Below, piece by piece: positions 1 through 64,000 of a stretch of DNA of 64,000 bases. The notes beneath the pieces are model-generated. The model was not told the DNA's origin, ran no database searches, and saw only the letters and a program-made list of their open reading frames with translations. Position 1 is the first letter of the stretch. Every line of letters begins with the position of its first letter. The stretch comes from Minisyncoccota bacterium. GTDB taxonomy: Bacteria; Patescibacteriota; Minisyncoccia; Phycocordibacterales; SBAW01. Both the position numbers and the translations under genes were made by a program. The stretch is taken from positions 32,001 through 96,000 of the forward strand of contig DASZWM010000006.1 in assembly GCA_035546615.1 (NCBI GenBank). Reading direction: 5' to 3'.

Positions 1-871
1 AGGTTACGAGCGAGCCTGCGACCGAGCCGCGGATGGTGGTAAGTATCTTGTTGGCGCGCGCGAACGCGAGCAGGTCGGCCACCACCATGAAATACGGCGA
101 GTAGCCTTTCTTGCAGATGATGCCGTACTCATACTCGATGCGCTCGCGTACCGCCGGATCGTCCAGGAGGCCGCGCTTCTCAATGCCCGCTTCGATAAGC
201 TTTCGCAATTCCGCGTCATAGGTTGAGCCGTCAGGAATTTTCAGGTCGGGGAACACCCAGGTGCCGAGCGCAAGCTCCAGTTCGCACTGGCTCGCTATTT
301 CGAGCGTTCGTGCAAGCTGGGCGGGGGTAAAGCGTTCCTCCATTTCGGCGGCTGAAGGAAAGTGATGGTCCGTATCCTCGGCGTCTATATCGCCGCCTTC
401 GTTGGCGCCCTTGTTTTCGATAGCCCGCATCGTTTCCCACGCGCGCTGGTCTTCGGGCTTCAGGTAATAGATCTCAGGCAGGGCGATGGTTTGGTCGGCC
501 GGGTCGAGCGTGATGATGCCGCTCGCGTGCGCTTTAAGCATCGCGTCGGTCACCGTCGGGTTGTCGGGGAACTCAAGCTGCGAGTCGGTGACAATCTTGA
601 GCAGATTCTGGTAGCCTTCGAGGTTCTTGGCGTACAAAAGCACGCGCTTGCCGTCGCCCAAGTGGGCGGAGAGCCCGATAATGGGCTTGATGCCGGCGCC
701 CTTGCACTCCTTGTAGAATTCGATGGCGCCGTAGAGGTTGCCGAGGTCGGTGAGCGCGAGCGCCTCGCAGCCTTCCGCTTTCGCGCGCTTCACGAGGTCC
801 GGAATCTTCGGCAGGGCCCTGAGCAAAGAGTAGTGCGAGTGGACGTGGAGGAGTGCGAATCGAGCGGCCAT
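1..871 (-). CDS. dnaE: DNA polymerase III alpha subunit, N-terminal PHP-domain part; the gene continues beyond the window start.
   Basis: My own minus-strand translation from the ATG at 869-871 reads MAARFALLHVHSHYSLLRALPKIPDLVKRAKAEGCEALALTDLGNLYGAIEFYKECKGAGIKPIIG... This is the classic DnaE PHP start (HxHxxYSxLDG-like). There is no stop before position 1. It is missing from the ORF track only because it is truncated by the window edge. Confidence 0.7.
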   Translation of the reverse strand, partial: MAARFALLHVHSHYSLLRALPKIPDLVKRAKAEGCEALALTDLGNLYGAIEFYKECKGAGIKPIIGLSAHLGDGKRVLLYAKNLEGYQNLLKIVTDSQLEFPDNPTVTDAMLKAHASGIITLDPADQTIALPEIYYLKPEDQRAWETMRAIENKGANEGGDIDAEDTDHHFPSAAEMEERFTPAQLARTLEIASQCELELALGTWVFPDLKIPDGSTYDAELRKLIEAGIEKRGLLDDPAVRERIEYEYGIICKKGYSPYFMVVADLLAFARANKILTTIRGSVAGSLVT

Positions 872-972
872 AAACCCAGTATAACAAACAAGGGCCGATT
901 GTTTTTGCGAGGAATCGTGGTACTTTTTAAGCGGGAAGGGAACTCAGCACCTGCTACTCAGGGGAGGAAAAA

Positions 973-1287
973 ATGCATCCGATCGTTATCGTTCTTGCCA
1001 TAATCGCCGTCATCGTATTGTTTGCCGTTCTCCAGGCCGGCTCGGCGGGCTTGACCCCTGTCGTCTTCGCTGCGGCTTGGCAGGAATGGCGCTGCCGCCG
1101 GGCGCACGCCTATCTAATGCGGCACGACCCGGATTTCAGGGACCGGGAAGAGAAGCATGCGCGACACCAACGGAACCATGCCGTAGCGCGCGAGCGCGAG
1201 GAGTTGTATACCGAGGGCGTATCGCCGGACGATCCCCGCATCCCCAATTTTGAGTATCCAGGGGAACGCGATCTGAAATTCCTCTAG
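973..1287 (+). CDS. Small hypothetical membrane protein, 104 aa, with an N-terminal hydrophobic helix.
   Basis: The ORF is preceded by GGGGAGG 7 nt upstream of the ATG. A rho-independent terminator follows it. Confidence 0.4.
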   Translation: MHPIVIVLAIIAVIVLFAVLQAGSAGLTPVVFAAAWQEWRCRRAHAYLMRHDPDFRDREEKHARHQRNHAVAREREELYTEGVSPDDPRIPNFEYPGERDLKFL

Positions 1288-1310
1288 CGAGGGCGTGGAA
1301 CAAGGAAAAA

Positions 1311-1347
1311 CGGGCGCTTGCGCGAGCGAGCGCCTGTTTTCTTTTTA
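1311..1347 (+). terminator. Rho-independent terminator.
   Basis: GC hairpin GGCGCTtgcgcgagcgAGCGCC followed by TGTTTTCTTTTT. Confidence 0.5.
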
Positions 1348-1361
1348 TATACAATAGGTAG

Positions 1362-1964
1362 GTGAAAAAGTTTTTAGCAGGCATAGACGAGGCAGGGCGC
1401 GGGCCTTTGGCGGGGCCGGTTTCGGTGGGCGTGGTAGTTGTGCCTATTGATTTCGACTTCAAGCTTTTTGACGGCGTGCGGGATTCAAAGCTCATGACCG
1501 AAGCCGCTCGCGAAGAATGGTTTCAGCGGCTGCCGGCGCTTGAGACATCTGCGGGCGTTCGGTGGAGCGTGCAATTCTCCTCCGCTCTATATATAGACAC
1601 ATACGGGATAGTGCCCGCGGTGAAGCGCGCCATCGCGCATGCGCTTCGGGAACTTGCGCTTGATCCGGAAGAGACCGAAATACGCCTCGACGGCTCGCTC
1701 AAGGCGCCCGCCGAATTTTTGCATCAGACGACCATCATCCGCGGCGACCAGACGCAGCCGGTAATAAGCATGGCGTCGGTCGCGGCCAAGGTCAGCCGCG
1801 ACCGGCTTATGAAAAAGCTCGCCGTAAAGTATCCGGAGTACGGCTTCGATATCCACAAGGGCTACGGCACCAAAAAACACCGAGAATTGATAGGGAAACT
1901 GGGGGTATGTAGCCTTCATCGCAAGACCTTCTGCAAGGTTGAAAAACAGGCACAAAAGGAGTAA
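1362..1964 (+). CDS. rnhB: Ribonuclease HII.
   Basis: GIDEAGRGPLAGPV motif and overall RNase HII architecture. GTG start. The -10-like TACAAT sits 6 nt upstream of the start. Confidence 0.9.
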   Translation: MKKFLAGIDEAGRGPLAGPVSVGVVVVPIDFDFKLFDGVRDSKLMTEAAREEWFQRLPALETSAGVRWSVQFSSALYIDTYGIVPAVKRAIAHALRELALDPEETEIRLDGSLKAPAEFLHQTTIIRGDQTQPVISMASVAAKVSRDRLMKKLAVKYPEYGFDIHKGYGTKKHRELIGKLGVCSLHRKTFCKVEKQAQKE

Positions 1965-2048
1965 GGTTAATAGCCGGAATAGCTTAAGTACGTGCCTATG
2001 ACTAAAGCGGCGCAATAAGCGCAAGAATTCTGTTTTGGGAGAACAACC

Positions 2049-2246
2049 TTGCCTTTCGAACAACTTGCGAAAAATGTTGTCGGTGAAAACGCCGACCTTC
2101 AGAACCTCGCGCAGCAATGCTGTAACAAGTTCGGCCTTCCCGGAGGCTGTACGTGTGCCGACGAGGTGATCAACACGACTGCTTGGCAGGACTGGCCTCC
2201 GGGCCCTCTTGCCGAACTGCTGACACAGGCGAAACACCCGCACTAG
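2049..2246 (+). CDS. Hypothetical small Cys-containing protein, 65 aa; weak call.
   Basis: ORF with a non-ATG start and no recognisable domain. A terminator-like hairpin follows at 2272-2315. Confidence 0.2.
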   Translation: MPFEQLAKNVVGENADLQNLAQQCCNKFGLPGGCTCADEVINTTAWQDWPPGPLAELLTQAKHPH

Positions 2247-2363
2247 CGGTTCCGCTTGTCATCAGCCTAAAAGGACCCAGCCCCTCGATTTCGGGGGACT
2301 GGGCCTTTTGCTTTATACCCAGTCTAAATTGCGTTTTAAGCCATATTTTGGTATAGTCTCGCC

Positions 2364-2600
2364 ATGGTCGTCCGAATGAGACATAACAGGAGCCAGACCG
2401 GTCAGCACCGGGCTCATCTCGCGCTTAAGGCGAAGTCGCTTATGAAGTGCGAATGCGGCGCCATGCGCGTGTCTCATAGGGCATGCCCGGAATGCGGCCG
2501 TTACAACGGCCGCGTCGTGGTTGACCTGGCGGGCAAAAAGCAGGCCCGCGCCGCAAAGAAGTCGAAGAAGGAAGGAGTTAAGAGCGAGGCGCAGAAGTAG
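2364..2600 (+). CDS. rpmF: 50S ribosomal protein L32.
   Basis: MVVRMRHNRSQTGQHRAHLALKA ... CPECGRYNGRVVV, with an L32 zinc-ribbon CxxC pair. TTGCGT-17-TGgTATAGT promoter ends 6 nt before the ATG (leaderless geometry). Confidence 0.85.
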   Translation: MVVRMRHNRSQTGQHRAHLALKAKSLMKCECGAMRVSHRACPECGRYNGRVVVDLAGKKQARAAKKSKKEGVKSEAQK

Positions 2601-2677
2601 TTGTCTGCCTTTGGCTCTTAGGTCTATCTGAAGTTCGGTCGCTTGGCGCAGGTTCGAAAGCAGCTCTTTCATAAACA

Positions 2678-3586
2678 ATGGCAAATAGGCACCTATCCCG
2701 CTCAGTTGTCCTACAGACGCTCTTTGAGTGGGACATCCGCAATGCTTCGTCCGAAGGGGCGGGGGATGCCCTTGCGCGCAATGCCGCGGAGTTTGCTCCG
2801 GCGGCGGGCGACCTGCCGTTTATGGAAGACTTGCTCAAGGGAACTCTTTCCCGCAAAGCGGACCTTGATATGGTCATTGAAAAGGCGGCGCCCGAGTGGC
2901 CGCTTGATCGCATCGCGCCTGTGGACCGCAATGTCCTGAGGCTCGGGCTCTACGAGCTTCTTTTTGCCGACCGCGACAAGGTTCCGGCAAAGGTGGCGAT
3001 AAACGAGGCTATTGAGCTGGCGAAGTCCTTCGGCGGCGAGAATTCCGGACGCTTCGTCAACGGCGTGCTCGGCGCCGTGTACAAGGAGCTCGGCGAGCCG
3101 GGCAAGGACGAAGTCTCCAAGAAAAAGAAGGACGTTCCGTACGAGGAAATGCCGGTCCAGCACCTGGGCGGCGCTGTCGTCTACGCGCGCCAGGGCAAGG
3201 ACCTGTATCTGGCGCTCGTGCACGATATCTTCGGCCACTGGACGCTCTCTAAGGGCAAAATAGGCGACAAGCCCGAATTCGCCAACGAAACGGTGGAGGA
3301 AGGCACGATACGCGAGATAAAAGAGGAGATAGGCCTGGACATAACGCTCAAGGAGAAGATAGGCGAGAACGAGTACGTCGCAAGCGACCCGAAGACCGGC
3401 AAGAAGCGCAAGCACGTCACCTACTTCCTTGCGGAGTCGCCGTTCGCCGAAGTAAAGCTCGAGCAGAAAGGCGGGCTCGACGACGCGCGATGGTTCAAGC
3501 TACAGGACGCGCTCGACCTCAATTTCTACGAAGATATGCTCCCGCTCGTTACAAAAGCAGTGCAAAGATTAGCCCAAGAGAAATAG
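2678..3586 (+). CDS. nusB: NusB (transcription antitermination factor) fused to a C-terminal NUDIX hydrolase domain.
   Basis: Residues 1-143 match NusB (LRLGLYELLF..., AINEAIELAKSFGGENSGRFVNGVL). A lysine-rich linker follows. The C-terminal ~140 aa carry a Nudix box (E-x7-REIKEEIGL). Confidence 0.8.
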   Translation: MANRHLSRSVVLQTLFEWDIRNASSEGAGDALARNAAEFAPAAGDLPFMEDLLKGTLSRKADLDMVIEKAAPEWPLDRIAPVDRNVLRLGLYELLFADRDKVPAKVAINEAIELAKSFGGENSGRFVNGVLGAVYKELGEPGKDEVSKKKKDVPYEEMPVQHLGGAVVYARQGKDLYLALVHDIFGHWTLSKGKIGDKPEFANETVEEGTIREIKEEIGLDITLKEKIGENEYVASDPKTGKKRKHVTYFLAESPFAEVKLEQKGGLDDARWFKLQDALDLNFYEDMLPLVTKAVQRLAQEK

Positions 3587-3651
3587 GGTATAGCCACTAG
3601 CCAATAGTGAGCTCCCTACACCCTAAACCCTAACCACCAAACCCTACTCCC

Positions 3652-4344
3652 ATGCAGAAAGACTTTACGGCATTTGAGGCTTCCCTCGGCCTGACCTTCC
3701 GCGACCCGGCGCTTTTGCGCCAGGCTTTTACGCATCGCTCGTACCTCAATGAACACCGTTCTGAGGGCAGCGCGCACAACGAACGCCTCGAGTTCCTCGG
3801 CGACGCCGTGCTCGAGCTCATCGCCACGCACTTTTTGTACGAGAAATTCCCCGCGCATCCGGAGGGCGACCTGACGGCATTCCGCGCCTCGCTCGTGAAT
3901 GCCGTAACGCTCGGCGGCGTGGCGGCGGAAATAGGCATGAACGACTACCTGCTTCTTTCAAAGGGCGAAAGCAAGGACAACGGTCGCGCCCGCAGCGTGC
4001 TCCTGGCCAATGCCATTGAGGCGCTGGTGGGCGCGATATATCTTGACCAGGGCTATGATGCCGCGAAGGCCTTTATCGAAAAGCATCTCTTCCCCAAACT
4101 CGACGAGATAGTGCAGAAGAAGCTTTGGCGCGACGCCAAGTCGGTGCTTCAGGAGCGCGCGCAGGAAACGGAAGGCGCCACGCCATCGTACTCGGTCATG
4201 ACCGAGTCCGGCCCCGACCACGACAAGCAGTTCGTCGTCGGCGTCTACGTAAAAGACACGATGCTGGCCAAGGGAAGCGGCAAGTCAAAGCAGGAGGCGG
4301 AGCAGGACGCCGCCCGCAACGCGCTTGAAGCCAAGGGGTGGTAA
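3652..4344 (+). CDS. rnc: Ribonuclease III.
   Basis: ERLEFLGDAVLEL signature, plus a C-terminal dsRBD (KSKQEAEQDAARNALE). Confidence 0.95.
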   Translation: MQKDFTAFEASLGLTFRDPALLRQAFTHRSYLNEHRSEGSAHNERLEFLGDAVLELIATHFLYEKFPAHPEGDLTAFRASLVNAVTLGGVAAEIGMNDYLLLSKGESKDNGRARSVLLANAIEALVGAIYLDQGYDAAKAFIEKHLFPKLDEIVQKKLWRDAKSVLQERAQETEGATPSYSVMTESGPDHDKQFVVGVYVKDTMLAKGSGKSKQEAEQDAARNALEAKGW

Positions 4345-4381
4345 GAGTACTGTTACTCCAGATCCAACGGAGGATGCAGGC

Positions 4382-4576
4382 ATGGCGATGTTTCTGGTAT
4401 CGGATTCTTCGCGGCGCGAAGCCCTGAGAAGAATGCACAGAGAACAGGTTGAGCCGATGATGCGAAGGCTGGCGTTCATCAGGAGCCCGGCTTTCGCTCG
4501 CGCGGTCAATGCGGCCAACCGAAAGGGCGAGCATCTGTGGAATAAAAGGAAGCGCGAGCAAGAGGGTGTCCGATGA
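4382..4576 (+). CDS. Hypothetical small basic protein, ~64 aa.
   Basis: GGAGG lies 6 nt upstream of the ATG (MAMFLVSDSSRREALRRMH...). No homology recognised. Confidence 0.3.
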   Translation: MAMFLVSDSSRREALRRMHREQVEPMMRRLAFIRSPAFARAVNAANRKGEHLWNKRKREQEGVR

Positions 4577-4607
4577 GGGCATCCTAAACTTTTGCTACAA
4601 TAGCCCT

Positions 4608-6872
4608 ATGCGCTTAAAAAGCATCGAGCTGTCGGGCTTCAAGTCTTTTGCCAAAAAGACGACGCTTGAATTCGGCACGTCCATAACCTCCATCGTGGGC
4701 CCCAACGGCTCGGGCAAATCGAATACCGCCGAATCCTTCCGCTTCGTGCTCGGCGAGCAGTCGATGAAGTCGATGCGCGGGCGAAAAGGCGAGGACATGA
4801 TCTGGAACGGTTCGGCTTCGGTGCCGCGCGCGGGCCGCGCCAGCGTGAAGCTCATTTTCGACAACGCCGACCGGGCGCTCAATCTCGACTTCGACGAGGT
4901 GTCTATCGAGCGCGTCGTATACCGCGACGGCGGCAACGACTATCTGCTTAACGGCAGCCAGGTGCGCCTGCGCGATATTTCCGAGCTTTTGGCCCAGGCC
5001 AATATCGGCGCTTCCGGCCACCACATTATTTCCCAGGGCGAAGCAGACCGCGTGCTGACGGCGTCTTCCCGCGAGCGGCGCGAGATGATAGAGGACGCGC
5101 TGGGGCTGACCGCTTTTTTGTATAAGCGCGAGGAGGCCGAGCGCAAGCTCGAGAAGGCGGCGGAGAACATGCGCGAGGTGGGGGCCCTCAGGCGCGAGCT
5201 CATGCCGCATTTGAAGTTCCTCGCAAGCCAGGTAAAGAAAATAGAGGAGGCGCAGACGCTCAAAGACACGCTTGCGGAAAAGTTCGCCGAGTATCTGAAG
5301 CGGGAAAGCGTATATCTCGCCGCCGCCGAAGCGGAACTGAAGGAAGAAGAGGCCGCTCCGCATGCAGAGCACCGCGAGCTCGATTCCCGTATCGAACATC
5401 TTCGTCACGAGCTTGCGGGCAAGGGCAAGAAAGATGCTGAAACCCACGAACTCATCGCGCTTGAGGCAGAGGGCCGCACGCTCGCGGGAAAGCGCGATGC
5501 CCGGGCCCGCGAACTGGGGCGGGTGGAAGGCGAGATTGCCGCGCAGGAGCGCATGTCGCATGTAGTGGTGAGTACGGTGCCGATGGAGGAGGCAAATACA
5601 TTCGCTAACCGCGTGCAGGAAGAGCTTGAACTGTTTCTGACGCTCGAAGGCCAGCCGCTCAAGGCGCGGATACACGCGCTTGTCGTGCTTGCCAAGGACT
5701 TCCTGCGCCGCATCAAGGAGCGCGGCATGCCGCAGGGGACTAGCGTGGAATCGCTCAAGGCAAAGCATGCGGAGCTTGAACAGGAGCTGAAAGAACTCCA
5801 GGCCGGGGAAGCCCGCGTCGCCCGAGAGGTGGAAGCCCTGCGCCGCAAGATAGAAGGAGAAAAGGACGCTTCGCGCGAAGCGGAGCGCGAGCTCTTCCAG
5901 GCGATGGCAAAGCGCAGCGAGCTTGAGGTGGAACTTGCCCGTCTTAAGAACCGACGCGACATCCTGGCGCGCGAACGCGAGCAATTTAAGGCGGAAGTAA
6001 CTGAAGCAGGCGTTCTAGTAGGCCGCGCCGCGCTCGACTACGCCGACTACAGGGTGCAGGAAGGTTCCGGCGAAGCGGTTTCCGAGGCGGATATGGCAAG
6101 CGAGGAGCGCGGCGTGCAGTCCGACCGCCGCCGCAAGCTTGAGCGCATGAAGATAAAGCTTGAGGAAATAGGCGCGGGGAACTCGGAGGAAGTCTTGCGC
6201 GAGCACAAAGAGACGACCGAGCGGGACGAGTTCTTGGCACGCGAGCTGCTGGATCTTGAATCATCGTCCGAGAAGCTGCACGGCCTCATCAATGAGCTCA
6301 CCGCAACGCTTGAGACGCGCTTCTCCGAAGGCATCGAGAAGATAAATACCGAATTCGATACGTACTTCAAGCTCATGTTCGGCGGCGGCAACGCCAGCCT
6401 CACGCTTGTTAAGGAAAAGAAGGCGCGCCGCGCGGTGCCCACAGGCCTGCTCGGCGATTTTGAAGAGGACAGCGAACATGAAGAAACACGCGCTGATGCT
6501 GAGGAAGAGGATATAGAGGAGGGAATCGAGATAGCCGTTACCCTGCCGCACAAGCGCATCAAGGGCCTCCATATGCTCTCGGGCGGCGAACGCGCGCTTA
6601 CGTCCATCGCGCTCATATTCGCGATGAGCCAGGTCAACCCGCCCCCCTTCCTGATACTCGACGAGACCGACGCGGCGCTGGACGAGGCGAACTCGCGCCG
6701 CTATGGCGACATGATAGAGAATCTTGCCAAAAAGTCCCAGCTTATTTTGATAACGCACAACCGCGAGACCATGGCCCGCGCCGGCATCCTCTACGGAGTA
6801 ACGATGGGCAGCGACGGCGCGTCCAAGCTCTTGTCAGTCCGATTTGAAGACGCGCTCGCAGTGGCGAAATAA
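4608..6872 (+). CDS. smc: SMC-family chromosome segregation ATPase, short form (~755 aa).
   Basis: N-terminal Walker A (GPNGSGKSN), long coiled-coil, C-terminal signature LSGGERALTSIAL and Walker B (FLILDETDAALD). Start assigned at MRLKSIELSGFKSF. TACAAT sits 6 nt upstream of the ATG and there is no SD. Confidence 0.8.
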   Translation: MRLKSIELSGFKSFAKKTTLEFGTSITSIVGPNGSGKSNTAESFRFVLGEQSMKSMRGRKGEDMIWNGSASVPRAGRASVKLIFDNADRALNLDFDEVSIERVVYRDGGNDYLLNGSQVRLRDISELLAQANIGASGHHIISQGEADRVLTASSRERREMIEDALGLTAFLYKREEAERKLEKAAENMREVGALRRELMPHLKFLASQVKKIEEAQTLKDTLAEKFAEYLKRESVYLAAAEAELKEEEAAPHAEHRELDSRIEHLRHELAGKGKKDAETHELIALEAEGRTLAGKRDARARELGRVEGEIAAQERMSHVVVSTVPMEEANTFANRVQEELELFLTLEGQPLKARIHALVVLAKDFLRRIKERGMPQGTSVESLKAKHAELEQELKELQAGEARVAREVEALRRKIEGEKDASREAERELFQAMAKRSELEVELARLKNRRDILAREREQFKAEVTEAGVLVGRAALDYADYRVQEGSGEAVSEADMASEERGVQSDRRRKLERMKIKLEEIGAGNSEEVLREHKETTERDEFLARELLDLESSSEKLHGLINELTATLETRFSEGIEKINTEFDTYFKLMFGGGNASLTLVKEKKARRAVPTGLLGDFEEDSEHEETRADAEEEDIEEGIEIAVTLPHKRIKGLHMLSGGERALTSIALIFAMSQVNPPPFLILDETDAALDEANSRRYGDMIENLAKKSQLILITHNRETMARAGILYGVTMGSDGASKLLSVRFEDALAVAK

Positions 6873-6943
6873 AAAAGCCGTGGTATAAAAGTAAGAATTC
6901 CGCGAATTTGGGCGGAAGCGAACATTTCCTAGGGAGAATCTAG

Positions 6944-7174
6944 ATGCAGCAGGCTCCGGTAGAGGTGCAGACCGCTGACGGGTCGTTCCTTGTCTCGAAA
7001 ATCGGGTACGAGCAGTTTCGGTGTCAACGCCAGACGCCCGAAGGGATCGTCGACGTTAATTACTGGAACGACATTCCCAGCAGCTCTTGGCCCCCGATCC
7101 AGCGGGCTGTTGAAGATCTTGCGCGCAGTCCGGCATTTCCTCCGGCTGCCAACACTAACCTCCGCTGGGATTAG
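6944..7174 (+). CDS. Hypothetical protein, 76 aa.
   Basis: AGGGAG lies 7 nt upstream of the ATG. A clean terminator follows (GGGTGCGGGCCGCAAGGCCCGCCC + T-tract at 7190-7226). Confidence 0.4.
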   Translation: MQQAPVEVQTADGSFLVSKIGYEQFRCQRQTPEGIVDVNYWNDIPSSSWPPIQRAVEDLARSPAFPPAANTNLRWD

Positions 7175-7287
7175 TCCGGTTCGAAATTCAAGGGTGCGGG
7201 CCGCAAGGCCCGCCCTTTTCTTTTTGACCCCTGGCGCATTCTATGAAACAGTGGGAAGCGGCTGAATCGTTGGCAAGGAGAATGAGC

Positions 7288-7602
7288 ATGCTGCAAAGAA
7301 TGCATGAGCCGGTGCCGTCAGCCGATATGGCAACGGGGCCCTATCTGGAAACAAGATCGGCCGAGGACGGCAAGCTCTACCGTTTGGTAGCCGCTCAGGG
7401 CGCCATCACCGCCTATGTTCACAACCGCGCTTTCGGCGCGTGGGAGCCGGTGAGTATTATTCCGCGCGACATGCGTGCGTTCGCGAGCCGGATGAGCGCT
7501 ACCCCGCAGGAAAACCGGTTCACGGAAGGCCGGTCCATCTTGTCCTTCAACCAGAAAAATTGGATAGGCAACAAGATGGCCAAAGACTATTACGGGCGCT
7601 AA
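7288..7602 (+). CDS. Hypothetical protein, ~104 aa.
   Basis: AAGGAG lies 7 nt upstream of the internal ATG (MLQRMHEP...). The ORF could begin at 7243. A terminator follows. Confidence 0.35.
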   Translation: MLQRMHEPVPSADMATGPYLETRSAEDGKLYRLVAAQGAITAYVHNRAFGAWEPVSIIPRDMRAFASRMSATPQENRFTEGRSILSFNQKNWIGNKMAKDYYGR

Positions 7603-7614
7603 TAATGCCCGTAA

Positions 7615-7657
7615 CCGGGACGCCCGCGCAACAGCGCGGGCGTCCTTTCTTTTTATT
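7615..7657. terminator. Bidirectional rho-independent terminator between the hypothetical gene (+) and rnr (-).
   Basis: GGGACGCCCGCGCAACAGCGCGGGCGTCC flanked by T-tracts. Confidence 0.5.
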
Positions 7658-9614
7658 TTACCAATTCGAAATCCAGCTGGCGGCTGCCGAGGTCGGCTGC
7701 GACCAGCTTAACCTTCACTTTGTCGCCGAGCGTGTATTTCTGCTTCGTGCGCTGGCCTATGAGCGCGTACTCCTTTGCGGAGTAGTTATAAAAATCATTG
7801 CCTATGGTACGCACGCGCACGAGGCCTTCGGCGGCGGACTCCTTATCTTCCACGTACAGGCCCCAGTCGGTCACGCCGGAAATCACGCCCTCGAATGTTT
7901 GGCCAATTTTCCCCATCATGAACTCCACCTGCTTGTAGCGGATGGATTCGCGCTCGGCGTCAACGGCTTCGGCTTCGCGGGCGGAAGCTGCGATGCACAT
8001 CTTCTCCAGGTTTCCGTATTCCGTGCGGGTCATAGGCTTGCCGTCCAAATGGCTGGCGAGGATGCGGTGCGCGAGCATGTCCGGGTAGCGGCGGATGGGG
8101 GAGGTGAAGTGCGTGTAGTAATCGAACGCGAGACCGAAGTGCCCGATGTTCTTGGTCGAGTAAATAGCCTTGGCCATAGAGCGAAGGGTGGCGGTGCGGA
8201 TAAGATGCTCCTCCGGCTTGCCCTGGATATCCTTCAAAAGCTTCCCGATGTCGCGCGCGGATTTCTTCTTTTGCGTATTGAATTCGTAGCCTATCGCGCG
8301 CACGAACGTGGAAAGCTCCTCGATGCGGTCCTCTTTCGGCTGGTCGTGGATGCGGTAGAGGAAGACATAATTTTTTTCCGGAAGCTTTTCCGCAAGCTTC
8401 GATACGTACAGCGCAACTTCGCGGTTCGCCAAAAGCATGAACTCCTCGATCATGAGCATTGTCTCGATGCGGACCTTGCGGATGACCTTGAGCGGCTTTC
8501 CGGATTCGTCGAGCACGAATTTCACTTCGTTGTCGCCGAAGTCTATCGCGCCTTCCTTCTCGCGCTCGCGGCGCAGTATCCGCGCCAGCGCCCGCATCTG
8601 GCCGAGCTCTTCCACATAGGGGCCTTTGCCCGCATTCAAAACTTCCTGCGCCTCCTCGTAGGTAAAGCGTTTGTTGGACCGAATGACCGACTTCGTAAAG
8701 CGGCGGTCGAGCACCTCCGCCTGCGCGTTCATGCGGAATACCGCGGAGAACGCGAGCCGGTCCTCGTCGGCCTTGAGGCTGGCGATGCCGGCCGAAAGGC
8801 TGTGGGGAAGCATGGGAATGGTCGCGTCTACCAGGTACACGCTTGTGCCGCGCTTCACGGCCTCCTCGTCCAGGGCGGTCCCGGGGCGCACGAAGTGCGT
8901 GGCATCGGCGATATGCACGCCTATCTCGAACTCGCCGTTCGGGAGCGGCTTAACCGAAATGGCATCGTCGAAGTCCTTCGCGTCGGCCGGGTCGATAGTG
9001 AAGGTTGTCGTGTCGCGAAAGTCTTCCCGCTTAGGAAGCTCTTCCTCGATTATTTTCGCATGATTAGCCTCAAGTTCGCGCGCCTCGGCTTCCGCCGCTT
9101 CGGGAAATTCGGTGCGGAAGCCGTGCTCGAGCACGATGGCGTTCATCTCCACCCGGTGCTCGCCCGCGCGGCCCAGGTGCTGAGTTATGGAGCCGACCGG
9201 GTCGGTCTTTCCGTCAAAAGATATCAAATGCACGATGACCTTCTCTCCCTCCTCGTATTTGCTGTCGTCCGACAGCGTGATGGGGCGGTAGAATTTCACG
9301 TCCGCAGGCACGGCAACGATGCGGCCGCCTTGCTGGCGCAGCGTTGCGACGAAGTCTTCTTTGGCGCGGGCAACAATTTTTACCATCTTGCCTTTGGGGC
9401 GGGGGAATAGGCCCAGCACTTCTGCTTCGACAGTGTCGCCATTGAGCGCCCCAGACAGGTCGGGAGTCTGTATCTCTATATCCTCCTTCTCAGGGTCCTC
9501 AGGCCACGAAAGATAACCGACGCCTTTGCGGGTTACTTGGACGATTCCGGAAATGGTCTTCTTCTTGCCCGCTTGGGGGGCCGGTTTCTTGCTAGGAGGC
9601 ATTAACCCGCGCAC
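7653..9614 (-). CDS. rnr: Ribonuclease R / RNase II family exoribonuclease (OB folds, RNB domain, C-terminal S1).
   Basis: RNB-domain motifs (TIDPADAKDFDDAISV, HIADATHFV) and a C-terminal S1 domain. The track start is GTG at 9614. The alternative ATG at 9602 is preceded by TGgTATAGT 10 nt upstream. Confidence 0.9.
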   Translation of the reverse strand: MRGLMPPSKKPAPQAGKKKTISGIVQVTRKGVGYLSWPEDPEKEDIEIQTPDLSGALNGDTVEAEVLGLFPRPKGKMVKIVARAKEDFVATLRQQGGRIVAVPADVKFYRPITLSDDSKYEEGEKVIVHLISFDGKTDPVGSITQHLGRAGEHRVEMNAIVLEHGFRTEFPEAAEAEARELEANHAKIIEEELPKREDFRDTTTFTIDPADAKDFDDAISVKPLPNGEFEIGVHIADATHFVRPGTALDEEAVKRGTSVYLVDATIPMLPHSLSAGIASLKADEDRLAFSAVFRMNAQAEVLDRRFTKSVIRSNKRFTYEEAQEVLNAGKGPYVEELGQMRALARILRREREKEGAIDFGDNEVKFVLDESGKPLKVIRKVRIETMLMIEEFMLLANREVALYVSKLAEKLPEKNYVFLYRIHDQPKEDRIEELSTFVRAIGYEFNTQKKKSARDIGKLLKDIQGKPEEHLIRTATLRSMAKAIYSTKNIGHFGLAFDYYTHFTSPIRRYPDMLAHRILASHLDGKPMTRTEYGNLEKMCIAASAREAEAVDAERESIRYKQVEFMMGKIGQTFEGVISGVTDWGLYVEDKESAAEGLVRVRTIGNDFYNYSAKEYALIGQRTKQKYTLGDKVKVKLVAADLGSRQLDFELVK

Positions 9615-9687
9615 TATACCACGGTTGACCGAATATATCTACTCTGATACAGTATGAGCCAAGCCCGAGAGGGCCTATTTTTAAGAA

Positions 9688-10122
9688 ATGCTTACCATCC
9701 GACTCCAGCGCCGCGGACGCAAGAACGACCCGTCTTTCCGGGTTATTCTCGTTGAGTCCAAGCGTGCAGCAAAGACCGGCAGCTTCCAGGAGGTCCTCGG
9801 CTCATACGACCCGCGCGTTGACCGCACCGACCTCAAGGCCGACCGCATCAAGCACTGGATAGGCATGGGCGCGACCGTTTCCGACACCGTGCACAACATC
9901 CTCATCAATCAGAAAGTCATCGAGGGCAAGAAGATAAACGTGCTCCCGCGCAAGAGCCCGCCGAAGAAGGCGGAAGAGGCGGCTGCAGCCGCTCCCGCAG
10001 CAGAAGCGGCAGCTCCTGAAGCAGCCGAGACCACTGAAGAAAAGGCAGAGGCGACGTCTCCCGAGGCAAAAGCGGAAGAAGCTGTGAATACCGAGGTTGC
10101 TGAGGAAACTCCCGCACAATAG
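9688..10122 (+). CDS. rpsP: 30S ribosomal protein S16 with an Ala/Glu-rich C-terminal extension.
   Basis: MLTIRLQRRGRKNDPSFRVILVESKRAAKTGSFQEVLGSYDP. Confidence 0.9.
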   Translation: MLTIRLQRRGRKNDPSFRVILVESKRAAKTGSFQEVLGSYDPRVDRTDLKADRIKHWIGMGATVSDTVHNILINQKVIEGKKINVLPRKSPPKKAEEAAAAAPAAEAAAPEAAETTEEKAEATSPEAKAEEAVNTEVAEETPAQ

Positions 10123-10235
10123 AATAGAGGCAGGGATTTATCATCAAACGAGTGAGGAACAAAAACGAGTTTTTGATTCCGAGCGAGAGCAGATGATACA
10201 GATTTCCTAATCTTTAATAAACTAAATATACTGAA

Positions 10236-10622
10236 ATGGCAGCAGAGAGAGATCAGGAGTTTTTGGAATTTGTCGTAAAAGGTCTTGTCGAGAATCCGGA
10301 CGCGGTTAAGATAACTCGCGCCGTAGACGAAATGGGCGTTCTTTTGACGCTCGACCTCCATCCGGATGACATGGGCAAGGTTATCGGCCGCTCGGGCAAT
10401 ACCGCCAAGGCAATACGCACGCTTCTTCGCGTCGTTGGCATGAAGCACAATGCCCGCGTGAACCTTAAGATAAACGAACCGGCAGGAGGGCTTCGCGATC
10501 CTGCTATGAGCGCTCCGAGCGGCGGCAGCGCTGCCCAGGGCTGGGACGGCAGCCACGAGGCTCCCGCAACCCCTGCGATGAAGTCGGTGGACGAGGCGAT
10601 GGACGAGCTCTCAAAGTTCTAA
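10236..10622 (+). CDS. KH-domain RNA-binding protein (YlqC/UPF0109 family), as typically found between rpsP and rimM.
   Basis: LVENPDAVKITRAVDEMGVLLTLDLHPDDMGKVIGRSGNTAKAIRTLL. A terminator hairpin GCCGCCGCAAGGCGGC + T-tract follows at 10640-10668. Confidence 0.8.
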   Translation: MAAERDQEFLEFVVKGLVENPDAVKITRAVDEMGVLLTLDLHPDDMGKVIGRSGNTAKAIRTLLRVVGMKHNARVNLKINEPAGGLRDPAMSAPSGGSAAQGWDGSHEAPATPAMKSVDEAMDELSKF

Positions 10623-10693
10623 TCTCAGATATTTTAGCAAAGGCCGCCGCAAGGCGGCTTTTGCTTTTCCCGCCCTCCTTTATACTGTGGAGT

Positions 10694-11500
10694 ATGTATC
10701 CTCCTGTTTCTGACCTGCTCGCAGAGCTCTCTTTATTTCCCGGAAGGGAAGACGGCTTGCGGAAAATTAAAAGGTATAGCAATGAGAAAGTAGCTTTTTA
10801 CCGCTCTTCTGATTTTTCTCATAGCAAGAGAGTGGCGTGGCTTGTATATAGTCTCATCCCATTATTATCAGAGGTAGATAAGACTTTTGATATAGGGCGC
10901 GCTGTGGCTATGGCGCTCGTGCACGACGATGCTGAACTGATAACGGGTGATCATCAAGCTGGTAATAAAAGCAAAATGACCAAAGAGCAGCTTGCTGCAA
11001 TTGCTGACGAAGAACGTGAAGCGATTGCCGCTTTGGCAAAGAGATATCCAAAAACTCTCGGCGGATATGTCTATCAGGACCTAGTACAAGATCTCGCTGA
11101 TCTAAAGAATTCTGAAGCTCATTTTGTTAAGTACTTTGATCGTTTTGATGCTTTGGGGGAGACTTACCATGAACTCTTTGCAGGGAATGTGGTTTGGACG
11201 CAAAACGTAGTTAATGAGTGGGGCATCATTCCCACACCTTTTATGTATTACTACGATAGGCTGCCGCCCATGGTTGAGAAGTATCCGATCCTGACTGCTT
11301 TAAAAGGAAAACATGTATTCTTCGATGTCCCTGAAGCCAGAGAATGGGAATCATTTGTCCTGACTCGTCAGCCTCATACAAAGGATTCAATACTTGCGTC
11401 TACTGGTCATAGGCAATATGATGCCTGGCGCTCTGTTGTTATTGATTCTGCAGATCAAGAAGAAATCGCAAATCTCTACTCTCAACAAGAATACCTATGA
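10694..11500 (+). CDS. HD-domain phosphohydrolase, YfbR-like 5'-deoxynucleotidase family; low-GC insert.
   Basis: HD motif LVHDDAELITGDH. GC is roughly 43% against ~62% in the flanks. It has its own -10 (TATACT) after the upstream terminator. Confidence 0.65.
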   Translation: MYPPVSDLLAELSLFPGREDGLRKIKRYSNEKVAFYRSSDFSHSKRVAWLVYSLIPLLSEVDKTFDIGRAVAMALVHDDAELITGDHQAGNKSKMTKEQLAAIADEEREAIAALAKRYPKTLGGYVYQDLVQDLADLKNSEAHFVKYFDRFDALGETYHELFAGNVVWTQNVVNEWGIIPTPFMYYYDRLPPMVEKYPILTALKGKHVFFDVPEAREWESFVLTRQPHTKDSILASTGHRQYDAWRSVVIDSADQEEIANLYSQQEYL

Positions 11501-12153
11501 ATTTCCATGTCGTAACGCTTTTTCCGGAAGTTATCGAGGCCTATACGAACGCTTCGATACTGGGCCGTGCCCAGAAAGAGAAGAAGTTTTCCGTTAAGAC
11601 CTACCAGCTGCGCGATTTCGTCAGCAATAAATGGGGCAAGGTAGACGAGCGCCCATACGGCGGCGGCCCGGGCATGGTTATCCAGGCCGAGCCGGTCATC
11701 AGGGCAGTCCAGAAAATATCTGGACTTACGAAGTCCAGAATTCGGCCGAAGGTCATTATTACTGCGGCAGGCGGCAAGCCTTTGACCAACGCGTATGCCA
11801 AAGCGCTTTTGAAGCAAAAGGACGTCATAATCGTTTGCGGCAGGTACGAAGGCATCGACGCCCGGGCAAAAAAAGTGCTCAAGGCCGAAGAAGTCTCCGT
11901 TGGGCCGTACATTCTGACCGGGGGCGAGGTTCCGGCCTTGGCAATCATTGATGCGACCGCTCGGCAGATAAAGGGCGTTTTGGGCAAGTTCGAGTCCCTC
12001 GAGGAGTCCCGGGTCGCAAGCCACGAGATATACACCCGCCCCGAGGTCCTGAAAGCAAAAGGAAAGAACTACGCGGTCCCGAAGGTCCTCCTCTCCGGCC
12101 ATCATGCAAAGATGGACCAGTGGAAAGAAAAGAAACGCAGCAAACCCCTATAA
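11497..12153 (+). CDS. trmD: tRNA (guanine37-N1)-methyltransferase.
   Basis: DERPYGGGPGMV signature and SPOUT-fold C-terminus. It carries an in-frame copy of the 25-bp REP-like hairpin at 11716-11742, encoding ISGLTKSRI. Confidence 0.95.
   Translation: MNFHVVTLFPEVIEAYTNASILGRAQKEKKFSVKTYQLRDFVSNKWGKVDERPYGGGPGMVIQAEPVIRAVQKISGLTKSRIRPKVIITAAGGKPLTNAYAKALLKQKDVIIVCGRYEGIDARAKKVLKAEEVSVGPYILTGGEVPALAIIDATARQIKGVLGKFESLEESRVASHEIYTRPEVLKAKGKNYAVPKVLLSGHHAKMDQWKEKKRSKPL
11716..11742 (+). repeat. REP-like palindrome copy 4, in reverse orientation, embedded in frame in trmD.
   Basis: ATATCTGGACTT-ACG-AAGTCCAGAATT. It is the reverse complement of the hairpin found three times at the RAYT locus (37124-37859). 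Confidence 0.7.
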
Positions 12154-12171
12154 ATAGGGGTGGATAGCCCC

Positions 12172-12199
12172 TTGACGGGCCTTCCCAGGCGCGTATACT
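12172..12199 (+). promoter_or_regulatory. Sigma70-type promoter upstream of rpoBC: TTGACG-16-TATACT.
   Basis: Near-consensus hexamers read directly. A ~240-nt leader follows, containing the inverted repeat TGTATCGA-n11-TCGATACA at 12222-12248. Confidence 0.5.
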
Positions 12200-12438
12200 G
12201 GTATATGAAACCAAAGCGGGGCAGATGATTGTGTATCGAGTGGCGCGGTTTCGATACAAACAGTGGTGAGTGCATCCACCTAAATATTGCTTGAGAAATC
12301 GGGCAAGGGAGCTTCATGCCCCCGCTATTTTTCGTGTTTTGCAGGTGTGGACAGCGTTCTTGTTTTTTTCAAAAAGTAGTGAAGGTTCGCCCTGTGCCTG
12401 CTCCCATTATTAAGTCCGCTCAACTTATTAAACCGCGC

Positions 12439-19293
<6,855 letters not shown>

Positions 19294-19338
19294 GAAGAAA
19301 GCCACTAGCCACTAGGGTATAGCCAATAGCAAATAAAA

Positions 19339-19376
19339 AAGCGAACGGGCGCGGAGTTTTTAATTCCGCGCCCGTT
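19339..19376. terminator. Bidirectional rho-independent terminator.
   Basis: GGGCGCGGA-gtttttaat-TCCGCGCCC, with AAAAAA on the 5' side and GTTTGG on the 3' side. Confidence 0.55.
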
Positions 19377-19390
19377 TGGCGTACATGAGG

Positions 19391-19582
19391 CTACGTCCGG
19401 GTGCTCTTGATGAGTTTTTCGACCTTCTCGAAGATACCCAGGATGAGCAGAGGAATGGCAATGCTCAGAGAAATGGTCCCCCAGACAAACGCGTCCATCG
19501 CCTGCTCTGGGGGCACAGTCATGAACATCGCCCGTGCGACTGTAATCCCTATTCCCACCGCCCCACAAATGATATATATCAT
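19391..19582 (-). CDS. Hypothetical small membrane protein, ~63 aa, two TM helices.
   Basis: AAGGAG lies 8 nt upstream of the ATG (MIYIICGAVGIGITV...). The track ORF extends to 19633. Confidence 0.35.
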   Translation of the reverse strand: MIYIICGAVGIGITVARAMFMTVPPEQAMDAFVWGTISLSIAIPLLILGIFEKVEKLIKSTRT

Positions 19583-19678
19583 GGCCAAATTCTCCTTCTG
19601 TTGGCCGACTATATATGCATAGTGTACACCCAAAGATGTATTTTGTCAAGTGGTATACTAAAGCGGTAAACTCTATAT

Positions 19679-21292
19679 ATGGACTCCCAGGTACAGCAAA
19701 TTAAGGACAAGCTCAATATCACCGATGTTATCGGCGAGTATATCCAGCTCAAGCGCTCCGGCCGCACCTACACGGCGCGCTGCCCTTTCCATAAGGAGAA
19801 GACGCCGAGCTTCCATGTCTCGGCCGAGCGCGGCACCTACAAGTGCTTCGGCTGCGGCGAAGGCGGCGATATCTTCACCTTTGTGGAGAAGATGGAAGGC
19901 ATAGACTTTCCGACCGCGCTTAAGCAATTGGCCGACAAAGCCGGGATTAAGCTTGAGCGCCAAGCTGTGCCGAATCCGGAACACAAGGAGCGCGACGAGC
20001 GCTTGCGGGAAGTGTGCGAGGAGGCGGTGAAATTCTTCGAATCCGTGCTCGCGAAGCGCTCTGACGTACGGGACTATCTGCATGCCCGCGGCGTGCACGA
20101 TGAGACTATAGCGAGCTGGCGGCTTGGCTACGCTCCGGCGGCATGGGAAGAGCTTTCAAAGCACCTGCTCATGCGCGGATTCTCGAAAGACGACATCGCT
20201 GATGCCGGCTTCGGCGTGAAGTCGGAGAAAAAGCCCGGCGAGATATTTGATCGCTTCCGCGGCCGCATCATGTTCCCGATATTCGACGCCGCCGGGCAGC
20301 CTATCGCGGTGTCGGGGCGCTTCTTCGAAAAGGTTCCGGGCCAGAAGGACGATGTGGAGCCGGCCAAGTATGTGAACAGTCCCGAAACATCGCTCTTCAA
20401 AAAATCGAAAACGCTCTACGGCTACGACCGGGCGAAGAATGCTATCCGCAAGGCCGACTGCATTCTCTTGGTCGAGGGCCAGTTCGATCTTATCTTATCC
20501 CACCAATCCGGGCTGCCGTTCACGGTGGCGCTTTCGGGCACCGCGCTCACTCCCGAGCATTTGTCGCTTCTTGGCAGGCTCTCCAAGCGCCTGGTATTGG
20601 CGCTCGATGCCGACGAGGCGGGCATACGCGCCGGTCTGCGCAGCGCGCAGATGGCCATCGCGGCGGGCTTCGACGTGAAAGTGCCGACCTTCCCGCAGGG
20701 CAAGGACCCGGCGGACGTGGCGCGCGAGAATCCGGAGCTGCTGAAGCAGGCAATACGCACGTCCCAGACCGCTGTTGAATTCTTTCTCGCCGCGCTCAGG
20801 CCTGCCGCGCGCGACGAACGGGCGTACGCCAAGCTGGTGGAAGCGCAGGTGGTGCCGCTTATTGCCGTAATGGGGAGCGCGATAGAGCAGGAACAGTTCG
20901 CGCGCATCGTTGCAAGCAAGCTCGGCGTGTCCGACGCCGCCGTACGAGCTTCTGTTGCAAAGGCGCCAAAGACTCCTTTTGAGCCCAGCACCACTTCACC
21001 GGAAACTCAGCCGCAAAGCGCAGACTCGATAGCGGGCTTCGAGCGCAAAGCGGGAATGCTTCTCTTCCGCTTCGGGACGGAGTCCGACATCGGCCGGCAG
21101 CTCTCGGAACTGCTCGGGCCTGAGCGTATTGCCGCCCTTGAGCAGACCCTTGCGCCCCGAAGCGAGGAGCTGCGTTTTATGTTCGACAGGGAAGTGGGCG
21201 AGCACTCGAGCGAAGAGGCCATAGCCAAGGATATGCTCGATGCCATAGGCGCCGTGGTGGCGAAGGAGCGTTTCAAAATGAAATTTGTGTGA
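19679..21292 (+). CDS. dnaG: DNA primase.
   Basis: CHC2 zinc finger (CPFHKEKTPSFHVSAERGTYKCFGCGEGGD) and Toprim domain (LVEGQFDLI...LALDADEAG). TGgTATACT lies 19 nt upstream of the start. Confidence 0.95.
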   Translation: MDSQVQQIKDKLNITDVIGEYIQLKRSGRTYTARCPFHKEKTPSFHVSAERGTYKCFGCGEGGDIFTFVEKMEGIDFPTALKQLADKAGIKLERQAVPNPEHKERDERLREVCEEAVKFFESVLAKRSDVRDYLHARGVHDETIASWRLGYAPAAWEELSKHLLMRGFSKDDIADAGFGVKSEKKPGEIFDRFRGRIMFPIFDAAGQPIAVSGRFFEKVPGQKDDVEPAKYVNSPETSLFKKSKTLYGYDRAKNAIRKADCILLVEGQFDLILSHQSGLPFTVALSGTALTPEHLSLLGRLSKRLVLALDADEAGIRAGLRSAQMAIAAGFDVKVPTFPQGKDPADVARENPELLKQAIRTSQTAVEFFLAALRPAARDERAYAKLVEAQVVPLIAVMGSAIEQEQFARIVASKLGVSDAAVRASVAKAPKTPFEPSTTSPETQPQSADSIAGFERKAGMLLFRFGTESDIGRQLSELLGPERIAALEQTLAPRSEELRFMFDREVGEHSSEEAIAKDMLDAIGAVVAKERFKMKFV

Positions 21293-21399
21293 TAAAAACT
21301 CCGGTATATGCAGTGTGCCCTGCATATACCCGTCGCGGCGTTCGCAAATAAAGGAGGCCTTTATTTTCTCACTTTGCTAGGGTATAATATCTCCCATCA

Positions 21400-22632
21400 A
21401 TGGCTGCTAAAAAGAAGAAAAAGCCGGCCCCCCGTAAGGCGGGGTTGAAGGCGAAGAAGTTCCGCGCCGCCGCCGCAAAGCGCCGGGCAAAGCTCGCGCC
21501 CAAGAAGCCGGCCAAGAAGGCGGCGGCTCCGGCGGCCAAGATCAACCCGAAGATCGCCAAAAAGGTTGAGGAGCAGAACAAGAAGGCCGAAGCGCTTATG
21601 GCGCGCGGCCGCGAGCGCGGATTCGTCACCTACGACGAGATCTTGAAGGCGTTCCCGAATATCGAGACGGACGTCATGTTCCTTGAGGACCTCTATGAGA
21701 AGTTCTCGACCGCGCATATCGACGTGCTCGAAGGCGGCGGCATGCTTGAAATAGCCGAGGAGCCGGCAGAAAAGGGCTACTCGCGCTCCGACTCGCAGTA
21801 CGATTCCATCCAGATGTACCTGCGCGAGATAGGCAAGTACCCGCTGCTTAACGCGCAAAGCGAGCGCGATCTCGCAAAGCGCATTGTCGAGGGCGACGAT
21901 GAAGCCCGCAACCTGCTTGCCCGCGCGAACCTGCGCCTCGTGGTTTCCATCGCCAAGAAGTACGTAGGCCGCTCGCCGGACCTTACCCTTTTGGACCTCA
22001 TTCAGGAGGGCAACCTCGGCCTCTTCAAGGCCGTGGACAAGTTCGACTACTCCAAGGGCTTCAAATTCTCGACCTACGCCACCTGGTGGATACGCCAGGC
22101 CATTACCCGCGCGCTCGCCGACCAGAGCCGCACCATCCGCATTCCGGTGCACATGGTCGAGACCATCGCCAAATACAAGCAGGTCTCGCGCCGCCTTTCC
22201 CAGGATCTCGGCCGCGACCCGCTTGCGGAGGAAATCGCGCTTGAGATGGGCGTGGACGTCGACAAGATCTACCAGATAGAAAAGATCGACCAGGATACTA
22301 TTTCGCTTGAGAGCCCGGTCGGGTCCGACGACGGCGACGACGGCAAGTCGGTGCTCGGCGATTTCATAAAGGACGACAAGATACTCTCGCCGGACCAGGA
22401 AGTGGCCCGCCGCATACTCGCCGACCAGCTCAAGGAGATCCTTGAAGAACTGAGCCCCAAGGAGCGCGAGATCCTCAAGCTGCGCCACGGCCTTGAAGAC
22501 GGCATTTATCACACGCTTGAGGAAGTGGGGAAGAAGTTCGGGGTTACCCGCGAGCGCATCCGCCAGATCGAGGCGAAGGCCCTGGAGCGCATACGCACGC
22601 ACGAGAAGGCAAAGCGCCTCCGCAGCTACTAA
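21400..22632 (+). CDS. rpoD: RNA polymerase primary sigma factor (sigma70/SigA) with a Lys/Ala-rich N-terminus.
   Basis: Regions 1.2-4.2 are present: [16 protein letters not shown], the [25 protein letters not shown] region, the -10 recognition helix [14 protein letters not shown], and the region 4 HTH. It lies downstream of dnaG, the classic MMS operon arrangement. Confidence 0.95.
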
Positions 22633-22703
22633 TTCATCTCTATAATAAAAACCGCGCCGGATGGGGCGCGGTTTATGTTCTTGTAAACATTGGTGTCTCC
22701 TAT

Positions 22704-22988
22704 TTAGTCGGTAAAGTTCTCTTCTTCGAAGTCGTCCATCTCTCTGCCCATTTGCTTAAGCCCTTCTTCGAAAAAATTGTGGGCTCTCGCGATTTCTGGG
22801 CTTAGCAGGACACTATTCTTCTCGGAAAACGCTTTGAATTTCCGAAGAAGAAAAGGTACAGGTTCCATAGAAGGATTCCACTCTATTGTTCCGGGTAGGA
22901 ACAGGTGAGTGAGGACTACCGTGCCATCTGGTTTGGTTGCCCGCGTAAAATCCTCTTTTTTGAGGACATAGTTTTCAACTTCTCCCAC
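22704..22988 (-). CDS. Hypothetical protein, 94 aa, with an acidic C-terminus (...EMDDFEEENFTD); low GC.
   Basis: AAAGGAG lies 8 nt before the GTG start. It sits directly downstream of the ATP-grasp gene on the same strand. Confidence 0.45.
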   Translation of the reverse strand: MGEVENYVLKKEDFTRATKPDGTVVLTHLFLPGTIEWNPSMEPVPFLLRKFKAFSEKNSVLLSPEIARAHNFFEEGLKQMGREMDDFEEENFTD

Positions 22989-23047
22989 GAAATATCTCCT
23001 TTGGTTGCGGACGAAAAAGTGTGTCCGCTTTCTTTATATCATGATAC

Positions 23048-24295
23048 TTAAATCATGTCAAATTTTTTATTAGGAAGTGCCTGATACAAATCCCAAATAA
23101 CGGCTGCAACATTATGCGGCTCGCCTTCAAACGGCAGATGATGATTGTCGAAGAACGGCCGGCCGTTTGTCTCTATGACGCCGCACTTGGGCGTTTCCTT
23201 CCACGAGCGGCTGATATCGCTCGTGATAAAGTCGATGCCGACGATGGGCGCATGCAAGACCCGCGCTATCTCCTCGAACAGCGCCTTATTGTCGGGATGC
23301 ACTTTTTCCGTCACGTCGGTGGTGGTGCCGCCGAGCGCCCAGTTTATTTTAGGATGCAGATAGACAGCACGGCCTTGTTCGGGAATGCTCTGCAAAGTCA
23401 ATCCTTGAAGCTTGAGTTCCTGCTCGCCTAGTGCGGTTAGTTTGATATGCGAGAAGTACGGGCCCTGGCGCTTGGGATGCGTGTTCGCCTGCGCAATAAG
23501 TTCCTCTATAGTATGCTCGCCGTCGCCCACCACGCGCGGCGGGTCGCGACGGATGGTAGCGACAAGTTTTCCATCCACCAGCGTCGGCCGATAGACGGAG
23601 CCTTCGAGTTCTTCCTCTATGACGACCAGCGGAGAAACCTCTTTAGCTATTTTGAATCCGCGCTCAAGCGCAGTTTCGTCGCTGATATGGAGCGTGGTGT
23701 GCCGCGAGGCCGAGCCTTCGGCGGGCTTTGCTATGACCGTGCCGTTGATTTCCTTGAATATGCGGTTTGCCTTGGCGAGCGAGAATGCGGACTCGCCGCG
23801 GGCAACCGGCAGGCCGAGCGCCCGGAACTTCTTCTTCATGACGGTCTTGTTGTCTATCCACCAGACCGGCTGCTCCATCCGCGCGGGGAACGGGATGCTT
23901 TCGAATCCGATCCGCCGGCCGCCCGGAAACGTTGCCAGGAAGCTTGCGGTAGGGAGGCCGAGCAGGCGGAACTCCCGCATACGGATGCCGCGTTTTTTCG
24001 CTTCTTCCCAAAGGACCAGATCAAGCAGGAGCGTTTTATCATCCGGCTCTTCAAGCAGTTCCGCCAAACCAAGACGCGCTAAGCCCTCAGCCACGAGACC
24101 CTTGCTGTCCCGCTTCGGCAAAAGCCTGGAGGCGCCGTCCGTTATCCGCCCCATCAGCGCCGAAAAAGGCGTAGCGGCAAGGCCGATAAGAAGCGTGAAG
24201 TACTGGATACGATGATGTATCGCATCGCCGCCGCATTCGATGCAGGGTTTTGCGGCGGGAAGTGCGATGCGCATATTCCTAAAGCATACGGGCAT
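23048..24295 (-). CDS. ATP-grasp ligase resembling the cyanophycin synthetase N-terminal and ATP-grasp (G) domains; it lacks the Mur-ligase-like M domain.
   Basis: The stretch TVIAKPAEGSASRHTTLHI...VVIEEELEGSVYRPTLVDGKLVATIRRDPPRVVGDGEHTIEELI...HPKINWALGGTTTDVTEKVHPDN...IVGIDFITSDISR aligns motif-by-motif with the CphA G-domain. Confidence 0.75.
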   Translation of the reverse strand: MPVCFRNMRIALPAAKPCIECGGDAIHHRIQYFTLLIGLAATPFSALMGRITDGASRLLPKRDSKGLVAEGLARLGLAELLEEPDDKTLLLDLVLWEEAKKRGIRMREFRLLGLPTASFLATFPGGRRIGFESIPFPARMEQPVWWIDNKTVMKKKFRALGLPVARGESAFSLAKANRIFKEINGTVIAKPAEGSASRHTTLHISDETALERGFKIAKEVSPLVVIEEELEGSVYRPTLVDGKLVATIRRDPPRVVGDGEHTIEELIAQANTHPKRQGPYFSHIKLTALGEQELKLQGLTLQSIPEQGRAVYLHPKINWALGGTTTDVTEKVHPDNKALFEEIARVLHAPIVGIDFITSDISRSWKETPKCGVIETNGRPFFDNHHLPFEGEPHNVAAVIWDLYQALPNKKFDMI

Positions 24296-24333
24296 TCCGC
24301 GTACATGAAAAGTCCATACGGGTGGGGTAGTAT

Positions 24334-25149
24334 GTGCCTATGGAAGCGCCTATAAAGCACTGGAGCCACTCCAGCCTCATGGCGTACCTGCGCAATCCGC
24401 TTGCGTGGTACAAGCGCTACGTCGAGGAGGTCTACGATACGCCCTATACCCCTGCTTCAATTGTGGGCCGGGCCGGGCATATCGCGCTCGAGCATTTTTA
24501 CGGCGGGCTTCCCAAGGAGGCGGCCGTGGCGCTGGGGCTTGAGTACCTCCAGAAGGTCCCTGATTTTGAGATACATTTCGGCCGGGCATCCACCCGCAAG
24601 GCCAGGAAGGAAAAACGGCTCTCTATGGAGCGTGAATACCTCCAGGCGATCGGCTTTTTCCTAAAGCGGCCCCCAAAGTACAAGGTGCTCGGAGTCGAAG
24701 TGAAAGGGCTGGTGGAAGTGAAGGGCCTGCCGCTGCCGCTTAAGGCCGTATCGGACCTCGTGGTGAAATCTAAGGTTGATTCGCGGGGCGTGGATATTGT
24801 CGACCACAAGTTCGTCGACTCCTTCAGCCCGGCCCGCGAGTACAAGGCGCTGTTCGTCATCCAGGCGATATTCAACTACTACACCGTCCGCGAGAAGTTC
24901 AAGAAGCCGGTTAGGCGCTTTATCGTGCATGAGTGCAAGAAATCGAAGAACAAGGACGGCAAGAGCCAGCTCAGGACCTACAAAATAGACTTCCGCGAGC
25001 ACAAGGCCGAGTTCGCCGTGTTCCACCGGCTTGTTAAGGACGCGACCGCGGAGATAAGCCGGCCCCGCGTGTATCTGCCGAACCCGTCTGACATGTTCGA
25101 GGGCGAGAACTCATTTGATATCTACCGCCTCGGGCTGGGGGAAGAGTAG
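24334..25149 (+). CDS. PD-(D/E)XK superfamily nuclease, Cas4/RecB-like fold, no Fe-S cysteines seen.
   Basis: The N-terminal HWSHSSLMAYLRNPLAWYKRY and the VDIVDHK (D-x-K) motif are typical of PDDEXK_1-type nucleases. Confidence 0.5.
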   Translation: MPMEAPIKHWSHSSLMAYLRNPLAWYKRYVEEVYDTPYTPASIVGRAGHIALEHFYGGLPKEAAVALGLEYLQKVPDFEIHFGRASTRKARKEKRLSMEREYLQAIGFFLKRPPKYKVLGVEVKGLVEVKGLPLPLKAVSDLVVKSKVDSRGVDIVDHKFVDSFSPAREYKALFVIQAIFNYYTVREKFKKPVRRFIVHECKKSKNKDGKSQLRTYKIDFREHKAEFAVFHRLVKDATAEISRPRVYLPNPSDMFEGENSFDIYRLGLGEE

Positions 25150-25153
25150 AACG

Positions 25154-25183
25154 AAAACGGCGGCCTTTTAGGCCGCCGTTTTT
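25154..25183. terminator. Bidirectional terminator.
   Basis: AAAACGGCGGCC-tttta-GGCCGCCGTTTT. Confidence 0.55.
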
Positions 25184-25203
25184 CGATCAGTGTAGTGTTC
25201 CGT

Positions 25204-25917
25204 TTATTGAGCCGTAGTAGAGGCGTTCTGGACCGCCGGGTTGCCCTGGAGCACCGCGTCGATAGCCGCGCGCATGGAGTCGTAGGGCTGGTTGCCCGCA
25301 AGCGTTACCGCTTCGCCGCCGACCATGATGAGCGTGAACGGCGTCCCCTGGGCACCGAGCGCGAGGGCCTCATTGTAGGAGTCGGTTATCTTTTTGGTGT
25401 ACTTGCCGCTGTTGAGGCAGGTGTTGAACGCGTTCACATCAAGCCCGATACCCTGCGCGATTATGGGAAGCTGGGCCAGATCGAGGCCGTTGTTGGACGG
25501 CGTCACTTCGAACACCTTCTCGACGAACTGCCAGTATGCCGTGTTGCCGCCCAGGTCAGCCGCGCATTCCGCGCCTTCGGCCTCCTTGGGAGCCTTGGAG
25601 TGTATCGAGCCGAGCGGGAAGGGGCGCTGGACCCACGCCACGTTGCCGGAGGCGCCGTAGTAGCTCATAACCTGGTTCATCGTGCCTTCGAACGTCTTGC
25701 AGTGCGGGCACTCAAGATCCATGTATTCGACGACCTTTACCGCGGCGCCGGGGTTCCCCAGGATATGGTCTATAGACGGATCATACTCGCGCGCCGTAAC
25801 CGTGGTGGACGCATTCCCGTTGGTCGGGACGTTTACCTTGCCGACCAGGAACACTGCGCCTGCGATAAGCAACCCTGCGACGATAATGGTAACGGGCAAT
25901 ACGTATTGGCTTTTCAT
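25204..25917 (-). CDS. DsbA-like thiol:disulfide oxidoreductase, membrane anchored.
   Basis: CPHC active site (LECPHCKTFE), thioredoxin fold, N-terminal TM helix. Confidence 0.85.
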   Translation of the reverse strand: MKSQYVLPVTIIVAGLLIAGAVFLVGKVNVPTNGNASTTVTAREYDPSIDHILGNPGAAVKVVEYMDLECPHCKTFEGTMNQVMSYYGASGNVAWVQRPFPLGSIHSKAPKEAEGAECAADLGGNTAYWQFVEKVFEVTPSNNGLDLAQLPIIAQGIGLDVNAFNTCLNSGKYTKKITDSYNEALALGAQGTPFTLIMVGGEAVTLAGNQPYDSMRAAIDAVLQGNPAVQNASTTAQ

Positions 25918-25987
25918 ATACCCTCAAGTATAGTACCAGCGGGAAAATTCATCAACGGCCCGAGGAGGCCTGTTTTGGGAGGTTCTG

Positions 25988-26461
25988 ATGCGGTTCTTTG
26001 CGCTATTTCTTCTGGCGTTTGGGGCGTTCATATCCGCCGCCCGGGCGGACGCGCGCGTATTCCATCTCAACAAGTACGTCGATTGCGCCACCAATTCGGC
26101 TTCTGTCACCGGCCTGCGGGTCGCCAAAGTGGCCTACGAGATCTCGTGGAATAAGGACGGCTCTTTCAAGAAGGCGTCCGGCACGGCGGAGGTGTACCTT
26201 GAGCAGGAAGGAAAATCCGACGAGCGCTACATCGTGAAGGCCGTTGCTGTGCCGGCAGCGCAGCATATCGAACCGAACGCCACGCTGCCGTTTGTTTCGT
26301 ATCGCGGCGTGCGCTGTACGGCGCATCATTGGGCGCTTGTTTCAGCGAAGCGACTCCGGTCAGGCGGAAACAGGACAGCCTATCTGGCCGGCGCCGACTT
26401 CTTCGGCATCCGCTTCTGGGTCGATGTGTCGGTCACGGTCTCGCGGGTTCGCGCGCCGTAG
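25988..26461 (+). CDS. Hypothetical secreted protein with a signal peptide.
   Basis: N-terminal hydrophobic signal (MRFFALFLLAFGAFISAARA). A terminator hairpin follows at 26470-26500. Confidence 0.45.
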   Translation: MRFFALFLLAFGAFISAARADARVFHLNKYVDCATNSASVTGLRVAKVAYEISWNKDGSFKKASGTAEVYLEQEGKSDERYIVKAVAVPAAQHIEPNATLPFVSYRGVRCTAHHWALVSAKRLRSGGNRTAYLAGADFFGIRFWVDVSVTVSRVRAP

Positions 26462-26506
26462 AACGTTCGAAGCCCGGGCCGCTATGCGGCCCGGGCTTTC
26501 TGCATC

Positions 26507-27079
26507 TCAAAACGGCAGGGTATGGGTCAGCGCGGCCCCCTCGGCCTCCTCCCATTTGCTCGTGTCGAGCTTTATTTCGCGCGGTCCGGCGAAGTCTTGG
26601 TATTTGAGGCTGCCGTGCTTTCGCGCGTAGTCATATATTTCTTTCGTGATGCGTACGTCGTCCAGGCAGTACTCGCGGATCTTTTCTATATTGCCCTCCT
26701 TCCACCAGACGATGGCCTCGGTGCCGTGCGCTATCTTGCCCTTGCCGAGCGTTGCCTGCGCAATCGAGTCGAGCCTGAGCCGCCTGCCGAGCACGTTCTT
26801 TATTTCCTTCAACAGGTCGAGACTTTTTATCTTCGTGAGGTCCCCGGCGTAATATTTGTTGAGTATGGGGATGTCGAAGTGGTCGGAATTGTAGCCCACC
26901 AGCATGTCCGCCGATTCGATAAGCGGCCACAGCTGCGGCAATTCCTCCTTGAGGTAGCTTGAATAGGTGTCCGTCTGCGAGTCGTGCACGCCGACGATGG
27001 TCAGCTCCTGCTTGGAGAAGTCGAACACGCCGTTCGTCATCTCGCCTGTGGTCTCGATATCGAAAGTAATGCGCCGCAT
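26507..27079 (-). CDS. DEDD-family 3'-5' exonuclease (RNase H-like fold, PolB-exonuclease-like).
   Basis: Exo motif I ITFDIETTG and Exo motif II GYNSDHFDIPIL. It sits downstream of hisS on the same strand. Confidence 0.55.
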   Translation of the reverse strand: MRRITFDIETTGEMTNGVFDFSKQELTIVGVHDSQTDTYSSYLKEELPQLWPLIESADMLVGYNSDHFDIPILNKYYAGDLTKIKSLDLLKEIKNVLGRRLRLDSIAQATLGKGKIAHGTEAIVWWKEGNIEKIREYCLDDVRITKEIYDYARKHGSLKYQDFAGPREIKLDTSKWEEAEGAALTHTLPF

Positions 27080-27106
27080 GGGAAAAATCTTACAACGGAT
27101 ACGAAG

Positions 27107-28354
27107 CTACAGGCTCAGGAAGAACGAGGCTAATTCTTCGCGCGAAAGCTTCTTTTCCTCCCCGGAGGCCAGGTCTTTTACCTTGAACGCGCCCGAGGCG
27201 AGCTCGTCCTCGCCGACCACCAGCACGTAGGGCACCTTGTGCTTGGCTGCCGTCCTTATCTGGTCGCCTAGGCGCTTTTCCCCCAAGTCCACCGCCACGG
27301 CCACGTTCTCGCGGCGCAGAGCGTCGGCGAGCTTCATAGCCTCGGGCACGAACTCCGGGCCGGCCACGGCCATATATACCTTTGTGGTCGGTAGGTAAGA
27401 GGGAAGCAATCCGCGGACTTCGAGAAAATCCCGCAGAGTGGCGTCGCCCGCCGCGCAGCCCACCGCCGGCAGCGCTTCGTCGTCAAACAGCTGGGTCAGC
27501 CCGTCGTAGCGGCCGCCGCCGAAGACGGAGCGGTTGTTGTCCGGGTGCGTATCGAACACCTCGAACACGACGCCGGTGTAGTAGTCGAATCCGCGCACGA
27601 TGGAGGGGTCAAAGACCGCATTGGTAATCCCGAGTTCCCGCAGCATGTCGAGCACGAGCGCCACGTCTTCGGGCGGCTTCTCGTCCGACAGCATCTCCGC
27701 GGCAACGCCGAGGTCGGCAATGTCGCGCTCGAAGTCGCCTGCGGGCATCTTGGCGCGGCGGTCCAGAAGGCCGCGCAGCTTCTTGCCGCCTTCCTCATCA
27801 AGTCCCAGCTCGCGGACGACGCCGTCCAGGAAATTACGGCTGCCTATCTTTATGACGAAGTCGCTTTCCTTGGCGCCCAGGGCCGTCATGATGGCATGCG
27901 CCACCGCCATTACTTCCGCGTCGGCCGCCAGCGACTTGGAGCCGAAGATGTCGATGTTGAGCTGCCAGTGCTCGCGCAGGCGGCCCCGCTGCGGCCGCTC
28001 GTAGCGGAAAAGGTTGGGGATGGAATACCAGCGCAAGGGGAAGCCGAGCTCGCGGCGCTTGCCGGCCACCATGCGCGCCACGGTCGGCGTCATCTCGGGG
28101 CGCAGGGTCACTTCGCGGCCGCCGCGGTCGAGGAAGGTGTAGGTTTGCTCGTTCACCATCTCCTCGTTCTCCGCGCCTTTTGATTTGTAGAGCTCCGCGG
28201 GCTCCAGCACGGACGCGTGGTACTCCACATAGCCGTAGCGCTCGACGACCCCGCGCATAGTGGCGAGCAGGTAGGTAAGGAACGCCTGGTCCTCCGGGTA
28301 GAAGTCGCGCACGCCCTTGTAGCTTTCTGTAGACAGCTTCTCTTTTTTGGACAT
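27107..28354 (-). CDS. hisS: Histidine--tRNA ligase.
   Basis: GVRDFYPE, RYERPQRGRLREHWQ and the class II aaRS motifs, plus a C-terminal anticodon-binding domain. Confidence 0.95.
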   Translation of the reverse strand: MSKKEKLSTESYKGVRDFYPEDQAFLTYLLATMRGVVERYGYVEYHASVLEPAELYKSKGAENEEMVNEQTYTFLDRGGREVTLRPEMTPTVARMVAGKRRELGFPLRWYSIPNLFRYERPQRGRLREHWQLNIDIFGSKSLAADAEVMAVAHAIMTALGAKESDFVIKIGSRNFLDGVVRELGLDEEGGKKLRGLLDRRAKMPAGDFERDIADLGVAAEMLSDEKPPEDVALVLDMLRELGITNAVFDPSIVRGFDYYTGVVFEVFDTHPDNNRSVFGGGRYDGLTQLFDDEALPAVGCAAGDATLRDFLEVRGLLPSYLPTTKVYMAVAGPEFVPEAMKLADALRRENVAVAVDLGEKRLGDQIRTAAKHKVPYVLVVGEDELASGAFKVKDLASGEEKKLSREELASFFLSL

Positions 28355-28384
28355 ATGGGCCTTTGCTGGTACATTGTATCAGAA

Positions 28385-29233
28385 ATGGCGGATTTGGAGC
28401 ACGGCGAAAAAAAGCATACGAAGATTCTTTCATCTGAAGGCAATTCCAAGGAAGCGGGCAGCTTTAAGCACGAGGGCGGCGTGGTAAATCTCTACAAAGT
28501 CCTGGGCGAGACGCCGCTTGAGCGCCTGGACCGCCTGCGCCTTCAGAAGGCCCATTACGCGCACGAGGTGCTGTCTTACGCCGGGCGGCTGGACCCGATG
28601 GCCGAAGGCGTGCTCCTGTGCCTGGTAGGCGCCGCCAACAAGCGCCGCGAGCAGTACATGGACCTGTCGAAGGAATACGTGCTCGACATACTCTTCGGGT
28701 TCTCCACCGACACGTACGACGTGCTTGGCCGCGTCATGGACACCGGCGATCCTTCCAGCGTGCGAAAGAAGACTATTGAGAAAGCGCTCAACGAATTCCG
28801 CGGCCACGTGGCGCAGGAATATCCGCCGTTCTCAAGCAAGACCGTCGGCGGCAAATCTTTGTTCGAGTGGGCGCGCGGCAACGCGCTTGGAGCGCTCGTG
28901 CTCCCAGAGCGTTCGGTGCTGGTGTACGACATCGCGCTTGAGGGCGTGTACAAGATAAAAGAGCCGGACTTGCTGGCGTACATCGACTCCGGCGTGAACA
29001 AGGTGCAGGGCGACTTCCGCCAGGAGGAGATATTGCGCCTTTGGAAGCGCAACCTCAAGCCCGCGGGCGAGCGCGAGTTCCCGTGCGCCACGGTGCGCGT
29101 GGCGTGCTCCAGCGGCACCTATATGCGCTCCATAGCCCATGCGCTCGGGCGTGAGCTCGGCGTGCCGGCCCTGGCGCTCCATATTTTGCGGACGAAGGTG
29201 GGGGAGTACAGCGTCGAAAATTCGCTGAAATAA
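28385..29233 (+). CDS. truB: tRNA pseudouridine(55) synthase.
   Basis: GVVNLYKVLGETPLE ... RLDPMAEGVLLCLVGAANK. The catalytic Asp is in the LDPMA motif. The upstream part of the track ORF overlaps hisS and is rejected. Confidence 0.85.
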   Translation: MADLEHGEKKHTKILSSEGNSKEAGSFKHEGGVVNLYKVLGETPLERLDRLRLQKAHYAHEVLSYAGRLDPMAEGVLLCLVGAANKRREQYMDLSKEYVLDILFGFSTDTYDVLGRVMDTGDPSSVRKKTIEKALNEFRGHVAQEYPPFSSKTVGGKSLFEWARGNALGALVLPERSVLVYDIALEGVYKIKEPDLLAYIDSGVNKVQGDFRQEEILRLWKRNLKPAGEREFPCATVRVACSSGTYMRSIAHALGRELGVPALALHILRTKVGEYSVENSLK

Positions 29234-29261
29234 AGGGCTTTTCTGCACCTCAGTGCGTCTA

Positions 29262-29290
29262 TTGACTTTTTTATAGTTTAGGTGTATAAT
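29262..29290 (+). promoter_or_regulatory. Consensus promoter TTGACT-17-TATAAT (P1).
   Basis: Read directly from sequence. It is ~85% identical over 34 nt to a second promoter at 32785-32813. Confidence 0.55.
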
Positions 29291-29349
29291 AGCACTTGAA
29301 TGGCCTTTGTAAGTTCCGCATCGTAGCAGCCCGCAGGAGGGGCATACAA

Positions 29350-29829
29350 ATGAGAATGGTTCCGATACTGTTTTTTGCAGTGCCGATCATCATGTTGCTT
29401 GTCGGCTGGATCTTCGGCCGGGCACGCATCGCGCGGGCTATCGTGTTCTACGCCGTCTGGATCTTCGGATGCGAGGCGCTTGCCTTTGTGTCGCTGGTCG
29501 AGTTTCCGCTCGACCCGCGCGCCCTGATCGGCGTCATCGCCTCGTGCATTCTGGCGCTGTTGGGAGCCTGGCTCGCCGTTGCCTTCAGCGTCTGGACCAG
29601 CAAGCCCGTTTCGCCGGCACCCGGTGCGGTCATCGCGAAAGCGGCGATCGACGGAGGGCGTACGACCTACGGCCTGTACCAGGGCTTGAACGAAGAGGAC
29701 CAGCGGCGCGTGCGGTCCGCGGGGCGGATGGGCGTCAAGCTCGGCCTGTCCGGATTCGCCGACTATCTGCGCCGCACGGGCCGGCCTTCCGCCGCGCACG
29801 CGTTGCGCGCCGGAAGCCGGATACTCTAG
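29350..29829 (+). CDS. Hypothetical membrane protein with three to four TM helices.
   Basis: AGGAGG lies 8 nt upstream of the ATG (MRMVPILFF...). A terminator follows at 29851-29882. Confidence 0.5.
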   Translation: MRMVPILFFAVPIIMLLVGWIFGRARIARAIVFYAVWIFGCEALAFVSLVEFPLDPRALIGVIASCILALLGAWLAVAFSVWTSKPVSPAPGAVIAKAAIDGGRTTYGLYQGLNEEDQRRVRSAGRMGVKLGLSGFADYLRRTGRPSAAHALRAGSRIL

Positions 29830-29956
29830 CCGCACGGCAGGAAAAGTTTGAAGGGCGCCGACTTGGTCGGCGCCCTTTTTGCGCTCGTGCGGCAGTTGAA
29901 AAAAAGCCGATTGTATCGTACTTTCGATACAGACCCTTCAACCGGCGGAGATTCCG

Positions 29957-30280
29957 ATGGATAACGTTTATGATTTTGAGGCGGAGCGCAGTCGGTTGCG
30001 CAGCGCCGCGGGCTTGCCGCGCAAAAAGCCTTTCCGGCCGTGCTACTGCATTGCCGTCAATATCTTCCAAGACGGCCGCGGCGGCCTTTACTACCTTGAC
30101 GTCAGGTATCACGGCACCGGCAGGAAAAGGAGGATCAACCTTGAGTATTTTGAGGAGGTGGGGAAAAAGCACGTTCCGGCACTCGAGGAGGAAATGCCCG
30201 ATGTCCCGATCCGCGTCTTCAACTGGACGGGCCTGCTCAGCGATATCTTCTGGGTCGAGTGCGAAGCGGCTCAGAAGTGA
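29957..30280 (+). CDS. Hypothetical protein, 107 aa.
   Basis: GGAG lies 6 nt before the ATG. An inverted repeat TTGTATCG-n6-CGATACAG lies upstream at 29903-29925. Confidence 0.35.
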   Translation: MDNVYDFEAERSRLRSAAGLPRKKPFRPCYCIAVNIFQDGRGGLYYLDVRYHGTGRKRRINLEYFEEVGKKHVPALEEEMPDVPIRVFNWTGLLSDIFWVECEAAQK

Positions 30281-30395
30281 GTGCCATGTCCGCCGCGGTC
30301 TTCCGCGGCGGCTTTTTTACGTCCCTGGGCCGCCCTTGAGTTTGCAGGTGCCCGGGTATAGAGTGGCGGCGGGAAGGAAACATAGGGAGAAGTAC

Positions 30396-30602
30396 ATGAC
30401 CGACAAGGTCGTTACGCTTGTGCCCGGCTCCGGCCGGCGGAGTACCCAAGGGCAGACGGGGCAGGTGCTTCCTTTTACCGGGGTGCATGCCGACCGGCTG
30501 GACGCGTATCTGGGAGAGCCTGAGCCGCATGTCAGCTGCGAGCCGTTGGATGCCGTAGCACTGCTTGACTGCGATTTCCCGCTTGATCTCAAGCACGCCT
30601 GA
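30396..30602 (+). CDS. Hypothetical small protein, 68 aa.
   Basis: GGGAGAAG sits before the ATG (MTDKVVTLVPGSG...). A terminator hairpin follows at ~30612-30650. Confidence 0.3.
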   Translation: MTDKVVTLVPGSGRRSTQGQTGQVLPFTGVHADRLDAYLGEPEPHVSCEPLDAVALLDCDFPLDLKHA

Positions 30603-30742
30603 CCTATATCGAAAGGGCCGGCCCAATCTGGGGCCGGCGTTCGTTGTTTGTACTCTCTTGATATTGACAAGAGTCTCTTCTCGAAGTAATGTATTTTGGG
30701 TTTGGCGTTCCTTATCATCTCAACGTAGGGGAGTGCACGCGC

Positions 30743-31528
30743 ATGCGACTTGGCAGCCTTATGTTCAAGATCTTCACGGCCTTTCTGTTTCCGGTAGCGC
30801 TTTCGTTTACCTTGACGCAGAGGGCAGCGACCGACGGCCTTCTGTATCCGGCGACGGTTATTGCCGCCGGAGCGGTTCTTCTCTTCTGGGCAGTGATCGA
30901 CCTGCTGAACATGAAGAAGAGCTTCATCCCCGGCGTGATACTGTCTTCGGCTGCGACGGCGATGCTCGCTGTTTCGTTCGCCTTCTACGCCGCGCCCTCC
31001 ATGAGCAGCCAGGTACTGCTTTTTGTCGCGGTCCTTGCCGCATTGGCAGGTCTTCCGGTGTTCATTCTGGTCGCGGGCGCGGGACGCGTCAAAGCCGAGC
31101 TTCTCGAAGATAAGATCAGCGGCGTCTACGAGACAGCCTTGGATATTATCGGCAATGCGTCCAGCGAGCCGGTGCTGGAAAAATTGCGCGAAGAAAGCAG
31201 GCCCCTTTCCAGCGGGTACGTCGTATTCCTTGGGCTGGTCCCCCCGGTATTTGCCGCGTGGGCCTGGGAGGTCCTCGCATGGATGCCGTCGATCACCATG
31301 ATGCCGCCGTGGACTGCGGTTCTGCTCTTCTCTGCGGCCGGGTTCGTCGTCGCGCTGATTCTCGTCCTTGCGGTGCGGGAAATATGCGACGAAACGGGCA
31401 AGAAAGACTTCAAGGATGCGTGGTACGCGCTTCATGATCCTGGGCTTCTTCCCACCCTGGTCGGAGACGGCCCGGTTTCGGAAGAGGGGCAGGCTGCTCC
31501 TATGGCTGCCGCTTCGGCAAGCGCCTAA
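30743..31528 (+). CDS. Hypothetical polytopic membrane protein with six or more TM helices.
   Basis: GGGGAG sits before the ATG (MRLGSLMFKI...). TTGACA-17-TAATGT lies upstream. A bidirectional terminator follows at 31546-31590. Confidence 0.5.
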   Translation: MRLGSLMFKIFTAFLFPVALSFTLTQRAATDGLLYPATVIAAGAVLLFWAVIDLLNMKKSFIPGVILSSAATAMLAVSFAFYAAPSMSSQVLLFVAVLAALAGLPVFILVAGAGRVKAELLEDKISGVYETALDIIGNASSEPVLEKLREESRPLSSGYVVFLGLVPPVFAAWAWEVLAWMPSITMMPPWTAVLLFSAAGFVVALILVLAVREICDETGKKDFKDAWYALHDPGLLPTLVGDGPVSEEGQAAPMAAASASA

Positions 31529-31591
31529 GCGCGAATCGCCGAAAACAAAAATGCCGCCGCGGTATCCCGCGGCGGCATTTTCTTTTTTATA

Positions 31592-32584
31592 TTACCAATC
31601 CAATTCTCCAGTTTTATATTCCGTCACGCGTGTCTCGAAGAAGTTCTTCTCCTTCGGCATGTCGGCTATCTCAGACATCCAGGGGAACGGGTTATCGACA
31701 TGATACTGGCGCTCAAGCCCGATGCGCTCCAGCCGGCGGTCGGCCACGTGCTCGACGTACTGCTTCACGCTGGCCGGGGCCAAACCCAGCACCCCGCGCG
31801 GCAGCGCGTCGTCGGCATACTTCTTTTCAAGCTCCACGCCGCGCTTTATGTTGTCGGTCAGCGTCTTTTTGAATTCGGCCGTCCAGATCTCCGGATTCTC
31901 GGCCACGATGGTATTGATGAGGTCCGCGCCGAAAGCCAGGTGCACCGACTCGTCGCGCAGGATGAACTGGAACTGCTCGCCCACGCCCACCATGCGGTTC
32001 TTGCGGAGCATCGAGAGCATCATGGCGAAGCCGGCGTAAAAGAAGATGCCCTCCATGATGACGTAGAAGCCCACGAGGTCGTGCACGAACTTCTGGATGT
32101 TCTCGGTGCCCTGGGTGCTGAAGTTGGGGTCAAACACCGACTTGGTGATATTGGTGACGAACTCGTCCTTTTCGTTGATGGAAGGGATGGTGAGATACAT
32201 GTTGTATATCTCGTCCGGGTTCAGCCCCAGCGTGTCACAGCAGTAGATGAACGTGTCGGTATGGACCGCTTCCTCGTACGCCTGGCGAAGCAGGTACTGG
32301 CGCGCCTCCGGGTTGGTGATGTGGCGGTAAATGGCGAGCACGAGGTTGTTGGCGGTAAGCGACTCGGCGGTCGAGAAGAAGCCGAGGTTCCACATGATCA
32401 TGCGGCGCTCGTCTTCGGAGAGTCCGCCCTGCTTCTTCCAGAGCTCAACGTCCTGCTGCATTGAGACCTCTTCCGGCACCCAGTTGTTGGCCACGCCCTT
32501 CTTGTAGTGCGTGCGCGCCCACGGGTACTTCATCGGAAGTATCTTGTTCGGATCGGTGGTGCTGGCCCCGTTTATTATTCCCAT
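31592..32584 (-). CDS. nrdB: Class I ribonucleotide reductase small (beta/R2) subunit.
   Basis: Di-iron ligand helices (EEAVHTDTF..., FYAGFAMMLSML, ILRDESVHLAFG). The C-terminal tail for alpha interaction is present. Confidence 0.9.
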   Translation of the reverse strand: MGIINGASTTDPNKILPMKYPWARTHYKKGVANNWVPEEVSMQQDVELWKKQGGLSEDERRMIMWNLGFFSTAESLTANNLVLAIYRHITNPEARQYLLRQAYEEAVHTDTFIYCCDTLGLNPDEIYNMYLTIPSINEKDEFVTNITKSVFDPNFSTQGTENIQKFVHDLVGFYVIMEGIFFYAGFAMMLSMLRKNRMVGVGEQFQFILRDESVHLAFGADLINTIVAENPEIWTAEFKKTLTDNIKRGVELEKKYADDALPRGVLGLAPASVKQYVEHVADRRLERIGLERQYHVDNPFPWMSEIADMPKEKNFFETRVTEYKTGELDW

Positions 32585-32784
32585 ATGTGTGGATTAAGCG
32601 GAAATCGCGTCCTGCGTCGTTACGGGCTGCGAGACTCGCTCGCCGTATACATGATACGGCTCGCTGCGTTTCTCGCCCGCGCCTAGCAGGCCATCGATTT
32701 CTGCTTAATCCATTGTATCGAGAAATATGCTCTGGAAAAGGGGATTTCGCATATAAGAACATAAAAACTGAAGGCGGTAGGGTA

Positions 32785-32813
32785 TTGACTTTTATACTAT
32801 TTGGGTGTATAAT
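32785..32813 (+). promoter_or_regulatory. Consensus promoter TTGACT-17-TATAAT (P2), paralogous to P1.
   Basis: TTGACTTTTATACTATTTGGGTGTATAAT. Downstream, the SD AGGAGG lies inside a potential hairpin GGCAGGAG-gga-CTCCTGCC (32828-32846). Confidence 0.55.
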
Positions 32814-32851
32814 TATACATAGTGAAGGCAGGAGGGACTCCTGCCAATATT

Positions 32852-33175
32852 ATGGAGGCAGAGGTGCCGAAAATTAAAACATTGGTTTTGCTGGGGCGTG
32901 TCATGGAGAACAGGGAGGATGCGCCGGCCGGCTATGGGCGCGAATATGCGCTCGCGAGTATCAGCAAGGAGGTCGAAGAGATTACCTATGCCGACTATCA
33001 GAAGATGGTTGCTGAAGCGCAATACTGGTTCTTCGGCCCCCTGGGCTATTCGCTCGTGCACATGAATGCGCACGCCCTGATCAATCAGATCCTCTACGAG
33101 GGTCCGACTGAACCGCCGGCAGTTCGCGATCTGCGGGATGCGGGTTTTGTCGAACTCTTGCGCCGCCGCCGCTAG
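32852..33175 (+). CDS. Hypothetical protein, ~108 aa, lying antisense between nrdA and nrdB.
   Basis: The track ORF is 32822-33175. The internal ATG is taken as start (MEAEVPKIKTLVLL...). A bidirectional terminator follows at 33195-33236. Confidence 0.4.
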   Translation: MEAEVPKIKTLVLLGRVMENREDAPAGYGREYALASISKEVEEITYADYQKMVAEAQYWFFGPLGYSLVHMNAHALINQILYEGPTEPPAVRDLRDAGFVELLRRRR

Positions 33176-33252
33176 CGGTGCTGAACAGCCCCGACGAAGA
33201 AGCCCCAGCTTCTCGCCGGGGCTTCTTTGTTTTTATATTTGAGTCTGTAAGC

Positions 33253-36200
33253 TTATGCCGAGCAGCTTTCGCACACTTCGCCTATCATTTCTACTTTGGG
33301 TCGGTTTGCGGGGACGGTGGGCTGGCCGCCGAAACTGGGGATGCCAGATGAGACGATTGGCGCGGGAGCCGGTGCAGGCTTGAATTCCGCTGCAGGAGCC
33401 GCTGTAGGCGCTTTTGCGAGGGGTTCCGGAGCGTTGCTCAACTCGCGGGCTTCAACCATGACGTTGGAGGCAATACTGAGCGGCGACAGGACGCTCTTCT
33501 GGGCTGCTGAAGCCTCGCTCAGGAGCGGGTCGCGCTCGCGGGTGACGCTTGCGATAACGGTCTCTTCAATAACGACGGTGGAGGCGACCGAGCCGGAATT
33601 GGATGCTACCGAGGTCTCCATGCTGGAGGTGCCGCCGAACTTCTGCATGTTCACCGTGGACTTCTCGATGCGCGACGCCCCCATGGTGCGCAGGTAGTAG
33701 GTGGTCTTGAGGCCCATGTCCCAGGCGTACTGGTAGATGTCGGAAAGGACCTTGCCTGAGACGCCGCCGTAGAAGATGTTGAGGCTCTGCGACTGGTCTA
33801 TCCAGCGGCCGCGGTAGGCGGCGGCCTTGATAAGCCATGCGGGTTCTATCTCGAACACGTCCTTGTACTTGTCGCGGATGGCCGGCGGGATTTCGGCTAT
33901 GGCCTGCACGGAGCCGTCGTGGAATTTGATGCGCTCGAGCATATCGGCGTTCCAGAGGCCGAGCTTCTTGAGGTCTTCCACGAGGAACTCGTTGACCACC
34001 ATGTAGTCGCCCGCCATGTTGCTCTTCACGTAGAGGTTCTTGTAGATGGGCTCTATGGTCGGGTAGCAGCCGGCGATGTTGGCGGTGGTAGCGGTGGGCG
34101 CGTGCGCCATGGTGTTGGAATTGCGCATGCCCCACTGGCGCACCGCTTCGCGCACAAGCCTCCAGTCGAGCGTTTCGTGGCGGGGCACGTCTATCTTGGT
34201 GCCGCGCTCCTGCTCCAGCAGGGCGATAGTGTCCTGAGGGAGGATGCCGCGGCTCCACTTGGAACCCGGATAGCTCTCGTAGGTGCCGCGCTCCTTGGCC
34301 AAAAGGCTCGAAGAGAGTATCGCGTGGTAGGAAATGACCTCCTGCGACTCGTCGGAGAACTTTACCGCCTCGTCGGAGTTGAAGTTGATGTTCATCTTGT
34401 AGAGCGCATCCTGCAGGCCGCGCAGCCCCAAGCCAACAGGGCGATGCTTCATGTTGGAGGCCTTGGTCTTTACGGTGGGGTAGAAGTTCACGTCGATGAC
34501 GTTGTCGAGCATGCGCATCGCCACCGGCACCACGCGCGCGACCAGGTCGCGGTCGAAGCGGCCGTCGCGCACGAACGCCGACATGTTAATGGAGCCGAGG
34601 TTGCAGACAGCGGTTTCTTCAGCGGAAGAGTTAAGCGTTATCTCGGTGCAGAGGTTGGAAGAGTGCACGACGCCGACGTGGTCCTGCGGGGAGCGGACGT
34701 TTGAAGGGTCCTTCCAGGTTATCCACGGATGGCCGGTCTCAAAGAGCATCGTGAGGTGCTTCTTCCAGAGCTCCGAGGCGCGGACCTTCTTGAACATCGG
34801 CATATTGCCCTCCTCGGCCATTTTCTCGTACTCCTTGTAGCGTGCTTCGAACTTGCGGCCGTAGAGGTCGTGGAGGTCGGGGACGTCCGACGGCGAGAAG
34901 AGGGTCCAGTAGCCGTCTTCCTTGAGTCGCTTCATAAAGAGGTCGGGGATCCAGGTTGCGGTATTGAGGTCGTGGGCGCGGCGGCGCTCGTCGCCGGTAT
35001 TCTTCTTGAGTTCCATGAAGTCCTCAATGTCGGCGTGCCAGTACTCCAGGTACACTGCCGCGGCGCCGCGTCGGCGGCCGGAGCGGTTGATGGAAATCGT
35101 GACGTCGTTGGCTATCTTCAGGAACGGAATAACGCCCTGGGATTCCACGCCTGTGGATTTGATAAGACTTCCGGTGGCGCGGACCGGGGTCCAGTCGGTG
35201 CCGGTGCCGCCCGCGTACTTAAGGAGCTGGGCGTTGTCCTTGTACTCGTTGAATATCTGGTGGAGGTCGTCGGGCACGGTCGAAAGGAAGCAGGAGGAAA
35301 GCTGCGGGTGCACGAGGCCGCCGTGGTAGAGCGTGGGGGAGGACGGCATATAATACATGGCCGACATGATTTCGTAGAACTCAAGCGCCTGAGCATTGCG
35401 CTCCTCCTGCGTCTTTTCCGCAAGCGCGCAGCCCATCGCGACGCGCATCCAGAATATCTGCGGGGTCTCGAGAAGCTTCCTGGTGCTGTGGACCTTGGAA
35501 AGATAGTTGGCCTGGAGCGTCTGGAGGCCGAGGTACTTGAAGTCGCGGTCGCGCTCGGGCTGAAGCGCCTCCGCCAGGCGCGGCAGGTCGAACTTGAGGA
35601 GCTCAGGGTCGAACTGGCCGACGGCGACGCCCTCCTTAATTGCGCTTATGAAGCCGTCGCGGTACGCCTCTTCGAGCCGGGCGTAGTCGAATTCGCCGAG
35701 CGCCTGCGTATATATAGACTGGAGCAGGAGGCGGGCCGCCACGAAGGAATATGCGGGGTCGCGCTCAATGAACGAGCGGGTGACCATAATGAGCACCTCA
35801 TGGATATCCTTGGTCTGTATGTTCTCGTGCATCTCCTGGCGCACGCGGGCGATGATGGCGGGCACGTCTATGATGCGGTCAAAGCCGCTGGCCGCGCGCA
35901 GAAGGGTGCGGGTGAGCTTGCTTTCGCTGAACGGCTCCGTCTTGCCGTCGCGCTTGGTGACCAGAAGCGCGTTTTCGGTGATTTTTTCGGCGATTTCCTC
36001 GCGCTCTTCCTGACGGATCTTTTCGTGCTCGTAGCGGTAAATGATGTAGGCCTTCGCGACTGCAAAGTAGCCGCGGGTGGCGATGGCGTTCTCAACCAGG
36101 TCCTGGATTTCCTCCACGGTGGGGAGGAGCAGAGTGCCCGCGAACTTCGCGTCCACCGCGTCGGCGACCGCGCGGCTGATGTCCGCCGCGTCCGCATCGT

Positions 36201-36312
36201 GCGCGTCTCCGACCACTGCGGCGAACGCCTTCTTGACCGCTATAGTAATTTTTTCGGGCTGGAAGTCGACGATCTCGCCGTTCCGCTTCTTTATTTTCTG
36301 GGTAATCGCCAT
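33253..36312 (-). CDS. nrdA: Class I ribonucleotide reductase large (alpha/R1) subunit with two N-terminal ATP-cones and a C-terminal low-complexity tail ending in CxxC.
   Basis: Two ATP cones (KRNGEIVDFQPEKI, VTKRDGKTEPFSESKL). Active-site region NLCTEITL, PGSLLKSTGVE-like loops. C-terminal ...GEVCESCSA. Confidence 0.9.
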   Translation of the reverse strand: MAITQKIKKRNGEIVDFQPEKITIAVKKAFAAVVGDAHDADAADISRAVADAVDAKFAGTLLLPTVEEIQDLVENAIATRGYFAVAKAYIIYRYEHEKIRQEEREEIAEKITENALLVTKRDGKTEPFSESKLTRTLLRAASGFDRIIDVPAIIARVRQEMHENIQTKDIHEVLIMVTRSFIERDPAYSFVAARLLLQSIYTQALGEFDYARLEEAYRDGFISAIKEGVAVGQFDPELLKFDLPRLAEALQPERDRDFKYLGLQTLQANYLSKVHSTRKLLETPQIFWMRVAMGCALAEKTQEERNAQALEFYEIMSAMYYMPSSPTLYHGGLVHPQLSSCFLSTVPDDLHQIFNEYKDNAQLLKYAGGTGTDWTPVRATGSLIKSTGVESQGVIPFLKIANDVTISINRSGRRRGAAAVYLEYWHADIEDFMELKKNTGDERRRAHDLNTATWIPDLFMKRLKEDGYWTLFSPSDVPDLHDLYGRKFEARYKEYEKMAEEGNMPMFKKVRASELWKKHLTMLFETGHPWITWKDPSNVRSPQDHVGVVHSSNLCTEITLNSSAEETAVCNLGSINMSAFVRDGRFDRDLVARVVPVAMRMLDNVIDVNFYPTVKTKASNMKHRPVGLGLRGLQDALYKMNINFNSDEAVKFSDESQEVISYHAILSSSLLAKERGTYESYPGSKWSRGILPQDTIALLEQERGTKIDVPRHETLDWRLVREAVRQWGMRNSNTMAHAPTATTANIAGCYPTIEPIYKNLYVKSNMAGDYMVVNEFLVEDLKKLGLWNADMLERIKFHDGSVQAIAEIPPAIRDKYKDVFEIEPAWLIKAAAYRGRWIDQSQSLNIFYGGVSGKVLSDIYQYAWDMGLKTTYYLRTMGASRIEKSTVNMQKFGGTSSMETSVASNSGSVASTVVIEETVIASVTRERDPLLSEASAAQKSVLSPLSIASNVMVEARELSNAPEPLAKAPTAAPAAEFKPAPAPAPIVSSGIPSFGGQPTVPANRPKVEMIGEVCESCSA

Positions 36313-36538
36313 AGTGAGATTTTCTCATTATACCCCCGCGATGCCCGCCGCCCGTATGAAGCGGCGGCCACTTGTGTGTGCACAAGTCAGTCGAAAACTT
36401 TTCTGCAAAAAAGCAACGCCTTCTTTGTGAAAAATGCGGGCTTTCTTCATGTATCAAAGCTTTTTTTGCGCAAATACGCGAAAAGCGGGCCTTTTTGACC
36501 CGCTTTTCGCCTGCCTGGAAGCCTTTTTATCCCACCCG

Positions 36539-37084
36539 CTAAAATGCCACCGGGATAGTCAGCGCCGCGTCGTTCTCCGGCAGGCCGGAGGGGTTGTCTT
36601 TTTTCAAAATGAGTGTTCCTTGCGAGCCTGCGGCCTGGGCGGGGAAGGCAATGGAAACGCTGAAGGGCACGAATTCGGTCGTCATCCACTCGCCTTGCGC
36701 CTGCACGGGGCCCTGCGCCAGCACGGTGCCGTCAGCAGCCCTTAATTCGTAGGGAAAGCTCGCCTCAAAGTACCAAGTTCCACGCGCTTCGCCGGAAACG
36801 GTAAGCGGGGCTTTTGCCGTAGCGCCCGGCTTGGGGGAAGTAACGCGAATAGTGTCCTGCATCGCGATGGCGTTGCCGATGTCTTCGGTAAAGCCCTTGC
36901 CGGAGGGCGTATTGCACTGGCGCGGGTAGCTTTCAAGCACCGGATATCCGGCCGCGACGCATTCTGCAAAGGTAGTCGGCTCAACGGTAGGAGCCTTGGT
37001 GGGGGAGGGCAGCACCAAGATAACCACAAGAGCCGCGACCGCCAAAATAAAAACCCCGATTCCCAAAATCATCCGTTTATCCAT
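36539..37084 (-). CDS. Secreted/membrane-anchored protein with a Gmad2-like Ig-like domain.
   Basis: N-terminal TM/signal anchor. The stretch VTSPKPGATAKAPLTVSGEARGTWYFEASFPYELRAADGTVLAQGPVQAQGEWMTTEFVPFSV resembles Gmad2 (PF10648). Confidence 0.5.
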   Translation of the reverse strand: MDKRMILGIGVFILAVAALVVILVLPSPTKAPTVEPTTFAECVAAGYPVLESYPRQCNTPSGKGFTEDIGNAIAMQDTIRVTSPKPGATAKAPLTVSGEARGTWYFEASFPYELRAADGTVLAQGPVQAQGEWMTTEFVPFSVSIAFPAQAAGSQGTLILKKDNPSGLPENDAALTIPVAF

Positions 37085-37123
37085 AGGCCTATTCTACTCC
37101 CATAAAAAGCAGGCTCAACCCAC

Positions 37124-37148
37124 ATTCTGGACTTCGTAAGTCCAGAAT
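37124..37148. repeat. REP-like hairpin copy 1, overlapping the RAYT stop codon.
   Basis: ATTCTGGACTT-CGT-AAGTCCAGAAT: 11-bp perfect arms and a 3-nt loop. Confidence 0.75.
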
Positions 37149-37942
37149 TATTCCAGGGTCAGCTTTGTAAGCCCCGACAGATCGATATTGTGAAGAAATT
37201 CCCCAGTCTCCTTCTTGAGATCCTCATGCGAAGCCTGAAAAAAGTCCTTAGTAAGTATCGCGGGAAAGTTTTCTGCGCCCGTATAGTCCAAATAACTGCT
37301 CCACTTGTAATTTTCCAGGTGCGAAAGGGCGGCTTTGGCGTTTTCGATGCGCCGGCCGCGCCAATTGCGCGCGCCCGCGCTGTAATCAAGCGGATTAAGG
37401 TGGACGTAATGCAATATGTGCAGTTCGTGCCCGAGCTTCTCAACCCGGACCTTTTTAGTTCTCCCCTGGAAAAGCGTTCCCGAACGCTCGTGCCGCTCGT
37501 TGAAGTATTTCGCGTATCCGATGTTCAGTTTCCTCAAAAATCGCGTAATGCCTCCCTCAACCCGCTCCGAGAGGAGAAGGTGATAGTGGTTTTTCATTAG
37601 GCACCAGCCGTGGATATCCACGAGCCGCTCTTTCTTCGTTAATCCCAATTCTGGACTTCGTAAGTCCAGAATATCGCGCTTGAAAGTATAGTAGGTGCTT
37701 CCCGCCGCGCCGGCGTCGTTGAACTCAAAAAGGTCATACACAAAGCGCATATAATCGCGCTGGTCCGTAAAAAGCACCCGCTTATCGACGCCCCGGTTAA
37801 GCACGTGGAATAATTCCATGCGGGCGACTCTATCATTCTGGACTTCGTAAGTCCAGACAGTGCTAGACATTCGTTTTCTTTCTTGTATAACGTTCTCTAT
37901 GCTGCTCGCGGATAAAGGACAGAGTGATCCTGCAGGCCTCAT
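37148..37942 (-). CDS. REP-associated tyrosine transposase (RAYT) / IS200-like Y1 HuH transposase.
   Basis: N-terminal LFHVLNRGVDKRVLFTDQRDYMRFV, HuH motif CLMKNHYHLLL, and a YVHLNPL catalytic-Tyr helix typical of TnpA_REP. The probable true start is MELFHV at 37819. The longer ORF would translate a REP copy as ...VWTYEVQN.... Confidence 0.7.
   Translation of the reverse strand: MRPAGSLCPLSASSIENVIQERKRMSSTVWTYEVQNDRVARMELFHVLNRGVDKRVLFTDQRDYMRFVYDLFEFNDAGAAGSTYYTFKRDILDLRSPELGLTKKERLVDIHGWCLMKNHYHLLLSERVEGGITRFLRKLNIGYAKYFNERHERSGTLFQGRTKKVRVEKLGHELHILHYVHLNPLDYSAGARNWRGRRIENAKAALSHLENYKWSSYLDYTGAENFPAILTKDFFQASHEDLKKETGEFLHNIDLSGLTKLTLE
37648..37672. repeat. REP-like hairpin copy 2, inside the RAYT coding region (encodes ILDLRSPE).
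   Basis: Identical 25-mer ATTCTGGACTTCGTAAGTCCAGAAT. Confidence 0.75.
37835..37859. repeat. REP-like hairpin copy 3, just 5' of the probable RAYT start.
   Basis: ATTCTGGACTTCGTAAGTCCAGAcA: 23/25 identical to copies 1 and 2. Confidence 0.7.
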
Positions 37943-38127
37943 CGCTCCTTCATGCGACTAATGGCAGTTTAAGAATAGGCCAAGTTCATGAAGCAGGACA
38001 CGAAGCTGCTTTTTGGCAAGCTTGTGGTCGTGTGGATATGGAGTAGGGTATATATAAGAGGTGCATAGTGCACACCTAGGCTGTTCGTTTTATTAACGTG
38101 CGTAAGACGTTTCCTTATAAATTACAT

Positions 38128-41100
38128 ATGAAATCCTGGTACTCCCTTACGGGAATAGTGCTCGCTCTTGTCGTTGTTGCAGGCGCGATGACTTTTTCTA
38201 TTAGCAACGCGCTCGCGATAACCCCCTCGACGGCCGTATACGATTCGACTACGGACCCGCTCCCAGGCAATGTCGCCAGCCTCGGTTTTGAGGCTGTAAG
38301 CACATCGGCCTTCGGCGATTACGTGCATCTTGAGCCCGGCACCGGCCGCGACCTCAAGACCGTGACTGTAACGATGAGCGATTGGGCGCTTGAATCCCAG
38401 AACACTTCTTTCTGCACCAGCTATCCCGCGAAGTGCGTTGACGGCGGCTACATACACCCGCTCACCATCAATATTTACGCCACAAGCTCCGACTCGGACT
38501 TGCCTGGCCCGCTGCTTGCAACAAAAACCCAGGATACTTTTATCCCTTGGCGCCCTGAAGCCGACGAAGAGTGCGGCACTGGTTGGAAAGATGAAGAGGA
38601 TAACTCCTGCTATAACGGCTTTGCCTTTAACGCCGTTTTTGACCTCAGCAGCCTGAATGTAACGCTCCCTGACGATGTTATTGTCAGCATCGCGTACAAC
38701 ACCGCTGATTATGGCGCAGCGCCAATCCATGAGAGCGGACCGTACAACTCGCTTAACGTCGCTATTCCTGATAACCAGCCGGTTGCGGTAGGCAGCGATG
38801 ACAGCGACAACAAGGTATTTTGGGACGCAACCTACCTTGGCCGCACCCCAGGCCTCCGCCAGGATACGGACTGGAGCCCGAACGGCACGGTAGCGATGCG
38901 CATTGATGCGACCGCTCCGGACGTCACCGTTACCATAGACAAGTACATCAACGGAGTGAAAGCGACTACTGTGAACACCAATAGCGCCTCCTTCCCGATG
39001 AAGTCCACCTGGGATGCCGACAATATCGGCGCAGGCACGGGCACCTATACCCTTGATGCGGGCAATTCGTACGAGGCGGTTACTTCCGAGATGACCTCGG
39101 GCGCCGACTACAAGACGCATGAGACCTCGCCTGAGGAATGCACCGCCGACTATCCGTACAAGCTGAAGGGCTACAGCGTTGGAGACTCCCTCGGACAGGC
39201 CGAAACTGCCGATATAGAGAGCGACGAGCCTGAATTCGAGAACATCACGACGAACAAGTACGTCATCGTGTGGAACGTTACCTGCCCTCCAGCGCCGACG
39301 CTCCTGACTCCCGCCAACGACAGCACCCTCACTACGGCTACGGCATTGAGCGCGGATTGGACGGACGTGACGGATTGGGCGGGACCAATAACGTACCTCT
39401 ACGAATCTTCAAATTCCGCCTCTACCAACTCTGACGGCTCGTTCACCTCGCCGGTCTATACCTCCGGACCGCTTGCCACGTCGGAAATCCCCACGACCGG
39501 CACGCCGGAAGGCACCTACTACTGGCACGCAAAGGCGGTGGATAATGCGGGCAACTCAGGCCCCTGGGCTAACGCATTCAAAGTAACCATAGATAACAAT
39601 CCGGATACGACTCCTCCGGCAGTAACCGTTACGCCGGTTCCGGGAAGCACGCTGAGCGGTACTGTTACTTTCACTATTACGGTGACCGACAACAAGCCTC
39701 TTGACCTAAGCAAGCTCACCAACATCTGGTCATACTTGTACAATTCTGAGCCGCCGCAGGCCTCGCAAGGCGCAGGCGTTGCCTTCTCGGCTACGGGCGA
39801 CCCGAAGGTAGTGCAGGGTACTCTCACCGTAGACACGACCTTGCTTGCCAACGGCACTGCATGGCTCGATGTGGGCCAGCTTGAGGATGCAGCAGGCAAC
39901 AAGTCAGGCGCCACAACCGACAACTACTTCCACGATTACACTATCCAAAACGACGAGGCGCCGATATGCAGCGAGCCGAATGACGTAGAGGCGTCGGTCA
40001 GTAGCGACACTACCACTACGGTAGATGAAGGCGCGAATTCAGTCATCATCACCTCCATCCCGGGCGTACTCCCTGGTGCATGGTCTGCAAATATACCGGG
40101 AGCATCCTGGATCTGGAGCGACATGCCGACCGAGGAGAACAACTACTCCAATACCGTTGGACCGAAGGTGTTCACGAAGACCTTCGAGATCGACGGCATT
40201 CCGCAGGACTCTACGCTTGATATCGCGGCAGACAATACCTACACCGTCATGGTGAACGGCAATGTCATCGATACCGGCACATCCGGCACCGATACCGACA
40301 ACTTCAGCTCGGCAGACTCATGGACCATTCCGGCGGCTGACCTGGTAACGGGAGAGAATACCCTTACCATTACGGTAACCAATACCGAGGCCCCGGAAGG
40401 CTATACGGGCCCGAACCCTGGCGGCCTGCTTTACAGCCTCACGGTTCGCAGCCAGAACTGCACAACGCCTGAGCCGACAGCGCTAAAGGTCCATATCTTC
40501 AAATATCTCTCGGCGGACGAGGATATACAGCAGATACCCAACAACGCTGAGGATGTACCGATTTTCCCGATGAAGGCGAATTACGACATCGCGGGCGTTG
40601 GCAGCAACTTAGGCGAAGGCGACCCCTATAATCTTGGCGACGGCGGCGGGGTAGGCGGCAGCGACGGCGGCCTCAAATGGGCTGCAAATACTATTGCGCT
40701 TAGCCCGGGCGACTACTATGCCACGCACGAGGTCACTGACACGGAAAGCAGCCCTGTAGTGTCTGAGTGTGTACCGGGCAAATATAAGCTTCTTGGTTAC
40801 CAAGTAGGAGACTCTCTTGAAGATGCTCAGAATGCTGAAATCTCTACCACACCACCGTCATTCCCTAACATTCAGGAAGACAAGTACGTAATCGTAGTCA
40901 ACGAGGCCTGCGACGCGCCGACCCCGGAAGAGCCGGAGACTGGCTCGCTCACGATCGTTAAGCACACCATAGGCGGCGACGATACGTTTAACTTCAGCAT
41001 TACCCAGGGAGAACATGCAACTTCCACAAGCGTTGTTACCGATAACTTTAGCGGACAGACCGATCCGATAACGCTTCCTGCTGGTAACTACAACGTCACT

Positions 41101-42096
41101 GAAAACGTTCCGGAAGGCTGGACACTGAACGAATCAGAGGGACCGCGCTGCACCTACGATGGTGAAAGCGAGGGTAGCGCTATAGAGAACGGCGAGAATA
41201 TCACAATCGATAACGGAGACGGCGTAACCTGCATCTTCACTAATACTAAGGATGTTGAGGAAGGTTCCGATAATACCGCTCACGATCTTGCTCTTACCAA
41301 AACGCTGGACGACAACACTCCTGACGAGGGCCAAACGATCACCTATACTCTTACCGCAATAAATGAAGATGAATCCGGTCCCGCAACGAACGTATCGGTC
41401 ACCGATGTCCTCCCAGCTGGCCTGACCTTCGTCTCCTACAGCGCCAGCCAGGGCAGCTATGCCTCGGGAACTGGCATCTGGAACATCGGAACGCTCGGCT
41501 CGATAGGGAGTGCCACGCTTGCAATAACCGCGACGGTTAATGCGGATACCGCAAGCACCACGATTACGAACACAGCAAGCGTGAGCGCCGAAGATAATAC
41601 CGACTACAATGCGGGAAATAACTTCGATAGCGTATCGCTTATCGTAAATCGGCCCGCTGAAGAAGAGACGACCAGCGACGAACCAGAATCCTTCACTCTT
41701 CAGAGCAACGGCAATCGTCGAAACGGCTCGGGTGGAGGTAACAACAACTCCGGCGGGCTCGTCCTCGGCGCCTCGACCGACGCTCCTGCAGATGCGCAGG
41801 TATGCTCGACGCCGCTCCTGACCACGTATATGCGAATGGGTATGGCCAATAGCCCGGCCGAAGTCATGAAGCTTCAGACTTTCCTCAATGGGGAGATGAA
41901 CTCAGGGCTTCCGGTAACCGGCTTCTTCGGCACAATGACCGAGGATGCAGTTAAGGCTTTCCAGCTCAAGTACACGAGCGACATCCTTGCTCCCTGGGGC
42001 ATTACCCAGCCGACAGGATACGTCTTCAAGCGCACCCAGTGGAAGATAAACATGATCTACTGCTCGGCGCTTGATATCCCCGCACCGCAGGTATAA
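38128..42096 (+). CDS. Giant secreted repeat-containing surface protein (~1320 aa): signal peptide, Ig-like and DUF11/CARDB-like repeat domains, internal ~50-aa repeats, C-terminal peptidoglycan-binding-like domain.
   Basis: Signal/TM MKSWYSLTGIVLALVVVAGA. Thr/Asp/Ser-rich. Repeated module KL.GY.VGDSL..A..A.I......F.NI...KYVIV.N..C..P appears twice. DUF11-like LTKTLDDNTPDEGQTITYTLTAINE...VTDVLPAGLTFVS. C-terminal PG_binding_1-like GFFGTMTEDAVKAFQLKY. The track start is 38098. Confidence 0.7.
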   Translation: MKSWYSLTGIVLALVVVAGAMTFSISNALAITPSTAVYDSTTDPLPGNVASLGFEAVSTSAFGDYVHLEPGTGRDLKTVTVTMSDWALESQNTSFCTSYPAKCVDGGYIHPLTINIYATSSDSDLPGPLLATKTQDTFIPWRPEADEECGTGWKDEEDNSCYNGFAFNAVFDLSSLNVTLPDDVIVSIAYNTADYGAAPIHESGPYNSLNVAIPDNQPVAVGSDDSDNKVFWDATYLGRTPGLRQDTDWSPNGTVAMRIDATAPDVTVTIDKYINGVKATTVNTNSASFPMKSTWDADNIGAGTGTYTLDAGNSYEAVTSEMTSGADYKTHETSPEECTADYPYKLKGYSVGDSLGQAETADIESDEPEFENITTNKYVIVWNVTCPPAPTLLTPANDSTLTTATALSADWTDVTDWAGPITYLYESSNSASTNSDGSFTSPVYTSGPLATSEIPTTGTPEGTYYWHAKAVDNAGNSGPWANAFKVTIDNNPDTTPPAVTVTPVPGSTLSGTVTFTITVTDNKPLDLSKLTNIWSYLYNSEPPQASQGAGVAFSATGDPKVVQGTLTVDTTLLANGTAWLDVGQLEDAAGNKSGATTDNYFHDYTIQNDEAPICSEPNDVEASVSSDTTTTVDEGANSVIITSIPGVLPGAWSANIPGASWIWSDMPTEENNYSNTVGPKVFTKTFEIDGIPQDSTLDIAADNTYTVMVNGNVIDTGTSGTDTDNFSSADSWTIPAADLVTGENTLTITVTNTEAPEGYTGPNPGGLLYSLTVRSQNCTTPEPTALKVHIFKYLSADEDIQQIPNNAEDVPIFPMKANYDIAGVGSNLGEGDPYNLGDGGGVGGSDGGLKWAANTIALSPGDYYATHEVTDTESSPVVSECVPGKYKLLGYQVGDSLEDAQNAEISTTPPSFPNIQEDKYVIVVNEACDAPTPEEPETGSLTIVKHTIGGDDTFNFSITQGEHATSTSVVTDNFSGQTDPITLPAGNYNVTENVPEGWTLNESEGPRCTYDGESEGSAIENGENITIDNGDGVTCIFTNTKDVEEGSDNTAHDLALTKTLDDNTPDEGQTITYTLTAINEDESGPATNVSVTDVLPAGLTFVSYSASQGSYASGTGIWNIGTLGSIGSATLAITATVNADTASTTITNTASVSAEDNTDYNAGNNFDSVSLIVNRPAEEETTSDEPESFTLQSNGNRRNGSGGGNNNSGGLVLGASTDAPADAQVCSTPLLTTYMRMGMANSPAEVMKLQTFLNGEMNSGLPVTGFFGTMTEDAVKAFQLKYTSDILAPWGITQPTGYVFKRTQWKINMIYCSALDIPAPQV

Positions 42097-42124
42097 CAGG
42101 TCTTGGTATCTGATCGAATAAGCT

Positions 42125-42152
42125 AAAAAGCCCCCGATTGGGGGCTTTTTAG
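42125..42152 (+). terminator. Rho-independent terminator.
   Basis: AAAAAGCCCCCGATTGGGGGCTTTTT. Confidence 0.6.
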
Positions 42153-42333
42153 CGTTCGGATAAAGGATACGCATAACGGACACCAGAAGCCACAGCGATG
42201 AAAGGAGTGTCAATATTGACCCCCTTGTGCAGCCGGTGTAGCACTATAGGAGCAGCACATCGGAGGCTCTTTCGTTTGGCTTACGCAGCAAGTTTGTTCA
42301 GGGTTTTTACACATTATCTTTAGCATTACGCAT

Positions 42334-43224
42334 ATGTCACTTTCCGTTCTGGGCAAGCGGCTTTCAGCCATTGCCTTCGCGTTCGTCATTATAGGCTTCC
42401 TGGCGGGCGCCCAGACTGCTTCCGCCCATACCGCCACCATCGACGGCGGCACGCACGTAGACGCCACACCAGGCCAGACGATACACGTCTCGGTCGACAG
42501 CAATCTCGACTCGGGTGCGGGTGTAAAGGGTATCAATTGGTGGTTCGACGGGAGCGCGCCTACTTGCGCGGACGTTACCGACTTCACCAATACCAATCCT
42601 TATCATGTGCACCAGGCTGTCACGACTACCTTCGATGTGACCGCTCCGACGGAGCCGGGTACGCACTCCTTCTACTACCAGATAACGTACTCCGACGACT
42701 GCGCTACCTTACAGGGCTCGGATCAGGACAACGGCCTTACGGTTACCATCCCGGAGCCGCCGCCTGTGCCTACCTGCACCGATACGCAAGTGCTCGATAC
42801 TTCGAACAATACGTGCGTAGATTTGAAACCCGCCCATCACCGCAGCAGCCGCGGCGGCACGACCAACCCGAATAACGGCGGAGGACAGGTGCTCGGCGCA
42901 GAGACCGAGACGCCGTCGGAGGGCGAGCAGTGCTCGACCGCGCTCCTTTCCACCTATATGCGCATGGGGCAGCCGAACGATTTGGCGGAGGTCGCCAAGC
43001 TGCAGGTATTCCTCAACGGTGAAATGGGTTCAGACCTTGCAGTAACCGGCGTCTTTGATGCCGCGACCGACGCGTCCGTGCGCGCCTTCCAGGCTAAGTA
43101 CGCCAGCGAGGTGCTCGCGCCCTGGGGCATTACGGAGCCTACCGGCTACGTGTACAAGCTCACCCAGTGGAAGATAAACATGATCAACTGCGCGGGGCTC
43201 AATGCTCCCAAGCCGCAGGTGTAA
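42334..43224 (+). CDS. Secreted protein (296 aa) whose C-terminal ~110 aa are paralogous to the C-terminus of the giant protein.
   Basis: Signal peptide, then the C-terminal GQVLGAETETPSEGEQCSTALLSTYMRMGQPNDLAEVAKLQVFLNGEM...WKINMINCAGLNAPKPQV. This is ~65% identical to residues ~1215-1332 of the upstream protein. A terminator follows at 43248-43275. Confidence 0.6.
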   Translation: MSLSVLGKRLSAIAFAFVIIGFLAGAQTASAHTATIDGGTHVDATPGQTIHVSVDSNLDSGAGVKGINWWFDGSAPTCADVTDFTNTNPYHVHQAVTTTFDVTAPTEPGTHSFYYQITYSDDCATLQGSDQDNGLTVTIPEPPPVPTCTDTQVLDTSNNTCVDLKPAHHRSSRGGTTNPNNGGGQVLGAETETPSEGEQCSTALLSTYMRMGQPNDLAEVAKLQVFLNGEMGSDLAVTGVFDAATDASVRAFQAKYASEVLAPWGITEPTGYVYKLTQWKINMINCAGLNAPKPQV

Positions 43225-43472
43225 GAAAAGACTTCACCCACAGCAGCAAAAAGGCCCCGCATAGGGGCCTTTTTGCTGCCGCGCATGCGCCAAGGGGGCT
43301 CAGTGCCATCCCCGGCGCCGAGCCCCCTTGGCTCATCTCAGTTCTTCGATGTTCATGGTTGCCCTGGTTACTCTCTTGTACAGCCGGCCCCTTGCACGCG
43401 CTTGGAACCGCCCTACACGAGGATAGCAAAGCCGCTTGAACGCAGAATGAATTTCCCAATCCGCGCCTTTGC

Positions 43473-44654
43473 TCAGGCCTCTTCGGAGGCGGAGGGAGGC
43501 GTCTGCTCCGCGCGCCCGTGGGAGAAGTCTATGGACATCTCGCTGCGGACGCCCGGAGGGCTCAGGCGCTCCTCCTGCTGCTCCTTGGTGCGGCCTACCG
43601 GCAGGGAAACGGAAACGGTCGTGCCGTGGGTGCGGGCGCTTTCGATGCTTATCTTGCCGTGATGGCCGCGCACTATCTCGCTGACTATGGCGAGCCCGAG
43701 GCCGGAGCCGCCGTGGCGTATGTTGCGCACGCGGGAGGTGTCGGCGCGGTAGAACGGCTCGAATATGTGGGCCAGGTCCTTCTGCGATATGCCGATGCCG
43801 TTGTCGGAAACCGAGAAGATGATAGAGCCCCGGTAGTCGGGCCGGATGAGGATGCTGACGACCCCGCCGGAGCTTTTCTGGGTATAGTTGATGGCGTTCT
43901 TGATGATGTTGCTGACCACCTGCTCAAGCCCCGTGGCGTTGCCCCAGACGACATCGTAGCCCTCCTTGCGGAACGTGAGCTCGATATTGCGCTCGCGCGC
44001 GAGCGCGTCCAGGCGGCCGATGACGGTATCGGCGATGCCGCTAAGCGACACGTTGCTGAGCTGCATGCGCTCGGGGCGGTTCAGGGTATTGAGCGAAAGG
44101 AGATTGTTTATTATCTCGGAAATGCGGTCGAGCTCTCGCACGATGTCGCCCAGCACGTCCTTCGTGGTCGGCGGCAGGCCGTCGTCCATGAGGGCCACCT
44201 CGGTCGAGGTCTTGATGACCGACAGCGGCGTGCGAAGCTCGTGCGCCACGTTGCTGATGAAAAGCTTCTGGTAATGGAGCGTATTACGGGCGGGAAGCAG
44301 CATGTATTTGCTGAACAGGAGCGCGAACACGACGGCCACGCCCACCAGGCTGAAGAACACGAACCATACGCTCGCGCCCTGGATGGAGGCGATGGAGGAG
44401 GTCAGCGGCCCGGAATTGCCGGAGCCGCTCACGATGGCCTGAATGTTCTCTATTATCGAGCGCACGACGGCCTCGTTGGTGTAGTGGAGCGCGAACCAGA
44501 ACAGCGCCACGCAGGCGAGCACCAGGCCCGACAGGAGCAGGGCGATATTGACGCTCGCGCGCAGGAATATGTCAGCTTCGTACTTCTCCCGCCAGACGGT
44601 AGCCCACGCCGCGAACCGTTTCGAATACAGCCTCAGCAGAGTCATCGGTTCCAT
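43473..44654 (-). CDS. Sensor histidine kinase: 2 TM, HisKA and HATPase_c.
   Basis: H-box VAHELRTPLSVI. N, G1 and G2 boxes (IIKNAINYT, SDNGIGIS, GGSGLGLAIV). The track start overlaps the upstream response-regulator gene by ~83 nt. Confidence 0.85.
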   Translation of the reverse strand: MEPMTLLRLYSKRFAAWATVWREKYEADIFLRASVNIALLLSGLVLACVALFWFALHYTNEAVVRSIIENIQAIVSGSGNSGPLTSSIASIQGASVWFVFFSLVGVAVVFALLFSKYMLLPARNTLHYQKLFISNVAHELRTPLSVIKTSTEVALMDDGLPPTTKDVLGDIVRELDRISEIINNLLSLNTLNRPERMQLSNVSLSGIADTVIGRLDALARERNIELTFRKEGYDVVWGNATGLEQVVSNIIKNAINYTQKSSGGVVSILIRPDYRGSIIFSVSDNGIGISQKDLAHIFEPFYRADTSRVRNIRHGGSGLGLAIVSEIVRGHHGKISIESARTHGTTVSVSLPVGRTKEQQEERLSPPGVRSEMSIDFSHGRAEQTPPSASEEA

Positions 44655-45273
44655 GATCGTTTCCTAATTTTTTACGGAGGTTCTTCATATGCACGTCCAA
44701 CACGTTCGACCACGACAGCGCGTTGAAGTCCCACACATGGTCAAAGAGCTTCTCGCGCGAGAGTACCACGCCGGGCTCCCGCATAAAGCACTCCAGCAGG
44801 GAGAATTCCTTCAGGGTAAGCGGTATCTCCTTGCCTTCGCGGCGCACCACGCGGGCCGCCGTGTCCATCTCGAGGGGCCCGACCTTGAGAACGGTCGCCT
44901 GGAGCGTCGTCGGCCGGCGCAGGACGGAATTGATGCGGGCCAGGAGCTCCTCGAATGAGAAGGGCTTCACGATGTAGTCGTCGGCGCCCTTGTTGAGCAG
45001 GTCTACCTTGTGCTCGGTCTCGTTGCGGGCGGTCAGTATGATGATGGGGGTCGTAACGTTCTCCTTGCGGACGGATTCGGTTATCTGCGCGCCGTCCAGG
45101 CCCGGAAGCATGAGATCAAGGAGGATCAGATCATACTCGTTCTTATAGAGAAGGATGCGGTTGCGCGCCTTCTCCGGATCGGATATCCAGTCCACCGCGA
45201 ATCCCTTGAGGGTCAGGCCCTTCTTGAGCGCCTGGGCGAGCTTCTCCTCGTCTTCGACTATGAGTAAGTGCAT
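44572..45273 (-). CDS. OmpR-family response regulator: receiver plus winged-helix DNA-binding domain.
   Basis: Receiver (LLIVEDEEKL...DLILLDLMLPGLDG) and a C-terminal wHTH (TLKEFSLLECFMREPGVVLSREKL...VRGVGYRL). Confidence 0.9.
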   Translation of the reverse strand: MHLLIVEDEEKLAQALKKGLTLKGFAVDWISDPEKARNRILLYKNEYDLILLDLMLPGLDGAQITESVRKENVTTPIIILTARNETEHKVDLLNKGADDYIVKPFSFEELLARINSVLRRPTTLQATVLKVGPLEMDTAARVVRREGKEIPLTLKEFSLLECFMREPGVVLSREKLFDHVWDFNALSWSNVLDVHMKNLRKKLGNDHGTDDSAEAVFETVRGVGYRLAGEVRS

Positions 45274-45579
45274 AGGATTTTCAGATTACATTTGCTAAAA
45301 AACATATATCTGCACTCTCTACAGACCATTACAGTATCATATTGCTTACATGAAGTTTTCAGGAAGAATCTTCATGTTCAACAAAAATCCTTTATTTGCA
45401 ACGTATTTTCAGGCATGCATTAGACGACGCCCGGCTCGCGCTGGCAATCTGTACACCCGGGGCCGGGAATAGTATCTTCTCCGAAGCCGAACGCGCACGA
45501 GCGTAAAGCGGGCCCAAAAGCTCCGGCCGAAAGGCCGGTTCCCAGGGTTTTGGGCCCGCTTTGGATTTGTGCCGCCGGA

Positions 45580-46356
45580 TTATGCAGCCGCTCCCGAACG
45601 GTGCGCCTGCAGGATGTCCTTGATGAGCGCCGCCGTTTCGTCGGGGCCGAAGACCTCATGGGCGTGCACGCCGGTATCTATGACCACCGAGTCGTTGCCG
45701 CCTTCGCTCAGCGCGTCGCCCACGTACAGCATTTCCGACACCGATACGCCGGTCATCTCGACAAGCTGCCTGATACCGTAGGCCTTGTTCACTCCCTTTT
45801 TGGTGATGTCGACGGAGGTGGTGGCGTTGGTGCGGATCTCGAAGTCCGGCAGGCGCCGCATGAGCGCGGCGCGCAGGGGAGCGCGCTTTTCGCCGCTCGG
45901 GTCCCATTTCTGCTTTTCCTCGATGGGCGCCTTCTGGCCGAGGCCGGAGAACGTTATCTGCGCGCCGCGGTCCTCCACCCGCTCGCCCCATACGGGCGAC
46001 GGCTCCTGCGCGAAGCCGGTCTCCTCCATTGATTCCTTGAGCGCCTGCATGATGCGGCCGCGCTCGAACGCGTTGAACGACTTGTCGTACCGGAGCTTCC
46101 AGGCGCCGTCGCGGTAGACGAAGCATTCCGCCGCGTTGGTGGGGAACAGATACAGCTTCTCGAAATGCGCGCTTTCGGGGAACGCCGGGAGCATCTGCGT
46201 CTGGAACTGGGCGAGGCTGGCGCCCGAGAGCACCGCGACCGGCATTTTCTGCAGAAGCTCGGCGAGCAGGGCCCCCATTTCGGGCGACAGGGGCCGCTTG
46301 CTTTCGGCAAGCGTGCCGTCCAGGTCGAAGGCCGCGAGTTTCGGTTTGAAATTCAT
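45580..46356 (-). CDS. HAD-IIB hydrolase resembling eukaryotic-type phosphomannomutase.
   Basis: FDLDGTL motif I, and a C-terminal YVGDALSEGGNDSVVI matching the PMM GNETSPGGNDFEIF region. Confidence 0.6.
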   Translation of the reverse strand: MNFKPKLAAFDLDGTLAESKRPLSPEMGALLAELLQKMPVAVLSGASLAQFQTQMLPAFPESAHFEKLYLFPTNAAECFVYRDGAWKLRYDKSFNAFERGRIMQALKESMEETGFAQEPSPVWGERVEDRGAQITFSGLGQKAPIEEKQKWDPSGEKRAPLRAALMRRLPDFEIRTNATTSVDITKKGVNKAYGIRQLVEMTGVSVSEMLYVGDALSEGGNDSVVIDTGVHAHEVFGPDETAALIKDILQAHRSGAAA

Positions 46357-46359
46357 GGC

Positions 46360-48261
46360 TTAGTTGAGATTGTCCGGCAGGAGGATCTTCAAAAGCTTCT
46401 TAAGCGATACTTTCGCGACCCCGAGCACCGTGTCGGCGCCGCCGTAGTAGATGAAGATCGTGTCGCCCCGCAGGACCGAGCCGCAGGAGAACACCGCGTT
46501 GCGCACCAGGCCCACGCGCTCGTACTCCTCCATCGGCTCGAATATGGTGTCGACGCTGCGGGAGAGTATTACCGAAGGAGTCGCGAGATCAAGCAGGACG
46601 GCGCCGAGCCGGTAGGTCGAGGTCTTTGATACGCCGTGGTAGATAAGGAGCCAGCCCTTGGGGGTTTTCATGGGCGGGCCGGCGATGCCTATCTTCTGGC
46701 TGTCCCACATGCCCTGGCGCGGGCCCATCATCTCGATGCAGCGCGTAAGCCGGCTCTTCTTGAAGTCGAGGCTGTCGAGGAAGTCCGCGCACATCTGCGG
46801 GTCGATGCGGTGCATGAGCATGTACTGGCCGCCTATGGTCTCAGGCAGGATGCAGGTGTCCTTGTCCTGTACCGGGTCGGGGGTAATAAGCTGGGGCGGC
46901 GACCACTTTTCCCATTTGTGCGCCGTAAAATCCTTGACCGAAATGCTCGAAAGCGCCGCGCGCCACGGGTTCTGGCCGTCGAAGGCCGTATAGACCATAT
47001 ATATAGTGTCGTCGATGCGGGTGAGCCGCGGGTCCTCGCATCCGCGCGATTCGAAGTCCGCCCGCGGCTGGTAGATGGGGATGTCGGAGCGCTCGGTTAT
47101 CTTGATGCCGTTCTTCGTAGCGGCGTAGCCCATGCGCGAAACGCCGTCCTCGCCCTGCGCCCGGTAGACCAGGTGTATGGTGCCGTCGATATCTATCGCG
47201 GCGGAATTGAAGACCGCCTTGCTCTCCCACGGATGCTCCGGAACGGGCCTCAATATCGGATTTTCCTTGGCGCGCACCGCAAGCTCCACCCGGCGGGAGG
47301 GGACCATCGCCGACAGGAGGTCGCTGAGGCTCAGCGACGCCCGCGCGCAGACGGTATCGGCGCCGCCGTAGTAGATGTCCACGCGGCCGTTCTTCTGGAG
47401 CATTGCGCCGGTGGGGAAGACGATGTTGGGCGCCACGCCATAGCGCTCGTAAATTTCCTCCGGCACCATGATGGGGCCCTTGGTTCGTCCGGCTATCGTG
47501 CGGGGGTCCGCGAGGTCAAGCAGGAGCGCCTCGATGCCGAACACCCGCTCGCCCCCGCCGAAGTAGTTCTGGATATAGGAGTAGAACATGAGCCAGCCGT
47601 CCTTCGTCTTGATGGGCGCCGAGCCCACCTCGACATGGTCGTGGTCGAAGCGCAGGGGGTTTATCGTATGCTCGCCTATTTCCGCGTGCCACTTCTCCCA
47701 GAACGAGAGGTCCCACAGCTCCTCCATCCTGTCGCACTGGACGATGGCTATCTTGGCGGGCGGCTCGTCGGTGTGCGCCGTTACGATAAGCGTTATCTTG
47801 CCGTTCACGCGCTCGGGGAAGAGCGCCATTGCCTTCGCGTTGAAGGGCGTCACCAAATGCTTCTCCTCGACGGTCTCCAAATCGTTGGAGATCGCCACCG
47901 CGACCTTGATATTGCCCGGGCCGAACGGCTGGCCGCCGAGAGCGGTGTAGAAAATGTAATATTTGCCTTCGAAGTACGTGACGCGCGGGTCCTCGCAGCC
48001 GTATTTTTCCCACACTTCGGTGGGGATGATGAATTGCCGGCGGTTCTGGAAGTGCTTGCCGTCAAGGGACAAGGCTTTCCCGATGGTCGAGAGTCCTGCG
48101 GGCGTCATGAGCGCGTCGGGGCGGCCCAAAGCGCGGTACAGAACGTGCGTTATTGTGCCGACTTTGACCGGGCTCGGATTGAAGGTGCCGCGCGCCTCCC
48201 AATGGCGGTCGGCCATGGGCGCGATGATGGGGTTATGCGAGCTGCGCTTGATAACGTACAT
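46360..48261 (-). CDS. Tandem double GH130-family (beta-mannoside phosphorylase-like, DUF377) protein.
   Basis: Two repeats of the GH130 pattern: NPIIAP...WEARGTFNPSPV...GCEDPRVTYFEGKYYIFYTA, and again NPILRPVPEHPWESKAVFNSAAI...GCEDPRLTRIDDTIYMVYTA. Confidence 0.7.
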   Translation of the reverse strand: MYVIKRSSHNPIIAPMADRHWEARGTFNPSPVKVGTITHVLYRALGRPDALMTPAGLSTIGKALSLDGKHFQNRRQFIIPTEVWEKYGCEDPRVTYFEGKYYIFYTALGGQPFGPGNIKVAVAISNDLETVEEKHLVTPFNAKAMALFPERVNGKITLIVTAHTDEPPAKIAIVQCDRMEELWDLSFWEKWHAEIGEHTINPLRFDHDHVEVGSAPIKTKDGWLMFYSYIQNYFGGGERVFGIEALLLDLADPRTIAGRTKGPIMVPEEIYERYGVAPNIVFPTGAMLQKNGRVDIYYGGADTVCARASLSLSDLLSAMVPSRRVELAVRAKENPILRPVPEHPWESKAVFNSAAIDIDGTIHLVYRAQGEDGVSRMGYAATKNGIKITERSDIPIYQPRADFESRGCEDPRLTRIDDTIYMVYTAFDGQNPWRAALSSISVKDFTAHKWEKWSPPQLITPDPVQDKDTCILPETIGGQYMLMHRIDPQMCADFLDSLDFKKSRLTRCIEMMGPRQGMWDSQKIGIAGPPMKTPKGWLLIYHGVSKTSTYRLGAVLLDLATPSVILSRSVDTIFEPMEEYERVGLVRNAVFSCGSVLRGDTIFIYYGGADTVLGVAKVSLKKLLKILLPDNLN

Positions 48262-48297
48262 AGTTTCGTGAAGTGATTATACCTTAGCTTCGGCTTC

Positions 48298-49485
48298 CTA
48301 CATTTTTACCGGCTTCAATTTTGCCTGCTCGTGGTTCTTTAATTTGCGCAAAAAGTCGCGCAAGTCGGTTTTGGCCGCAGCGACGTATTTGTCGCCGCCG
48401 CCGTAGTAGACGATAAGGTCCTTCCCGAGCACGACCGCGCCGGAAACATAAATGATGCCGGGCTTCCAGTCGTTCTCGTACCAGGCGTCGGGCGCGAGTA
48501 TCGGCTGCACGGCGCGATAGAGCACCTTTGTCGGGTCGTCGCGGTCAAGCAGCATTGCGCCGAGCTTGTAGCGGTTGGGGTCGTTCTTGTCCATCGCATG
48601 GTAGAGGAGCAGCCAGCCCTCGGAGGTCTTGATAGGCGGGGAAGCGGCGCTGCGGGTCCGGTAGTGCCAGGCGACCGTATGGTCGGGCAGGCGCTGAGGG
48701 TCGGGCGCTTCCTTGGCCGTAGGAGCCTCAGTCATGCTGAGCGTATCCATGAACTTGATATGCACCCGCGCCGGGTCCCCCATATCGAGGTTATGGAAGA
48801 GCGCGAACTTGCCGCCTATCTTCTCCGGGAATAGCACCCAGTTCTTCTGCCGCTCGTTTGGGCGCGAGAGGTAGTCGAAATGGCTCCAGAGGCCGCGCGC
48901 GTGCAGCAGGTTATACTCGTCGGTCGAGGTGAACGCCACGCGCATGGTATCCCAGCCGTTGAACATGTTGAAGGTCATGTAGACGCGGCCCTCGATGACC
49001 ACCGCGCGCGGGTCTTCGCACCCGCCCCAGCCGCCGCCCGAGCCGTAAGAAACCGTGTCGTAGGTGAGCCGCGCGGGGGAGGTGAAGGGGTGGTGGCTGC
49101 GGGCTTCCTGATAATTTTCAGCCGAGTAGACCGGCTCGGCACTGCGTTGGTCGAAGTGGATGCCGTCGGCGCTCGAGGCGTAGCCGATGCGCGAAATGCC
49201 GTCGCGACCGAGCGCCCGGTAGAGCACGTGCACGCGGCCGCCGGCCACTATCGCCGCCGGATTGAACACCGCCTCCGATTCCCACCAGTGCTCGGGCACG
49301 GGCTTGAGCACCGGGTTCTCGTTGAAGCGGCTGAGCCTGATGGGCCGCGCGCTTTCGAAGAACCAGAACGCGATGAGCGCGAAGAATCCAAGGAAGCACG
49401 CGACAAGCGCGATAACGAGCCCCAGGCTTCCGCCTGCGACCCCTATCCCTATAACTGCCGCTCCCAGTGCGTTATCCATGGTCAA
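48298..49485 (-). CDS. GH130-family protein with an N-terminal transmembrane anchor.
   Basis: The hydrophobic N-terminus is followed by NPVLKPVPEHWWESEAVFNPAAI...GCEDPRAVVIEGRVYMTFN...GWLLLYHA. Confidence 0.7.
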   Translation of the reverse strand: MTMDNALGAAVIGIGVAGGSLGLVIALVACFLGFFALIAFWFFESARPIRLSRFNENPVLKPVPEHWWESEAVFNPAAIVAGGRVHVLYRALGRDGISRIGYASSADGIHFDQRSAEPVYSAENYQEARSHHPFTSPARLTYDTVSYGSGGGWGGCEDPRAVVIEGRVYMTFNMFNGWDTMRVAFTSTDEYNLLHARGLWSHFDYLSRPNERQKNWVLFPEKIGGKFALFHNLDMGDPARVHIKFMDTLSMTEAPTAKEAPDPQRLPDHTVAWHYRTRSAASPPIKTSEGWLLLYHAMDKNDPNRYKLGAMLLDRDDPTKVLYRAVQPILAPDAWYENDWKPGIIYVSGAVVLGKDLIVYYGGGDKYVAAAKTDLRDFLRKLKNHEQAKLKPVKM

Positions 49486-49503
49486 AATGCGCTCATCCTA
49501 CGT

Positions 49504-49857
49504 TCACGTGCGCCCATACCGGTCCTGAAAGCGCGTGATGTCTTTCTCGTCGAACTCGCCCAGCGCTATTTCCAGAAACACCAGCCCGTGCGGGCCGCCC
49601 GCGACCCGGTGCTTTACGCCGCGGCTTACGAAGAAATCCTCTCCCGGCTTCACGGCGATTTTTTTGTCGCCGATGACCACCGCGCCCGAGCCGGCGAGGA
49701 TGTGCCATTCCTCGTCGCGATGCTCGTGCGCCTGGAGCGACAGCTCCTCGTTCGGCTTTACCGTGATTATCTTCACCGTCGATTTCTCGTTCAGCGTAAA
49801 GCGCTCGAACTGCCCCCACGGGCGAACATCCTTCGCATAATTCGGAAGGCCCTTCAT
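49504..49857 (-). CDS. Cupin-domain protein related to the C-terminal cupin of type II mannose-6-phosphate isomerases.
   Basis: RPWGQFERF...IKIITVKPNEELSLQAHEHRDEEWHILAGSGAVVIGDK. Confidence 0.6.
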   Translation of the reverse strand: MKGLPNYAKDVRPWGQFERFTLNEKSTVKIITVKPNEELSLQAHEHRDEEWHILAGSGAVVIGDKKIAVKPGEDFFVSRGVKHRVAGGPHGLVFLEIALGEFDEKDITRFQDRYGRT

Positions 49858-49912
49858 GCATTCAGTATACGCCCACCGGGCGCTTTCCTTTGCATATATA
49901 GAGTGGAAAACT

Positions 49913-50416
49913 CTACGAAGCGGCCGCGGGAACGATAAGCCCGTCTAAAAGCTTTAGAAAATACTCGTGATGGTTCTCAAAGCCTATTTCCTTGTCGTGC
50001 CAGAAGGGGTGCGCTTCAACGGTATATTCATAGTGCCCCCGCACCTCGCCGTCCTCGAACAGCCTGATGTGGTACTGATGCTTGAAGGTGGGCGAATACC
50101 GCAGGCTGATGACCTCGCCGCGGTCCAGGAGCGCGACGAGCTGCCTGCCGTAGCCTTTGGACACAAGGTGCTCGACCAGCGTCCGCGGCGTGACGTCCGG
50201 CGCCAGCGTCCCCAGCAGGAACCGCTGCCTGCCGTCGGGGCGGTATTTTTCGTACTTGCGCATATAGCCTATATGCGCAAGAAAATTGCGGGCGTACGGG
50301 TGCAGGGGTCTCAGCACGTACCACAGGCAGTATTTCATCCGGTCGGGGAACCCCGCGGGATATACCATCTGCGAGACAGGGATCGTCCTGAGCCAGTGTT
50401 TGAGTGACGCGTCCAT
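49913..50416 (-). CDS. Hypothetical protein, 167 aa.
   Basis: ORF only. It sits upstream of, and on the same strand as, the cupin/GH130/HAD cluster. Confidence 0.35.
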   Translation of the reverse strand: MDASLKHWLRTIPVSQMVYPAGFPDRMKYCLWYVLRPLHPYARNFLAHIGYMRKYEKYRPDGRQRFLLGTLAPDVTPRTLVEHLVSKGYGRQLVALLDRGEVISLRYSPTFKHQYHIRLFEDGEVRGHYEYTVEAHPFWHDKEIGFENHHEYFLKLLDGLIVPAAAS

Positions 50417-50454
50417 GCCGGGGTGCCTTCGGTATTGTGGATTATACTCTATAG

Positions 50455-51057
50455 GTGCCCTCGATAGAAACCATCACGGCGCTGATGCTCGCGTACCGGT
50501 ACCTCATCATCGTGCCGCTGTCCCTGGTGGCGCAGCCGCTTGTCAGCATGATATCGGGGGCGCTGGCGCGCCTGGGATACTTCGACGTCCTCATCCTCTA
50601 CGGCATCGTCGTGGCGACCGCAATCATCGGCGATATCGCCTGGTACTGGATAGGCTACCACTGGGGCGAGCGGTTCGTCCGGCGCTTCGGGCGCTACTTC
50701 AGCATCACGCCCAAGCACGTGCACGGGGTCAAGAAGATATTCAGCCGCTACCACACCTCCATTCTTCTGGTGTCGAAGGTGACCAACGGCGTGGGCCTGG
50801 CGTGGGTAACGCTGTTTACCGCCGGCATGACGCGCATTCCGTTCGGCCGCTACCTGGCGCTCAACATAGCGGGCGAGCTTATCTGGTCGGCCATGACGCT
50901 GTCCGTCGGCTACTTCTTCAGCCACCTCTATATCACGGTCCACGACGTGCTGGGGAAGGTGTTCCTGACGGCGGCCATTGCGCTTGCCGCGGCGCTTATC
51001 ATCGGCTTCTGGATATACGTCCGCCGCCGCATCGCGGCCGAGTTCGAGCAGGCCTAA
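50455..51057 (+). CDS. DedA-family (VTT/SNARE-associated) membrane protein.
   Basis: Characteristic DedA core (GYHWGERFVRRFGRYF...SRYHTSILLVSKVTNGVG...). Confidence 0.8.
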   Translation: MPSIETITALMLAYRYLIIVPLSLVAQPLVSMISGALARLGYFDVLILYGIVVATAIIGDIAWYWIGYHWGERFVRRFGRYFSITPKHVHGVKKIFSRYHTSILLVSKVTNGVGLAWVTLFTAGMTRIPFGRYLALNIAGELIWSAMTLSVGYFFSHLYITVHDVLGKVFLTAAIALAAALIIGFWIYVRRRIAAEFEQA

Positions 51058-51060
51058 AGC

Positions 51061-51831
51061 TTATTTGAGTACGAAAAAGAAGAAGAGAAGCGCCGCGATG
51101 ATACGGTAGACGCCGAAGGGGACGAACGTCCGCGTGCGCACGAACCTGAGCAGGAATTTGATGGAAAAGAGCGCGACGACGAAGGATGTCGCGAAACCGG
51201 CGGCAAGTATCCCGAACTGGTCCGGAGAGAAAGCCGAGGCGTTCTTGAGGAGGTCGAGTCCGGTGGCCGCCAGCATCGTCGGAACCGCCAGCAGGAACGA
51301 GAACTCGACTATCGCCACGCGCGTCAGCCCCAGGCCCAAGCCTCCGATAATGCTGGCGGCCGAGCGCGACACGCCGGGCACTATCGCAACCGACTGGAAT
51401 ACCCCGATCAGCGCCGCCTGGCGCCAGGACATCGCGGATATCTCGCGTACCGCATCCGCTTTCTCGCGGTGGAAGTATTCAAACGCGATGAGAACGACGC
51501 CGCCCAAAAGCATCGCCCACAGCACAACCGTTTCATTTCCGAGCAGATATGTTTTTATGACCTTATAAAGCGCGAGACCGATGAGTCCGGTCGGAAGAAA
51601 GGCTATGGCGACGCGCTTCAATATGCGGACATTTAAGAAAGATCTCCAGTACACCGCCACTACCGACGCGATCGCGCCCAGCTGGATGATTATCTCGAAG
51701 CTCTTTTGAAATTCCGTCTGGCTTAGCCCCAAGAGCGAGCTGGCGAGTATGAGATGCCCGGTCGAGGAGATGGGAAGGAACTCCGTAACGCCCTCGACGG
51801 CGCCCAGAAGGATGCTGTGAAGCGGGGTCAT
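51061..51831 (-). CDS. uppP: Undecaprenyl-diphosphate phosphatase.
   Basis: EFLPISSTGHL signature and PGVSRSAASIIGG motif. Confidence 0.95.
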   Translation of the reverse strand: MTPLHSILLGAVEGVTEFLPISSTGHLILASSLLGLSQTEFQKSFEIIIQLGAIASVVAVYWRSFLNVRILKRVAIAFLPTGLIGLALYKVIKTYLLGNETVVLWAMLLGGVVLIAFEYFHREKADAVREISAMSWRQAALIGVFQSVAIVPGVSRSAASIIGGLGLGLTRVAIVEFSFLLAVPTMLAATGLDLLKNASAFSPDQFGILAAGFATSFVVALFSIKFLLRFVRTRTFVPFGVYRIIAALLFFFFVLK

Positions 51832-51833
51832 GT

Positions 51834-53915
51834 CTAGGATGGTAGCACGGCAAGCAGGTCGTTGATGCCGATCGGCTTGGTGAGATGGTGGTCAAAGCCC
51901 GCTTCCTGCGCCCGGCGCTTGTCCTCTTCCTGCCCGTAGCCGGTAAGCGCGATAAGCGTGCCGAGAAACTCGTTGTCCTTGCGCAGCAGGCGGGCCAGGC
52001 TGTAGCCGTCCACGTCCGGCAAGCCGATGTCGAGCACGACCGCGCCGGGGCTGAGCGCGGCGACCTTTTCGCGCGCCTCCTCGCCGCTGTAGGCGTACGC
52101 GACCCCGTATCCCTTGAGCTCCAGGAGCTTCCCGATGCCGTGCGCGGCCGCCTGATTGTCGTCGACCACCAGCACGAGCTTGCCGCCCGAAGTCTTTGCG
52201 CGCGGCGCGATGACCGTGGCCGGCGTTGGCTCGTCAACCGGGACGCCCGCCGGCTCGGCCATGAGCGAGAGGCGCACGACGAACTCGCTGCCGAGGTTGG
52301 AGCCCTCGCTGCGCGCCTCTATCGAGCCCTCGTGCATCTCGACCAGCTTCTGGGTCAGCGACAGCCCGATGCCGAGCCCTTCGCCGCGCTGCCCCGTCTC
52401 AAGCTGCAGGAACGGCTCGAATATCCGCTCGAGCATGGCCGGATCGATGCCGATGCCGGTATCCGCAACGCGCACGACCGCCTGGTCTCCCTCGCACCTG
52501 ACCGACAGCGTTATCTGGCCGCCTTCGGGCGTAAATTTGGAGGCATTGTTCAGCAGGTTGGTGAACACCTGCTCGATGCGCAGGGGATCGGCGTAGAGCA
52601 CCAGCGGCTCGTTGGGGAAGTCCAGCACCAGGGTCTGCCGCCTCGCCTCGATGCCGCGGGTAATGGACTGCACCGAGCGCTTGAGCGCGGAAAGGAGGTC
52701 GGCGGGCTTCTTCTGGAGCCGGAGCTTTGCCCGCGAGATGCGCGAAACGTCCAATAGGTCGTCCAAGAGGCGGTTGACGGTGCGCAACCGCTCGTCCATG
52801 AGCTCCAGCGCCTCCGTATGCTCCCGCGTCGCGCCGGCCGCATTGAGGCGGAGCCATTCAAGCCCGCTCATGACGGGCGCCAGGGGGTTCCTAAGCTCGT
52901 GGGCGAGAATCGCGATAAAGTCGCTTTTCGCCTGGTCCTGCAGGCTCAGCCGGTTGAGCGCGTCCTCCAGCCTCGTGATGTAGGAGCGCAGCGACTTGGT
53001 CGCCTCCTTGCGCTCTTCCTCAAGCCCCGCGATGACGAAGAATATGAACGCGAGGATGTTGAGCAAGATCTCCAACTGGAAGATGCGCACGCCCAGATCC
53101 GCGGCCGGCGGCGCGAACGGGCCGTACAGCGACCCGCCTATCGCAATCACGGTCGTCGCCAGCATCGCGAGTATGGTGAAGCGCGGGCCGATGCGTATGG
53201 CTATCCACGACAGCGGCACGAGCAGGAAGTACACGAGCGATACCCCGCCCGCGCTCGTGGTATTCGTCCAGAACAGCGCGTAGTCGATGGCCAGGAGCAC
53301 CGCGAATATGCTCAGTATCTCGCTGGCGCGCCGCCTGAGATAGAACGGCATCTCCGCGCCCCAGCGGATGACGAACCCGCCCACCATGAGCAGGCTCAGC
53401 ATGCTGCCGACCCACCACGAGCCCCACGTTACGGCGGTTTGGAAGGACGGGTCGAGATATTCGGCGGCGCGCGCGGCGGCGACGCCTATCGTCGGAACTA
53501 TCGCCGAGGCGGCGAACGCAACCAGCATGAATGAGAACATGTTGCGCAGGCTGCGCAGGCGCGGATCGAAATCGGTGCGCTTGAGGATGTACGCGCCCGC
53601 CACCGCCTGGAGCGTATGCGCCACGGGGAGCGCGACGAGGTACGCCGGCGTGCTGCCGTTGAGGAGATAGCTCAGGAGCGCCGCCGCATATACCGCGGGC
53701 CACAGCTCGATGCCGTAGAGGGTGAGGATGCCGAGCGCGATGCCGGCCGCCGGAATGATGACCGCCGGCGGAACGAAGAAATACGCGCCCAGCTGTGCGG
53801 CGACGAGATAGGAGACGAAGAGCACCGCTCCCGCGATACGCTGCTCCCGCGTGAGGTTCTGCGGCAGAAGCAGGGCTAGGTAGCGCATGGCTGCATTGTA
53901 AGTGCTTGGGTTCAT
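51834..53915 (-). CDS. Hybrid sensor histidine kinase: polytopic membrane sensor, HisKA, HATPase_c and a C-terminal receiver.
   Basis: ~8 TM N-terminus, H-box LAHELRNPLAPV, ATPase boxes, and receiver LVLVVDDNQAAAH...VLDIGLPDVDG. Its stop abuts the uppP start. Confidence 0.85.
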   Translation of the reverse strand: MNPSTYNAAMRYLALLLPQNLTREQRIAGAVLFVSYLVAAQLGAYFFVPPAVIIPAAGIALGILTLYGIELWPAVYAAALLSYLLNGSTPAYLVALPVAHTLQAVAGAYILKRTDFDPRLRSLRNMFSFMLVAFAASAIVPTIGVAAARAAEYLDPSFQTAVTWGSWWVGSMLSLLMVGGFVIRWGAEMPFYLRRRASEILSIFAVLLAIDYALFWTNTTSAGGVSLVYFLLVPLSWIAIRIGPRFTILAMLATTVIAIGGSLYGPFAPPAADLGVRIFQLEILLNILAFIFFVIAGLEEERKEATKSLRSYITRLEDALNRLSLQDQAKSDFIAILAHELRNPLAPVMSGLEWLRLNAAGATREHTEALELMDERLRTVNRLLDDLLDVSRISRAKLRLQKKPADLLSALKRSVQSITRGIEARRQTLVLDFPNEPLVLYADPLRIEQVFTNLLNNASKFTPEGGQITLSVRCEGDQAVVRVADTGIGIDPAMLERIFEPFLQLETGQRGEGLGIGLSLTQKLVEMHEGSIEARSEGSNLGSEFVVRLSLMAEPAGVPVDEPTPATVIAPRAKTSGGKLVLVVDDNQAAAHGIGKLLELKGYGVAYAYSGEEAREKVAALSPGAVVLDIGLPDVDGYSLARLLRKDNEFLGTLIALTGYGQEEDKRRAQEAGFDHHLTKPIGINDLLAVLPS

Positions 53916-53966
53916 GCGTCAATAAGTTGTGTGCATAACCGACAATCTGGTATAACAATTGTTCCA

Positions 53967-54419
53967 ATGCTTGCCATGAAGATAGGGGGAAGAAAAAAGA
54001 AGCCGGGCAAATTCACGCCGGGCGGCTACTCGCTTCGCGTGGGGCGCTCCGTTACCGGCCTGGGGCTTTTTGCGATGGAGCCCATTAAGAAGGGCATGTG
54101 CATCATCGAGTACACCGGCCGCCGCGTCAGCAAGAAAGAGGAGTACGAAAGCAACAGCAGGTACCTCTTCGAGATAAGCAGGACGAAGACGATAGACGGG
54201 CGGAGCAAGAGCAATACGGCCCGCTATATAAACCATTCCTGCCGGCCCAACTGCGAGATAGAGATACGGAAGGAGCGCGTCTATGTGTTCTCCAAGCGTG
54301 CTATCCGCGCGGGGGAGGAGCTCAATTACGACTACGATACCGATTACTTCGACGAATACATCAAGCCGGTCGGCTGCAAGTGCATCAAGCACCGGCCTGA
54401 TCTCTACAAGAAGAAGTAG
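53967..54419 (+). CDS. SET-domain protein, lysine methyltransferase-like.
   Basis: SET motifs ARYINHSCRPNC and GEELNYDYD, plus a Cys-rich post-SET tail. The track ORF starts at 53931. TATAAC lies 10 nt before the ATG chosen here. Confidence 0.7.
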   Translation: MLAMKIGGRKKKPGKFTPGGYSLRVGRSVTGLGLFAMEPIKKGMCIIEYTGRRVSKKEEYESNSRYLFEISRTKTIDGRSKSNTARYINHSCRPNCEIEIRKERVYVFSKRAIRAGEELNYDYDTDYFDEYIKPVGCKCIKHRPDLYKKK

Positions 54420-54425
54420 CGCAAA

Positions 54426-54460
54426 CAAAAATCCCGCCGGTAAGGCGGGATTTTTGTTTG
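54426..54460. terminator. Bidirectional terminator between the SET gene (+) and cspA (-).
   Basis: AAAAATCCCGCC-ggta-AGGCGGGATTTTT. Confidence 0.6.
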
Positions 54461-54473
54461 CGATAAGGGTTGC

Positions 54474-54671
54474 TTATGCGCGGGATACGTTCGTAGCTGC
54501 CGGGCCCTTCTCGCCCTGCGAAACCTCGAACTGCACCATGTCGCCTACTTTGAGCTCGTCAAAGGTGACGCCATTGAGCTCCTTGGAGTGGAAGAAGAGA
54601 TCCTTCGCCTCGCCTTCGCGGGAGATGAATCCGAATCCACGGTCAGTGAGCGTTTTTATCGTTCCTGTCAT
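54474..54671 (-). CDS. cspA: Cold-shock protein.
   Basis: GTIKTLTDRGFGFISREGEAKDLFFH with RNP1/RNP2 motifs. A long 5' UTR lies upstream. Confidence 0.95.
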   Translation of the reverse strand: MTGTIKTLTDRGFGFISREGEAKDLFFHSKELNGVTFDELKVGDMVQFEVSQGEKGPAATNVSRA

Positions 54672-54837
54672 GTGATTGTTATTGTTCTTATTGAAACTCG
54701 ACTACATTTCCCCAGCCAAGCGCTGAGGGTTTAAGACTACCATAGGCGCACTTGCGTGTCAAATAACCCTGGGGATAAGCGAAGGGGCCGGAAGCGCGCG
54801 GTATACTTGAGGCAGCTGCGGCTCCCGCGCCTTTTCC

Positions 54838-55572
54838 ATGAAAAAAGAAAAAGCATCCTGGTACTCCATAAGCTTCACCGGCGGGCTCATGGTGTCGCTC
54901 TACAGCCTGGTGCCCGTCTATATCGTCTATGCCGACAGCCTCGGCCTCGTGACGTCCTTCATGCGCTTCACGTCGGTCGGCGGGATGCTCTTCGTCACCG
55001 TGTGCGTCGCCGCCGCGAGAAAGCGCGGGCACCAGCTTTTCCGGCGCTCCGAAGCGGGGGAAGAGGGGAACGGTTTTACGCTCATGGAGCTTCTCGTCGT
55101 TATCTCCATCATCGGCATACTCGCCTCGATACTCCTGCCCGCCTTCGGCAACGCCAAGAAGGCGGCGTATCTGGCCCGCTCGAAGGCGGAGTTTAAGCAG
55201 ATATCCACCGCGCTCGAGCTCTATGCAAATGCCCACGAGGGCTCCTACCCGCCGGACGCAAACCGCGGGCTCCCGTCCGGCCTTGAGGCGTATTTAAGCG
55301 GAGGCAACTGGCCCAACGCCCCGTGGCCCGGAAGCGTCTATGACTGGGACGTATGGGGGCCGGCCGACCTTTCCTATGAGCCCAAGAATCAGATCTACCA
55401 GATAAGCGTGCGCTTCTGCCCTGCCGACCAGGCCCTGCCGTGCCAGTTCCCGAACGAGCCGTGGGCGCAGAATTTCGATTACTACAGCGCCGTCTATTAC
55501 TGCGTTTCGGGGCCGTGCCGCGCGCACTCGAGCCAGCCGGCCGACCATGCCGGCTATTGCGTCAACTGCTAA
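54838..55572 (+). CDS. Type IV pilin / pseudopilin-like protein with an unusually long N-terminal extension.
   Basis: Prepilin cleavage/methylation motif G|FTLMELLVVISIIGILASILLPAF at residues ~79-103, a Cys-rich C-terminus, and ~78 aa preceding the cleavage site. The start is ambiguous. Confidence 0.65.
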   Translation: MKKEKASWYSISFTGGLMVSLYSLVPVYIVYADSLGLVTSFMRFTSVGGMLFVTVCVAAARKRGHQLFRRSEAGEEGNGFTLMELLVVISIIGILASILLPAFGNAKKAAYLARSKAEFKQISTALELYANAHEGSYPPDANRGLPSGLEAYLSGGNWPNAPWPGSVYDWDVWGPADLSYEPKNQIYQISVRFCPADQALPCQFPNEPWAQNFDYYSAVYYCVSGPCRAHSSQPADHAGYCVNC

Positions 55573-55577
55573 GCGCG

Positions 55578-56468
55578 TTAGTTGTTGTCGAAAAAGTTGA
55601 TGAGGTACTGGTCGATGTCGCGCTGCTCCATCTCGTAGAAGTTCTTGTCCTCGCGGTGCAGGTCCTTGGCGAGCTTCTCGCCCACGAAGCGCCAGTGCCA
55701 CGGCTCGAACACGTAGTAGCCGTTGCCCTGCGGGTAGGACAGTATGAAGCCGTACTTGTAGGCGTTCTTAAGGAGCCACTGGTAGGCCGGGGTCTTATCG
55801 AAGCCGTCCAGGCCGCCGTTGAGGCCGGTCGTCGTCAGGTCAACCGCCGTGCCCAGCTGATGCTCGGAGTAGCCCTGCTCTGCGGAGAATGCGTTGGCCC
55901 CGGCGCCGTAGGTAACCTTGTAGGCAGACTTAAGCTCGCCCTGGCGGGCGAAGGAGCGGTAAGCGGAAACGACGAAGAGGTCGATATCGTCGTCCTTGGC
56001 GTCGTCCAGCATGTCTTCAAGGTGCGGCACCACCTGGGTCAGCATCTGCTCGGTCTTGGTATCGCTGTATACGTCCTGCTGCGGCAGGGTCTTCAGGCTC
56101 TTGGGGACATAATTCTCGTTCAGGAAGTAGACCTTGGAATATTTCTGCAGGAGCTGCGGGTCGGTATTGGAAAGCTTCTCGAGGTCGCCTACGGTGTTCG
56201 AAATGTCGCCCACGCTGTCCTCGAAGCCGCCGAGCCGGTCCTGCACCGCCACAAGGTTCTGCTGCGCGGAGTACAGCATGTCGGACAAGGATACGACCTT
56301 CTGCTGGAGGTCCGCGTTCATCTGCGCCGTCGTGGAGGCGTTTTCGGCCAGCTCGCTTGAAAGGGAGATAATGCGCACCTGTCCGTAGGCCGCCAGTGCC
56401 AGGCTCAGGACGCAGAGGGCGCCGGCGGCAAGGGTAAGGGGCATTACATGGCTGGTTGAGTCGCTCAT
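55578..56468 (-). CDS. VanY-like D-alanyl-D-alanine carboxypeptidase (peptidase M15B) with an N-terminal TM and coiled-coil.
   Basis: SAYRSFARQ, SEHQLGTAVDL and FEPWHWRF motifs. Confidence 0.8.
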   Translation of the reverse strand: MSDSTSHVMPLTLAAGALCVLSLALAAYGQVRIISLSSELAENASTTAQMNADLQQKVVSLSDMLYSAQQNLVAVQDRLGGFEDSVGDISNTVGDLEKLSNTDPQLLQKYSKVYFLNENYVPKSLKTLPQQDVYSDTKTEQMLTQVVPHLEDMLDDAKDDDIDLFVVSAYRSFARQGELKSAYKVTYGAGANAFSAEQGYSEHQLGTAVDLTTTGLNGGLDGFDKTPAYQWLLKNAYKYGFILSYPQGNGYYVFEPWHWRFVGEKLAKDLHREDKNFYEMEQRDIDQYLINFFDNN

Positions 56469-56567
56469 GCCCCCATTCTACTACATCCCGCGCCCCCTGG
56501 GGACAACAGGGTAGGGCTGTGATAGAATATCCACGTTTACTTACTAGTAACGTAAATAGCTAATTTT

Positions 56568-56825
56568 ATGGTTAGAACAGCAAATCCGGCTCTTCTTAAG
56601 CCGCTCAACCTTTCCTCCGATCTTGAGGCGGTTGTCGGCAAGGGCCCGATGCCCCGCTCGCAGGTCGTTAAGAAGCTCTGGGAGTACATAAAGAAGAACG
56701 ATCTCCAGAACCCGGCCAACAAGCGCAATATCCTCGCGGACGACAAGCTTAAGGCTATCTTCGGCGGCAAGGGCGAGGTCACGATGTTCGAGATGACGAA
56801 GCTCGTCTCGGCGCACATGAAGTAA
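56568..56825 (+). CDS. SWIB/MDM2-domain protein.
   Basis: Near-canonical SWIB domain: PRSQVVKKLWEYIKKNDLQNPANKRNILADDKLKAIFGGKGEVTMFEMTKLVSAHM. Confidence 0.85.
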   Translation: MVRTANPALLKPLNLSSDLEAVVGKGPMPRSQVVKKLWEYIKKNDLQNPANKRNILADDKLKAIFGGKGEVTMFEMTKLVSAHMK

Positions 56826-56900
56826 TCGGATACCGGAGTTTTCAACAAAAGGCCCGCCTCGCGCGGGTTTTTTGCTGCGCGCCGTGCTATCCTCTGAAGT

Positions 56901-57134
56901 ATGAAATTATTCAGCAAAGAAGGTCTGTCCCGGGTCTTTTTTATCAGCTCCATGGTGTTTGCCAAACTCTCCGTGCTTATTGCGTTCGGTTTTATAGGGT
57001 TCGAGGCGTATGTGCGCTGGAGCCTCAACCAGAATTTTACGTTCCTCGGCGGGTGGGAGCTTGAGGCGCTTACCGTCTCTGCGTTCGGGCTCATGTTCGG
57101 GCTCAATTACCTCAATCGCGCGCATAAAGAATAG
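56901..57134 (+). CDS. Hypothetical small membrane protein, 77 aa.
   Basis: Two hydrophobic helices. A bidirectional terminator follows at 57150-57184. Confidence 0.35.
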   Translation: MKLFSKEGLSRVFFISSMVFAKLSVLIAFGFIGFEAYVRWSLNQNFTFLGGWELEALTVSAFGLMFGLNYLNRAHKE

Positions 57135-57194
57135 GGAATAGGAAGTGAACCCGCCCGCGCCTTTGAGGCGCGGGCGGGTTTCGCCGTGTACGGG

Positions 57195-57488
57195 TTAAAA
57201 TGCCCGGTCCAATACGTCGCTGAAGCGCTCCGCGAGCACGTTGAGCCCGGGTATTATGCCCAGTACCGACAGCAGGATGCCGAGCAAAACTACCGCCGTC
57301 GTGGTGCCGACCACCACGCCTATTCCGTACAGCAGCCCGTTGCTCAGGCTCTTGGACCAGGAGGTTTTCGTATTGGAACGTATCTCCCCGAGCAGGTTTT
57401 CGACTTTCCGTATCTCGCCCCTTTCTTGCGCGTCCATAGGTATCATCATACTACGCAACCGCCCGGCATTTGGTGCCGGGCGGTTCAA
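57195..57488 (-). CDS. Hypothetical membrane protein.
   Basis: ORF with a C-terminal TM segment (LLYGIGVVVGTTTAVVLLGILLSVLGIIPG). Confidence 0.4.
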   Translation of the reverse strand: MNRPAPNAGRLRSMMIPMDAQERGEIRKVENLLGEIRSNTKTSWSKSLSNGLLYGIGVVVGTTTAVVLLGILLSVLGIIPGLNVLAERFSDVLDRAF

Positions 57489-57498
57489 AACCCATTAT

Positions 57499-57642
57499 TA
57501 AGCCTCGTTCGCGGCTTCGTCGGCTCGATTCGCTGCATCCTTGGCGTCGCTGACTTCCTTCTCAGCGTCCGCTACTTCATGATGCGCTTCGCTTGCCGCT
57601 TCCTGCGCGTCAGCCTTGTCGTTTTCATCGGCCATAGTATTG
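57499..57642 (-). CDS. Hypothetical small acidic protein, 47 aa (MADENDKADAQEAASEAHHEVADAEKEVSDAKDAANRADEAANEA); below the track length cutoff.
   Basis: My own minus-strand translation. No clear SD. Ala/Glu/Asp repetitive composition. Confidence 0.2.
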
Positions 57643-57869
57643 ATCGTTGTTTAATGAGGTAATCGCACTCCCACAGCATAGGGGAGAATTAATGAAGCCC
57701 GCATGATGAGGAGCTGAGGCCTTCATCATCATCCCTTCATGAATTAGGAGATATAGTATATATGTGTTACAAAGCGATTTAATTTGCGTTTTGTCAAACA
57801 CTCATTCATAATTAATGAATGTAACAGCTAACGGTCCTGTGCGCCTTATTATTTAGCAGAAATAACCCT

Positions 57870-58121
57870 ATGACTAATTCTATAAAGATCTCGGCTCGCA
57901 TTATCGCCGGCGCGGCACTCTCGCTTGCGGCCGTAGTGCCCGCCTTCGCTTTTGCGGCATCGTACGCGTACGTCGACCAGGCCGGCGACGTGAGGACCGT
58001 TGAGGCGGCCAATGCCAACACCGCCATCGCCACCGCTCCGAATATCGACGAGCACAGCGGCGTGATGCTCCTCGTCAACCCGAGCGACGCCGTCATCGGC
58101 GATCACGTGCAGGGCGTGTAA
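57870..58121 (+). CDS. Hypothetical small secreted protein.
   Basis: Signal peptide (ARIIAGAALSLAAVVPAFAFA). An AT-rich promoter region with inverted repeats lies upstream. Confidence 0.45.
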   Translation: MTNSIKISARIIAGAALSLAAVVPAFAFAASYAYVDQAGDVRTVEAANANTAIATAPNIDEHSGVMLLVNPSDAVIGDHVQGV

Positions 58122-58152
58122 GAGTGCGGCGTTCAAACAGTCATCACTAATT

Positions 58153-58995
58153 ATGTTCTCTCTCCGAATAGGCACCGCGGCGGCCATGCTCCTCATGGCC
58201 GTGGTGCCTATTTCGGTGTCTGCCGCAACATCCGCTGCCAAGCCTGAGGCGAGGTTCGACCCGCTGACCCTCATGGCGGACGTTTCCAAGCCCACTATCG
58301 GCGGCACGGCTACCAGCAGCAAGAGCGTGCAGATAATCGTCCGCAAGGAAGGCGAATCGAAGACGCTGTTCAAGAAGTCGTCGATAAAGGTAAAAGACGG
58401 CGCCTGGCAGACCAAAGTGACCAAAAAGCTCGCCGACGGCCGCTACGACATCGAGCTTAAGGGCACCGACGCAAAAGGCAAGAACCTGAAGACGCTCGCG
58501 ACCGGCACCCTGCTGGTCGGCTACCCGGCGGCCAACGCCAAAGTGGCGGCGACCCTGGTCGTGGCCCCCGTGCCGCTTTTGCGCGGCGGCGCGGCGCGCA
58601 CGGGCGCCTCGGTGCCTATCTCGTACCTGCAGGTGACCAATGTCGGCAAAATAGCCGCTACTATAAAAGGATTCCTGCTCAAGCAGAACGGCACGGCTTC
58701 CGGAAGCGCGGTCATCGGGCTTTCAAGCGTAGATGACAAGGGCGGCTCGCGCGCCAATACAGCCTCCATAGAGGGCGTCACGCCCTTCGTCGCGGGCGCC
58801 GCCTATGCGCCCACCGACGCCACGCTCCAGCCCGGCGAGATGAAGCTCTTCACCGTGCGCGCCATCATGTCCAAAAACGTATCCGCCTATCTCGGCCGCA
58901 CGCTCATGATAGACGTGACCGGCCTCGATACCAACGCCGGGACGGTGCAGGGCGTCTTCCCGATACGCGGAACCACGCTTACCGTCTCGAACTAA
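58153..58995 (+). CDS. Hypothetical secreted protein, 280 aa.
   Basis: Signal peptide (AAAMLLMAVVPISVSAA). Lys-rich N-domain. Confidence 0.5.
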   Translation: MFSLRIGTAAAMLLMAVVPISVSAATSAAKPEARFDPLTLMADVSKPTIGGTATSSKSVQIIVRKEGESKTLFKKSSIKVKDGAWQTKVTKKLADGRYDIELKGTDAKGKNLKTLATGTLLVGYPAANAKVAATLVVAPVPLLRGGAARTGASVPISYLQVTNVGKIAATIKGFLLKQNGTASGSAVIGLSSVDDKGGSRANTASIEGVTPFVAGAAYAPTDATLQPGEMKLFTVRAIMSKNVSAYLGRTLMIDVTGLDTNAGTVQGVFPIRGTTLTVSN

Positions 58996-59019
58996 ATTAC
59001 AAAGTAAATCTCATTTGCT

Positions 59020-59376
59020 ATGGATTCATATACGTCTCCGACAACGAAGCCGCTATACCGCGGCACGCAGATAGTGTGGTACATCCTGGGCGTCATAGAA
59101 ATTTTGCTCGCGTTCCGCTTCGTGCTCAGGCTCCTGGGCGCTAATCCCGCCGCGGGCTTTACCGCCTTCATCTACGGCGCCACATACGTATTCGCGGCTC
59201 CCTTCTGGAGCGTGTTCCGCGTGGGACAGGTAGGCGGCAGCGTATTCGAGTGGACGACGCTTCTGGCGATGTTCGTCTACTGGATCATCGCTTTCGGCAT
59301 CATCAAGCTGTTCCTGATGGGGAAGACCGTTTCGACCCCGGAGGCGGCGGTCAAACTGAACGAGCAGGAGAAATAA
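59020..59376 (+). CDS. Hypothetical membrane protein, possibly YGGT-like.
   Basis: Two TM helices (VWYILGVIEILLAFRFVLRLL and LAMFVYWIIAFGIIKLFLM). Confidence 0.45.
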   Translation: MDSYTSPTTKPLYRGTQIVWYILGVIEILLAFRFVLRLLGANPAAGFTAFIYGATYVFAAPFWSVFRVGQVGGSVFEWTTLLAMFVYWIIAFGIIKLFLMGKTVSTPEAAVKLNEQEK

Positions 59377-59578
59377 AGCCAGTTTCCGTTAGTGGTTCAT
59401 CTTGAAGTTGAACCATACCGCGGCAAAGGCGCCCGCGGCGCCGAAAAAAGTCGAGGCAAATATGCCGCCGCCCCAGAGCATGGGAAGCAGGCCTCCCGCG
59501 CTTGATCCGATAGTGATGGCGACCCAGGCTGAGCGGTCCATGCCCTCAGTATACGCCCTATGCTCGCCCCCGGAGTTA

Positions 59579-60178
59579 TTACTGCGCGAGCGTCACGCTT
59601 TTTGCTATCGCTTCGATCGTGGGCTCGTCGGCTTCCGCGGCTTTTTTGTTAAGCGGCGGGTGTATGACGAGCGCCTGGCTCGCGGTCGCGCTCGTTCTGA
59701 GAAGCATGACGTAATACGGGCCCATGAGGACGCTGCTGGTGGCGTGCGCGGCAAAGTTTGTCATTTCCCCGTGCAGGTACAGCTTCACGCCCGAGCCGCC
59801 CGCATCGGTCGAGAACGCCTCGCTGCTTTCAACTCCGGTGCACGAGAAGCTGCCGGTGGGCCCGTCGGCGGTGCAGAGGTTGGTAAGCTCGCGGGTGATG
59901 GCAGTTTCAAGTGTTTCGCCCGCCTGGCCTTCCACCGTAATAACGCGCGCTTCCGCGACACCGTCCACGGTGTCGCCTTCGATATGGCCGAAGACCGTAT
60001 CCTCGGGCGTGTACTCCTTCGTCTGGAGGCTAAGGGGATACATGACCGCGTAGCCGTAGGTCGTGTTCTGGTAGGTTGCAGTCTGCTGCTGCGTCTCAAT
60101 GGAAACAGTATGGGTAAAAGCGAAAGCCAAGGCGGCAACCACGACGATAACGCCCAAAATCCATCCGGTAGTTTTCAT
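59579..60178 (-). CDS. Hypothetical membrane-anchored / secreted protein.
   Basis: N-terminal TM helix (WILGVIVVVAALAFAF). Confidence 0.45.
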   Translation of the reverse strand: MKTTGWILGVIVVVAALAFAFTHTVSIETQQQTATYQNTTYGYAVMYPLSLQTKEYTPEDTVFGHIEGDTVDGVAEARVITVEGQAGETLETAITRELTNLCTADGPTGSFSCTGVESSEAFSTDAGGSGVKLYLHGEMTNFAAHATSSVLMGPYYVMLLRTSATASQALVIHPPLNKKAAEADEPTIEAIAKSVTLAQ

Positions 60179-60269
60179 AGTTCTTCAGTATACCAAATCT
60201 GTTTCGATGCTTCTCAAAACGCCTTATTTCGGCTATGATTTGCCTGTATTCCGGGCGGAATACATATAT

Positions 60270-60342
60270 TCCGCGGTAGCTCAATGGTAGAGCAGCTCCC
60301 TGTTAAGGAGTTGGTTGTAGGTTCGAGTCCTACCCGCGGAGC
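60270..60342 (+). tRNA. tRNA-Asn (anticodon GUU).
   Basis: Manual cloverleaf: acceptor TCCGCGG/CCGCGGA, D-arm GCTC-aatggta-GAGC, anticodon stem GCTCC/GGAGT with loop CTGTTAA (GTT), T-arm GTAGG-ttcgagt-CCTAC. No CCA is encoded. Confidence 0.85.
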
Positions 60343-61883
60343 ATAGAGCTGATTTTCGAATCCGAAGAAGCTTTTACCTTATGGGTAAAGGCTTTTTTCG
60401 GTTCGAAAGTATTTTCATCAAAATCAAGTCTTTCGTATAACTTTCGAACTGGGGTCTTTAGCTCATATTCCACTTTTCCGTCCTTCAGGGTGATGTGCTT
60501 AAAGAGATGCTTCAGGAGCATTCGCTTTTCAGCAGGCGTTCTCTTTGAGTAAATTTCCTTGGCTCTGGTGGCAAGTTCAAGAATGTTAAGTCCAAGTTCA
60601 AAGTATTCAGCCTCTTGGTCTTTCAGGCGGTCTAGCTGTGCAGTAAGCGCCTTCTGTTCTTCCTGAAGCATCTGGTTCTTGCCAGCCCAGAATTCATTCG
60701 AGATATCACCAGAAAGTTTATCGTCATAAAGCCTGTCTATCTTAATCTGCACTGCTTTGTATTGGGCGGTGAGGCTATTGATGACTGATTCCTTGTAAGC
60801 AATTTCCTCCGAATGATTTGCCTTGATGCGTTCACGAATTGCCTCAACATCCTTCTTGCTTAACTTGGCAAAAACATCCATGACGCTGACCAAGCCCGCC
60901 TCGATAACTTCTTCCCGTGTGTACTTCTTCTGTTTGCAGTCTTTGTAGTGATTGCAATGGCAATAAACATGGCCTTTCTGAATCTCGGAAGTAATGCTGC
61001 CACCACACTCACCGCATGAAATCATCTTCGAAAAAAGGAATTCCTTTCGAAGATAGTAAGGTGCTTTCTTTCTGATTCTTATTTCCTGAACTTGGTCATA
61101 AGTTTCTTTCGAGATAAGCGGCTCATGGTCACCCTTCATCAGTTTTCCTTTCCATGTAAACCAACCATAGTTGAAGGTATCACCCAACATTCGTTCAATC
61201 TGGCTCTTATAAAGCTTCTTACCGTAACGAGTACGAACGCCACTATCCCAAGCCATTTGAGCAATCGCCTTCATGGAGTATTGGCCAGTGGCATACGATT
61301 CAAGAAGTTTCTTTACTGCCAAATGTGTGTCAGGGTCTTTGATGAAATGCTTTCTTCCTTTCTCACCAACACTCAAATATCCATACTTAAATGAGCCTGG
61401 GTACATACCCTGTGATGCCTTCTCGCTCAAACCCTTATGCACTTCTTCAGAAAGGTTGTTGGTATAGAACCGAGCAATAGCCACTTTCATATCCCAGACA
61501 AGGTTCTCGTGCGCACGTGTATTCTTGCTTACGATGAAATTCTCTTTGACGAAGTGAACCGTTCGGTCAGGGGAAGACTGTACCCAGTCGTTTACAACAG
61601 CTGCATCTTTTAAGTTGCGAGTAAGACGGTCAATCTTCTCACAAAGAATATTCTCGATATCGTGCTTCTCAACATAAGCAAGCATTTCATAAAAAATGGT
61701 TCTGATTTGTTTACCACTCGCAGATTCAGTAATCCTGAATATCTTCGCCACCTCAAATCCTTTCTTTGAGGCGTATTCTTCAAGCAGCTTCTGCTGCGCA
61801 TCAAGAGAATAACCCGTGTCTTCTTGTTCACGTGACGATACTCGGCAGTAGATTACACATTTAGTCCTCATGTTGGTTGTCAT
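60330..61883 (-). CDS. Large serine recombinase (integrase): resolvase catalytic domain, recombinase domain, zinc ribbon and coiled-coil.
   Basis: Catalytic VIYCRVSSREQ (Ser nucleophile), the ...DRLTRN motif, a Cys cluster CGECGGS...CHCNHYKDC, and a C-terminal coiled-coil. Its 3' end overlaps the tRNA-Asn 3' end. Confidence 0.9.
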   Translation of the reverse strand: MTTNMRTKCVIYCRVSSREQEDTGYSLDAQQKLLEEYASKKGFEVAKIFRITESASGKQIRTIFYEMLAYVEKHDIENILCEKIDRLTRNLKDAAVVNDWVQSSPDRTVHFVKENFIVSKNTRAHENLVWDMKVAIARFYTNNLSEEVHKGLSEKASQGMYPGSFKYGYLSVGEKGRKHFIKDPDTHLAVKKLLESYATGQYSMKAIAQMAWDSGVRTRYGKKLYKSQIERMLGDTFNYGWFTWKGKLMKGDHEPLISKETYDQVQEIRIRKKAPYYLRKEFLFSKMISCGECGGSITSEIQKGHVYCHCNHYKDCKQKKYTREEVIEAGLVSVMDVFAKLSKKDVEAIRERIKANHSEEIAYKESVINSLTAQYKAVQIKIDRLYDDKLSGDISNEFWAGKNQMLQEEQKALTAQLDRLKDQEAEYFELGLNILELATRAKEIYSKRTPAEKRMLLKHLFKHITLKDGKVEYELKTPVRKLYERLDFDENTFEPKKAFTHKVKASSDSKISSMLRG

Positions 61884-62079
61884 TATAACATTTTTGTGTC
61901 TGATTAATTTGCTCTGTTAGCTTTTCTTTCTGCTTATCTTCAAAATCAAACTTAGCTAACAGGTCAAAGAAGCTAGCCAACGTCAGCACTTCGTCCTGTG
62001 ATTCCTCTACCTCATTCTTTTGTAGAGGCAGATTATTCATGGCCTTTCCCAAAGGCAGCGGGTAATCCGCTGCTGGCAT
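61861..62079 (-). CDS. Hypothetical protein, 72 aa, inside the element.
   Basis: ORF only. Confidence 0.3.
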   Translation of the reverse strand: MPAADYPLPLGKAMNNLPLQKNEVEESQDEVLTLASFFDLLAKFDFEDKQKEKLTEQINQTQKCYNDNQHED

Positions 62080-62677
62080 GTACTGCCAAATTATCTGAAG
62101 TATTCTGTGCCGTACTCTCTGAATTATGTTGGCGTATTGGTGCAGTTAGTTCTTCACCAACCGTGCAATTCAATTTGGCGCTTTTGTTCAATTGAGAGAG
62201 CAAGGAAATGACCTTTTCGACATCTATCTTGAAATACCTACGAGGTGGAATCCCTTTTCTTATGACTTCCAAAATCCCTTTCTGTTTGCATATAGCAATA
62301 GCGGTTTCCTGCTCTCGGCGAGAAAGACCAGTTTCCTCATACATTTCCTCGATGGTTTTGTAAGTCCAATTCGGGTCATGTCCTTTGCCATGCCAATAAA
62401 GCAACTGGCCAATAAGAACACCCGCTTTTACAGAGCCAAGCGCCTTCGAAAGACCAGCGTTATAAGCAACTGGCTTTTCGTGCAGTAGTTCATAAACTAC
62501 TCGTTGATATTTGTTCTTAGAATCTTTGGACATTAGGAAAGCCCACTCTTGGCTTGGCAGATTGAGGGAATCTGCAAAGCCAGCAATGGGCTTTGAAATG
62601 CGTCCCTCAACGCAAAACACCAGTACCTTTCGGATACTGGTGTTTGTTAAGGGTGCGTAAACAAAAATAACAAACAA
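62033..62677 (-). CDS. Hypothetical protein with a probable HTH region (element-encoded, possibly replication- or regulation-related).
   Basis: ...GLSRREQETAIAICKQKGILEV... The start is uncertain (probable MSKDSKNKYQ). Confidence 0.35.
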   Translation of the reverse strand: MFVIFVYAPLTNTSIRKVLVFCVEGRISKPIAGFADSLNLPSQEWAFLMSKDSKNKYQRVVYELLHEKPVAYNAGLSKALGSVKAGVLIGQLLYWHGKGHDPNWTYKTIEEMYEETGLSRREQETAIAICKQKGILEVIRKGIPPRRYFKIDVEKVISLLSQLNKSAKLNCTVGEELTAPIRQHNSESTAQNTSDNLAVHASSGLPAAFGKGHE

Positions 62678-63241
62678 GTATCATCGAAAGATGATGCTGT
62701 TTTATTACCTTTGTTCACGCTCACTTATCTTGCTTCTGCCGTTTTAATGATTGTTTTTCTAAGGTCAGGTAATCAGCCTGCCAGCAGTTGCAACGTAATA
62801 TTTAAGCTTAAACATGAATCCCCACTTATTAAATCATTAGGCTACGTACAAGATATGCCTTGAAACCAATCCTACCTCTATTGATGAATGACTTAAACCG
62901 CAGTTGGCTTGCGCCAGATTCGGTGACCAAGTTGTGAATGAACCTACAGATAATGATACAAAATCCGTGGCTTAATACAAGGCTAATTTCAAAAGTTATC
63001 AACAGAACTGTAGAAGCACCCCACTTACATAGCCTCTCTGTCGCTTTCTTGATATTATGTGAACACAACTGAATAAAAAAGTAGCCTAACCCCAGAGCAA
63101 TCTGGGCATGGCGAAAAAGTCCAATCAGACATACAAAACCCGTCATGGGGTTGTCTGATTGGCCGTATCGGGAAACTGGTACGAGAGGGTTCGCCCTCTA
63201 CCCGTGGCGGGTTTTGTGTACCCGTTCGGGAAGCCAATCAA

Positions 63242-63457
63242 ATGCTTCCAGAAATAATCTTTTTAATAATCGGAGGGGTAATCGTACTAGTGGTATTTCT
63301 GCACCACGTTAATTACAACTTCTGGTATCTACTGTTCTTCCCAGCTGTTTTGCTATTTTTCATTATTCCGTTCCCTTTGAATCTCATAATCCTTGCGGTA
63401 GGAGGCTTCTTTGCCGCTTTCGAAATGGGTAAAATGAACAATGACAATGACGAATAA
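63242..63457 (+). CDS. Hypothetical small membrane peptide.
   Basis: Two hydrophobic helices. Confidence 0.3.
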   Translation: MLPEIIFLIIGGVIVLVVFLHHVNYNFWYLLFFPAVLLFFIIPFPLNLIILAVGGFFAAFEMGKMNNDNDE

Positions 63458-63842
63458 AAATATCTATCTTGATGTAGATGGCGTACTTCTGACCAAACAG
63501 GGCGAACCAGCTGAAGGGGTCGTAGACTTCCTGCGGCACATGGTTGAGAACCACACGGTCTACTGGCTCACAACCCACTGTAAGGGCGATTCTGGGGCTG
63601 TAGTGGCTCATCTTGAACGAAAGCTGCCTGCTGAAGCGCACGGCCTTATACGGCAAATTAGGCCTACTACATGGGATGTCCTGAAGACGGACGGGATAGA
63701 CTTCAGCCAAGACTTCCTCTGGTTTGATGATTACCTCATGGAAGCGGAAAAGGCGGTGCTGGAACGACACGGCTGCTTTGAAAAGCAGGTACTTGTAGAC
63801 CTGAAAAATAACCCTCACCAACTATCCCAAAACTGCTTCTAG
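63441..63842 (+). CDS. HAD-like hydrolase (5'(3')-deoxyribonucleotidase-like) encoded on the element.
   Basis: YLDVDGVLL motif I, and a later DD/WFDD motif. Confidence 0.5.
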   Translation: MTMTNKNIYLDVDGVLLTKQGEPAEGVVDFLRHMVENHTVYWLTTHCKGDSGAVVAHLERKLPAEAHGLIRQIRPTTWDVLKTDGIDFSQDFLWFDDYLMEAEKAVLERHGCFEKQVLVDLKNNPHQLSQNCF

Positions 63843-64000
63843 TTCAAAAGCACGTGACCACAACCTATCAAGCTGTTGTCGCTTCTTGGTAGGAACACCA
63901 GCCCATGTTTCCCTGACCGCCTTTTCTTCCAAAGCCTCAATCCTTTCATGTAGGTCAAAGTATTGATTCATACGCCCCTTCTTTCCTCTGATGTTTTTAT

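Follow-up and report, generated by a model that had tools for sequence, protein, structure and literature searches.

How does a REP-like palindrome come to be translated as part of an essential protein? The question is raised by a stretch of 64,000 nt (hereafter the window, meaning the whole of the DNA analysed) from a Paceibacterota (CPR) MAG, in which an initial annotation had noticed such a hairpin lying in frame within trmD. It had offered two readings, a REP insertion tolerated in frame or a RAYT recognition site that arose within the gene.

A REP-like hairpin in frame within an intact trmD gene

The trmD reading frame (Table 1) runs without a stop codon or frameshift despite the hairpin, and its ATG overlaps the stop codon of an upstream HD-domain gene (ATGA). 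It matches Pfam PF01746 with E=9.5e-40 (136.8 bits, cutoff 27.3) and 27 TrmD sequences in the PDB at E<=1e-10, with residues 3-213 aligned and the best E values at about 1e-45 to 5e-45. The product is 100% identical to a protein named as TrmD of a Candidatus Paceibacterota MAG (P0001), which is encoded on a 208-kb contig. The SAM-loop motifs GRYEGID and LTGGE are present, and residues G115-D121 and L140-E144 are invariant across 37 orthologues with the exception of I120, which is nearly so. Between the KH-domain gene and trmD lies an HD/YfbR-like 5'-deoxynucleotidase gene (window 10661-11500, + strand), in place of which four relatives (loci L002, L003, L004 and L101) have a NADAR-domain gene. 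Further along, one ORF of 2325 aa (window 12316-19293, + strand) encodes a fused RpoB and RpoC; in relatives these are found fused (2284 aa, L002) or split (1770+531 aa in L101, 1945+365 aa in L102).

Positions 11716-11742 read ATATCTGGACTTACGAAGTCCAGAATT and are translated as I-S-G-L-T-K-S-R-I. Within them, 21 bases form a perfect 9-bp stem with a 3-nt loop, and the isolated 27-mer folds at -11.9 kcal/mol. Read from the sequence, five of the six reading frames of the hairpin lack a stop codon. The window was searched with the pattern TCTGGACTTNNNAAGTCCAGA, allowing up to 3 mismatches. Four matches were found, all of them exact, against 0.01 expected from shuffles, and the possibility that the resemblance is no better than that of random coding sequence is thereby set aside. 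The other three copies (37126-46, 37650-70 and 37837-57) belong to a RAYT-like transposase gene and have the loop CGT, i.e. the opposite orientation to the trmD copy. A 23-nt block, ATTCTGGACTTCGTAAGTCCAGA, is common to all four copies and lies at 11719-11741 in trmD. The proposal of a REP-like, RAYT-associated hairpin read in frame as ISGLTKSRI is thus confirmed, the trmD copy sharing 23/23 nt with the RAYT-linked copies. A scan for perfect hairpins recovered only this one repeated family in the window, the remaining hairpins being GC-rich and terminator-like. Assembly support had also been called for: assemblies made independently (JGI, Logan and NCBI) place the hairpin at this same codon, which rules out an assembly artefact.

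In an AF2 model of the protein (mean pLDDT 72.8) a helix at residues 64-77 is followed by a loop (78-84) and by a strand (85-95) leading into the SAM-binding knot, with the interdomain linker to the C-terminal domain at about 164-181. The hairpin codons are therefore predicted to precede the knot, spanning the end of the helix and the loop. When S. aureus TrmD is aligned, a gap of 4 residues falls exactly on the hairpin segment. The segment had originally been assigned to the region between the SPOUT knot and the C-terminal domain; the model and this gap place it before the knot, so that assignment was wrong. Even so, the stretch of E. coli TrmD quoted as its counterpart was the correct one, and the loop is indeed variable.

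The native codons just upstream (VQK, GTCCAGAAA) mimic the 3' arm of the hairpin. They can pair with positions 11719-11726 to give an alternative 8-bp hairpin with the loop AAATA (window 11706-11726), and it is this pairing that the minimum free energy structure uses (z=-3.3 for RNA, z=-4.4 for DNA). The VQKI codons GTCCAGAAAAT also occur in trmD genes with other loop types, e.g. L034. An Rfam scan of positions 9500-13000 returned nothing relevant. A target-site duplication, suggested by AGTCCAGAA at 11706 and again at 11732, was rejected because a spacing of 26 nt would break the reading frame. A self-templated (quasi-palindrome) origin was likewise discarded, as it cannot account for 23-29 nt of identity with the RAYT copies.

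Table 1. Positions in the window of trmD, the RAYT-like gene and their hairpins.
Feature	Position	Strand	Basis
trmD, tRNA (guanine37-N1)-methyltransferase, 218 aa, intact	11497..12153	+	ORF, Pfam, PDB sequence matches
Native codons (A)VQK, AGTCCAGA, resembling the hairpin 3' arm	11706..11713	+	Fold prediction
Hairpin core TCTGGACTT-ACG-AAGTCCAGA, codons 75-81, SGLTKSR, in frame	11719..11739	+	Sequence, pattern search
Hairpin copy, 11-bp stem ATTCTGGACTT-CGT-AAGTCCAGAAT, touching the RAYT-like stop codon (3' end)	37124..37148	+	Pattern and hairpin scans
RAYT-like Y1 (HUH) transposase gene, 223 aa, one copy in the window	37151..37819	-	Pfam Y1_Tnp, synteny
Hairpin copy inside the RAYT-like ORF; in-frame reading on the minus strand ILDLRSPEL	37648..37672	+	Pattern search
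Hairpin copy 17 nt upstream of the RAYT-like start codon	37837..37857	+	Pattern and hairpin scans

The RAYT-like gene and its own hairpins

The transposase scores 25.4 bits against Pfam Y1_Tnp, just above the cutoff of 23, and 28.3 bits against the NCBIfam model REP_Tyr_transpos (NF047646), below the curated cutoff of 80; no PDB sequence matched it at E<=1. The protein and its homologues share KNHYHLLL and LHYVHLNPL, which we take to be the HUH and catalytic tyrosine motifs of Y1 transposases. There are 2758 detectable homologues, and the named ones among the top matches are Patescibacteria. The gene neighbourhood in relatives is T2SSE, the RAYT-like gene, Gmad2 and ribonucleotide reductase, and the position is conserved in the window and two other assemblies at 68-75% protein identity. 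As it keeps its neighbours at this level of divergence, the gene behaves as a domesticated, vertically inherited RAYT and not as an insertion sequence.

The Y1 ORF has a hairpin at either end in the window, as it does in L005, L014, L017, L019, L104 and L105, and hairpins both flank and lie inside the RAYT homologues of L005, L014, L017, L104 and L105. Most homologues, among the 120 matches listed, have a pseudo-palindromic peptide at the same internal position (DLR[SN]P, DFV[SN]P or MEIRSPS). In homologues for which DNA was available, the bases that encode it form a hairpin of the local variant, the stems covarying, which suggests that the hairpin inside the ORF is a conserved cis-element of the transposase gene. 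DNA-uptake sequences were also considered, the RAYT gene lying near competence/pilus genes, and were rejected since the copy number is too low.

Variant concordance between the trmD and RAYT loci

All relatives compared are metagenome fragments. The palindrome had been expected to be absent from sister lineages, but the four closest TrmD orthologues (P0002-P0004 and P0006, 86-94% identity) carry it at the same codon, reading ISGLTKSR or ISGFTKPR. At the DNA level, trmD in the hairpin-bearing relatives is only 77-80% identical to that of the window, i.e. 20-23% diverged, with a synonymous codon identity of 0.52-0.56 (L002, L103). The hairpin core is identical to that of the window in L002-L004 and L103. 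In L001 it is ATATCTGGGTTT-ACG-AAACCCAGATAT, which differs by two compensated base-pair changes (GGGTTT/AAACCC) that alter two amino acids (L to F, S to P).

This variant is shared between loci. In GCA_964587895.1 the trmD gene (L001) and the internal and 3' hairpins of the RAYT homologue (L104) are all GGGTTT/AAACCC, whilst GGACTT/AAGTCC is found at both the trmD and RAYT loci of the window and of SRR35940896 (L003/L105). The variants are therefore concordant in 3/3 assemblies where both loci were readable. The identity of the trmD copy, within each genome, with the hairpins of the RAYT gene itself indicates continuing turnover rather than silent vertical decay. Upstream of the RAYT homologue in GCA_964587895.1 the hairpin (L104, 2287-2307) combines GGACTT in its 5' arm with AAACCC in its 3' arm, a hybrid that represents either a step from one variant to the other or the outcome of exchange between copies.

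The longest identical runs between trmD of the window and that of L002 and L103 cover the hairpin, at 30 nt (28 nt for the next longest) and 27 nt (23 nt for the next) respectively. From these sequence comparisons, conservation at the nucleotide level would be favoured only modestly.

The TrmD loop as a recurrent hairpin site

A further 80 trmD loci were taken from metagenomes irrespective of hairpins, giving 82 distinct trmD coding sequences for comparison. Hairpins were strongly associated with long loops, being present in 33/49 loops of at least 12 aa and in 1/33 of those of 11 aa or fewer (Fisher p=1.6e-9). Base-length loops never contained a hairpin of the trmD/RAYT-linked family (family A), and about 60% of close trmD orthologues had no hairpin at all. 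Outside the loop, perfect hairpins are nearly absent from trmD. In total, 21 perfect hairpins of at least 9 bp were found in 48.6 kb of trmD, with fewer than 1 expected as estimated from shuffles of the window. The density of 0.43/kb is at least six times that of the flanking genes (at most 0.075/kb).

At least four hairpin sequence groups occupy the loop: family A, GACAT-CCG-ATGTC, AGGT-TCA-ACCT, and a TATA-loop group encoding xxIYxx. The last has a palindromic TATA loop and highly variable stems, and is found in trmD of L022-L024, L031, L035, L038, L039, L048, L059, L064, L078, L079 and L089. On a loop-masked neighbour-joining tree of about 200 residues the groups are interleaved with hairpin-less forms. 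The nearest relatives of the window (L102, L021) carry a different hairpin group, and one tight cluster contains three different loop states. No second copies of their own loop hairpins were found within ±4 kb of 22 trmD loci. A hairpin-less loop, QQITKNKSQKT (L030, L036, L080), contains ATCACAAAAAACAA twice; this tandem duplication is a different route to a longer TrmD loop.

Hairpins in other genes and genomes

The collections were scanned for exact pattern matches only, so diverged copies may be missed. A scan of one genome per species gave 16 loci with a family-A hairpin, almost all from Patescibacteria, and reference genomes contained 1-6 pattern matches each. Away from the RAYT genes, about half of the copies are inside ORFs. 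Family-A hairpins covary across Patescibacteria, with variants largely uniform within a genome apart from a few hybrids. Inverted doublets are present in L014 (4572-4620) and L020 (425-482), with none in the window.

In-frame family-A hairpins were found in genes for a Mur ligase (L007), a DNA polymerase III delta' homologue (L008), a GT2-GT1 glycosyltransferase (L010) and a metallo-beta-lactamase protein (L018). A distant TrmD (L016, JAZJYZ010000001.1) has one at a second site, different from the loop at residues 74-84. There, two adjacent in-frame hairpins of different groups (6385-6454; SGFRKPR and NGRHTMSAI) follow a TN..A motif, and the pair adds about 24 residues to the protein. No shared target motif outside the palindrome was found at six in-gene family-A sites, beyond an AT-rich palindromic extension.

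The RNase R genes beside trmD have three sites, hit recurrently, where hairpin-linked segments add +5 to +15 residues. The hairpins lie at 1766-1794 in L022, at 2118-2166, 2787-2817 and 2935-2965 in L024, and at 2084-2130 in L062, and include an inverted doublet as well as a covarying pair from two relatives (RTSDVRVL, WSSDDQVL). For some palindromes of 9 bp in conserved motifs of RNase R (YALGDRVR), chance or codon choice appears to be the source.

Insertion or replacement

A closer inspection of segment lengths bears on how the hairpins arrived. Treating the 9-aa segment as an insertion does not agree with the orthologue alignment: the net gain of TrmD over its hairpin-less relatives is 3-4 residues and not 9, although the hairpin spans 7-9 codons. 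In the Mur ligase (L007, 1637-1669 of MGJZ01000007.1) a 33-nt hairpin brings no change of length. The segment that contains it is 40 residues long, as in 76/79 orthologues where it could be delimited, and the P-E conserved in the native YPEV motif is retained; on these alignments the hairpin looks like overwriting rather than insertion. Simple insertion is too simple an account of net gains that amount to 3-4 aa for TrmD and to 0 for the Mur ligase. Together with the mimicry of the hairpin arm by the VQK codons, these sizes point to entry at arm-like sequences, with partial overwriting or later trimming under a constraint on length. Of the tolerated in-frame REP insertion put forward at the outset, the tolerated, in-frame part is the best reading of the data, whilst plain insertion is not upheld.

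Discussion

The trmD palindrome is probably a RAYT-associated, REP-like hairpin tolerated in a permissive TrmD loop that serves as a recurrent landing site. The association of hairpins with long loops is what makes a tolerated in-frame REP the best reading. The hairpin would belong to a REP-like repeat family of a RAYT-like Y1 (HUH) gene that Paceibacterota inherit vertically in single copy, and one copy of the repeat may have entered, or partly overwritten, the lysine-rich surface loop predicted between helix 64-77 and the knot strand. It would be translated through as SGLTKSR, leaving TrmD intact, and the frame used would yield a basic peptide suited to the loop. In an essential gene, survivors would be limited to in-frame, tolerable events. 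One loop would thus have been hit repeatedly, at least four hairpin families being distributed among the lineages, with turnover presumably continuing by re-insertion at the same spot or by copy-correction from other copies. By analogy with known transposases of this kind, we infer that the RAYT-like enzyme moves or corrects copies on single-stranded DNA, and that the trmD copy is a tolerated passenger without a role of its own.

Several observations count against this reading. The copy number is low (4 in 64 kb, of which 3 are at the RAYT gene) and there is no classical high-copy REP population. The net gain, being below the length of the hairpin, does not fit plain cut-and-paste insertion, and no empty site was found in a very close relative, so that the boundaries and the insertion event are unseen. 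The putative transposase family is, by its sequence score, far below the curated RAYT cutoff. Moreover, the excess of hairpins in trmD exceeds what a passive filter obviously predicts, and the site, frame and orientation are the same in four lineages, which could reflect one old insertion.

This last possibility, a single ancient insertion in an SGLTKSR/SGFTKPR ancestor followed by vertical descent and compensatory stem changes, with the match to the RAYT copies due to shared ancestry, would explain why the window, L002/L003/L004, L103 and L001 agree in site, frame, ACG loop orientation and a 13-residue loop. We consider it unlikely, however, because trmD has the RAYT-linked variant in three assemblies, the doubly compensated one included, despite 20-23% DNA divergence, and independent drift would not keep separate loci matched. 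Nor are the carriers monophyletic on the loop-masked tree of only about 200 residues, where L102 and L021 have another family. Concordance of the trmD variant with the RAYT copies would be explained if the hairpin were a functional cis-element of trmD kept by selection. It might work as an RNA hairpin that influences translation, pausing or decay, or the RAYT-like protein might bind it in DNA or RNA. Such an element would account for the frequency of hairpins in one loop and their tracking of RAYT's own hairpins, for their strong concentration in trmD relative to the flanking genes, and for the two TrmD sites hit, the loop at 74-84 in many lineages and the second site in L016. It would further agree with hairpin DNA that is exactly conserved in a hypervariable loop, forming the longest identical run with L002 and L103, and with a compensated variant that alters two amino acids (L to F, S to P) whilst pairing is kept. 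On the other hand, that conserved run is only slightly longer than the others, the fold predicted in the window prefers the competing hairpin, and the same hairpins occur in unrelated genes. The hairpin is absent from about 60% of close trmD orthologues and is therefore dispensable. In two reference genomes that have the RAYT gene and carry family-A hairpins at other loci (MFKT01, CAYGFK01), the pattern was not matched in trmD. Finally, the stems are almost always perfect Watson-Crick helices with no G-U pairs, which suits copying at the level of DNA better than an RNA element. A cis-acting role is accordingly an improbable explanation in our judgement.

A palindrome that is chance or ancestral coding sequence, unrelated to the transposase hairpins, is barely credible. 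The upstream native VQKI codons do already resemble one arm, and the YALGDRVR palindromes of RNase R suggest that chance or codon choice may generate similar structures. However, this origin is ruled out by the pattern count (23/23 nt identity with three other copies, 0.01 matches expected), by compensated variants at the same codon in relatives and by the recurrence of the family, with covariation, across Patescibacteria; base-length loops, too, never hold a family-A hairpin. A bolder proposal sees in the RAYT-like enzyme and its hairpins an active system, operating across the genome, by which particular loops of essential genes would be rewritten again and again at arm-like sequences, the trmD copy being a working partner site. 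We regard this as a long shot. If true, trmD, RNase R, the Mur ligase and others would be its targets, by site-directed copy-in or replacement, and the trmD copy would be regulatory or recombinational and not a passenger. Variant concordance, the hairpin within the transposase ORF, the excess in trmD and the length-neutral replacement in the Mur ligase would then have one explanation.

The role of RAYT transposases and the spread of their hairpins are still unsettled, and these very small genomes present a simple case, each having a single RAYT-like gene and only a few copies of the hairpin. Several copies are in essential genes, where each event is filtered by selection, and variants at separate loci change jointly. 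Such genomes therefore allow a direct test of hairpin copying or correction by a domesticated HUH transposase, and of the target sequences involved. In addition, hairpins can be the source of short, lineage-specific 'insertions' in the proteins of CPR. Their signature is a pseudo-palindromic peptide, SGLTKSR, LDLRNPE or xxIYxx for instance, and such segments should be masked in alignments and phylogenies.

Comparison with known systems

IS200/IS605 elements share the transposase fold family (Pfam Y1_Tnp) and have hairpins at both gene ends. In contrast to them, the RAYT-like gene is single-copy in the window and holds a conserved chromosomal position in three genomes, a single palindrome recurs within the ORF and on either side of it in place of distinct left and right ends, and there is no tnpB.

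The REPIN-RAYT systems of Proteobacteria (e.g. PMC8049555) are closer, having in common a single-copy, vertically inherited Y1 transposase flanked by cognate hairpins. The perfect 9-11 bp stems and 3-nt loops are those of the 20-40 nt palindromes of REP type, and hairpin and transposase appear to co-vary between lineages; inverted doublets occur at two loci (L014, L020) and not in the window. However, the CPR protein reaches 28 bits against the curated RAYT cutoff of 80, and the tens to hundreds of extragenic copies of those systems are not seen here, where many of the dispersed copies are inside genes.

RPE-1 elements are about 100-150 bp long, and we know of no recognised cognate transposase gene for RPE. 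The unit described here differs from RPE in being 21-33 nt long, in being tied to a RAYT-like gene and in causing a net length change that is small or zero. Palindromes in frame in conserved genes, and absent from orthologues, are nevertheless found at the TrmD loop and at the RNase R sites (+5 to +15 aa), and it is in this that the likeness lies. RPE, as Ogata et al. (2000) are cited in PMC3733652, are 'selfish DNA in protein-coding genes', namely in-frame palindromes of Rickettsia. By that account, they too are in conserved genes of a small genome, and the host proteins are thought to stay functional (PMC3733652).

The nearest precedent is that of Di Nocera et al. 2013 (PMC3733652), who described GTAG- and CGTC-tagged palindromic repeats linked to RAYT genes in several phyla, some of them in frame within genes. 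The intragenic hosts include DNA repair and RNA or tRNA enzymes, and the repeats are single units or dimers of about 7-30 residues (PMC3733652). That REPs are normally intergenic, as the initial annotation had it, is true in general, but intragenic in-frame REPs had already been described there (PMC3733652). Like the trmD hairpin, these are short palindromes, in frame, tied to tyrosine (RAYT) transposase genes, and the trmD hairpin alone is therefore a new example of a known phenomenon. The literature searched on RAYT or REP in Patescibacteria/CPR gave unrelated papers or one incidental mention. Four features of the sequences, as we read them, were not found in the literature searched for Patescibacteria: a putative RAYT-like family with a conserved hairpin in its own ORF, a very low copy number with a high in-gene share, the apparent occupation of the TrmD loop by several groups, and variant concordance between loci. 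Relative to the REPs of Di Nocera et al., neither GTAG nor CGTC is present in the trmD hairpin ATTCTGGACTTCGTAAGTCCAGAAT, the copy number is very low, the host belongs to Patescibacteria, a copy is conserved inside the transposase ORF, and several hairpin families occupy the same protein loop across lineages.

Follow-up and report, generated by a model that had tools for sequence, protein, structure and literature searches.

The G domain of cyanophycin synthetase (CphA) is the closest described counterpart of the ligase discussed here, and enzymes of its type act on the C-terminal carboxylates of peptides (PMC9427784). In CphA1, an N domain (residues 1–161) anchors the polymer, and residue roles have been described for Gly456 and Arg458 in TeCphA1, the latter of which binds the substrate aspartate (PMC9427784). 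Likewise, GshAB (GshF) and N-acetylglutaminylglutamine synthetase (TIGR03103) add an amino acid to the α-carboxylate of a short peptide. In a further group of systems, RimK/S6, LysX/ArgX-LysW, tubulin tyrosine ligase (TTL)/tubulin tails and PafA/Pup, the substrate is a gene-encoded protein, and a carboxylate-amine ligase acts at its acidic C-terminus. Of these ligases, PafA falls outside the ATP-grasp enzymes.

In the 64-kb stretch of DNA analysed here, to which we refer as the window, a gene for a CphA-like ligase is followed by one for a 94-residue protein. The original prediction, made from the letters of the DNA, was that the two form a low-GC, acquired cassette, in which the ligase extends or modifies the C-terminus of the small protein or makes a poly-Asp product. 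For the window, the message about this apparent cassette is negative: we are confident that a native ligase and an independent insertion have come to lie side by side.

A stand-alone ligase of the Paceibacteria

Both open reading frames were found as described, the larger with 415 codons (23048–24295, minus strand) and the smaller with 94 (Table 1). While the larger frame does extend back to 24295, the family alignment places the start of the ligase at the ATG at 24274 (Met8), with AGGA immediately 5' of it: homologs in an alignment of 43 sequences begin with MRxxLP at this methionine, and the resulting 408 residues match the NCBI record. The protein is 100% identical to a 408-residue protein of a Candidatus Paceibacterota MAG, and its translation contains all of the motifs originally quoted (VIAKP, VVIEEELEGSVYRPTLVDGKLVA, GDGEHTIEELI, LGGTTTDVT..HPDN and VGIDFITSDISR).

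Table 1. Features of the ligase locus, in positions of the window
Feature	Position	Strand	Basis or remark
Stand-alone CphA-G-type ATP-grasp ligase gene, VHD55_02960	23048..24274	-	408 aa
N-terminal CxxCG...H element	24212..24244	-	invariant columns in 43-sequence alignment
ATP-grasp body (residues ~75-405), corresponding to the G domain of cyanophycin synthetase	23081..24073	-	HMM, phmmer, Foldseek
P(F/Y)FDNHHLPF motif, residues 380-389, invariant	23129..23158	-	alignment and TeCphA1 residue roles
Low-GC insertion, 42.9% GC	22633..23094		between conserved ligase end and stop of convergent rpoD
Spacer hairpin, 6-bp stem, 10-nt loop	23007..23028	-	fold -11.8 kcal/mol, z -1.8
94-aa protein gene, VHD55_02955, GTG start, AGGAG at 23000-22996	22704..22988	-	
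Bidirectional intrinsic terminator, shared by the 94-aa gene (-) and rpoD (+)	22649..22674		stem/T-runs, fold energy

More than 480 homologs of the ligase were found, nearly all of them in Paceibacteria/Parcubacteria and 52–75% identical over the full length, and a copy was confirmed in 124 species-level genomes. Its gene is part of a conserved order (HisRS, RNaseH-like, DsbA, PD-(D/E)XK, ligase, rpoD, dnaG); relatives with this synteny have ligases 54–75% identical to that of the window, and the ligases of ten such syntenic (type-A) loci keep every invariant residue. Given its window-like base composition (58.0% GC in the ligase body, 57.9% in the window, which had been put at ~62%), its conserved synteny and the near-restriction of its family to Paceibacteria, the ligase is a native, vertically inherited and conserved, uncharacterized enzyme of this group of CPR bacteria, and not part of an acquired cassette. 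It is also likely to be important, since the genomes of CPR bacteria are tiny and yet this 400-residue protein is kept at 50–75% identity across Paceibacteria. A functional clue was sought in its further conserved neighbors, which are housekeeping genes only: trxB, ftsZ and ftsA are among them in most genomes, and PurF, Prs, MGMT, Sua5, TrxB and similar proteins also recur. A literature search on the family in CPR/Patescibacteria returned nothing specific.

The body of the ligase aligns with the G domain of CphA in every type of comparison. The NCBIfam model TIGR02068 matches at 3.5e-60 over profile positions 212–469 of 862, and HMMER aligns ligase residues 148–404 to CphA1 212–478. Among PDB sequences, phmmer finds CphA2 8fxh (3e-41) and CphA1 7lgn (1.5e-40), the alignment to the best match, 8fxh (642 residues), being limited to its residues 218–478. 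An AF2 model of the ligase (pLDDT 85.3, pTM 0.85) matches 7ta5 in Foldseek at 2.4e-25 over ~330 aligned columns, and CphA2/CphA1 structures in general at 2e-25 to 1e-18, compared to ~1e-8 for RimK/Ddl; the model has 394 PDB matches at E<=1e-3, of which the best 50 are all ATP-grasp enzymes. Membership in this superfamily is apparent from the fold and from the invariance of E227-E229, D355, E375 and N377. The next-best HMM matches are GshAB (NF002688, 1.6e-39) and N-acetylglutaminylglutamine synthetase (TIGR03103, 4.9e-37, the sole match to align from residue 95), so the ligase groups with the G domain of CphA and the C-terminal domain of GshAB and not with Ddl or RimK.

All HMM scores are far under the family cut-offs, however, including those for CphA1 as a whole (203.9 and 203.4 bits against 850 and 877 for TIGR02068 and NF010623), and Pfam returned no family above threshold. 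As predicted, the M domain is absent: the ligase has no Mur-ligase match and ends ~10 residues past the G-domain match, where CphA would continue into its M domain, which resembles MurE and is responsible for adding Arg. It also lacks the architecture of CphA2, which polymerizes β-Asp-Arg and in which an N domain and a vestigial, truncated M domain surround the G domain. The proposed alignment to both the N and the G domain thus holds for the G domain alone, and of the suggested RimK-like or CphA-like affinity only the latter was borne out. RimK was rejected on a partial match with 20.6 bits to TIGR00768 (cut-off 143.4, E 2.3e-4) and a Foldseek match to 5zct at 6e-8 with a TM score of 0.39, and D-Ala-D-Ala ligase on 17.3 bits to NF002378 (cut-off 243, E 1.5e-3) and a Foldseek match to DdlB at ~2e-8.

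None of the CphA alignments (HMM, phmmer, Foldseek) covers residues 1–75. In place of the CphA N domain, these first ~75 residues form a family-specific CxxCG..H element with helices, in which Cys18, Cys21, Gly22 and His28 are invariant and which continues into a long helix (28–56) in the secondary structure of the AF2 model. The element constitutes a putative metal-binding site.

We mapped the ligase onto SuCphA1 (7txv), using the residue roles given for CphA1 (PMC9427784). The catalytic residues Arg309, Arg323 and Asn394 of CphA1 align with Arg236, Arg250 and Asn318, which are all invariant or nearly so, and the Mg ligands Asp431 and Glu450 are kept as Asp355 and Glu375. In the nucleophile pocket, where the ligase differs from CphA1 by a change from Arg to Asp and by a His-His pair, the position of Arg458 is taken by the invariant Asp383 and that of Gly456 by Phe381 (Phe or Tyr in the family). 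His267 of the P-loop corresponds to Ala196, Ala or Gly family-wide, which precedes an invariant R-H-T. Because an invariant aspartate replaces the aspartate-binding arginine, poly-Asp synthesis is unlikely, and the same substitution counts against the addition of aspartate that had been envisaged.

The chemistry to be expected is that of the CphA G domain, in which an acyl-phosphate forms on the C-terminal carboxylate of a peptide and is then attacked by an amine. By homology, ATP-Mg would be held through Asp355 and Glu375; the substrate carboxylate to be phosphorylated would most likely be the α-carboxylate at a peptide C-terminus, as in CphA and GshAB; and the acyl-phosphate would be stabilized by Arg236 and joined to the incoming amine. 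This amine is probably not aspartate, because the counterpart of Arg458 in the FDNHH motif is an invariant Asp and the P-loop His is not kept. On balance, we favor such acyl-phosphate chemistry with a nucleophile other than aspartate.

A hyper-acidic peptide beside related ligases

A gene for a hyper-acidic peptide of 35–45 residues (...GEEEAA), with the consensus M-x-D-D-T ... E-T-G-E-E-E-A-A, adjoins that of the ligase in 44 of the 75 other species. We consider this gene to be coding because of its codon-position pattern (68% G at position 1, entropy highest at position 3); its stop codon is TAA in 30 of 31 cases, and antisense frames are not conserved. It has a promoter-like element of its own and is preceded on its 5' side by a conserved structured leader, a covarying RNA. 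A candidate 5' end of this leader is at AGGUCGAA. The peptide module lies downstream of the ligase in 40 loci and upstream in four (L022, L025, L043, L047); ligase identity across these loci goes down to 54%, and the upstream neighbors are variable housekeeping genes. An 18-mer of the leader has 17 genuine instances in metagenomes, each of which immediately follows the ligase and precedes the peptide, and 29 further matches with unrelated flanks were discarded as chance.

To judge by these neighborhoods, the acidic peptide would be a better candidate substrate than the 94-residue protein and, in the lineages that have it, the best candidate for the acceptor, although we consider this role less likely than not. 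The adjacency of peptide and ligase could also be inherited synteny, since a block of ligase, peptide, trxB, ftsZ and ftsA is conserved. The peptide (HMM) and the leader (searched with a pattern that allowed 3 mismatches and with covariance model R1) are absent from the window and from the ten type-A loci. The type-A ligases may have no need of the peptide; alternatively, its gene lies at another site in those genomes. Global charge was tried as a proxy for peptide binding and gave no support, as peptide-linked ligases are not basic (median pI 6.4, compared to 8.6 in the window's clade).

There is a real, if rather unlikely, chance that the product of the ligase is a small molecule or a precursor of the cell envelope, for instance by dipeptide, thiol or osmolyte ligation, as GshAB and N-acetylglutaminylglutamine synthetase do, or by adding an amino acid to the stem peptide of peptidoglycan, and that the acidic peptide is merely a syntenic neighbor. 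Those two enzymes are indeed the next-best HMM matches, the ligase is fully conserved in a clade without adjacent peptide, it resides near trxB, ftsZ and ftsA in most genomes, and a promoter-like element and a leader of its own would allow the peptide to be expressed independently of the ligase. The match scores, however, do not approach the cut-offs of these families, and a GshA, acetyltransferase or Mur ligase is never a conserved neighbor. Moreover, the peptide module stays by the ligase even where it has changed from the downstream to the upstream side, and every one of the 17 genuine metagenome matches centered on the leader motif has both.

Returning to the peptide as acceptor, a more far-reaching proposal, and one that we regard as doubtful, is that ligase family and peptide form a new ribosomal-peptide ligation system of CPR bacteria. 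The ligase would activate the C-terminal ...EEAA carboxylate of the peptide, which might then be extended, as by RimK or TTL, or attached to amines of other molecules in a Pup-like form of tagging, with the peptide controlled by a structured 5' leader of a kind not described before; in the lineage of the window, where the peptide is not adjacent, the inserted acid-tailed protein might have been recruited as acceptor in its stead. If true, this would be the first peptide-ligation or tagging system known from the phylum.

The low-GC insertion and its 94-residue protein

The foreign part of the locus is only a segment of ~460 bp, a lineage-specific insertion. Conservation ends at ..ATTTGGGATTTGTA in the ligase and resumes at the 3' end of rpoD (alignment with the syntenic loci L001, L003, L007 and L012), and in syntenic relatives the interval that holds the 94-codon gene in the window measures only -4 to 84 nt. 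The segment comprises the last ~15 codons of the ligase (..YQALPNKKFDMI*), the hairpin, the Shine-Dalgarno (SD) sequence, the 94-codon gene and the terminator. The proposal of a low-GC cassette is thereby reduced to the small gene, which is compositionally foreign (45.6% GC, not ~42%), whereas the ligase lies outside except for its last 47 nt (29.8% GC). As for target-site duplications or terminal repeats, a search at the insertion returned only a 9-nt AT-rich inverted repeat (22643–51 and 23064–72), which could be due to chance. We envisage that the insertion landed between ligase and rpoD, replaced the last codons of the ligase and brought the 94-codon gene with it.

The hairpin noted between the two genes does exist in the 59-nt spacer, but it is weak, and we rejected it as a sense-strand terminator for want of a U-run on that strand; a T-run follows on the plus strand alone. 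The SD sequence reported for the small gene was confirmed (Table 1). A sigma-70 promoter scan of 22400–24500 returned no hit, and Rfam searches of 22300–24500 (E<=1) and of 11 relatives (gathering threshold) returned only tRNAs and noise. As neither a sense terminator nor a promoter-like site separates the genes, transcription from the ligase promoter probably continues into the small gene, and co-transcription is plausible. The terminator that it shares with rpoD is strong, with a 10-bp stem in which 7 of the pairs are GC, a T-run on either strand and a folding energy of -21.1 kcal/mol (z -5.6).

The 94-residue protein is a member of a rare CPR family. It has 13 homologs with 37–58% identity, in which D13, G22, T27, H28 and F54 are invariant; their genes have 46–52% GC and reside in loci of 44–55% GC. 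The N-terminal ~75 residues are folded (three strands and two helices; pLDDT ~90 across residues 11–60 in the AF2 model) and are followed by a disordered acidic/aromatic tail, which ends in ...EMDDFEEENFTD (..EEENFTD) and thus, as first described, in an aspartate. Although all homologs have a disordered acidic tail, the last residue varies among them (D, G, Y, S, K, R or F), and the terminal aspartate is not conserved. Pfam, NCBIfam, PHROGs and PADLOC returned no match for the protein and its homologs, no fold match was found for it, and a word-indexed search retrieved only the protein itself.

That ligase and 94-residue protein are a RimK/S6-like or CphA-like pair, in which the tail is extended or modified or poly-Asp is built, is very unlikely in light of these data. 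The tight placement of the small gene on the same strand, with its own SD sequence and an uninterrupted spacer, together with the acidic tail seen throughout its family, is what a substrate gene would be expected to look like; enzymes of the CphA-G type do act on peptide C-terminal carboxylates, and a different acidic peptide adjoins many relatives of the ligase. The two genes, however, occur together in this genome only: homologs of the small protein are encoded in none of the 81–85 loci fetched through the ligase, and a CphA-like ligase in none of ten loci that cover five homologs of the small protein in seven distinct neighborhoods. Such a pair should be conserved elsewhere, but the small gene is missing from syntenic relatives, and the ligase is older than the insertion and conserved without it. 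In addition, neither the tail sequence nor the terminal residue of the small protein is conserved, and the ligase has the invariant Asp at the Arg458 position. The juxtaposition arose by chance through a small insertion, and the 94-codon gene would be an accessory gene rather than one for a dedicated ligase substrate. Finally, the view that this frame is not a gene and the segment non-coding filler or the remnant of a decayed mobile element, which the self-only search result, the lack of family or fold matches and the inverted repeat near the edges might suggest, is scarcely credible beside 13 homologs with shared invariant residues, a confidently modeled core, an SD sequence, a strong terminator and a frame that stays open in AT-rich DNA.

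Comparison with known ligation systems

Taken as a whole, the locus is probably best explained by a native ligase with CphA-like ligation chemistry and a peptide as candidate acceptor, next to an unrelated insertion, where the substrates of the ligase are deduced from homology and gene neighborhood. The enzyme would be a stand-alone ATP-grasp carboxylate-amine ligase and a housekeeping protein of Paceibacteria, with a body homologous to the CphA G domain and the GshAB C-terminal domain. This defines a target for biochemistry, a lone CphA G domain with a rebuilt nucleophile pocket and a new N-terminal Cys/His element, and the conserved hyper-acidic micro-protein with its covarying RNA leader provides a testable substrate hypothesis. 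To call the ligase a ‘cyanophycin synthetase’, as annotation pipelines do, is wrong.

With the G domains of CphA1 and CphA2 (7lg5, 7wae, 7lgn, 7ta5, 8fxh), the ligase shares an ATP-grasp fold with lid and omega-loop modules and ~26–32% identity across ~330 residues. Unlike these proteins, it has neither N nor M domain, scores 204 bits against a cut-off of 850, features the CxxCG..H element and is found in CPR bacteria; no cyanophycinase was seen among its recurrent neighbors in the loci examined. The GshAB C-terminal domain (Foldseek 3ln6, 7.6e-21) and N-acetylglutaminylglutamine synthetase belong to the same ATP-grasp subclade, but the ligase stands alone, with a GshA or GNAT domain neither fused to it nor encoded nearby. 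Its likeness to RimK/S6, LysX/ArgX-LysW, TTL/tubulin and PafA/Pup is conceptual only, RimK and LysX being distant relatives by fold (Foldseek ~1e-8 to 1e-10). At this conceptual level, the acidic peptide (...ETGEEEAA), which is absent from the window and resides beside many ligases of the family, would suit the role of the protein acted on in such systems.

A native ligase gene and a low-GC insertion

The ATP-grasp ligase (VHD55_02960) and the 94-aa small protein encoded next to it (VHD55_02955) were originally predicted to form an acquired pair. Both products have identical counterparts on a 208-kb contig of a Candidatus Paceibacterota MAG, where the ligase is annotated with 408 aa. All motifs quoted for the ligase in that prediction are found in the 415-codon ORF. 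Since its homologs begin (MRxxLP) at the position of Met8 in a 43-sequence family alignment, the ligase likely starts at 24274, a position with AGGA a short way 5' of it.

The GC content of the ligase body (58.0%; GC3 68%) resembles that of the window (57.9%), and the gene order HisRS > RNaseH-like > DsbA > PD-(D/E)XK < ligase > rpoD < dnaG < (type A) is shared by relatives (L001/L081, L003, L006-L010, L012, L013, L016, L049) with ligases 54-75% identical to the one studied here. Furthermore, the ligase family, with more than 480 members in a set of 5.8 billion proteins and a confirmed copy in at least 124 species-level genomes, is found almost entirely in Paceibacteria/Parcubacteria. Therefore, the ligase is native, and the proposed acquisition of the cassette does not apply to it. 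The exonuclease-like PD-(D/E)XK gene divergent from it (PDDEXK_1; phrog_1218, 2e-11) keeps its position in all type-A relatives.

In these relatives, the stop codons of ligase and rpoD are -4 to 84 nt apart, compared to ~415 nt in the window, and nucleotide conservation stops at ...ATTTGGGATTTGTA (..IWDLY) and restarts at the 3' end of rpoD. The low-GC segment inserted in between takes in the final 47 nt of the ligase (29.8% GC), which encode a non-homologous ...QALPNKKFDMI tail, and the small gene (45.6% GC). No target-site duplication was found around it; a perfect 9-nt inverted repeat near both edges is AT-rich and could be due to chance. As a scan of 22400-24500 found no sigma-70-like promoter, it is plausible that the small gene is expressed by read-through from the ligase.

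Features of the window and of loci from other genomes (L numbers)
Feature	Location	Strand	Details
Ligase ORF	23048-24295	-	415 codons
Small ORF	22704-22988	-	94 codons; GTG start; AGGAG at 23000-22996; C-terminal end ...EMDDFEEENFTD
Spacer hairpin	23007-23028		6-bp stem in 59-nt spacer; weak (-11.8 kcal/mol, z -1.8); no U-run in sense direction
Strong terminator	22649-22674		z -5.6; common to small gene and convergent rpoD
Low-GC segment	22633-23094		42.9% GC
Inverted repeat	22643-22651, 23064-23072		TAATAAAAA / TTTTTATTA
PDDEXK_1 gene	24334-25149	+
Fused rpoB-rpoC	12316-19293	+	single 2325-codon ORF
S16-like ORF	9688-10122	+	acidic extension ..EEAAAAAPAAEAAAPEAAETTEEKAEATSPEAKAEE..
Low-GC stretch	10000-11400
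Low-GC island	60330-62700	-	~40-45% GC
Module	L004:6264-6479
Leader RNA	L032:4519-4603
Module 5' of ligase	L022:5749-5925, L025:1622-1815, L043:3630-3825, L047
Small ORF 3' of ligase	L025:3142-3327, L043:5146-5301, L047:2450-2602		50-61 aa; M..LSIIWEKLVHDLTLYE...YEEEERLHTEL

Elsewhere in the window, rpoB and rpoC are fused, and the syntenic relative L001 likewise encodes a 2285-aa product with Rpb2 and Rpb1 domains together. The low-GC island, probably an integrated mobile element, encodes a 214-aa protein and a 517-aa large serine recombinase-like protein (N-terminus CVIYCRVSSREQ...).

An acidic-peptide module beside the ligase in other genomes

Most other genomes show a different arrangement (type B), in which variable genes precede ligase > ... 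trxB < ftsZ < ftsA <. A conserved module adjoins the ligase in 44 of 75 species-level Paceibacteria loci (including L004, L017, L021, L023, L030, L032 and L041). It consists of a promoter-like TG-n-TAnACT, a ~85-nt leader starting with invariant AGGUCGAAUUGCCAGCCAAU, and an ORF of 30-64 (mostly 35-45) codons for a hyper-acidic peptide (M-x-DDT...ETGEEEAA, e.g. MIDDTQVDGTVDGEETPVVPVEETTEEAPEEAPATEAGEEEAA). The module lies 3' of the ligase in 40 loci, in some of them (L050, L051, L054) with an extra gene intervening, and 5' of it in four; the ligases of module-bearing loci are 54-96% identical among themselves. In metagenomes, a scan with an 18-mer of the leader yielded 17 genuine instances, in each of which the ligase directly precedes the leader and the peptide follows it; 29 further matches were unrelated chance hits.

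The peptide ORF has no Pfam match. Several features are evidence that it is coding: G occupies 68% of first codon positions, entropy peaks at position 3 in start- and stop-anchored blocks alike, 30 of 31 distinct sequences end in TAA, and the antisense frames are inconsistent. The leader forms a long helix (UGGCUUUGU / ACAAAGCCA) around a variable apical hairpin, and 7 of the 9 pairs of this helix show compensatory changes (alignment A6, covariance model R1). It has no match in Rfam, and a conserved AUUCUCC takes the place of a Shine-Dalgarno sequence 5' of the AUG; the leader may be an undescribed cis-regulatory RNA. Where the module lies upstream in L025, L043 and L047, a different small ORF with an acidic C-terminal half follows the ligase. 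In the window, an S16-like ribosomal protein carries a ~50-residue E/A/P/T-rich C-terminal extension similar in composition to the acidic peptide.

The other recurrent neighbors of the ligase are housekeeping genes (PurF, Prs, MGMT, Sua5). As the module is the only specific one, it is reasonable to regard the C-terminal carboxylate of the acidic peptide as a candidate ligase substrate. That the peptide is indeed the acceptor is speculative, and we consider it rather doubtful: neither the window nor any type-A locus contains the module, and the overall charge of the ligase lends no support to acidic-peptide binding. The adjacency might also reflect shared synteny.

The small protein and its relatives

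A word-indexed search with the small protein returned only itself, an exhaustive phmmer search of 1.84 billion representatives six relatives (E 2e-18 to 4e-6), and a profile search 13 proteins. They have in common an N-terminal domain of ~75 residues, with D13, G22, T27, H28 and F54 invariant, and an acidic tail, often with aromatics, which varies in length and sequence and ends in D, G, Y, S, K, R or F. The AF2 model comprises three strands and two helices (pLDDT ~90 at residues 11-60) and a disordered tail. Neither Pfam, NCBIfam, PHROG and PADLOC nor a fold comparison gave a match.

Ten loci, representing five homologs and seven distinct neighborhoods, place the small gene amid small hypotheticals, with ParB and an HTH_17 gene close by (L086), beside ResIII/SNF2 helicase, AAA_15/21 and SHOCT genes (L087-L089), HisRS (L090) or ychF (L138-L140), near def-fmt-hpf (L137), or amid hypotheticals (L141). 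None of the ten contains a CphA-like ligase, also by tblastn, and tblastn detected no small-protein homolog in 85 loci fetched through the ligase. The two genes are thus not conserved together, which makes their originally predicted pairing highly improbable: the small gene is real, yet no partner of the ligase, and the cassette is not a system. The small gene, with its low GC content within the insertion, was probably acquired; its homologs have 46-52% GC and lie in loci of 44-55% GC, which fits an origin in a lower-GC CPR relative.

A stand-alone G domain of the CphA type

Pfam gave no significant match for the ligase (best GARS_A, E 0.18). NCBIfam matched it to cyanophycin synthetase (3.5e-60; profile positions 212-469 only, and 204 bits where the cut-off is 850), GshAB (1.6e-39), N-acetylglutaminylglutamine synthetase (4.9e-37), RimK (2e-4) and Ddl (1.5e-3). 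PDB sequence matches to CphA2 (8fxh, 3e-41), CphA1 (7lgn, 1.5e-40; 7lg5, 1.5e-35; 7wac, 3e-33) and GshAB (3ln7, 5e-27) all align ligase residues ~148-404 with the G domain. In Foldseek, ~330 residues of a confident AF2 model built from the family alignment (pLDDT 85.3, pTM 0.85) align to CphA2, CphA1 and GshAB (2e-25 to 1e-18), with far weaker matches to LysX/ArgX, PsnB, Ddl and RimK (1e-10 to 1e-7). The alternative named with the original prediction, a ligase of the Ddl or classical GshB group, is ruled out.

TeCphA1 comprises the domains N (1-161), G (162-487) and M (488-876) (PMC9427784). Of the N and G domains originally assigned to the ligase, only G stands; the first ~75 residues of the ligase differ, holding an element with invariant C18-x-x-C21-G22 ... 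H28, then a long, variable helix (28-56) and a second, short one. The M domain is missing, as predicted, the chain ending ~10 residues past the G match. The family is therefore an uncharacterized stand-alone variant of the CphA-G/GshAB-C type of ATP-grasp ligases, and our literature search found no paper describing it.

Residues were mapped by alignment to SuCphA1 (7txv, native numbering), with roles as established for TeCphA1 (PMC9427784). Arg309, which stabilizes the acyl-phosphate, corresponds to invariant R236; Arg323 and Asn394 of the Asp-substrate site, whose Ala mutants are each impaired, to invariant R250 and nearly invariant N318; and the Mg ligands Asp431/Glu450 to invariant D355/E375. 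By contrast, His267 of the P-loop is replaced by Ala196 (Ala/Gly in the family, before invariant R198-H199-T200), Gly456, an oxyanion contact, by Phe381, and Arg458, which contacts the carboxylate of the substrate aspartate, by invariant Asp383 within an invariant P-(F/Y)-F-D-N-H-H-L-P-F motif. With the catalytic residues kept and Arg458 exchanged for Asp, the ATP-grasp chemistry thus appears intact, but the nucleophile pocket rebuilt such that it should repel aspartate. The ligase would then form an acyl-phosphate on the C-terminal carboxylate of a peptide and use an amine nucleophile other than Asp. Compared to CphA1, it is a G domain alone, which retains the counterparts of R309, R323, N394 and D431/E450, but not those of His267, Gly456 and Arg458.

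Follow-up and report, generated by a model that had tools for sequence, protein, structure and literature searches.

A Y1 HuH transposase gene bounded by its own hairpins and carrying one of them in frame in a Minisyncoccota bacterium

The window, which is the whole 64,000-nucleotide stretch of DNA analysed here, contains a Y1 HuH gene that is flanked by short palindromes and carries a further copy of them in frame within its coding sequence. We consider it fairly probable that this locus is a hairpin-bounded cassette, in which a Y1 HuH single-strand endonuclease/ligase is combined with its own recognition hairpins, and that it represents a CPR version of a REPtron standing near an IS200-like unit. 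The features on which this reading is built are as follows.

11719..11739, opposite strand to the copies at the Y1 locus: solo hairpin copy, 9-bp arms, in frame in trmD (11497-12153, plus strand)
37124..37148, no strand assigned: downstream hairpin, 11-bp arms, 1-base overlap with the stop codon
37151..37819, minus strand: Y1 HuH gene (TnpAY1 class 2, subclass-2.1-like), 223 aa, stop codon at 37148-37150
37406-37408, minus strand: catalytic Tyr138 (YVHLNP), from the alignment of homologues
37580-37588, minus strand: HuH motif H78-Y79-H80, from the alignment of homologues
37648..37672, no strand assigned: internal hairpin, 11-bp arms, in frame
37837..37857, no strand assigned: upstream hairpin in the 5' UTR, 9-bp arms, TCTGGACTT-CGT-AAGTCCAGA on the plus strand

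Four copies of the hairpin occur in the 64-kb window, three of them at the Y1 gene. The 25-mer ATTCTGGACTTCGTAAGTCCAGAAT matches exactly at 37124-37148 and 37648-37672, with 0 matches expected from shuffles. The first-pass annotation had listed a third perfect copy at 37835-37859, and this part of its claim fails: the stretch differs from the 25-mer at two positions (…CCAGAcA), and its palindrome is limited to 37837-37857, with 9-bp arms. This upstream hairpin ends 17 nt 5' of the ATG at 37819. Of the two locations offered earlier, a 5' flank or an N-terminal extension, the former stands, since homologues in the alignment begin with MELFH, downstream of the ATG that opens the 264-aa ORF. The downstream hairpin does lie over the stop codon, by a single base, and sits in the 66-nt spacer ahead of a Gmad2-domain gene (36539-37084, minus strand), and the internal hairpin does lie inside the coding sequence, where it encodes I50-L58 (ILDLRSPEL). 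In contrast, a degenerate half-copy claimed near 37164-37178 dissolves into about 11 of 16 bases of one arm, with no partner arm, in what is the usual C-terminus of the family.

The first-pass annotation had made its reading depend on the palindrome recurring beyond this locus, and it recurs in trmD, on the other strand, in a copy that had been overlooked. The trmD hairpin encodes part of ISGLTKSRIRP, a variable loop, in a frame that differs from that of the copy within the Y1 gene; in an alignment to S. aureus TrmD, it falls in a loop with a 4-aa length difference. Folded as single-stranded DNA, the hairpins reach -8.6 to -10 kcal/mol (z-scores -3.3 to -5.6). At the Y1 gene, all three loops read CGT on the plus strand and so have the same orientation, and the distance from upstream to downstream hairpin is about 735 bp, giving a unit of about 0.74 kb. 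Readings of the copies as a CRISPR array or as tRNA-like elements were dropped on the irregular spacing at the locus (524 and 187 nt) and the presence of only four copies. Around the hairpins, a GT[AG]G (or CGTC) foot is absent and no flanking base is conserved among 34 oriented hairpins compared, nor is any guide or cleavage motif conserved beside them. A promoter and terminator scan returned counts near shuffle expectation, the hairpins lacking a T-run.

The identification of a Y1 HuH transposase is upheld by profile, alignment and fold. Pfam PF01797 (Y1_Tnp) matches residues 104-169 of the 264-aa ORF at 25.1 bits (E=2e-5), exceeding the gathering score of 23 by a narrow margin, and it is the only Pfam domain found in the protein at E<=0.01, with no HTH or DnaA-like C-terminal domain. 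Residues N77, H78, Y79, H80, Y138, H140, N142 and P143 are invariant in 43 homologues. They include the HuH motif and the YVHLNP motif (residues 138-143), which bears out the RAYT-type Y...NP tyrosine helix reported earlier and places the protein with class 2 (Y---NP) and not with class 1 (Y---Q). In a Foldseek search of the PDB with an AlphaFold model of moderate quality (mean pLDDT 66), all 23 hits at E<=0.001 are IS608, ISDra2 or IS200 TnpA or 4er8 TnpAREP, the top hits being IS608/ISDra2 TnpA and 4er8; a sequence profile search of the PDB had matched 4er8 non-significantly (E=0.79), and the fold search was needed. A check against a RAYT group model, as suggested at first pass, failed: NCBIfam NF047646 (REP_Tyr_transpos equivalog) scores 28.3 bits (E=1.4e-6), under the curated cut-off of 80. 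The motifs KNHYH, LFQGR, YVHLNP and WSSY correspond to subclass 2.1 in Table 1 of PMC6006769, an assignment made by reading the motifs and not by the subclass HMMs of Quentin et al. Two other traits of that subclass, a C-terminal HTH-like domain (Bac_DnaA_C, HTH_23, HTH_28) and the lack of nearby REPs, do not apply here. The window contains no second Y1 gene, and no TnpB-sized ORF adjoins the first, as had been noted at first pass.

The internal hairpin maps to the protein loop that joins helix alphaA to the strand leading into the HuH motif. In the model, residues 48-60 have pLDDT <50 and lie between the helix of residues 20-32 and the strand of residues 67-74, and the loop encoded by the hairpin is probably surface-exposed.

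Comparison of 13 related CPR loci reveals a conserved layout, with one hairpin at about -30, an in-frame one at about +150 and a third at the stop codon. The upstream hairpin of the relatives lies -22 to -57 from the ATG and carries a cgt loop in gene sense in 10 of 12 loci, whereas the downstream hairpin, which abuts or supplies the stop codon (TGA in L015 and L017; also L018 and L021), carries an acg loop in 10 of 11; the flanking hairpins are mutually inverted in 10 of 11 relatives. Against this family pattern, the loop orientation of the upstream hairpin in the window is atypical. The internal hairpin occupies the same protein loop in the same codon phase in 10 of the 13 loci, and its peptide footprint is found in 87 of 104 homologues. 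It is lost or decayed in the other three (L008, L017 and L021) with the gene intact, and is therefore not essential. A paralogous Y1 gene has its own, different hairpin. Dispersed copies in relatives occur as solos and inverted doublets, mostly intergenic and some in frame within genes; in L024, one copy is read through as a protein loop inside a beta-propeller gene.

The clade is large: searches recover 2,750 relatives at E<=1e-5. A sister family, 45% identical and with a hairpin in the same loop, has 5,809 at E<=1e-20. In one 585-kb contig, the sister family presents a hairpin-bounded 901-bp cassette twice, at 99.9% identity and in different contexts, and the duplicated cassette begins at the first base of the upstream hairpin. 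Members of the Y1 family occupy different genomic contexts in different lineages. Gene calls show synteny between the window and the locus of the closest homologue, which is 75% identical, and the Y1 gene adjoins GAPDH in L004, L019, L020 and L022, an adjacency that spans Saccharibacteria to Kaiserbacteria. Because of this synteny and adjacency, the cassette in the window's lineage looks like a resident, vertically inherited element that is not actively hopping. Dissemination of the hairpin is weak, since there are four copies in 64 kb here and a whole Saccharibacteria MAG has six exact hairpin cores, four of them at the gene locus. A scan of viral contigs with the hairpin 19-mer returned no match. 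The single 19-mer match in an Acidobacteriaceae MAG falls within a CDS and is probably due to chance, about four such matches being expected in 596 Gb by our own estimate.

The stems of these hairpins, 9-16 bp of perfect Watson-Crick pairing around a 3-nt loop, change in a paired manner. Across 30 hairpins, 92.6% of cells are paired, compared with 65.5% in shuffles and 24-43% with slid partners; compensatory changes on both sides are found in 10 of 13 stem pairs, and G-U occurs in only 7 of 390 cells. The outer arms vary among copies of one genome yet pair perfectly (11, 15 and 16 bp in L009). Additionally, the copies of any one genome have been homogenised, arms of the same locus sharing 0.80 identity and arms of different loci 0.59 (permutation p<=2e-4). 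Identity of the internal hairpin to its own flanks is 0.77-1.0, except in L012 (0.69) and L015 (0.46), which carry second, different hairpin types, and internal hairpins of different genomes match one another at 0.60. Together with the separate hairpin of the paralogue, these features agree with the first-pass view that the hairpins are the cognate repeats of the gene. In line with an inverted 3-nt loop, the homologue peptides switch between DLR and DFV, or between EIR and EIV: the residue pairs are L-R in 55 cases, F-V in 12, I-R in 10 and I-V in 10 (87 coupled), versus L-V in 2 and F-R in 0. A separate test, of whether homologue peptides could be encoded by a palindrome, was rejected, as peptides rich in L, S and R, YHLLLSERVEGG among them, give false stems of 15-17 bp.

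The first-pass annotation had suggested that the gene was invaded by its own REP, wording that implies a recent accident. The constancy of loop and phase, the footprint among homologues and the hairpin of the sister family contradict this; the internal copy is ancient and evolves in concert with the flanks, and therefore does not represent a one-off invasion. Sequence comparison indicates that it has been kept since before the split of the two families at 45% identity, and the codon phase, constant so far, predicts a single origin.

How such a cassette might operate can be proposed from known enzymes. TnpAREP cleaves and rejoins its cognate single-stranded REP, perfect palindromes included (PMC8266576). 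By analogy with the biochemistry of IS608 TnpA and E. coli TnpAREP, the Y1 protein would bind the hairpins in single-stranded DNA, for example at the replication fork, and would cut and rejoin beside them. This activity may occasionally copy a hairpin or the whole cassette elsewhere and keep the copies alike, and the internal copy would be tolerated because it falls in a low-confidence, probably exposed protein loop. As to its role, our leading guess is a cis site by which the enzyme is kept active at its own gene, or held in check there. A stronger proposal, which we hold to be doubtful, is that the in-frame hairpin has a function in cis instead of being passively tolerated. It would then have been kept in one protein loop and one codon phase across at least two CPR Y1 families, each with thousands of members, and re-matched to the flanks whenever specificity drifts, the reason being that the enzyme needs to act on the gene encoding it. 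Self-limiting cleavage or binding could then throttle expression, or the segment between two hairpins could be exchanged or excised; if true, no earlier HuH enzyme would have had its recognition site as an obligatory part of its own coding sequence.

An autonomous IS200-like insertion sequence, with the flanking hairpins as its ends, transposition of the 0.74-kb unit via a single-stranded circle and an internal hairpin that is simply carried along, strikes us as unlikely. Its size and layout resemble IS200, with about 735 bp from hairpin to hairpin; family members lie in different genomic contexts across lineages; a single contig of the sister family holds the hairpin-bounded 0.9-kb unit twice, at 99.9% identity and in different contexts; and among RAYTs, Group 1 has been noted as the most IS-like (Bertels et al., PMC5581495). 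However, the 64-kb window holds one copy and no second Y1 gene, synteny with the locus of the 75%-identical homologue and adjacency to GAPDH are kept, the latter from Saccharibacteria to Kaiserbacteria, and solo hairpins occur without the gene. Additionally, the tyrosine motif is the class-2 Y...NP and not the Y...Q of IS200 (PMC6006769, Table 1), and the flanking loops are inverted in 10 of 11 relatives, whereas IS200/IS605 ends lie on one strand.

Less probable still is that the palindromes are RNA hairpins or double-stranded operators controlling one transcript (by end protection, ribosome pausing or a repressor) and not Y1 substrates. The copies do fall in the 5' UTR, in the coding sequence and just past the stop of one gene, REPs downstream of genes are thought to be RNA elements (PMC3733652), and a symmetric dimer on double-stranded DNA would likewise give palindromic covariation, which taken alone is compatible with a binding site of that kind. 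However, G-U pairs are nearly absent (7 of 390 cells), unlike in RNA structures under selection, and the varying yet perfectly paired outer arms in L009 favour pairing over a fixed recognition sequence. Copies are also found in both orientations and in unrelated genes and spacers, an Rfam search of 36400-38400 matched no family, and Pfam finds no HTH domain in the protein. That the internal palindrome is a mere conserved peptide motif, D-L-R-S-P, with flanking copies due to chance or derived from the gene, is scarcely credible: a related peptide is present at this site in most homologues, but the DLR/DFV and EIR/EIV alternation fits inversion of the 3-nt loop (87 coupled versus 2 uncoupled), the stems change by paired substitutions, the same DNA is read in another frame within trmD, and 0 matches are expected in shuffles. 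Shuffle counts, peptide coupling and stem covariation thus refute it.

Work on RAYT/REP systems has dealt almost exclusively with Proteobacteria and Cyanobacteria, and our literature search found no paper linking them to CPR/Patescibacteria. In-frame REPs in tnpAREP genes are already known, having been published for subclass 2.4 (PMC6006769). The present case adds a very large CPR Y1 clade with simple perfect hairpins that evolve together with the gene and are built into it, and the motifs of this clade are those of a subclass said to be without REPs. As the genomes are tiny and contain few hairpins, each copy is trackable, and the clade provides a clean natural experiment on two questions, namely how the specificities of HuH enzyme and DNA site shift together and how IS200-like elements and domesticated RAYTs pass from one state to the other. 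For annotation, upstream hairpins are translated as false N-terminal extensions, as in the 264-aa ORF here and in several database entries.

Returning to the reading as a CPR REPtron near an IS200-like unit, the locus shares with REPtrons (E. coli TnpAREP, 4er8; Quentin et al. 2018, PMC6006769; Corneloup et al. 2021, PMC8266576) a Y1 HuH enzyme of class-2 Y...NP type. As in REPtrons, the window's gene is single-copy and mostly vertical and is flanked by its own short palindromes (37124-37148 and 37837-37857), which are also found elsewhere (the trmD solo); the hairpin type is paralogue-specific and co-evolves with the gene, and the flanks are inverted in most relatives, though not in the window. 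Unlike in REPtrons, the window's hairpins have no GT[AG]G foot, the NCBIfam RAYT model failed, the stems are perfect Watson-Crick pairs of 9-16 bp around a 3-nt loop, the loops of the three copies at the gene all point the same way, and the copy number is very low compared with tens to hundreds. Within the 64-kb window, the hairpins do not reach the high copy number of canonical REPs, which are mostly extragenic, as are most dispersed copies in relatives. The REP/RAYT reading made at first pass is partly supported.

TnpAY1 subclass 2.1, or Bertels RAYT Group 1 (TIRYT-like), shares the motifs NH[YF]H, FQ, Y[IV]HLNP and the SS tail, with a length of about 220-240 aa, and the standing of Group 1 as the most IS-like (PMC5581495) fits the duplicated cassette of the sister family. 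Neither automatic nor manual searches found REP-like sequences adjacent to subclass 2.1 genes (PMC6006769), whereas hairpins are obvious here; the C-terminal HTH/DnaA-like domain is absent by Pfam, and long terminal inverted repeats were not seen. The host is also different, as the host groups of subclass 2.1 in PMC6006769 are all Proteobacteria and the present ones are CPR. In subclass 2.4 (Cyanobacteria/Bacteroidetes), REPs lie in frame inside tnpAREP in a peripheral variable region (PMC6006769, section 12), and the present family likewise carries its cognate repeat inside the transposase gene without breaking the frame. Unlike in subclass 2.4, the internal hairpin keeps the same site and codon phase throughout the family, in the loop from alphaA to the pre-HuH strand; at codons 50-58, it is upstream of HuH residues 78-80 and does not correspond to the in-gene REPs of subclass 2.4, whose motifs NH[IFV]H, WQ and YIxNNP also differ from those of the window's protein.

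IS200/IS605 TnpA proteins (IS608, ISDra2, IS200) provide the best structural matches, their elements are small units with subterminal hairpins as ends, and the sister family likewise has a whole cassette copied. Unlike IS200/IS605 elements, which have several near-identical copies, Y---Q and often tnpB, the window has a single copy with conserved synteny, a protein without Y...Q and no TnpB, and the loop orientations at the two ends are inverted in most relatives. Finally, the trmD and L024 beta-propeller copies resemble Rickettsia RPEs and intragenic REPs (Di Nocera et al. 2013, PMC3733652) in that palindromes are read as protein loops; unlike RPEs, the CPR hairpins are much shorter (21-33 nt) and are linked to a Y1 gene that has one within it.

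The first-pass annotation described a REP/RAYT locus with three copies of a perfect 25-bp hairpin. The 25-mer ATTCTGGACTTCGTAAGTCCAGAAT matches exactly at 37124-37148 and 37648-37672, with 0 matches expected from dinucleotide shuffles, so these two copies stand, while the third, at 37835-37859, carries two mismatched bases. A fourth copy, absent from that list, lies on the opposite strand in trmD. A looser search of the window with GGACTTNNNAAGTCC at up to 2 mismatches adds matches only at chance level, and the hairpin copy number is therefore four in 64 kb. Folded as single-stranded DNA, each of the four is predicted to form the expected hairpin (-8.6 to -10 kcal/mol, z-scores -3.3 to -5.6). 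The "degenerate half-copy" proposed before the stop codon had to be discarded: it agrees with one arm at about 11 of 16 bases (manual count), lacks a partner arm and encodes the normal C-terminus of the family. Directly after the downstream hairpin, a weak terminator-like stem with a T-run (37109-37123, minus strand) overlaps a promoter-like site of the Gmad2-domain gene, where counts are near shuffle expectation.

Features of the window
37148-37942, minus strand: longest open reading frame, 264 aa
37837-37857: upstream hairpin, the palindromic part of the 37835-37859 copy, with 9-bp arms
11497-12153: trmD, with the hairpin at 11719-11739 read through in frame (…QKISGLTKSRIRPKV…)

Alignment with 43 homologues places the start codon at 37819 (MELFHVLNRG), giving a protein of 223 aa, and the upstream hairpin therefore lies in the 5' UTR, 17 nt before the ATG. 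The 264-aa frame over-extends the gene through this hairpin (37820-37942; …VWTYEVQNDRVAR-MELFH…). Likewise, the homologous database proteins P0003, P0004, P0016, P0087, P0108 and P0112 carry spurious N-terminal extensions, which result from translation of upstream hairpins whose stem is that of the internal hairpin. The protein narrowly passes Pfam Y1_Tnp (25.1 bits; gathering score 23), fails the NCBIfam REP_Tyr_transpos equivalog (28.3 bits; cut-off 80), and retrieves 4er8 without significance in a PDB sequence profile search (E=0.79). In a Foldseek search of the PDB with an AlphaFold model built on the homologue alignment (mean pLDDT 66), all 23 matches with E<=0.001 are IS608, ISDra2 or IS200 TnpA, or TnpAREP 4er8. 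Neither the HuH motif N77 H78 Y79 H80 nor the tyrosine helix Y138 V H L N P varies across the family, and the NHYH, FQ, YVHLNP and WSSY motifs match TnpAY1 subclass 2.1, that is, Bertels Group 1 (Table 1 of PMC6006769). Neither TnpB nor a second Y1 gene was found in the 64-kb window.

The internal hairpin encodes I50-L58. Because residues 48-60 have pLDDT <50 in the model, between helix 20-32 and strand 67-74 leading into HuH, and because this region varies in length across the 43-homologue alignment, the hairpin is predicted to occupy a tolerant loop. The intragenic REPs of subclass 2.4 are likewise reported in a tolerant loop, but on the opposite side of HuH.

The window protein has 2,750 relatives at E<=1e-5; the best 120 are 52-100% identical, and the source names given among them are all Patescibacteria (Paceibacterota, Kaiserbacteria, Parcubacteria). 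When the 19-mer hairpin core was scanned in one genome per species, a Saccharibacteria MAG contained six copies, four of them at a homologous Y1 gene: upstream of the start, in frame at the matching protein position, behind the stop codon, and one beyond that. The only core match outside CPR, a single one in a CDS of an Acidobacteriaceae MAG (L001 5094-5112; …DGWTYEVQANG…), is probably due to chance. We sampled 13 loci of the window protein's own family, family 1 (the window, L004, L008, L009, L012 and L015-L022; L numbers denote loci of other genomes), whose hairpins are perfect, with a 3-nt loop and 9-16-bp arms, and lie at three positions.

Hairpin positions in the 13 family-1 loci
upstream site: -22 to -57 from the ATG
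internal site: +144 to +168, in frame
downstream site: at or overlapping the stop codon

For L015 and L017, the TGA stop comes from the hairpin itself. The internal hairpin is kept in 10 of the 13 loci, as an inverted doublet in L018 and imperfectly in L016. L008, L017 and L021 have lost it or retain it decayed, with gene and flanking hairpins still intact; the internal copy is thus dispensable in three of the 13.

The stem sequence varies from genome to genome.

Hairpins of family-1 loci
window and several loci: …CTGGACTT-cgt-AAGTCCAG…
L020: ATGTGGGATTT-cgt-AAATCCCACAT
L019: TCGGGAGAT-cgt-ATCTCCCGA
L015: ATGATTGATTT-acg-AAATCAATCAT
L017: ATGACCGACAT-cgt-ATGTCGGTCAT
L022: ATGTTCGAGTT-cgt-AACTCGAACAT
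L021: TTCTGGGTTT-cgt-AAACCCAGAA

In an alignment of 30 hairpins, standard pairs fill 92.6% of cells vs 65.5% in shuffles, and shifting the partners by 1-3 columns lowers pairing to 24-43%. Both sides have changed in 10 of 13 pairs (91 cells), and G-U occupies only 7 of 390 cells. The palindrome is thus a Watson-Crick one and, therefore, one at the DNA level. The internal site is read as D-L-R or D-F-V, and also as E/D-I-R or E/D-I-V, the 3-nt loop giving TTA-CGA in one orientation and TTC-GTA in the other. Coupled combinations account for 87 of 104 homologues (L-R 55, F-V 12, I-R 10, I-V 10), vs two uncoupled L-V and no F-R. Additionally, the frame of the trmD hairpin (GLTKSR) differs from that of the Y1-gene hairpin (LDLRSP). 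Judged from these sequences, the conserved signal at the internal site belongs to the DNA, not the peptide, and a peptide motif only, a reading that is refuted, keeps practically no credence.

Within a locus, 13-nt arms are 0.80 identical, vs 0.59 between loci (permutation p<=2e-4). Internal hairpins share 0.77-1.0 identity with the cognate flanking hairpins of their own genome, the lower matches of L012 UP1 (0.69) and L015 DOWN2 (0.46) being second hairpin types, and only 0.60 with homologous-site internal hairpins of other genomes. In L017 the flanking hairpins have gone over to a new stem type, and the internal site still holds the former GGACTT type in decayed form, a single case which suggests that perfect pairing is upheld only while the hairpin fits the current specificity. 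Since outer arms vary among copies of one genome and still pair (11, 15 and 16 bp in L009), this variation argues for pairing as such and against a fixed double-stranded recognition sequence.

The locus of P0002, a 75% identical database homologue, has the same neighbours as the window, namely Y1, a Gmad2-domain gene and ribonucleotide reductase. GAPDH divergently adjoins the Y1 gene in L004 (Saccharibacteria), L019 and L020 (Kaiserbacteria) and L022 (Parcubacteria), a recurrence which indicates long vertical inheritance of the family-1 gene; L019, L020 and L022 also carry rpiB, rpe and transketolase genes on the far side of GAPDH. Only a few hairpins are dispersed, and most of these adjoin ORF ends. 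Intergenic inverted doublets (L007 1028-1069, L018 13926-13968) resemble miniature REPINs, and hairpins within ORFs occur in L014 and in the window trmD, at a variable loop whose length differs by 4 aa from that in S. aureus TrmD. The same hairpin, with 15-bp arms, lies ~17 nt past the trmD stop codon of a Saccharibacteria MAG (L003 5056-5086); this recurrence may be coincidence. One 20-kb stretch (L018 9925-10700 and 13926-13968) holds three hairpin types, GGATTT, GGGAGAT and GGACTT.

Paralogous Y1 genes (L015:1-517, L016:1583-2275; 32-33% identity, NHVH/YIHLNP), 8-10 kb from the family-1 gene, are each flanked by a different palindrome, …CAAGGCgacGCCTTG… (…CAAGGC-gac-GCCTTG…), and contain no internal hairpin copy, which fits one hairpin type per enzyme. 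In L020, the intact gene has a 5'-truncated second Y1 copy in tandem behind it (11131-11544; residues 77-214, 49% identity to the window protein), which is not called as a gene; an imperfect hairpin, AAGGACATcgtAAGTCCTT, comes next, at 11574-11592. The gyrA-like gene beside Y1 in L015 (12263-14810) is split into separate gene calls, one of them with a faint intein-splicing match; it may be a fragmented gyrase gene or one that contains an intein.

A search of 1.84 billion cluster representatives places the protein in a superfamily of 15,342 representatives at E<=1e-3. Few of the distant representatives carry the family-1 peptide footprint (8/134), whereas 18/134 have EV[GQEK][LP] in the same loop. 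The sister family 2, built on the database protein P0134 (45% identity to the window protein; 5,809 members at E<=1e-20), is hosted by Azam-, Wolfe-, Colwell-, Lipton- and Brennerbacteria, and its loop reads SYEV[GQEK]LRKI or SYEAKPRKI, the translation of TACGAAGT-nnn-ACTTCGTA. Two copies of the cassette encoding its member P0279 lie on a single 585-kb contig (L023 9955-10877, L024 9955-10917). The cassette comprises the gene and five hairpins, among them two downstream hairpins and, at the homologous loop, an in-frame one whose arms are 15 bp long. Because the 901-bp repeat is 99.9% identical and its first base is that of the upstream hairpin, the hairpin-bounded cassette was copied whole, and recently, in this close relative. 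A second hairpin type, TATCGAGGT-tcg-ACCTCGATAGTCC, follows both copies, directly in one and past a 40-bp indel in the other; this type (TATCGAGGTtcgACCTCGATAGTCC) may belong to the unit or represent a target site. A solo family-2 hairpin at L024 9406-9437 lies in frame in a beta-propeller protein gene (…NNLQIYEVQLRKITEK…) and yields a peptide identical to that of the hairpin within the Y1 genes. In both families the hairpin centre falls at codon position 1, which would fit an in-gene element that arose once, long ago. The family-2 arm ACTTCGTAAG (L023 10171-10203) is the centre of the family-1 hairpin GG[ACTTCGTAAG]TCC (window 37648-37672), as if the longer family-2 hairpin were an inverted doublet of family-1 cores; such doublets are possibly a route to new hairpin types.

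Taken together, we consider it probable that the locus is a REPtron/IS200-like cassette, in which a Y1 HuH enzyme is accompanied by its cognate single-strand hairpins (a REPtron being a tnpAREP/RAYT gene flanked by cognate REPs). For this reading we rely on the fold, the catalytic motifs, the fixed three-site layout, covariation and within-genome homogenisation, together with paralogue-specific hairpins, solo copies, the sister-family cassette duplication and family-1 vertical inheritance. By analogy with the biochemistry of IS608 TnpA and TnpAREP (PMC8266576, PMC6006769), the enzyme would bind the hairpins and cut and rejoin them on single-stranded DNA, an activity that would spread and homogenise them. 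The copied family-2 cassette speaks for, and the long-held family-1 neighbourhood against, a plain autonomous IS200-like element, which seems rather unlikely. RNA or operator elements unrelated to the Y1 enzyme are more doubtful still, set against stems that covary with hardly any G-U and outer arms that differ between copies yet still pair. Within the cassette reading, the most interesting possibility is a cis-regulatory or self-targeting role of the internal copy, which we put forward tentatively, as an unlikely one.

REPtrons, perfect-palindrome REPs and REPs inside host ORFs are already published (PMC6006769, PMC8266576, PMC3733652), as are in-frame REPs inside tnpAREP genes of subclass 2.4 (PMC6006769); our literature search found no paper tying RAYT or REPtron to Patescibacteria. 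Distinct from published REPtrons and REPs, the hosts here are CPR bacteria, and the protein resembles subclass 2.1 in the classification of Quentin et al. 2018, whose genes had no adjacent REP-like sequences by automatic or manual searches (PMC6006769). The hairpins lack the GTAG foot, and their copy number is very low. Unlike published in-gene REPs, the hairpin here has a constant site and phase upstream of HuH, and in most close homologues examined it is conserved and co-evolves.

Follow-up and report, generated by a model that had tools for sequence, protein, structure and literature searches.

A Conserved Four-Gene Cassette in Candidatus Paceibacterota That May Make and Break Cytoplasmic Beta-1,2-Mannosides

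A window of 64 kb (the whole stretch of DNA analysed) from a genome of Candidatus Paceibacterota (CPR) contains a tight four-gene cassette encoding a PMI-type cupin, a single GH130 protein, a double GH130 protein and a PMM-family HAD protein, and this cassette recurs, with its gene order conserved, in the 80 related species genomes fetched. We tentatively propose, at slightly less than an even chance, that it is an operon for making and breaking cytoplasmic beta-1,2-mannosides in the turnover of a self-made glycan. The core chain between Man-1-P and a beta-1,2-mannoside is probable, and the endogenous origin of the substrate is a possibility that we infer with more reserve. The cassette appears to be a previously undescribed variant of a known pathway that hundreds of tiny-genome CPR bacteria keep; a literature search found no paper describing it.

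Gene content and conservation of the cassette

All five minus-strand open reading frames listed in an earlier note on this DNA proved to be real in an ORF check, with matching coordinates (Table 1). The gaps between the genes from cupin to HAD are 18, 36 and 3 nt, calculated from the coordinates, which makes it plausible that they form an operon. The fifth gene, hyp167, had been counted as a member of the cluster but does not belong to it, as it is found next to the cassette in only 3 of 80 loci and in unrelated neighbourhoods in more distant genomes. Its homologues form 42 clusters, and those with a named source are from Paceibacterota/Parcubacteria. No Pfam or NCBIfam family matched hyp167, and no PDB neighbour was found for its confident AF2 model (pLDDT 91.6).

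Relatives of the double GH130 were identified in 307 species-genome stretches, of which 80, with 51-82% identity, were kept for the comparison of loci; this covered 64 kb of the source genome and the 20-kb flanks of the relatives. Gene content and conservation were read directly from these loci. The single GH130 adjoins the double GH130 in about 70 of the 80, most of the others being truncated by a contig end, and the cupin and the HAD are present in 67 and 54 loci, respectively, where neighbouring cassette genes are separated by a few bases or overlap. The position of the HAD gene varies by lineage, on either side of the GH130 genes. This clustering is far beyond chance. The samples from which the cassette-bearing relatives came were varied and included groundwater, lakes and peatland.

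Table 1. Coordinates in the window of the cassette genes, their parts and the adjoining gene.
Feature	Position	Strand	Evidence or remark
HAD, 258-aa HAD-IIB mutase, PMM/alpha-PGM (PF03332) family	45580-46356	-	PF03332, TIGR01484
Double GH130, 633-aa fusion	46360-48261	-	PF04041 E 8e-94, two stretches
C-terminal GH130 domain, residues 323-633 and stop codon	46360-47295	-	Beta-1,2-mannoside phosphorylase signature
N-terminal GH130 domain, residues 1-322	47296-48261	-	Teth514_1788 E 7.3e-41
Single GH130, 395 aa, one domain, N-terminal hydrophobic anchor	48298-49485	-	PF04041 E 2.7e-34
Predicted membrane-anchor segment, residues 5-46 of single GH130	49348-49473	-	Hydropathy scan
Cupin, 117 aa, stand-alone, type II phosphomannose-isomerase C-terminal family	49504-49857	-	PF01050
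hyp167, 167-aa hypothetical protein	49913-50416	-	Adjoins cassette, not a conserved member

Three unlike GH130 domains

The presence of three GH130 domains was borne out by a residue check of the repeats, as each conserves the catalytic Asp together with a Glu/Lys pair. Under the published rule that Glu/Lys denotes beta-1,2 and Tyr/Arg beta-1,4 linkages (PMC7660257, Table 2; PMC4599007; PMC12814180), all three carry the beta-1,2 signature, not the beta-1,4 one, which speaks against the beta-1,4 substrates (N-glycan core, mannan) that had been suggested for them. Nor do the residues agree with the view that all the GH130s are phosphorolytic enzymes: taking the published Arg/His pair as the mark of a phosphorylase, the C-terminal domain of the double GH130 alone has the phosphate site.

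This C-terminal domain, which matches Teth514_1788 (E 1.3e-63) and Teth514_1789 (E 4.1e-60), keeps Arg367, Glu409, Asp410, Lys467, Asp468, His484, Arg485, Lys523, His542 and Asp610 in 74-80 of 80 sequences and, judged by these residues, is rather likely to be the sole true phosphorylase. The whole protein scored 450.2 bits against the NCBIfam beta-1,2-mannobiose phosphorylase model (cut-off 450), and the AF2 model had a TM-score of 0.90 to Teth514_1788. The N-terminal domain keeps Glu90, Asp91 and Lys143 and has Thr164 and Ser228 at the equivalents of Arg168 and His231, and His209 at the equivalent of Arg242 (Uhgb_MS numbering). Its Asp165 is invariant (80/80), with an ambiguous equivalence to BT3780 Glu227 in the multiple alignment, and Glu211 (77/80) lines up with Glu268, the catalytic base of BT3780, throughout the N-type sequences of the alignment. 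The domain has thus lost the phosphate site and has a hydrolase-type carboxylate pattern.

The single GH130 has Teth514_1788 as its best solved match (E 2.9e-42) and conserves Glu157, Asp158, Lys214, His231, Arg278 and His296. Of 70 orthologues, 63 have Ser, Asn or Ala at its position 232, equivalent to Arg168 (UhgbMP numbering), and only 2 have Arg; the BT3780 Glu268 column of the alignment has Gly or Ser. The protein lacks both the phosphate-binding Arg and a hydrolase-type base. Its membrane anchor, also described in the note, is a real 42-residue N-terminal hydrophobic stretch, by hydropathy prediction only, with a net charge of +2 after the segment versus 0 before it. A hydrophobic segment of 25-47 residues is present in 28 orthologues, and in 41 others a Lys-rich tail of 40-90 residues replaces it; both features point to a cytoplasmic catalytic domain. 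The tether is not universal, being absent from two versions (L085 and P0283).

A 971-aa protein in which single-type, N-type and C-type domains are fused in gene order suggests that the three domains are functionally coupled. Beta-1,2-specific GH130 phosphorylases also accept GDP-Man, and enzymes whose L2 loop is short and whose phosphate contacts number only three act as transferases; the authors of that work considered the transferase side activity of GH130 possibly a curiosity (PMC12814180). Since distal mutations toggle GT108 enzymes between phosphorylase and transferase activity (PMC10913872), predicting either activity from residues is unreliable in this fold.

Sugar-phosphate partners and neighbouring genes

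The proposal of a PMI-type cupin was supported by a match to the type II PMI C-terminal domain over effectively its full length (PF01050, E 1.1e-21, profile positions 11-116 of 116) and by the Gln-x-His, Glu and His residues, with Gln42, His44, Arg47, Glu49, Trp51 and His83 at least 95% conserved among 57 orthologues. Matches to solved structures were weak (best E 6.5e-6). The cupin presumably interconverts Fru-6-P and Man-6-P. The HAD protein scored 67.7 bits against TIGR01484 HAD-IIB (cut-off 41.8) and 34 bits against PF03332 eukaryotic PMM (cut-off 22.4), the latter over the C-terminal part of the profile only. Its description as a PMM-type HAD holds for the family and for the conserved DxDGT and GGND motifs, but the protein is far nearer the Lactococcus lactis alpha-phosphoglucomutase (4bnd, E 6.3e-44) than any PMM (E 2e-16 to 2e-6). 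We infer that it interconverts Man-1-P and Man-6-P, possibly acting on Glc-1-P and Glc-6-P too. In four loci (L029, L043, L055 and L068) a classical PGM_PMM_I-IV mutase takes the HAD slot, and in L085 a type I PMI takes that of the cupin; these non-orthologous displacements corroborate the mutase and PMI roles and support Man-1-P as the hub.

A transporter near the cluster had been named as a check on the proposed salvage of beta-mannosides, and no transporter, binding protein or secreted glycanase was found among the conserved neighbours in the 80 loci with their 20-kb flanks. The route through Man-1-P that the earlier note had drawn survives as to its hub, but with no transporter conserved nearby a catabolic direction is no more than possible. 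Genes for transporters may lie in other parts of the genome than the 64 kb and flanks covered here. In 27 loci the operon begins with a cytidylyltransferase-family gene, often separated by 1 bp from that of the mutase, and L084 also has a nucleotidyltransferase gene within the operon; no such gene occurs in this 64-kb window. At the triple fusion, ManC overlaps the fusion gene and lies downstream of genes for GT2 and sugar-nucleotide enzymes.

Proposed function and alternatives

In our proposal alpha-Man-1-P would be the hub of a chain in which every step is reversible and ATP is not needed. The cupin would convert Fru-6-P to Man-6-P, the PMM/PGM-family HAD mutase Man-6-P to alpha-Man-1-P, and the C-terminal domain of the double GH130 alpha-Man-1-P and an acceptor to a beta-1,2-mannoside and Pi. 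The N-terminal domain and the single GH130 would bind the same beta-1,2 substrate with a different nucleophile site. The former, being hydrolase-type, probably uses water to trim or de-prime the chain. The latter has no key Arg and would be kept on the cytoplasmic side of the membrane by its anchor or polybasic tail; most likely it works in a transferase-like or priming role on an acceptor close to the membrane, perhaps with a nucleotide sugar. The glycan made by the cell might be linked to the membrane, or it might be a small pool of beta-1,2-mannan or mannoside serving as a buffer for hexose-phosphate and Pi. No report of beta-1,2-mannan in CPR bacteria was found in the literature.

Several observations hint at this anabolic, endogenous direction: the lack of a conserved transporter, the cytidylyltransferase gene, ManC at the triple fusion, the anchor or Lys-rich tail of the single GH130 orthologues, the GDP-Man use and transferase behaviour of GH130 enzymes, and the fact that the natural sources named for beta-1,2-mannan are Candida cell-wall mannan and Leishmania mannogen (PMC4264767). 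We think that a self-made glycan is a likelier substrate than N-glycan from a host or plant mannan taken up from outside, and the synthetic direction, mentioned in the note as the reverse one, is at least as likely as the catabolic one. The hydrolase-type domain suits degradation better than storage.

That last feature also fits a catabolic salvage, in which imported beta-1,2-manno-oligosaccharides from a host or the environment would be split into alpha-Man-1-P and mannose, the C-terminal domain acting by phosphorolysis and the N-terminal domain and the single GH130 by hydrolysis. The HAD mutase and the cupin would then take Man-1-P to Fru-6-P and into glycolysis, saving the ATP of hexokinase. 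The nearest characterised enzymes, Teth514_1788/1789 and Lin0857, were read as intracellular degraders of imported oligomannan (PMC4264767), the mutase and PMI, both corroborated by displacement, are exactly what is needed to reach glycolysis, and CPR bacteria have been portrayed as dependent scavengers whose intracellular glycoside hydrolases are few (PMC7143001). However, no transporter or solute-binding protein is conserved in the 80 loci, unlike the Thermoanaerobacter cluster with its ABC importer, the nucleotidyltransferase genes in the operon point to sugar activation, and no catabolic task suggests itself for the paralogue that is Arg-less and membrane-tethered. In addition, natural sources of beta-1,2-mannan are few, yet over 300 species genomes, from environmental samples of various kinds, keep the cassette. 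We therefore consider such salvage unlikely, though a serious contender, and favour the turnover of a self-made beta-1,2-mannoside.

A supply of envelope-glycan precursors, with the cupin and mutase making Man-1-P from Fru-6-P and the GH130s recycling or remodelling beta-mannosylated envelope or lipid-linked glycans, overlaps our proposal and differs solely in the fate of the glycan, since Man-1-P would be reused for NDP-mannose and the product would be structural, not a reserve. It would account for the membrane tether, the cytidylyltransferase-like gene and the genes directly upstream of the triple fusion (ManC, GT2, UDP-Glc/GDP-Man dehydrogenase and epimerase); 11-12 of the 80 loci have GT2 and GT4 genes in the vicinity of the cassette, UppP and DedA adjoin it in this window and BacA adjoins the GH130 genes in L086, and a GDP-mannose salvage route proposed for Thermoanaerobacter offers a precedent (PMC4264767). 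We regard it as improbable because only 10 of 80 loci have UppP alongside and 17 have DedA (21-34% identity, save for 65% in L005), the cassette is not accompanied by a conserved flippase or polymerase, and the window is without a nucleotidyltransferase. Least probable, and disfavoured, is that the genes are loose housekeeping neighbours, the HAD being the cell's alpha-phosphoglucomutase and the cupin a non-PMI protein, with no functional tie to the GH130s. The best solved match of the HAD, the weak structural matches of the cupin and the shifting side of the HAD gene would suit this, but the co-location of both genes persists across 51-82% identity with minimal spacing, other genomes have analogous enzymes of the mannose pathway in both slots, and the PF01050 match spans the full profile.

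Comparison with known systems

Among the known systems near the cassette, that of Thermoanaerobacter X-514 (PMC4264767; PDB 9fj8, 7fip) gives the best sequence and structure match for all three domains. Both systems have the E/K beta-1,2 signature, at least two paralogous GH130 enzymes side by side, a double GH130 or its counterparts without a signal peptide, a Man-1-P product and a link to mannose-nucleotide metabolism. In X-514, however, the two GH130 proteins are separate and both are full phosphorylases, and their cluster has an ABC importer, GH5, ManC and GT4 without PMI or mutase, whereas the cassette has two domains fused, two of three domains without the phosphate Arg, one of them membrane-tethered, and the cupin and HAD mutase as partners.

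As far as the accounts in PMC12814180 and PMC10913872 describe it, the Leishmania mannogen cycle with its GT108 MTP1-7 array (Sernee et al. 2019) shares the fold and reaction chemistry, the beta-1,2-mannan substrate, Man-1-P and GDP-Man as donors and a proposed role as metabolic buffer. According to the same accounts, MTP paralogues differ at the phosphate site and split synthesis from phosphorolysis, to which the cassette may be likened; MTP1/2 have His where the Arg-less cassette paralogue has Ser/Asn/Ala, and the accessory genes differ. TM-scores of the AF2 model to MTP4 and MTP2 were 0.62-0.68. By sequence, the cassette proteins are GH130, not GT108, and no polymer is known in CPR.

The Bacteroides GH130_3 beta-1,2-mannosidases BT3780 and BACOVA_03624 (PMC4599007; PDB 5a7v, 3qc2) have lost the phosphate-binding Arg and His, as has the N-terminal domain, which also shares the BT3780-type beta-1,2 markers Lys199 and Glu141 and the Glu of the Glu268 motif (VEVGSAPIKT versus TECGPPAIYT in BT3780). 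Unlike them, it is without a signal peptide, fused to a phosphorylase and outside any yeast-mannan utilisation locus, and it has (H/N)TD, within a longer loop, where their first base motif, WGE, would stand. Overall it is nearer the Teth514 phosphorylases, at E 7e-41, the Bacteroides enzymes giving E 1e-8 to 4e-14.

The cupin matches the C-terminal type II PMI domain of bifunctional ManC/AlgA (PF01050, TIGR01479), sharing the SLQxH..RxE.W and H motifs and the C-terminal FDExDIxRxxDxYGR, but stands alone without a guanylyltransferase domain and far under the equivalog cut-offs (76.8 versus 372.95 bits); its orthologues are not uniform at the second His of the classical HxH motif. The HAD shares with L. 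lactis PgmH/APGM (4bnd) and the eukaryotic-type PMMs (PMM1/2, HAD5) the HAD-IIB fold (PF03332), the DxD nucleophile and GGND motifs, a cap-domain Arg and its length. Its bit score is 153.6 to APGM and at most 63.6 to PMMs, and alignments give its cap motif as APGM-type, 'GQK...KQ.WDP', not the PMM 'GRN...EER'. The L. lactis enzyme is reportedly strictly specific for glucose-1-phosphate; the context of the HAD argues for mannose.

Multimodular GH130-GH130 entries in CAZy, which like the double GH130 have two modules per polypeptide, are rare and uncharacterised, with four sequences whose modules fall in the same similarity-network node and received no further analysis (PMC7660257). In contrast, the modules of the double GH130 differ in mechanism-defining residues, and this two-module architecture is the rule across a whole bacterial class.

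Gene Content and Conservation of the Cassette

The cassette consists of the genes for the cupin, the single GH130 (with a predicted membrane anchor), the double GH130 and the HAD protein, which are separated in that order by gaps of 18, 36 and 3 nt, with 306 nt beyond the HAD gene and 55 nt between the cupin gene and hyp167, which encodes a 167-aa hypothetical protein. The domain assignments made for the cassette genes in an earlier note, which had read the locus as a mannoside salvage cluster, were backed by both Pfam and NCBIfam. The window comes from a Candidatus Paceibacterota MAG (Patescibacteria, candidate phyla radiation). The double GH130, hyp167 and HAD proteins are 100% identical to NCBI proteins labelled "MAG TPA: Candidatus Paceibacterota" (locus tags VHD55_03065 for the double GH130 and VHD55_03080 for hyp167), and an exact-sequence look-up of the double GH130 returned no record. 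A promoter and terminator scan at the cassette gave scores no better than shuffles, an Rfam search of the cassette region found no riboswitch or RNA element, and tblastn over the 64-kb window did not turn up a gene for ManC, a classical PGM, a type I PMI or a cytidylyltransferase-like protein.

Features of the window and their occurrence in related loci
Feature	Position	Strand	Description	Occurrence in 80 loci	E to Teth514_1788
Two-component system	43473-45273	-	OmpR-type response regulator and histidine kinase; genes overlap by 83 nt
HAD	45580-46356	-	258 aa, ORF; PMM family	matched in 54
Double GH130	46360-48261	-	633 aa, ORF
N-terminal domain			residues 1-322 of double GH130		7.3e-41
C-terminal domain			residues 323-633 of double GH130		1.3e-63
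Single GH130	48298-49485	-	395 aa, ORF	adjoins double GH130 in ~70; several others end at contig edge	2.9e-42
Cupin	49504-49857	-	117 aa, ORF	matched in 67
hyp167	49913-50416	-	167 aa, ORF	3
DedA	50455-51057		VTT domain; flanks hyp167 and cassette	17; 21-34% identity in all but one
UppP/BacA	51061-51831		directly beyond DedA	10
tRNA gene	60270-60341	+
Serine-recombinase-like ORF	60330-61883	-	517 aa; inside low-GC block
LOOT RNA RF03000	63083-63199	+	88 bits; inside low-GC block

With each species represented by one genome, a scan identified 307 stretches encoding a relative of the double GH130, of which 80, at 51-82% identity, were kept. The source labels of these loci were mostly Paceibacterota, Kaiserbacteria, Adlerbacteria, Nomurabacteria, Taylorbacteria and Parcubacteria, and many of the remaining loci carried a generic or "Saccharibacteria" label. 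Neighbors were counted by tblastn of the window proteins against the 80 loci. The cassette genes were found in two orders, either cupin-single-double-HAD as in the window or HAD-cupin-single-double, and were separated by a few bases or overlapped. Clustering of the neighboring ORFs revealed only housekeeping genes outside the cassette; the clustered ORFs of the 80 loci included no transporter, no binding protein and no secreted glycanase. Retention of this ~4.3-kb unit in over 300 species genomes, at 51-82% identity, makes a central place in their physiology likely. One genome (L066) had two double-GH130 paralogues side by side, at 7897-9798 and 10001-11911 of the locus.

Active Sites of the Three GH130 Domains

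The PF04041 profile (GH130, a five-bladed beta-propeller) matched the single GH130 (E 2.7e-34) and two stretches of the double GH130 (E 8e-94). All top Foldseek matches of an AF2 model of the double GH130 (pLDDT 88.3; pTM 0.68) were GH130 proteins, with a TM-score of 0.90 to Teth514_1788. The Leishmania GT108 proteins (MTPs) were distant fold relatives only (TM-score 0.62-0.68, 13-16% identity), ranking 36-47 behind all GH130 matches, and by sequence the GH130 proteins did not fall within GT108. The three domains are old paralogues, with pairwise identities of 29.5% (N-terminal to C-terminal domain), 28.8% (N-terminal domain to single GH130) and 33.1% (C-terminal domain to single GH130).

To these domains we applied the residue rules of PMC7660257 (Table 2), PMC4599007 and PMC12814180. 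Numbering was transferred through HMMER alignments, in which the chain index of Uhgb_MS is identical to the paper numbering and that of BT3780 (5a7v) is higher by 4. Conservation was assessed across the double GH130 (80 orthologues) and the single GH130 (70), and an alignment that also included BT3780, 4ONZ, 3QC2, Teth514_1788 and Uhgb_MS served as a cross-check of the assignments. All three domains keep the proton-donor Asp of the (E/Y)DPR motif, as expected if each GH130 repeat is catalytic: Asp91 (78/80 orthologues), Asp410 (80/80) and Asp158 (70/70) occupy the column of BT3780 Asp142 (Asp104 in UhgbMP). All three also have an E/K pair at subsite +1 (Glu90/Lys143, Glu409/Lys467 and Glu157/Lys214) in at least 96% of orthologues. 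A Glu beside the catalytic Asp together with Lys199/Lys184 at +1 marks GH130 enzymes acting on beta-1,2-mannosides (PMC4599007, PMC12814180, PMC7660257), and this signature is at odds with the N-glycan core and mannan that had earlier been suggested as substrates.

Beyond this common signature the domains diverged. The C-terminal domain has the phosphate-binding pair (Arg485 in 78/80 and His542 in 79/80), Gly at the BT3780 Glu268 column, Lys523 at the position of Uhgb_MS Arg242, and Asp468 beside Lys467; under the residue rules it is predicted to be a phosphorylase. In the N-terminal domain the positions of Arg168 and His231 (UhgbMP numbering) are taken by Thr164 and Ser228, each in 77/80 orthologues, and His209 lies at the Uhgb_MS Arg242 position within the motif Asp208-His209-x-Glu211. 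Glu211 (77/80) aligned without gaps to TE(268)CGPPAI of BT3780, and every N-type sequence aligned had the Glu268 column filled in this way. Asp165 (80/80) lies in the loop of BT3780 Glu227 (WGE motif); the HMMER pairwise register places it one residue past the Arg position, as is Glu227, and MAFFT opens gaps there, such that the equivalence is ambiguous. By the same rules, the N-terminal domain would not be a phosphorylase and is predicted to be hydrolase-type.

The single GH130 presented a third arrangement. Its His296, at the His231 position, is kept in 67/70 orthologues, and the equivalent of Arg168, position 232, is Ser in 34, Asn in 20, Ala in nine, Gly in three and Arg in only two of the 70, in an alignment held by the protein's own conserved His231 just before it. 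Arg278 is one residue out of register with Uhgb_MS Arg242, the Glu268 column holds Gly or Ser, and there is no conserved acid after His231. The single GH130 is thus predicted by the rules to be neither phosphorylase nor hydrolase. In a published decision tree, a short L2 loop and only three phosphate contacts lead to a transferase with little phosphorylase activity (PMC12814180), a branch that the single GH130 would fit. Residue-based activity calls in this fold can fail (PMC10913872). An inference of chain length from the +3-blocking Trp of Teth514_1789 was dropped, since just 7/80 orthologues have the aligned Trp433.

The HAD and Cupin Proteins

The HAD protein scored 34 bits against PF03332 (gathering threshold 22.4) and 67.7 bits against TIGR01484 (41.8), and its FDLDGTL (DxD) and GGND motifs were conserved in 53 orthologues, which bears out its proposed place in the eukaryotic-type PMM family. 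It did not, however, group with the characterized PMMs: the closest solved protein was the HAD-type alpha-phosphoglucomutase of L. lactis (E 6.3e-44, with cap motifs in common), whereas PMMs matched at E 2e-16 or weaker. Orthologues are annotated as "phosphomannomutase" in some JGI entries and as "HAD-IIB family hydrolase" by NCBI. The cupin covered the whole type II PMI domain (PF01050, E 1.1e-21, profile positions 11-116 of 116) and had weak matches to solved structures. Residues Gln42, His44, Glu49 and His83, which make up a Gln-x-His, Glu and His set of putative PMI metal ligands, are kept in at least 95% of orthologues. Against TIGR01479 (ManC/AlgA) the cupin scored 76.8 bits, below the cut-off of 372.95, and only over profile positions 358-467, which does not identify it as a bifunctional GMP/PMI with a guanylyltransferase domain.

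Replacements at these gene positions were informative. The mutase slot was occupied by a classical four-domain PGM/PMM (PGM_PMM_I-IV) in four loci (L029, L043, L055 and L068) and by a different HAD (Hydrolase_3) in seven, and in locus L085 the genes for an Arg-less single GH130 and a double GH130 are immediately preceded by one for a type I PMI. Such displacement indirectly supports functions as Man-1-P <-> Man-6-P mutase and PMI, and for the HAD protein the co-occurrence with GH130 and PMI does likewise. In one Nomurabacteria genome (L059) a DUF1361 membrane protein stands in the place of the mutase.

Predicted Localization of the Single GH130

In the window, the N-terminus of the single GH130 is a hydrophobic stretch of 42 residues with Arg-rich sequence after it, and a similar anchor was found in 28 orthologues. 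Another 41 orthologues, of Nomurabacteria type (L025-L078), have instead a Lys-rich N-terminal tail of 40-90 residues (e.g., "MAALKKKKKKISTRFSKSKVGKKK") with a recurrent start, MA.LKKKK, that usually overlaps the cupin stop by 14 nt. As read from sequence, both the anchor and the tail point to an enzyme held at the cytoplasmic side of the membrane. A polylysine tail is an unusual appendage on an enzyme of a glycoside hydrolase family, with anionic lipid, nucleic acid or a different polyanion as possible ligands. Tail-less versions occur in L085 and in a triple GH130 fusion (P0283), and the double GH130 is without a signal sequence.

Related Architectures and Nucleotidyltransferase Genes

An exhaustive search with the N-terminal domain returned 2829 relatives, including stand-alone N-type proteins with the TD / DHxE / YS signature. 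The 971-aa fusion P0283 (region 6947-10916 of locus L084) joins single-type, N-type and C-type domains in gene order, and predicts contact between the single and double GH130 proteins. A ManC gene overlaps the start of the P0283 gene by 23 nt, and upstream, in the same orientation, are genes for a GT2 protein (652 aa), an NAD-dependent epimerase and a UDP-Glc/GDP-Man dehydrogenase. In 27 loci of Nomurabacteria type (e.g., L076 at 7114-7611; L031, L032, L035 and L057), the operon opens with a gene for a 165-aa protein of the cytidylyltransferase family, in many cases just 1 bp ahead of the mutase gene. This protein matches PF01467. The top NCBIfam model, rfaE domain II (manno-heptose-1-phosphate adenylyltransferase), scored only 68 bits where the cut-off is 181, and an unusual nucleotide-mannose is one product that the protein could make. 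In L059 a gene of the aldose-1-epimerase family (PF01263, 6172-6969) is just upstream of the cytidylyltransferase-like gene.

Flanking Genes and Other Features of the Window

The hyp167 gene had been proposed as the first gene of the cluster, and we rejected its membership since it is adjacent in 3/80 loci and has unrelated neighborhoods in distant genomes. The protein had no Pfam or NCBIfam family match, and its AF2 model (pLDDT 91.6, pTM 0.85) had no structural neighbor in the PDB (best E 0.77). Its homologues form 42 clusters, and all those with a source name are from Paceibacterota/Parcubacteria. Invariant in the family are Gln114, Tyr115, His116, Arg118, Asp122, Glu124, Arg126, His128, Glu130, Glu134 and His140, a block that in sequence looks like a metal or active site.

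DedA and UppP/BacA, both of which are tied to undecaprenyl-phosphate recycling, are encoded back to back beside the cassette. Adjacency in 17/80 and 10/80 loci, respectively, does not support them as conserved partners. A BacA gene (1009-1782) also adjoins GH130 genes in the unrelated locus L086. Beyond UppP in the window are a hybrid kinase gene and a SET-domain gene. The two-component pair adjoins the cassette in ~10-12 related loci. It lies on the upstream side in L001 and on the downstream side in the window, and could be a regulator of the operon.

The tRNA gene precedes a low-GC block (0.44 versus ~0.59), and 60270-64000 looks like a mobile element integrated at the tRNA gene. Two secreted or surface proteins of 1332 and 296 aa have a near-identical C-terminal domain that is similar to a peptidoglycan-binding domain, and a 2325-aa ORF lies upstream of them; the regions concerned are 38098-43224 and 12316-19293, both +. 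Large surface proteins of this sort are typical of the candidate phyla radiation (CPR).

Possible Roles of the Cassette

That the cassette is a Man-1-P-centered beta-1,2-mannoside module, joined to Fru-6-P via the mutase and PMI, is well supported. What glycan it serves is a question on which we lean, at somewhat short of an even chance, toward an endogenous or membrane-proximal glycan that the cassette builds and recycles. The serious rival is salvage of imported beta-1,2-oligomannosides, which we consider rather unlikely. The conserved neighborhood has no importer, and known sources of beta-1,2-mannan are scarce (PMC4264767), both of which favor an endogenous glycan. So do the nucleotidyltransferase genes found within the operon of other lineages, a tethered paralogue without the phosphate Arg, and the differentiated active sites, which recall the MTP array of Leishmania. 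A structural role in an envelope glycan is a third option and, in our estimate, quite improbable.

A more specific form of the endogenous reading, unlikely but worth setting out, is that Paceibacterota make and recycle a beta-1,2-mannan of their own, with labor split three ways. An ATP-free, near-equilibrium chain (Fru-6-P <-> Man-6-P <-> Man-1-P <-> mannan + Pi) would link the polymer to central metabolism. The Arg-less, membrane-tethered single GH130 would prime or elongate it, possibly from nucleotide-mannose, the canonical C-terminal domain would phosphorolyse it and the N-terminal domain would hydrolyse it. If such a mannan exists, no carbohydrate reserve or hexose-phosphate/Pi buffer would have been described in the CPR before it, and transferase-type GH130 chemistry would gain its first physiological role.

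A large part of bacterial diversity belongs to the CPR, whose members have tiny genomes and a poorly understood carbon and energy economy. These organisms are not known to have a sugar reserve; were the substrate endogenous, the cassette would reveal an ATP-free one. Its proteins are annotated as "hypothetical" or "HAD-IIB family hydrolase", and in the literature that we searched the cassette was undescribed and there was no report of mannan metabolism in the CPR.

For the GH130 family, the cassette sets three kinds of active site (predicted phosphorylase-type, predicted hydrolase-type, and Arg-less) on one beta-1,2 scaffold, a natural three-way comparison. It also contains what would be, with types predicted from residues, the first widespread hydrolase-phosphorylase fusion in the family, GH130-GH130 proteins being otherwise represented by four unanalysed CAZy entries (PMC7660257). 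In addition, it is a candidate physiological setting for GH130 transferase activity, so far viewed as a possible curiosity (PMC12814180). The self-made mannan, if real, would be a counterpart of the mannogen of Leishmania. Compared with the systems already described, the chemistry is the known part, and what is new is the fusion of predicted hydrolase-type and phosphorylase domains, the tethered Arg-less paralogue, the partner enzymes and the class-wide conservation in the CPR.
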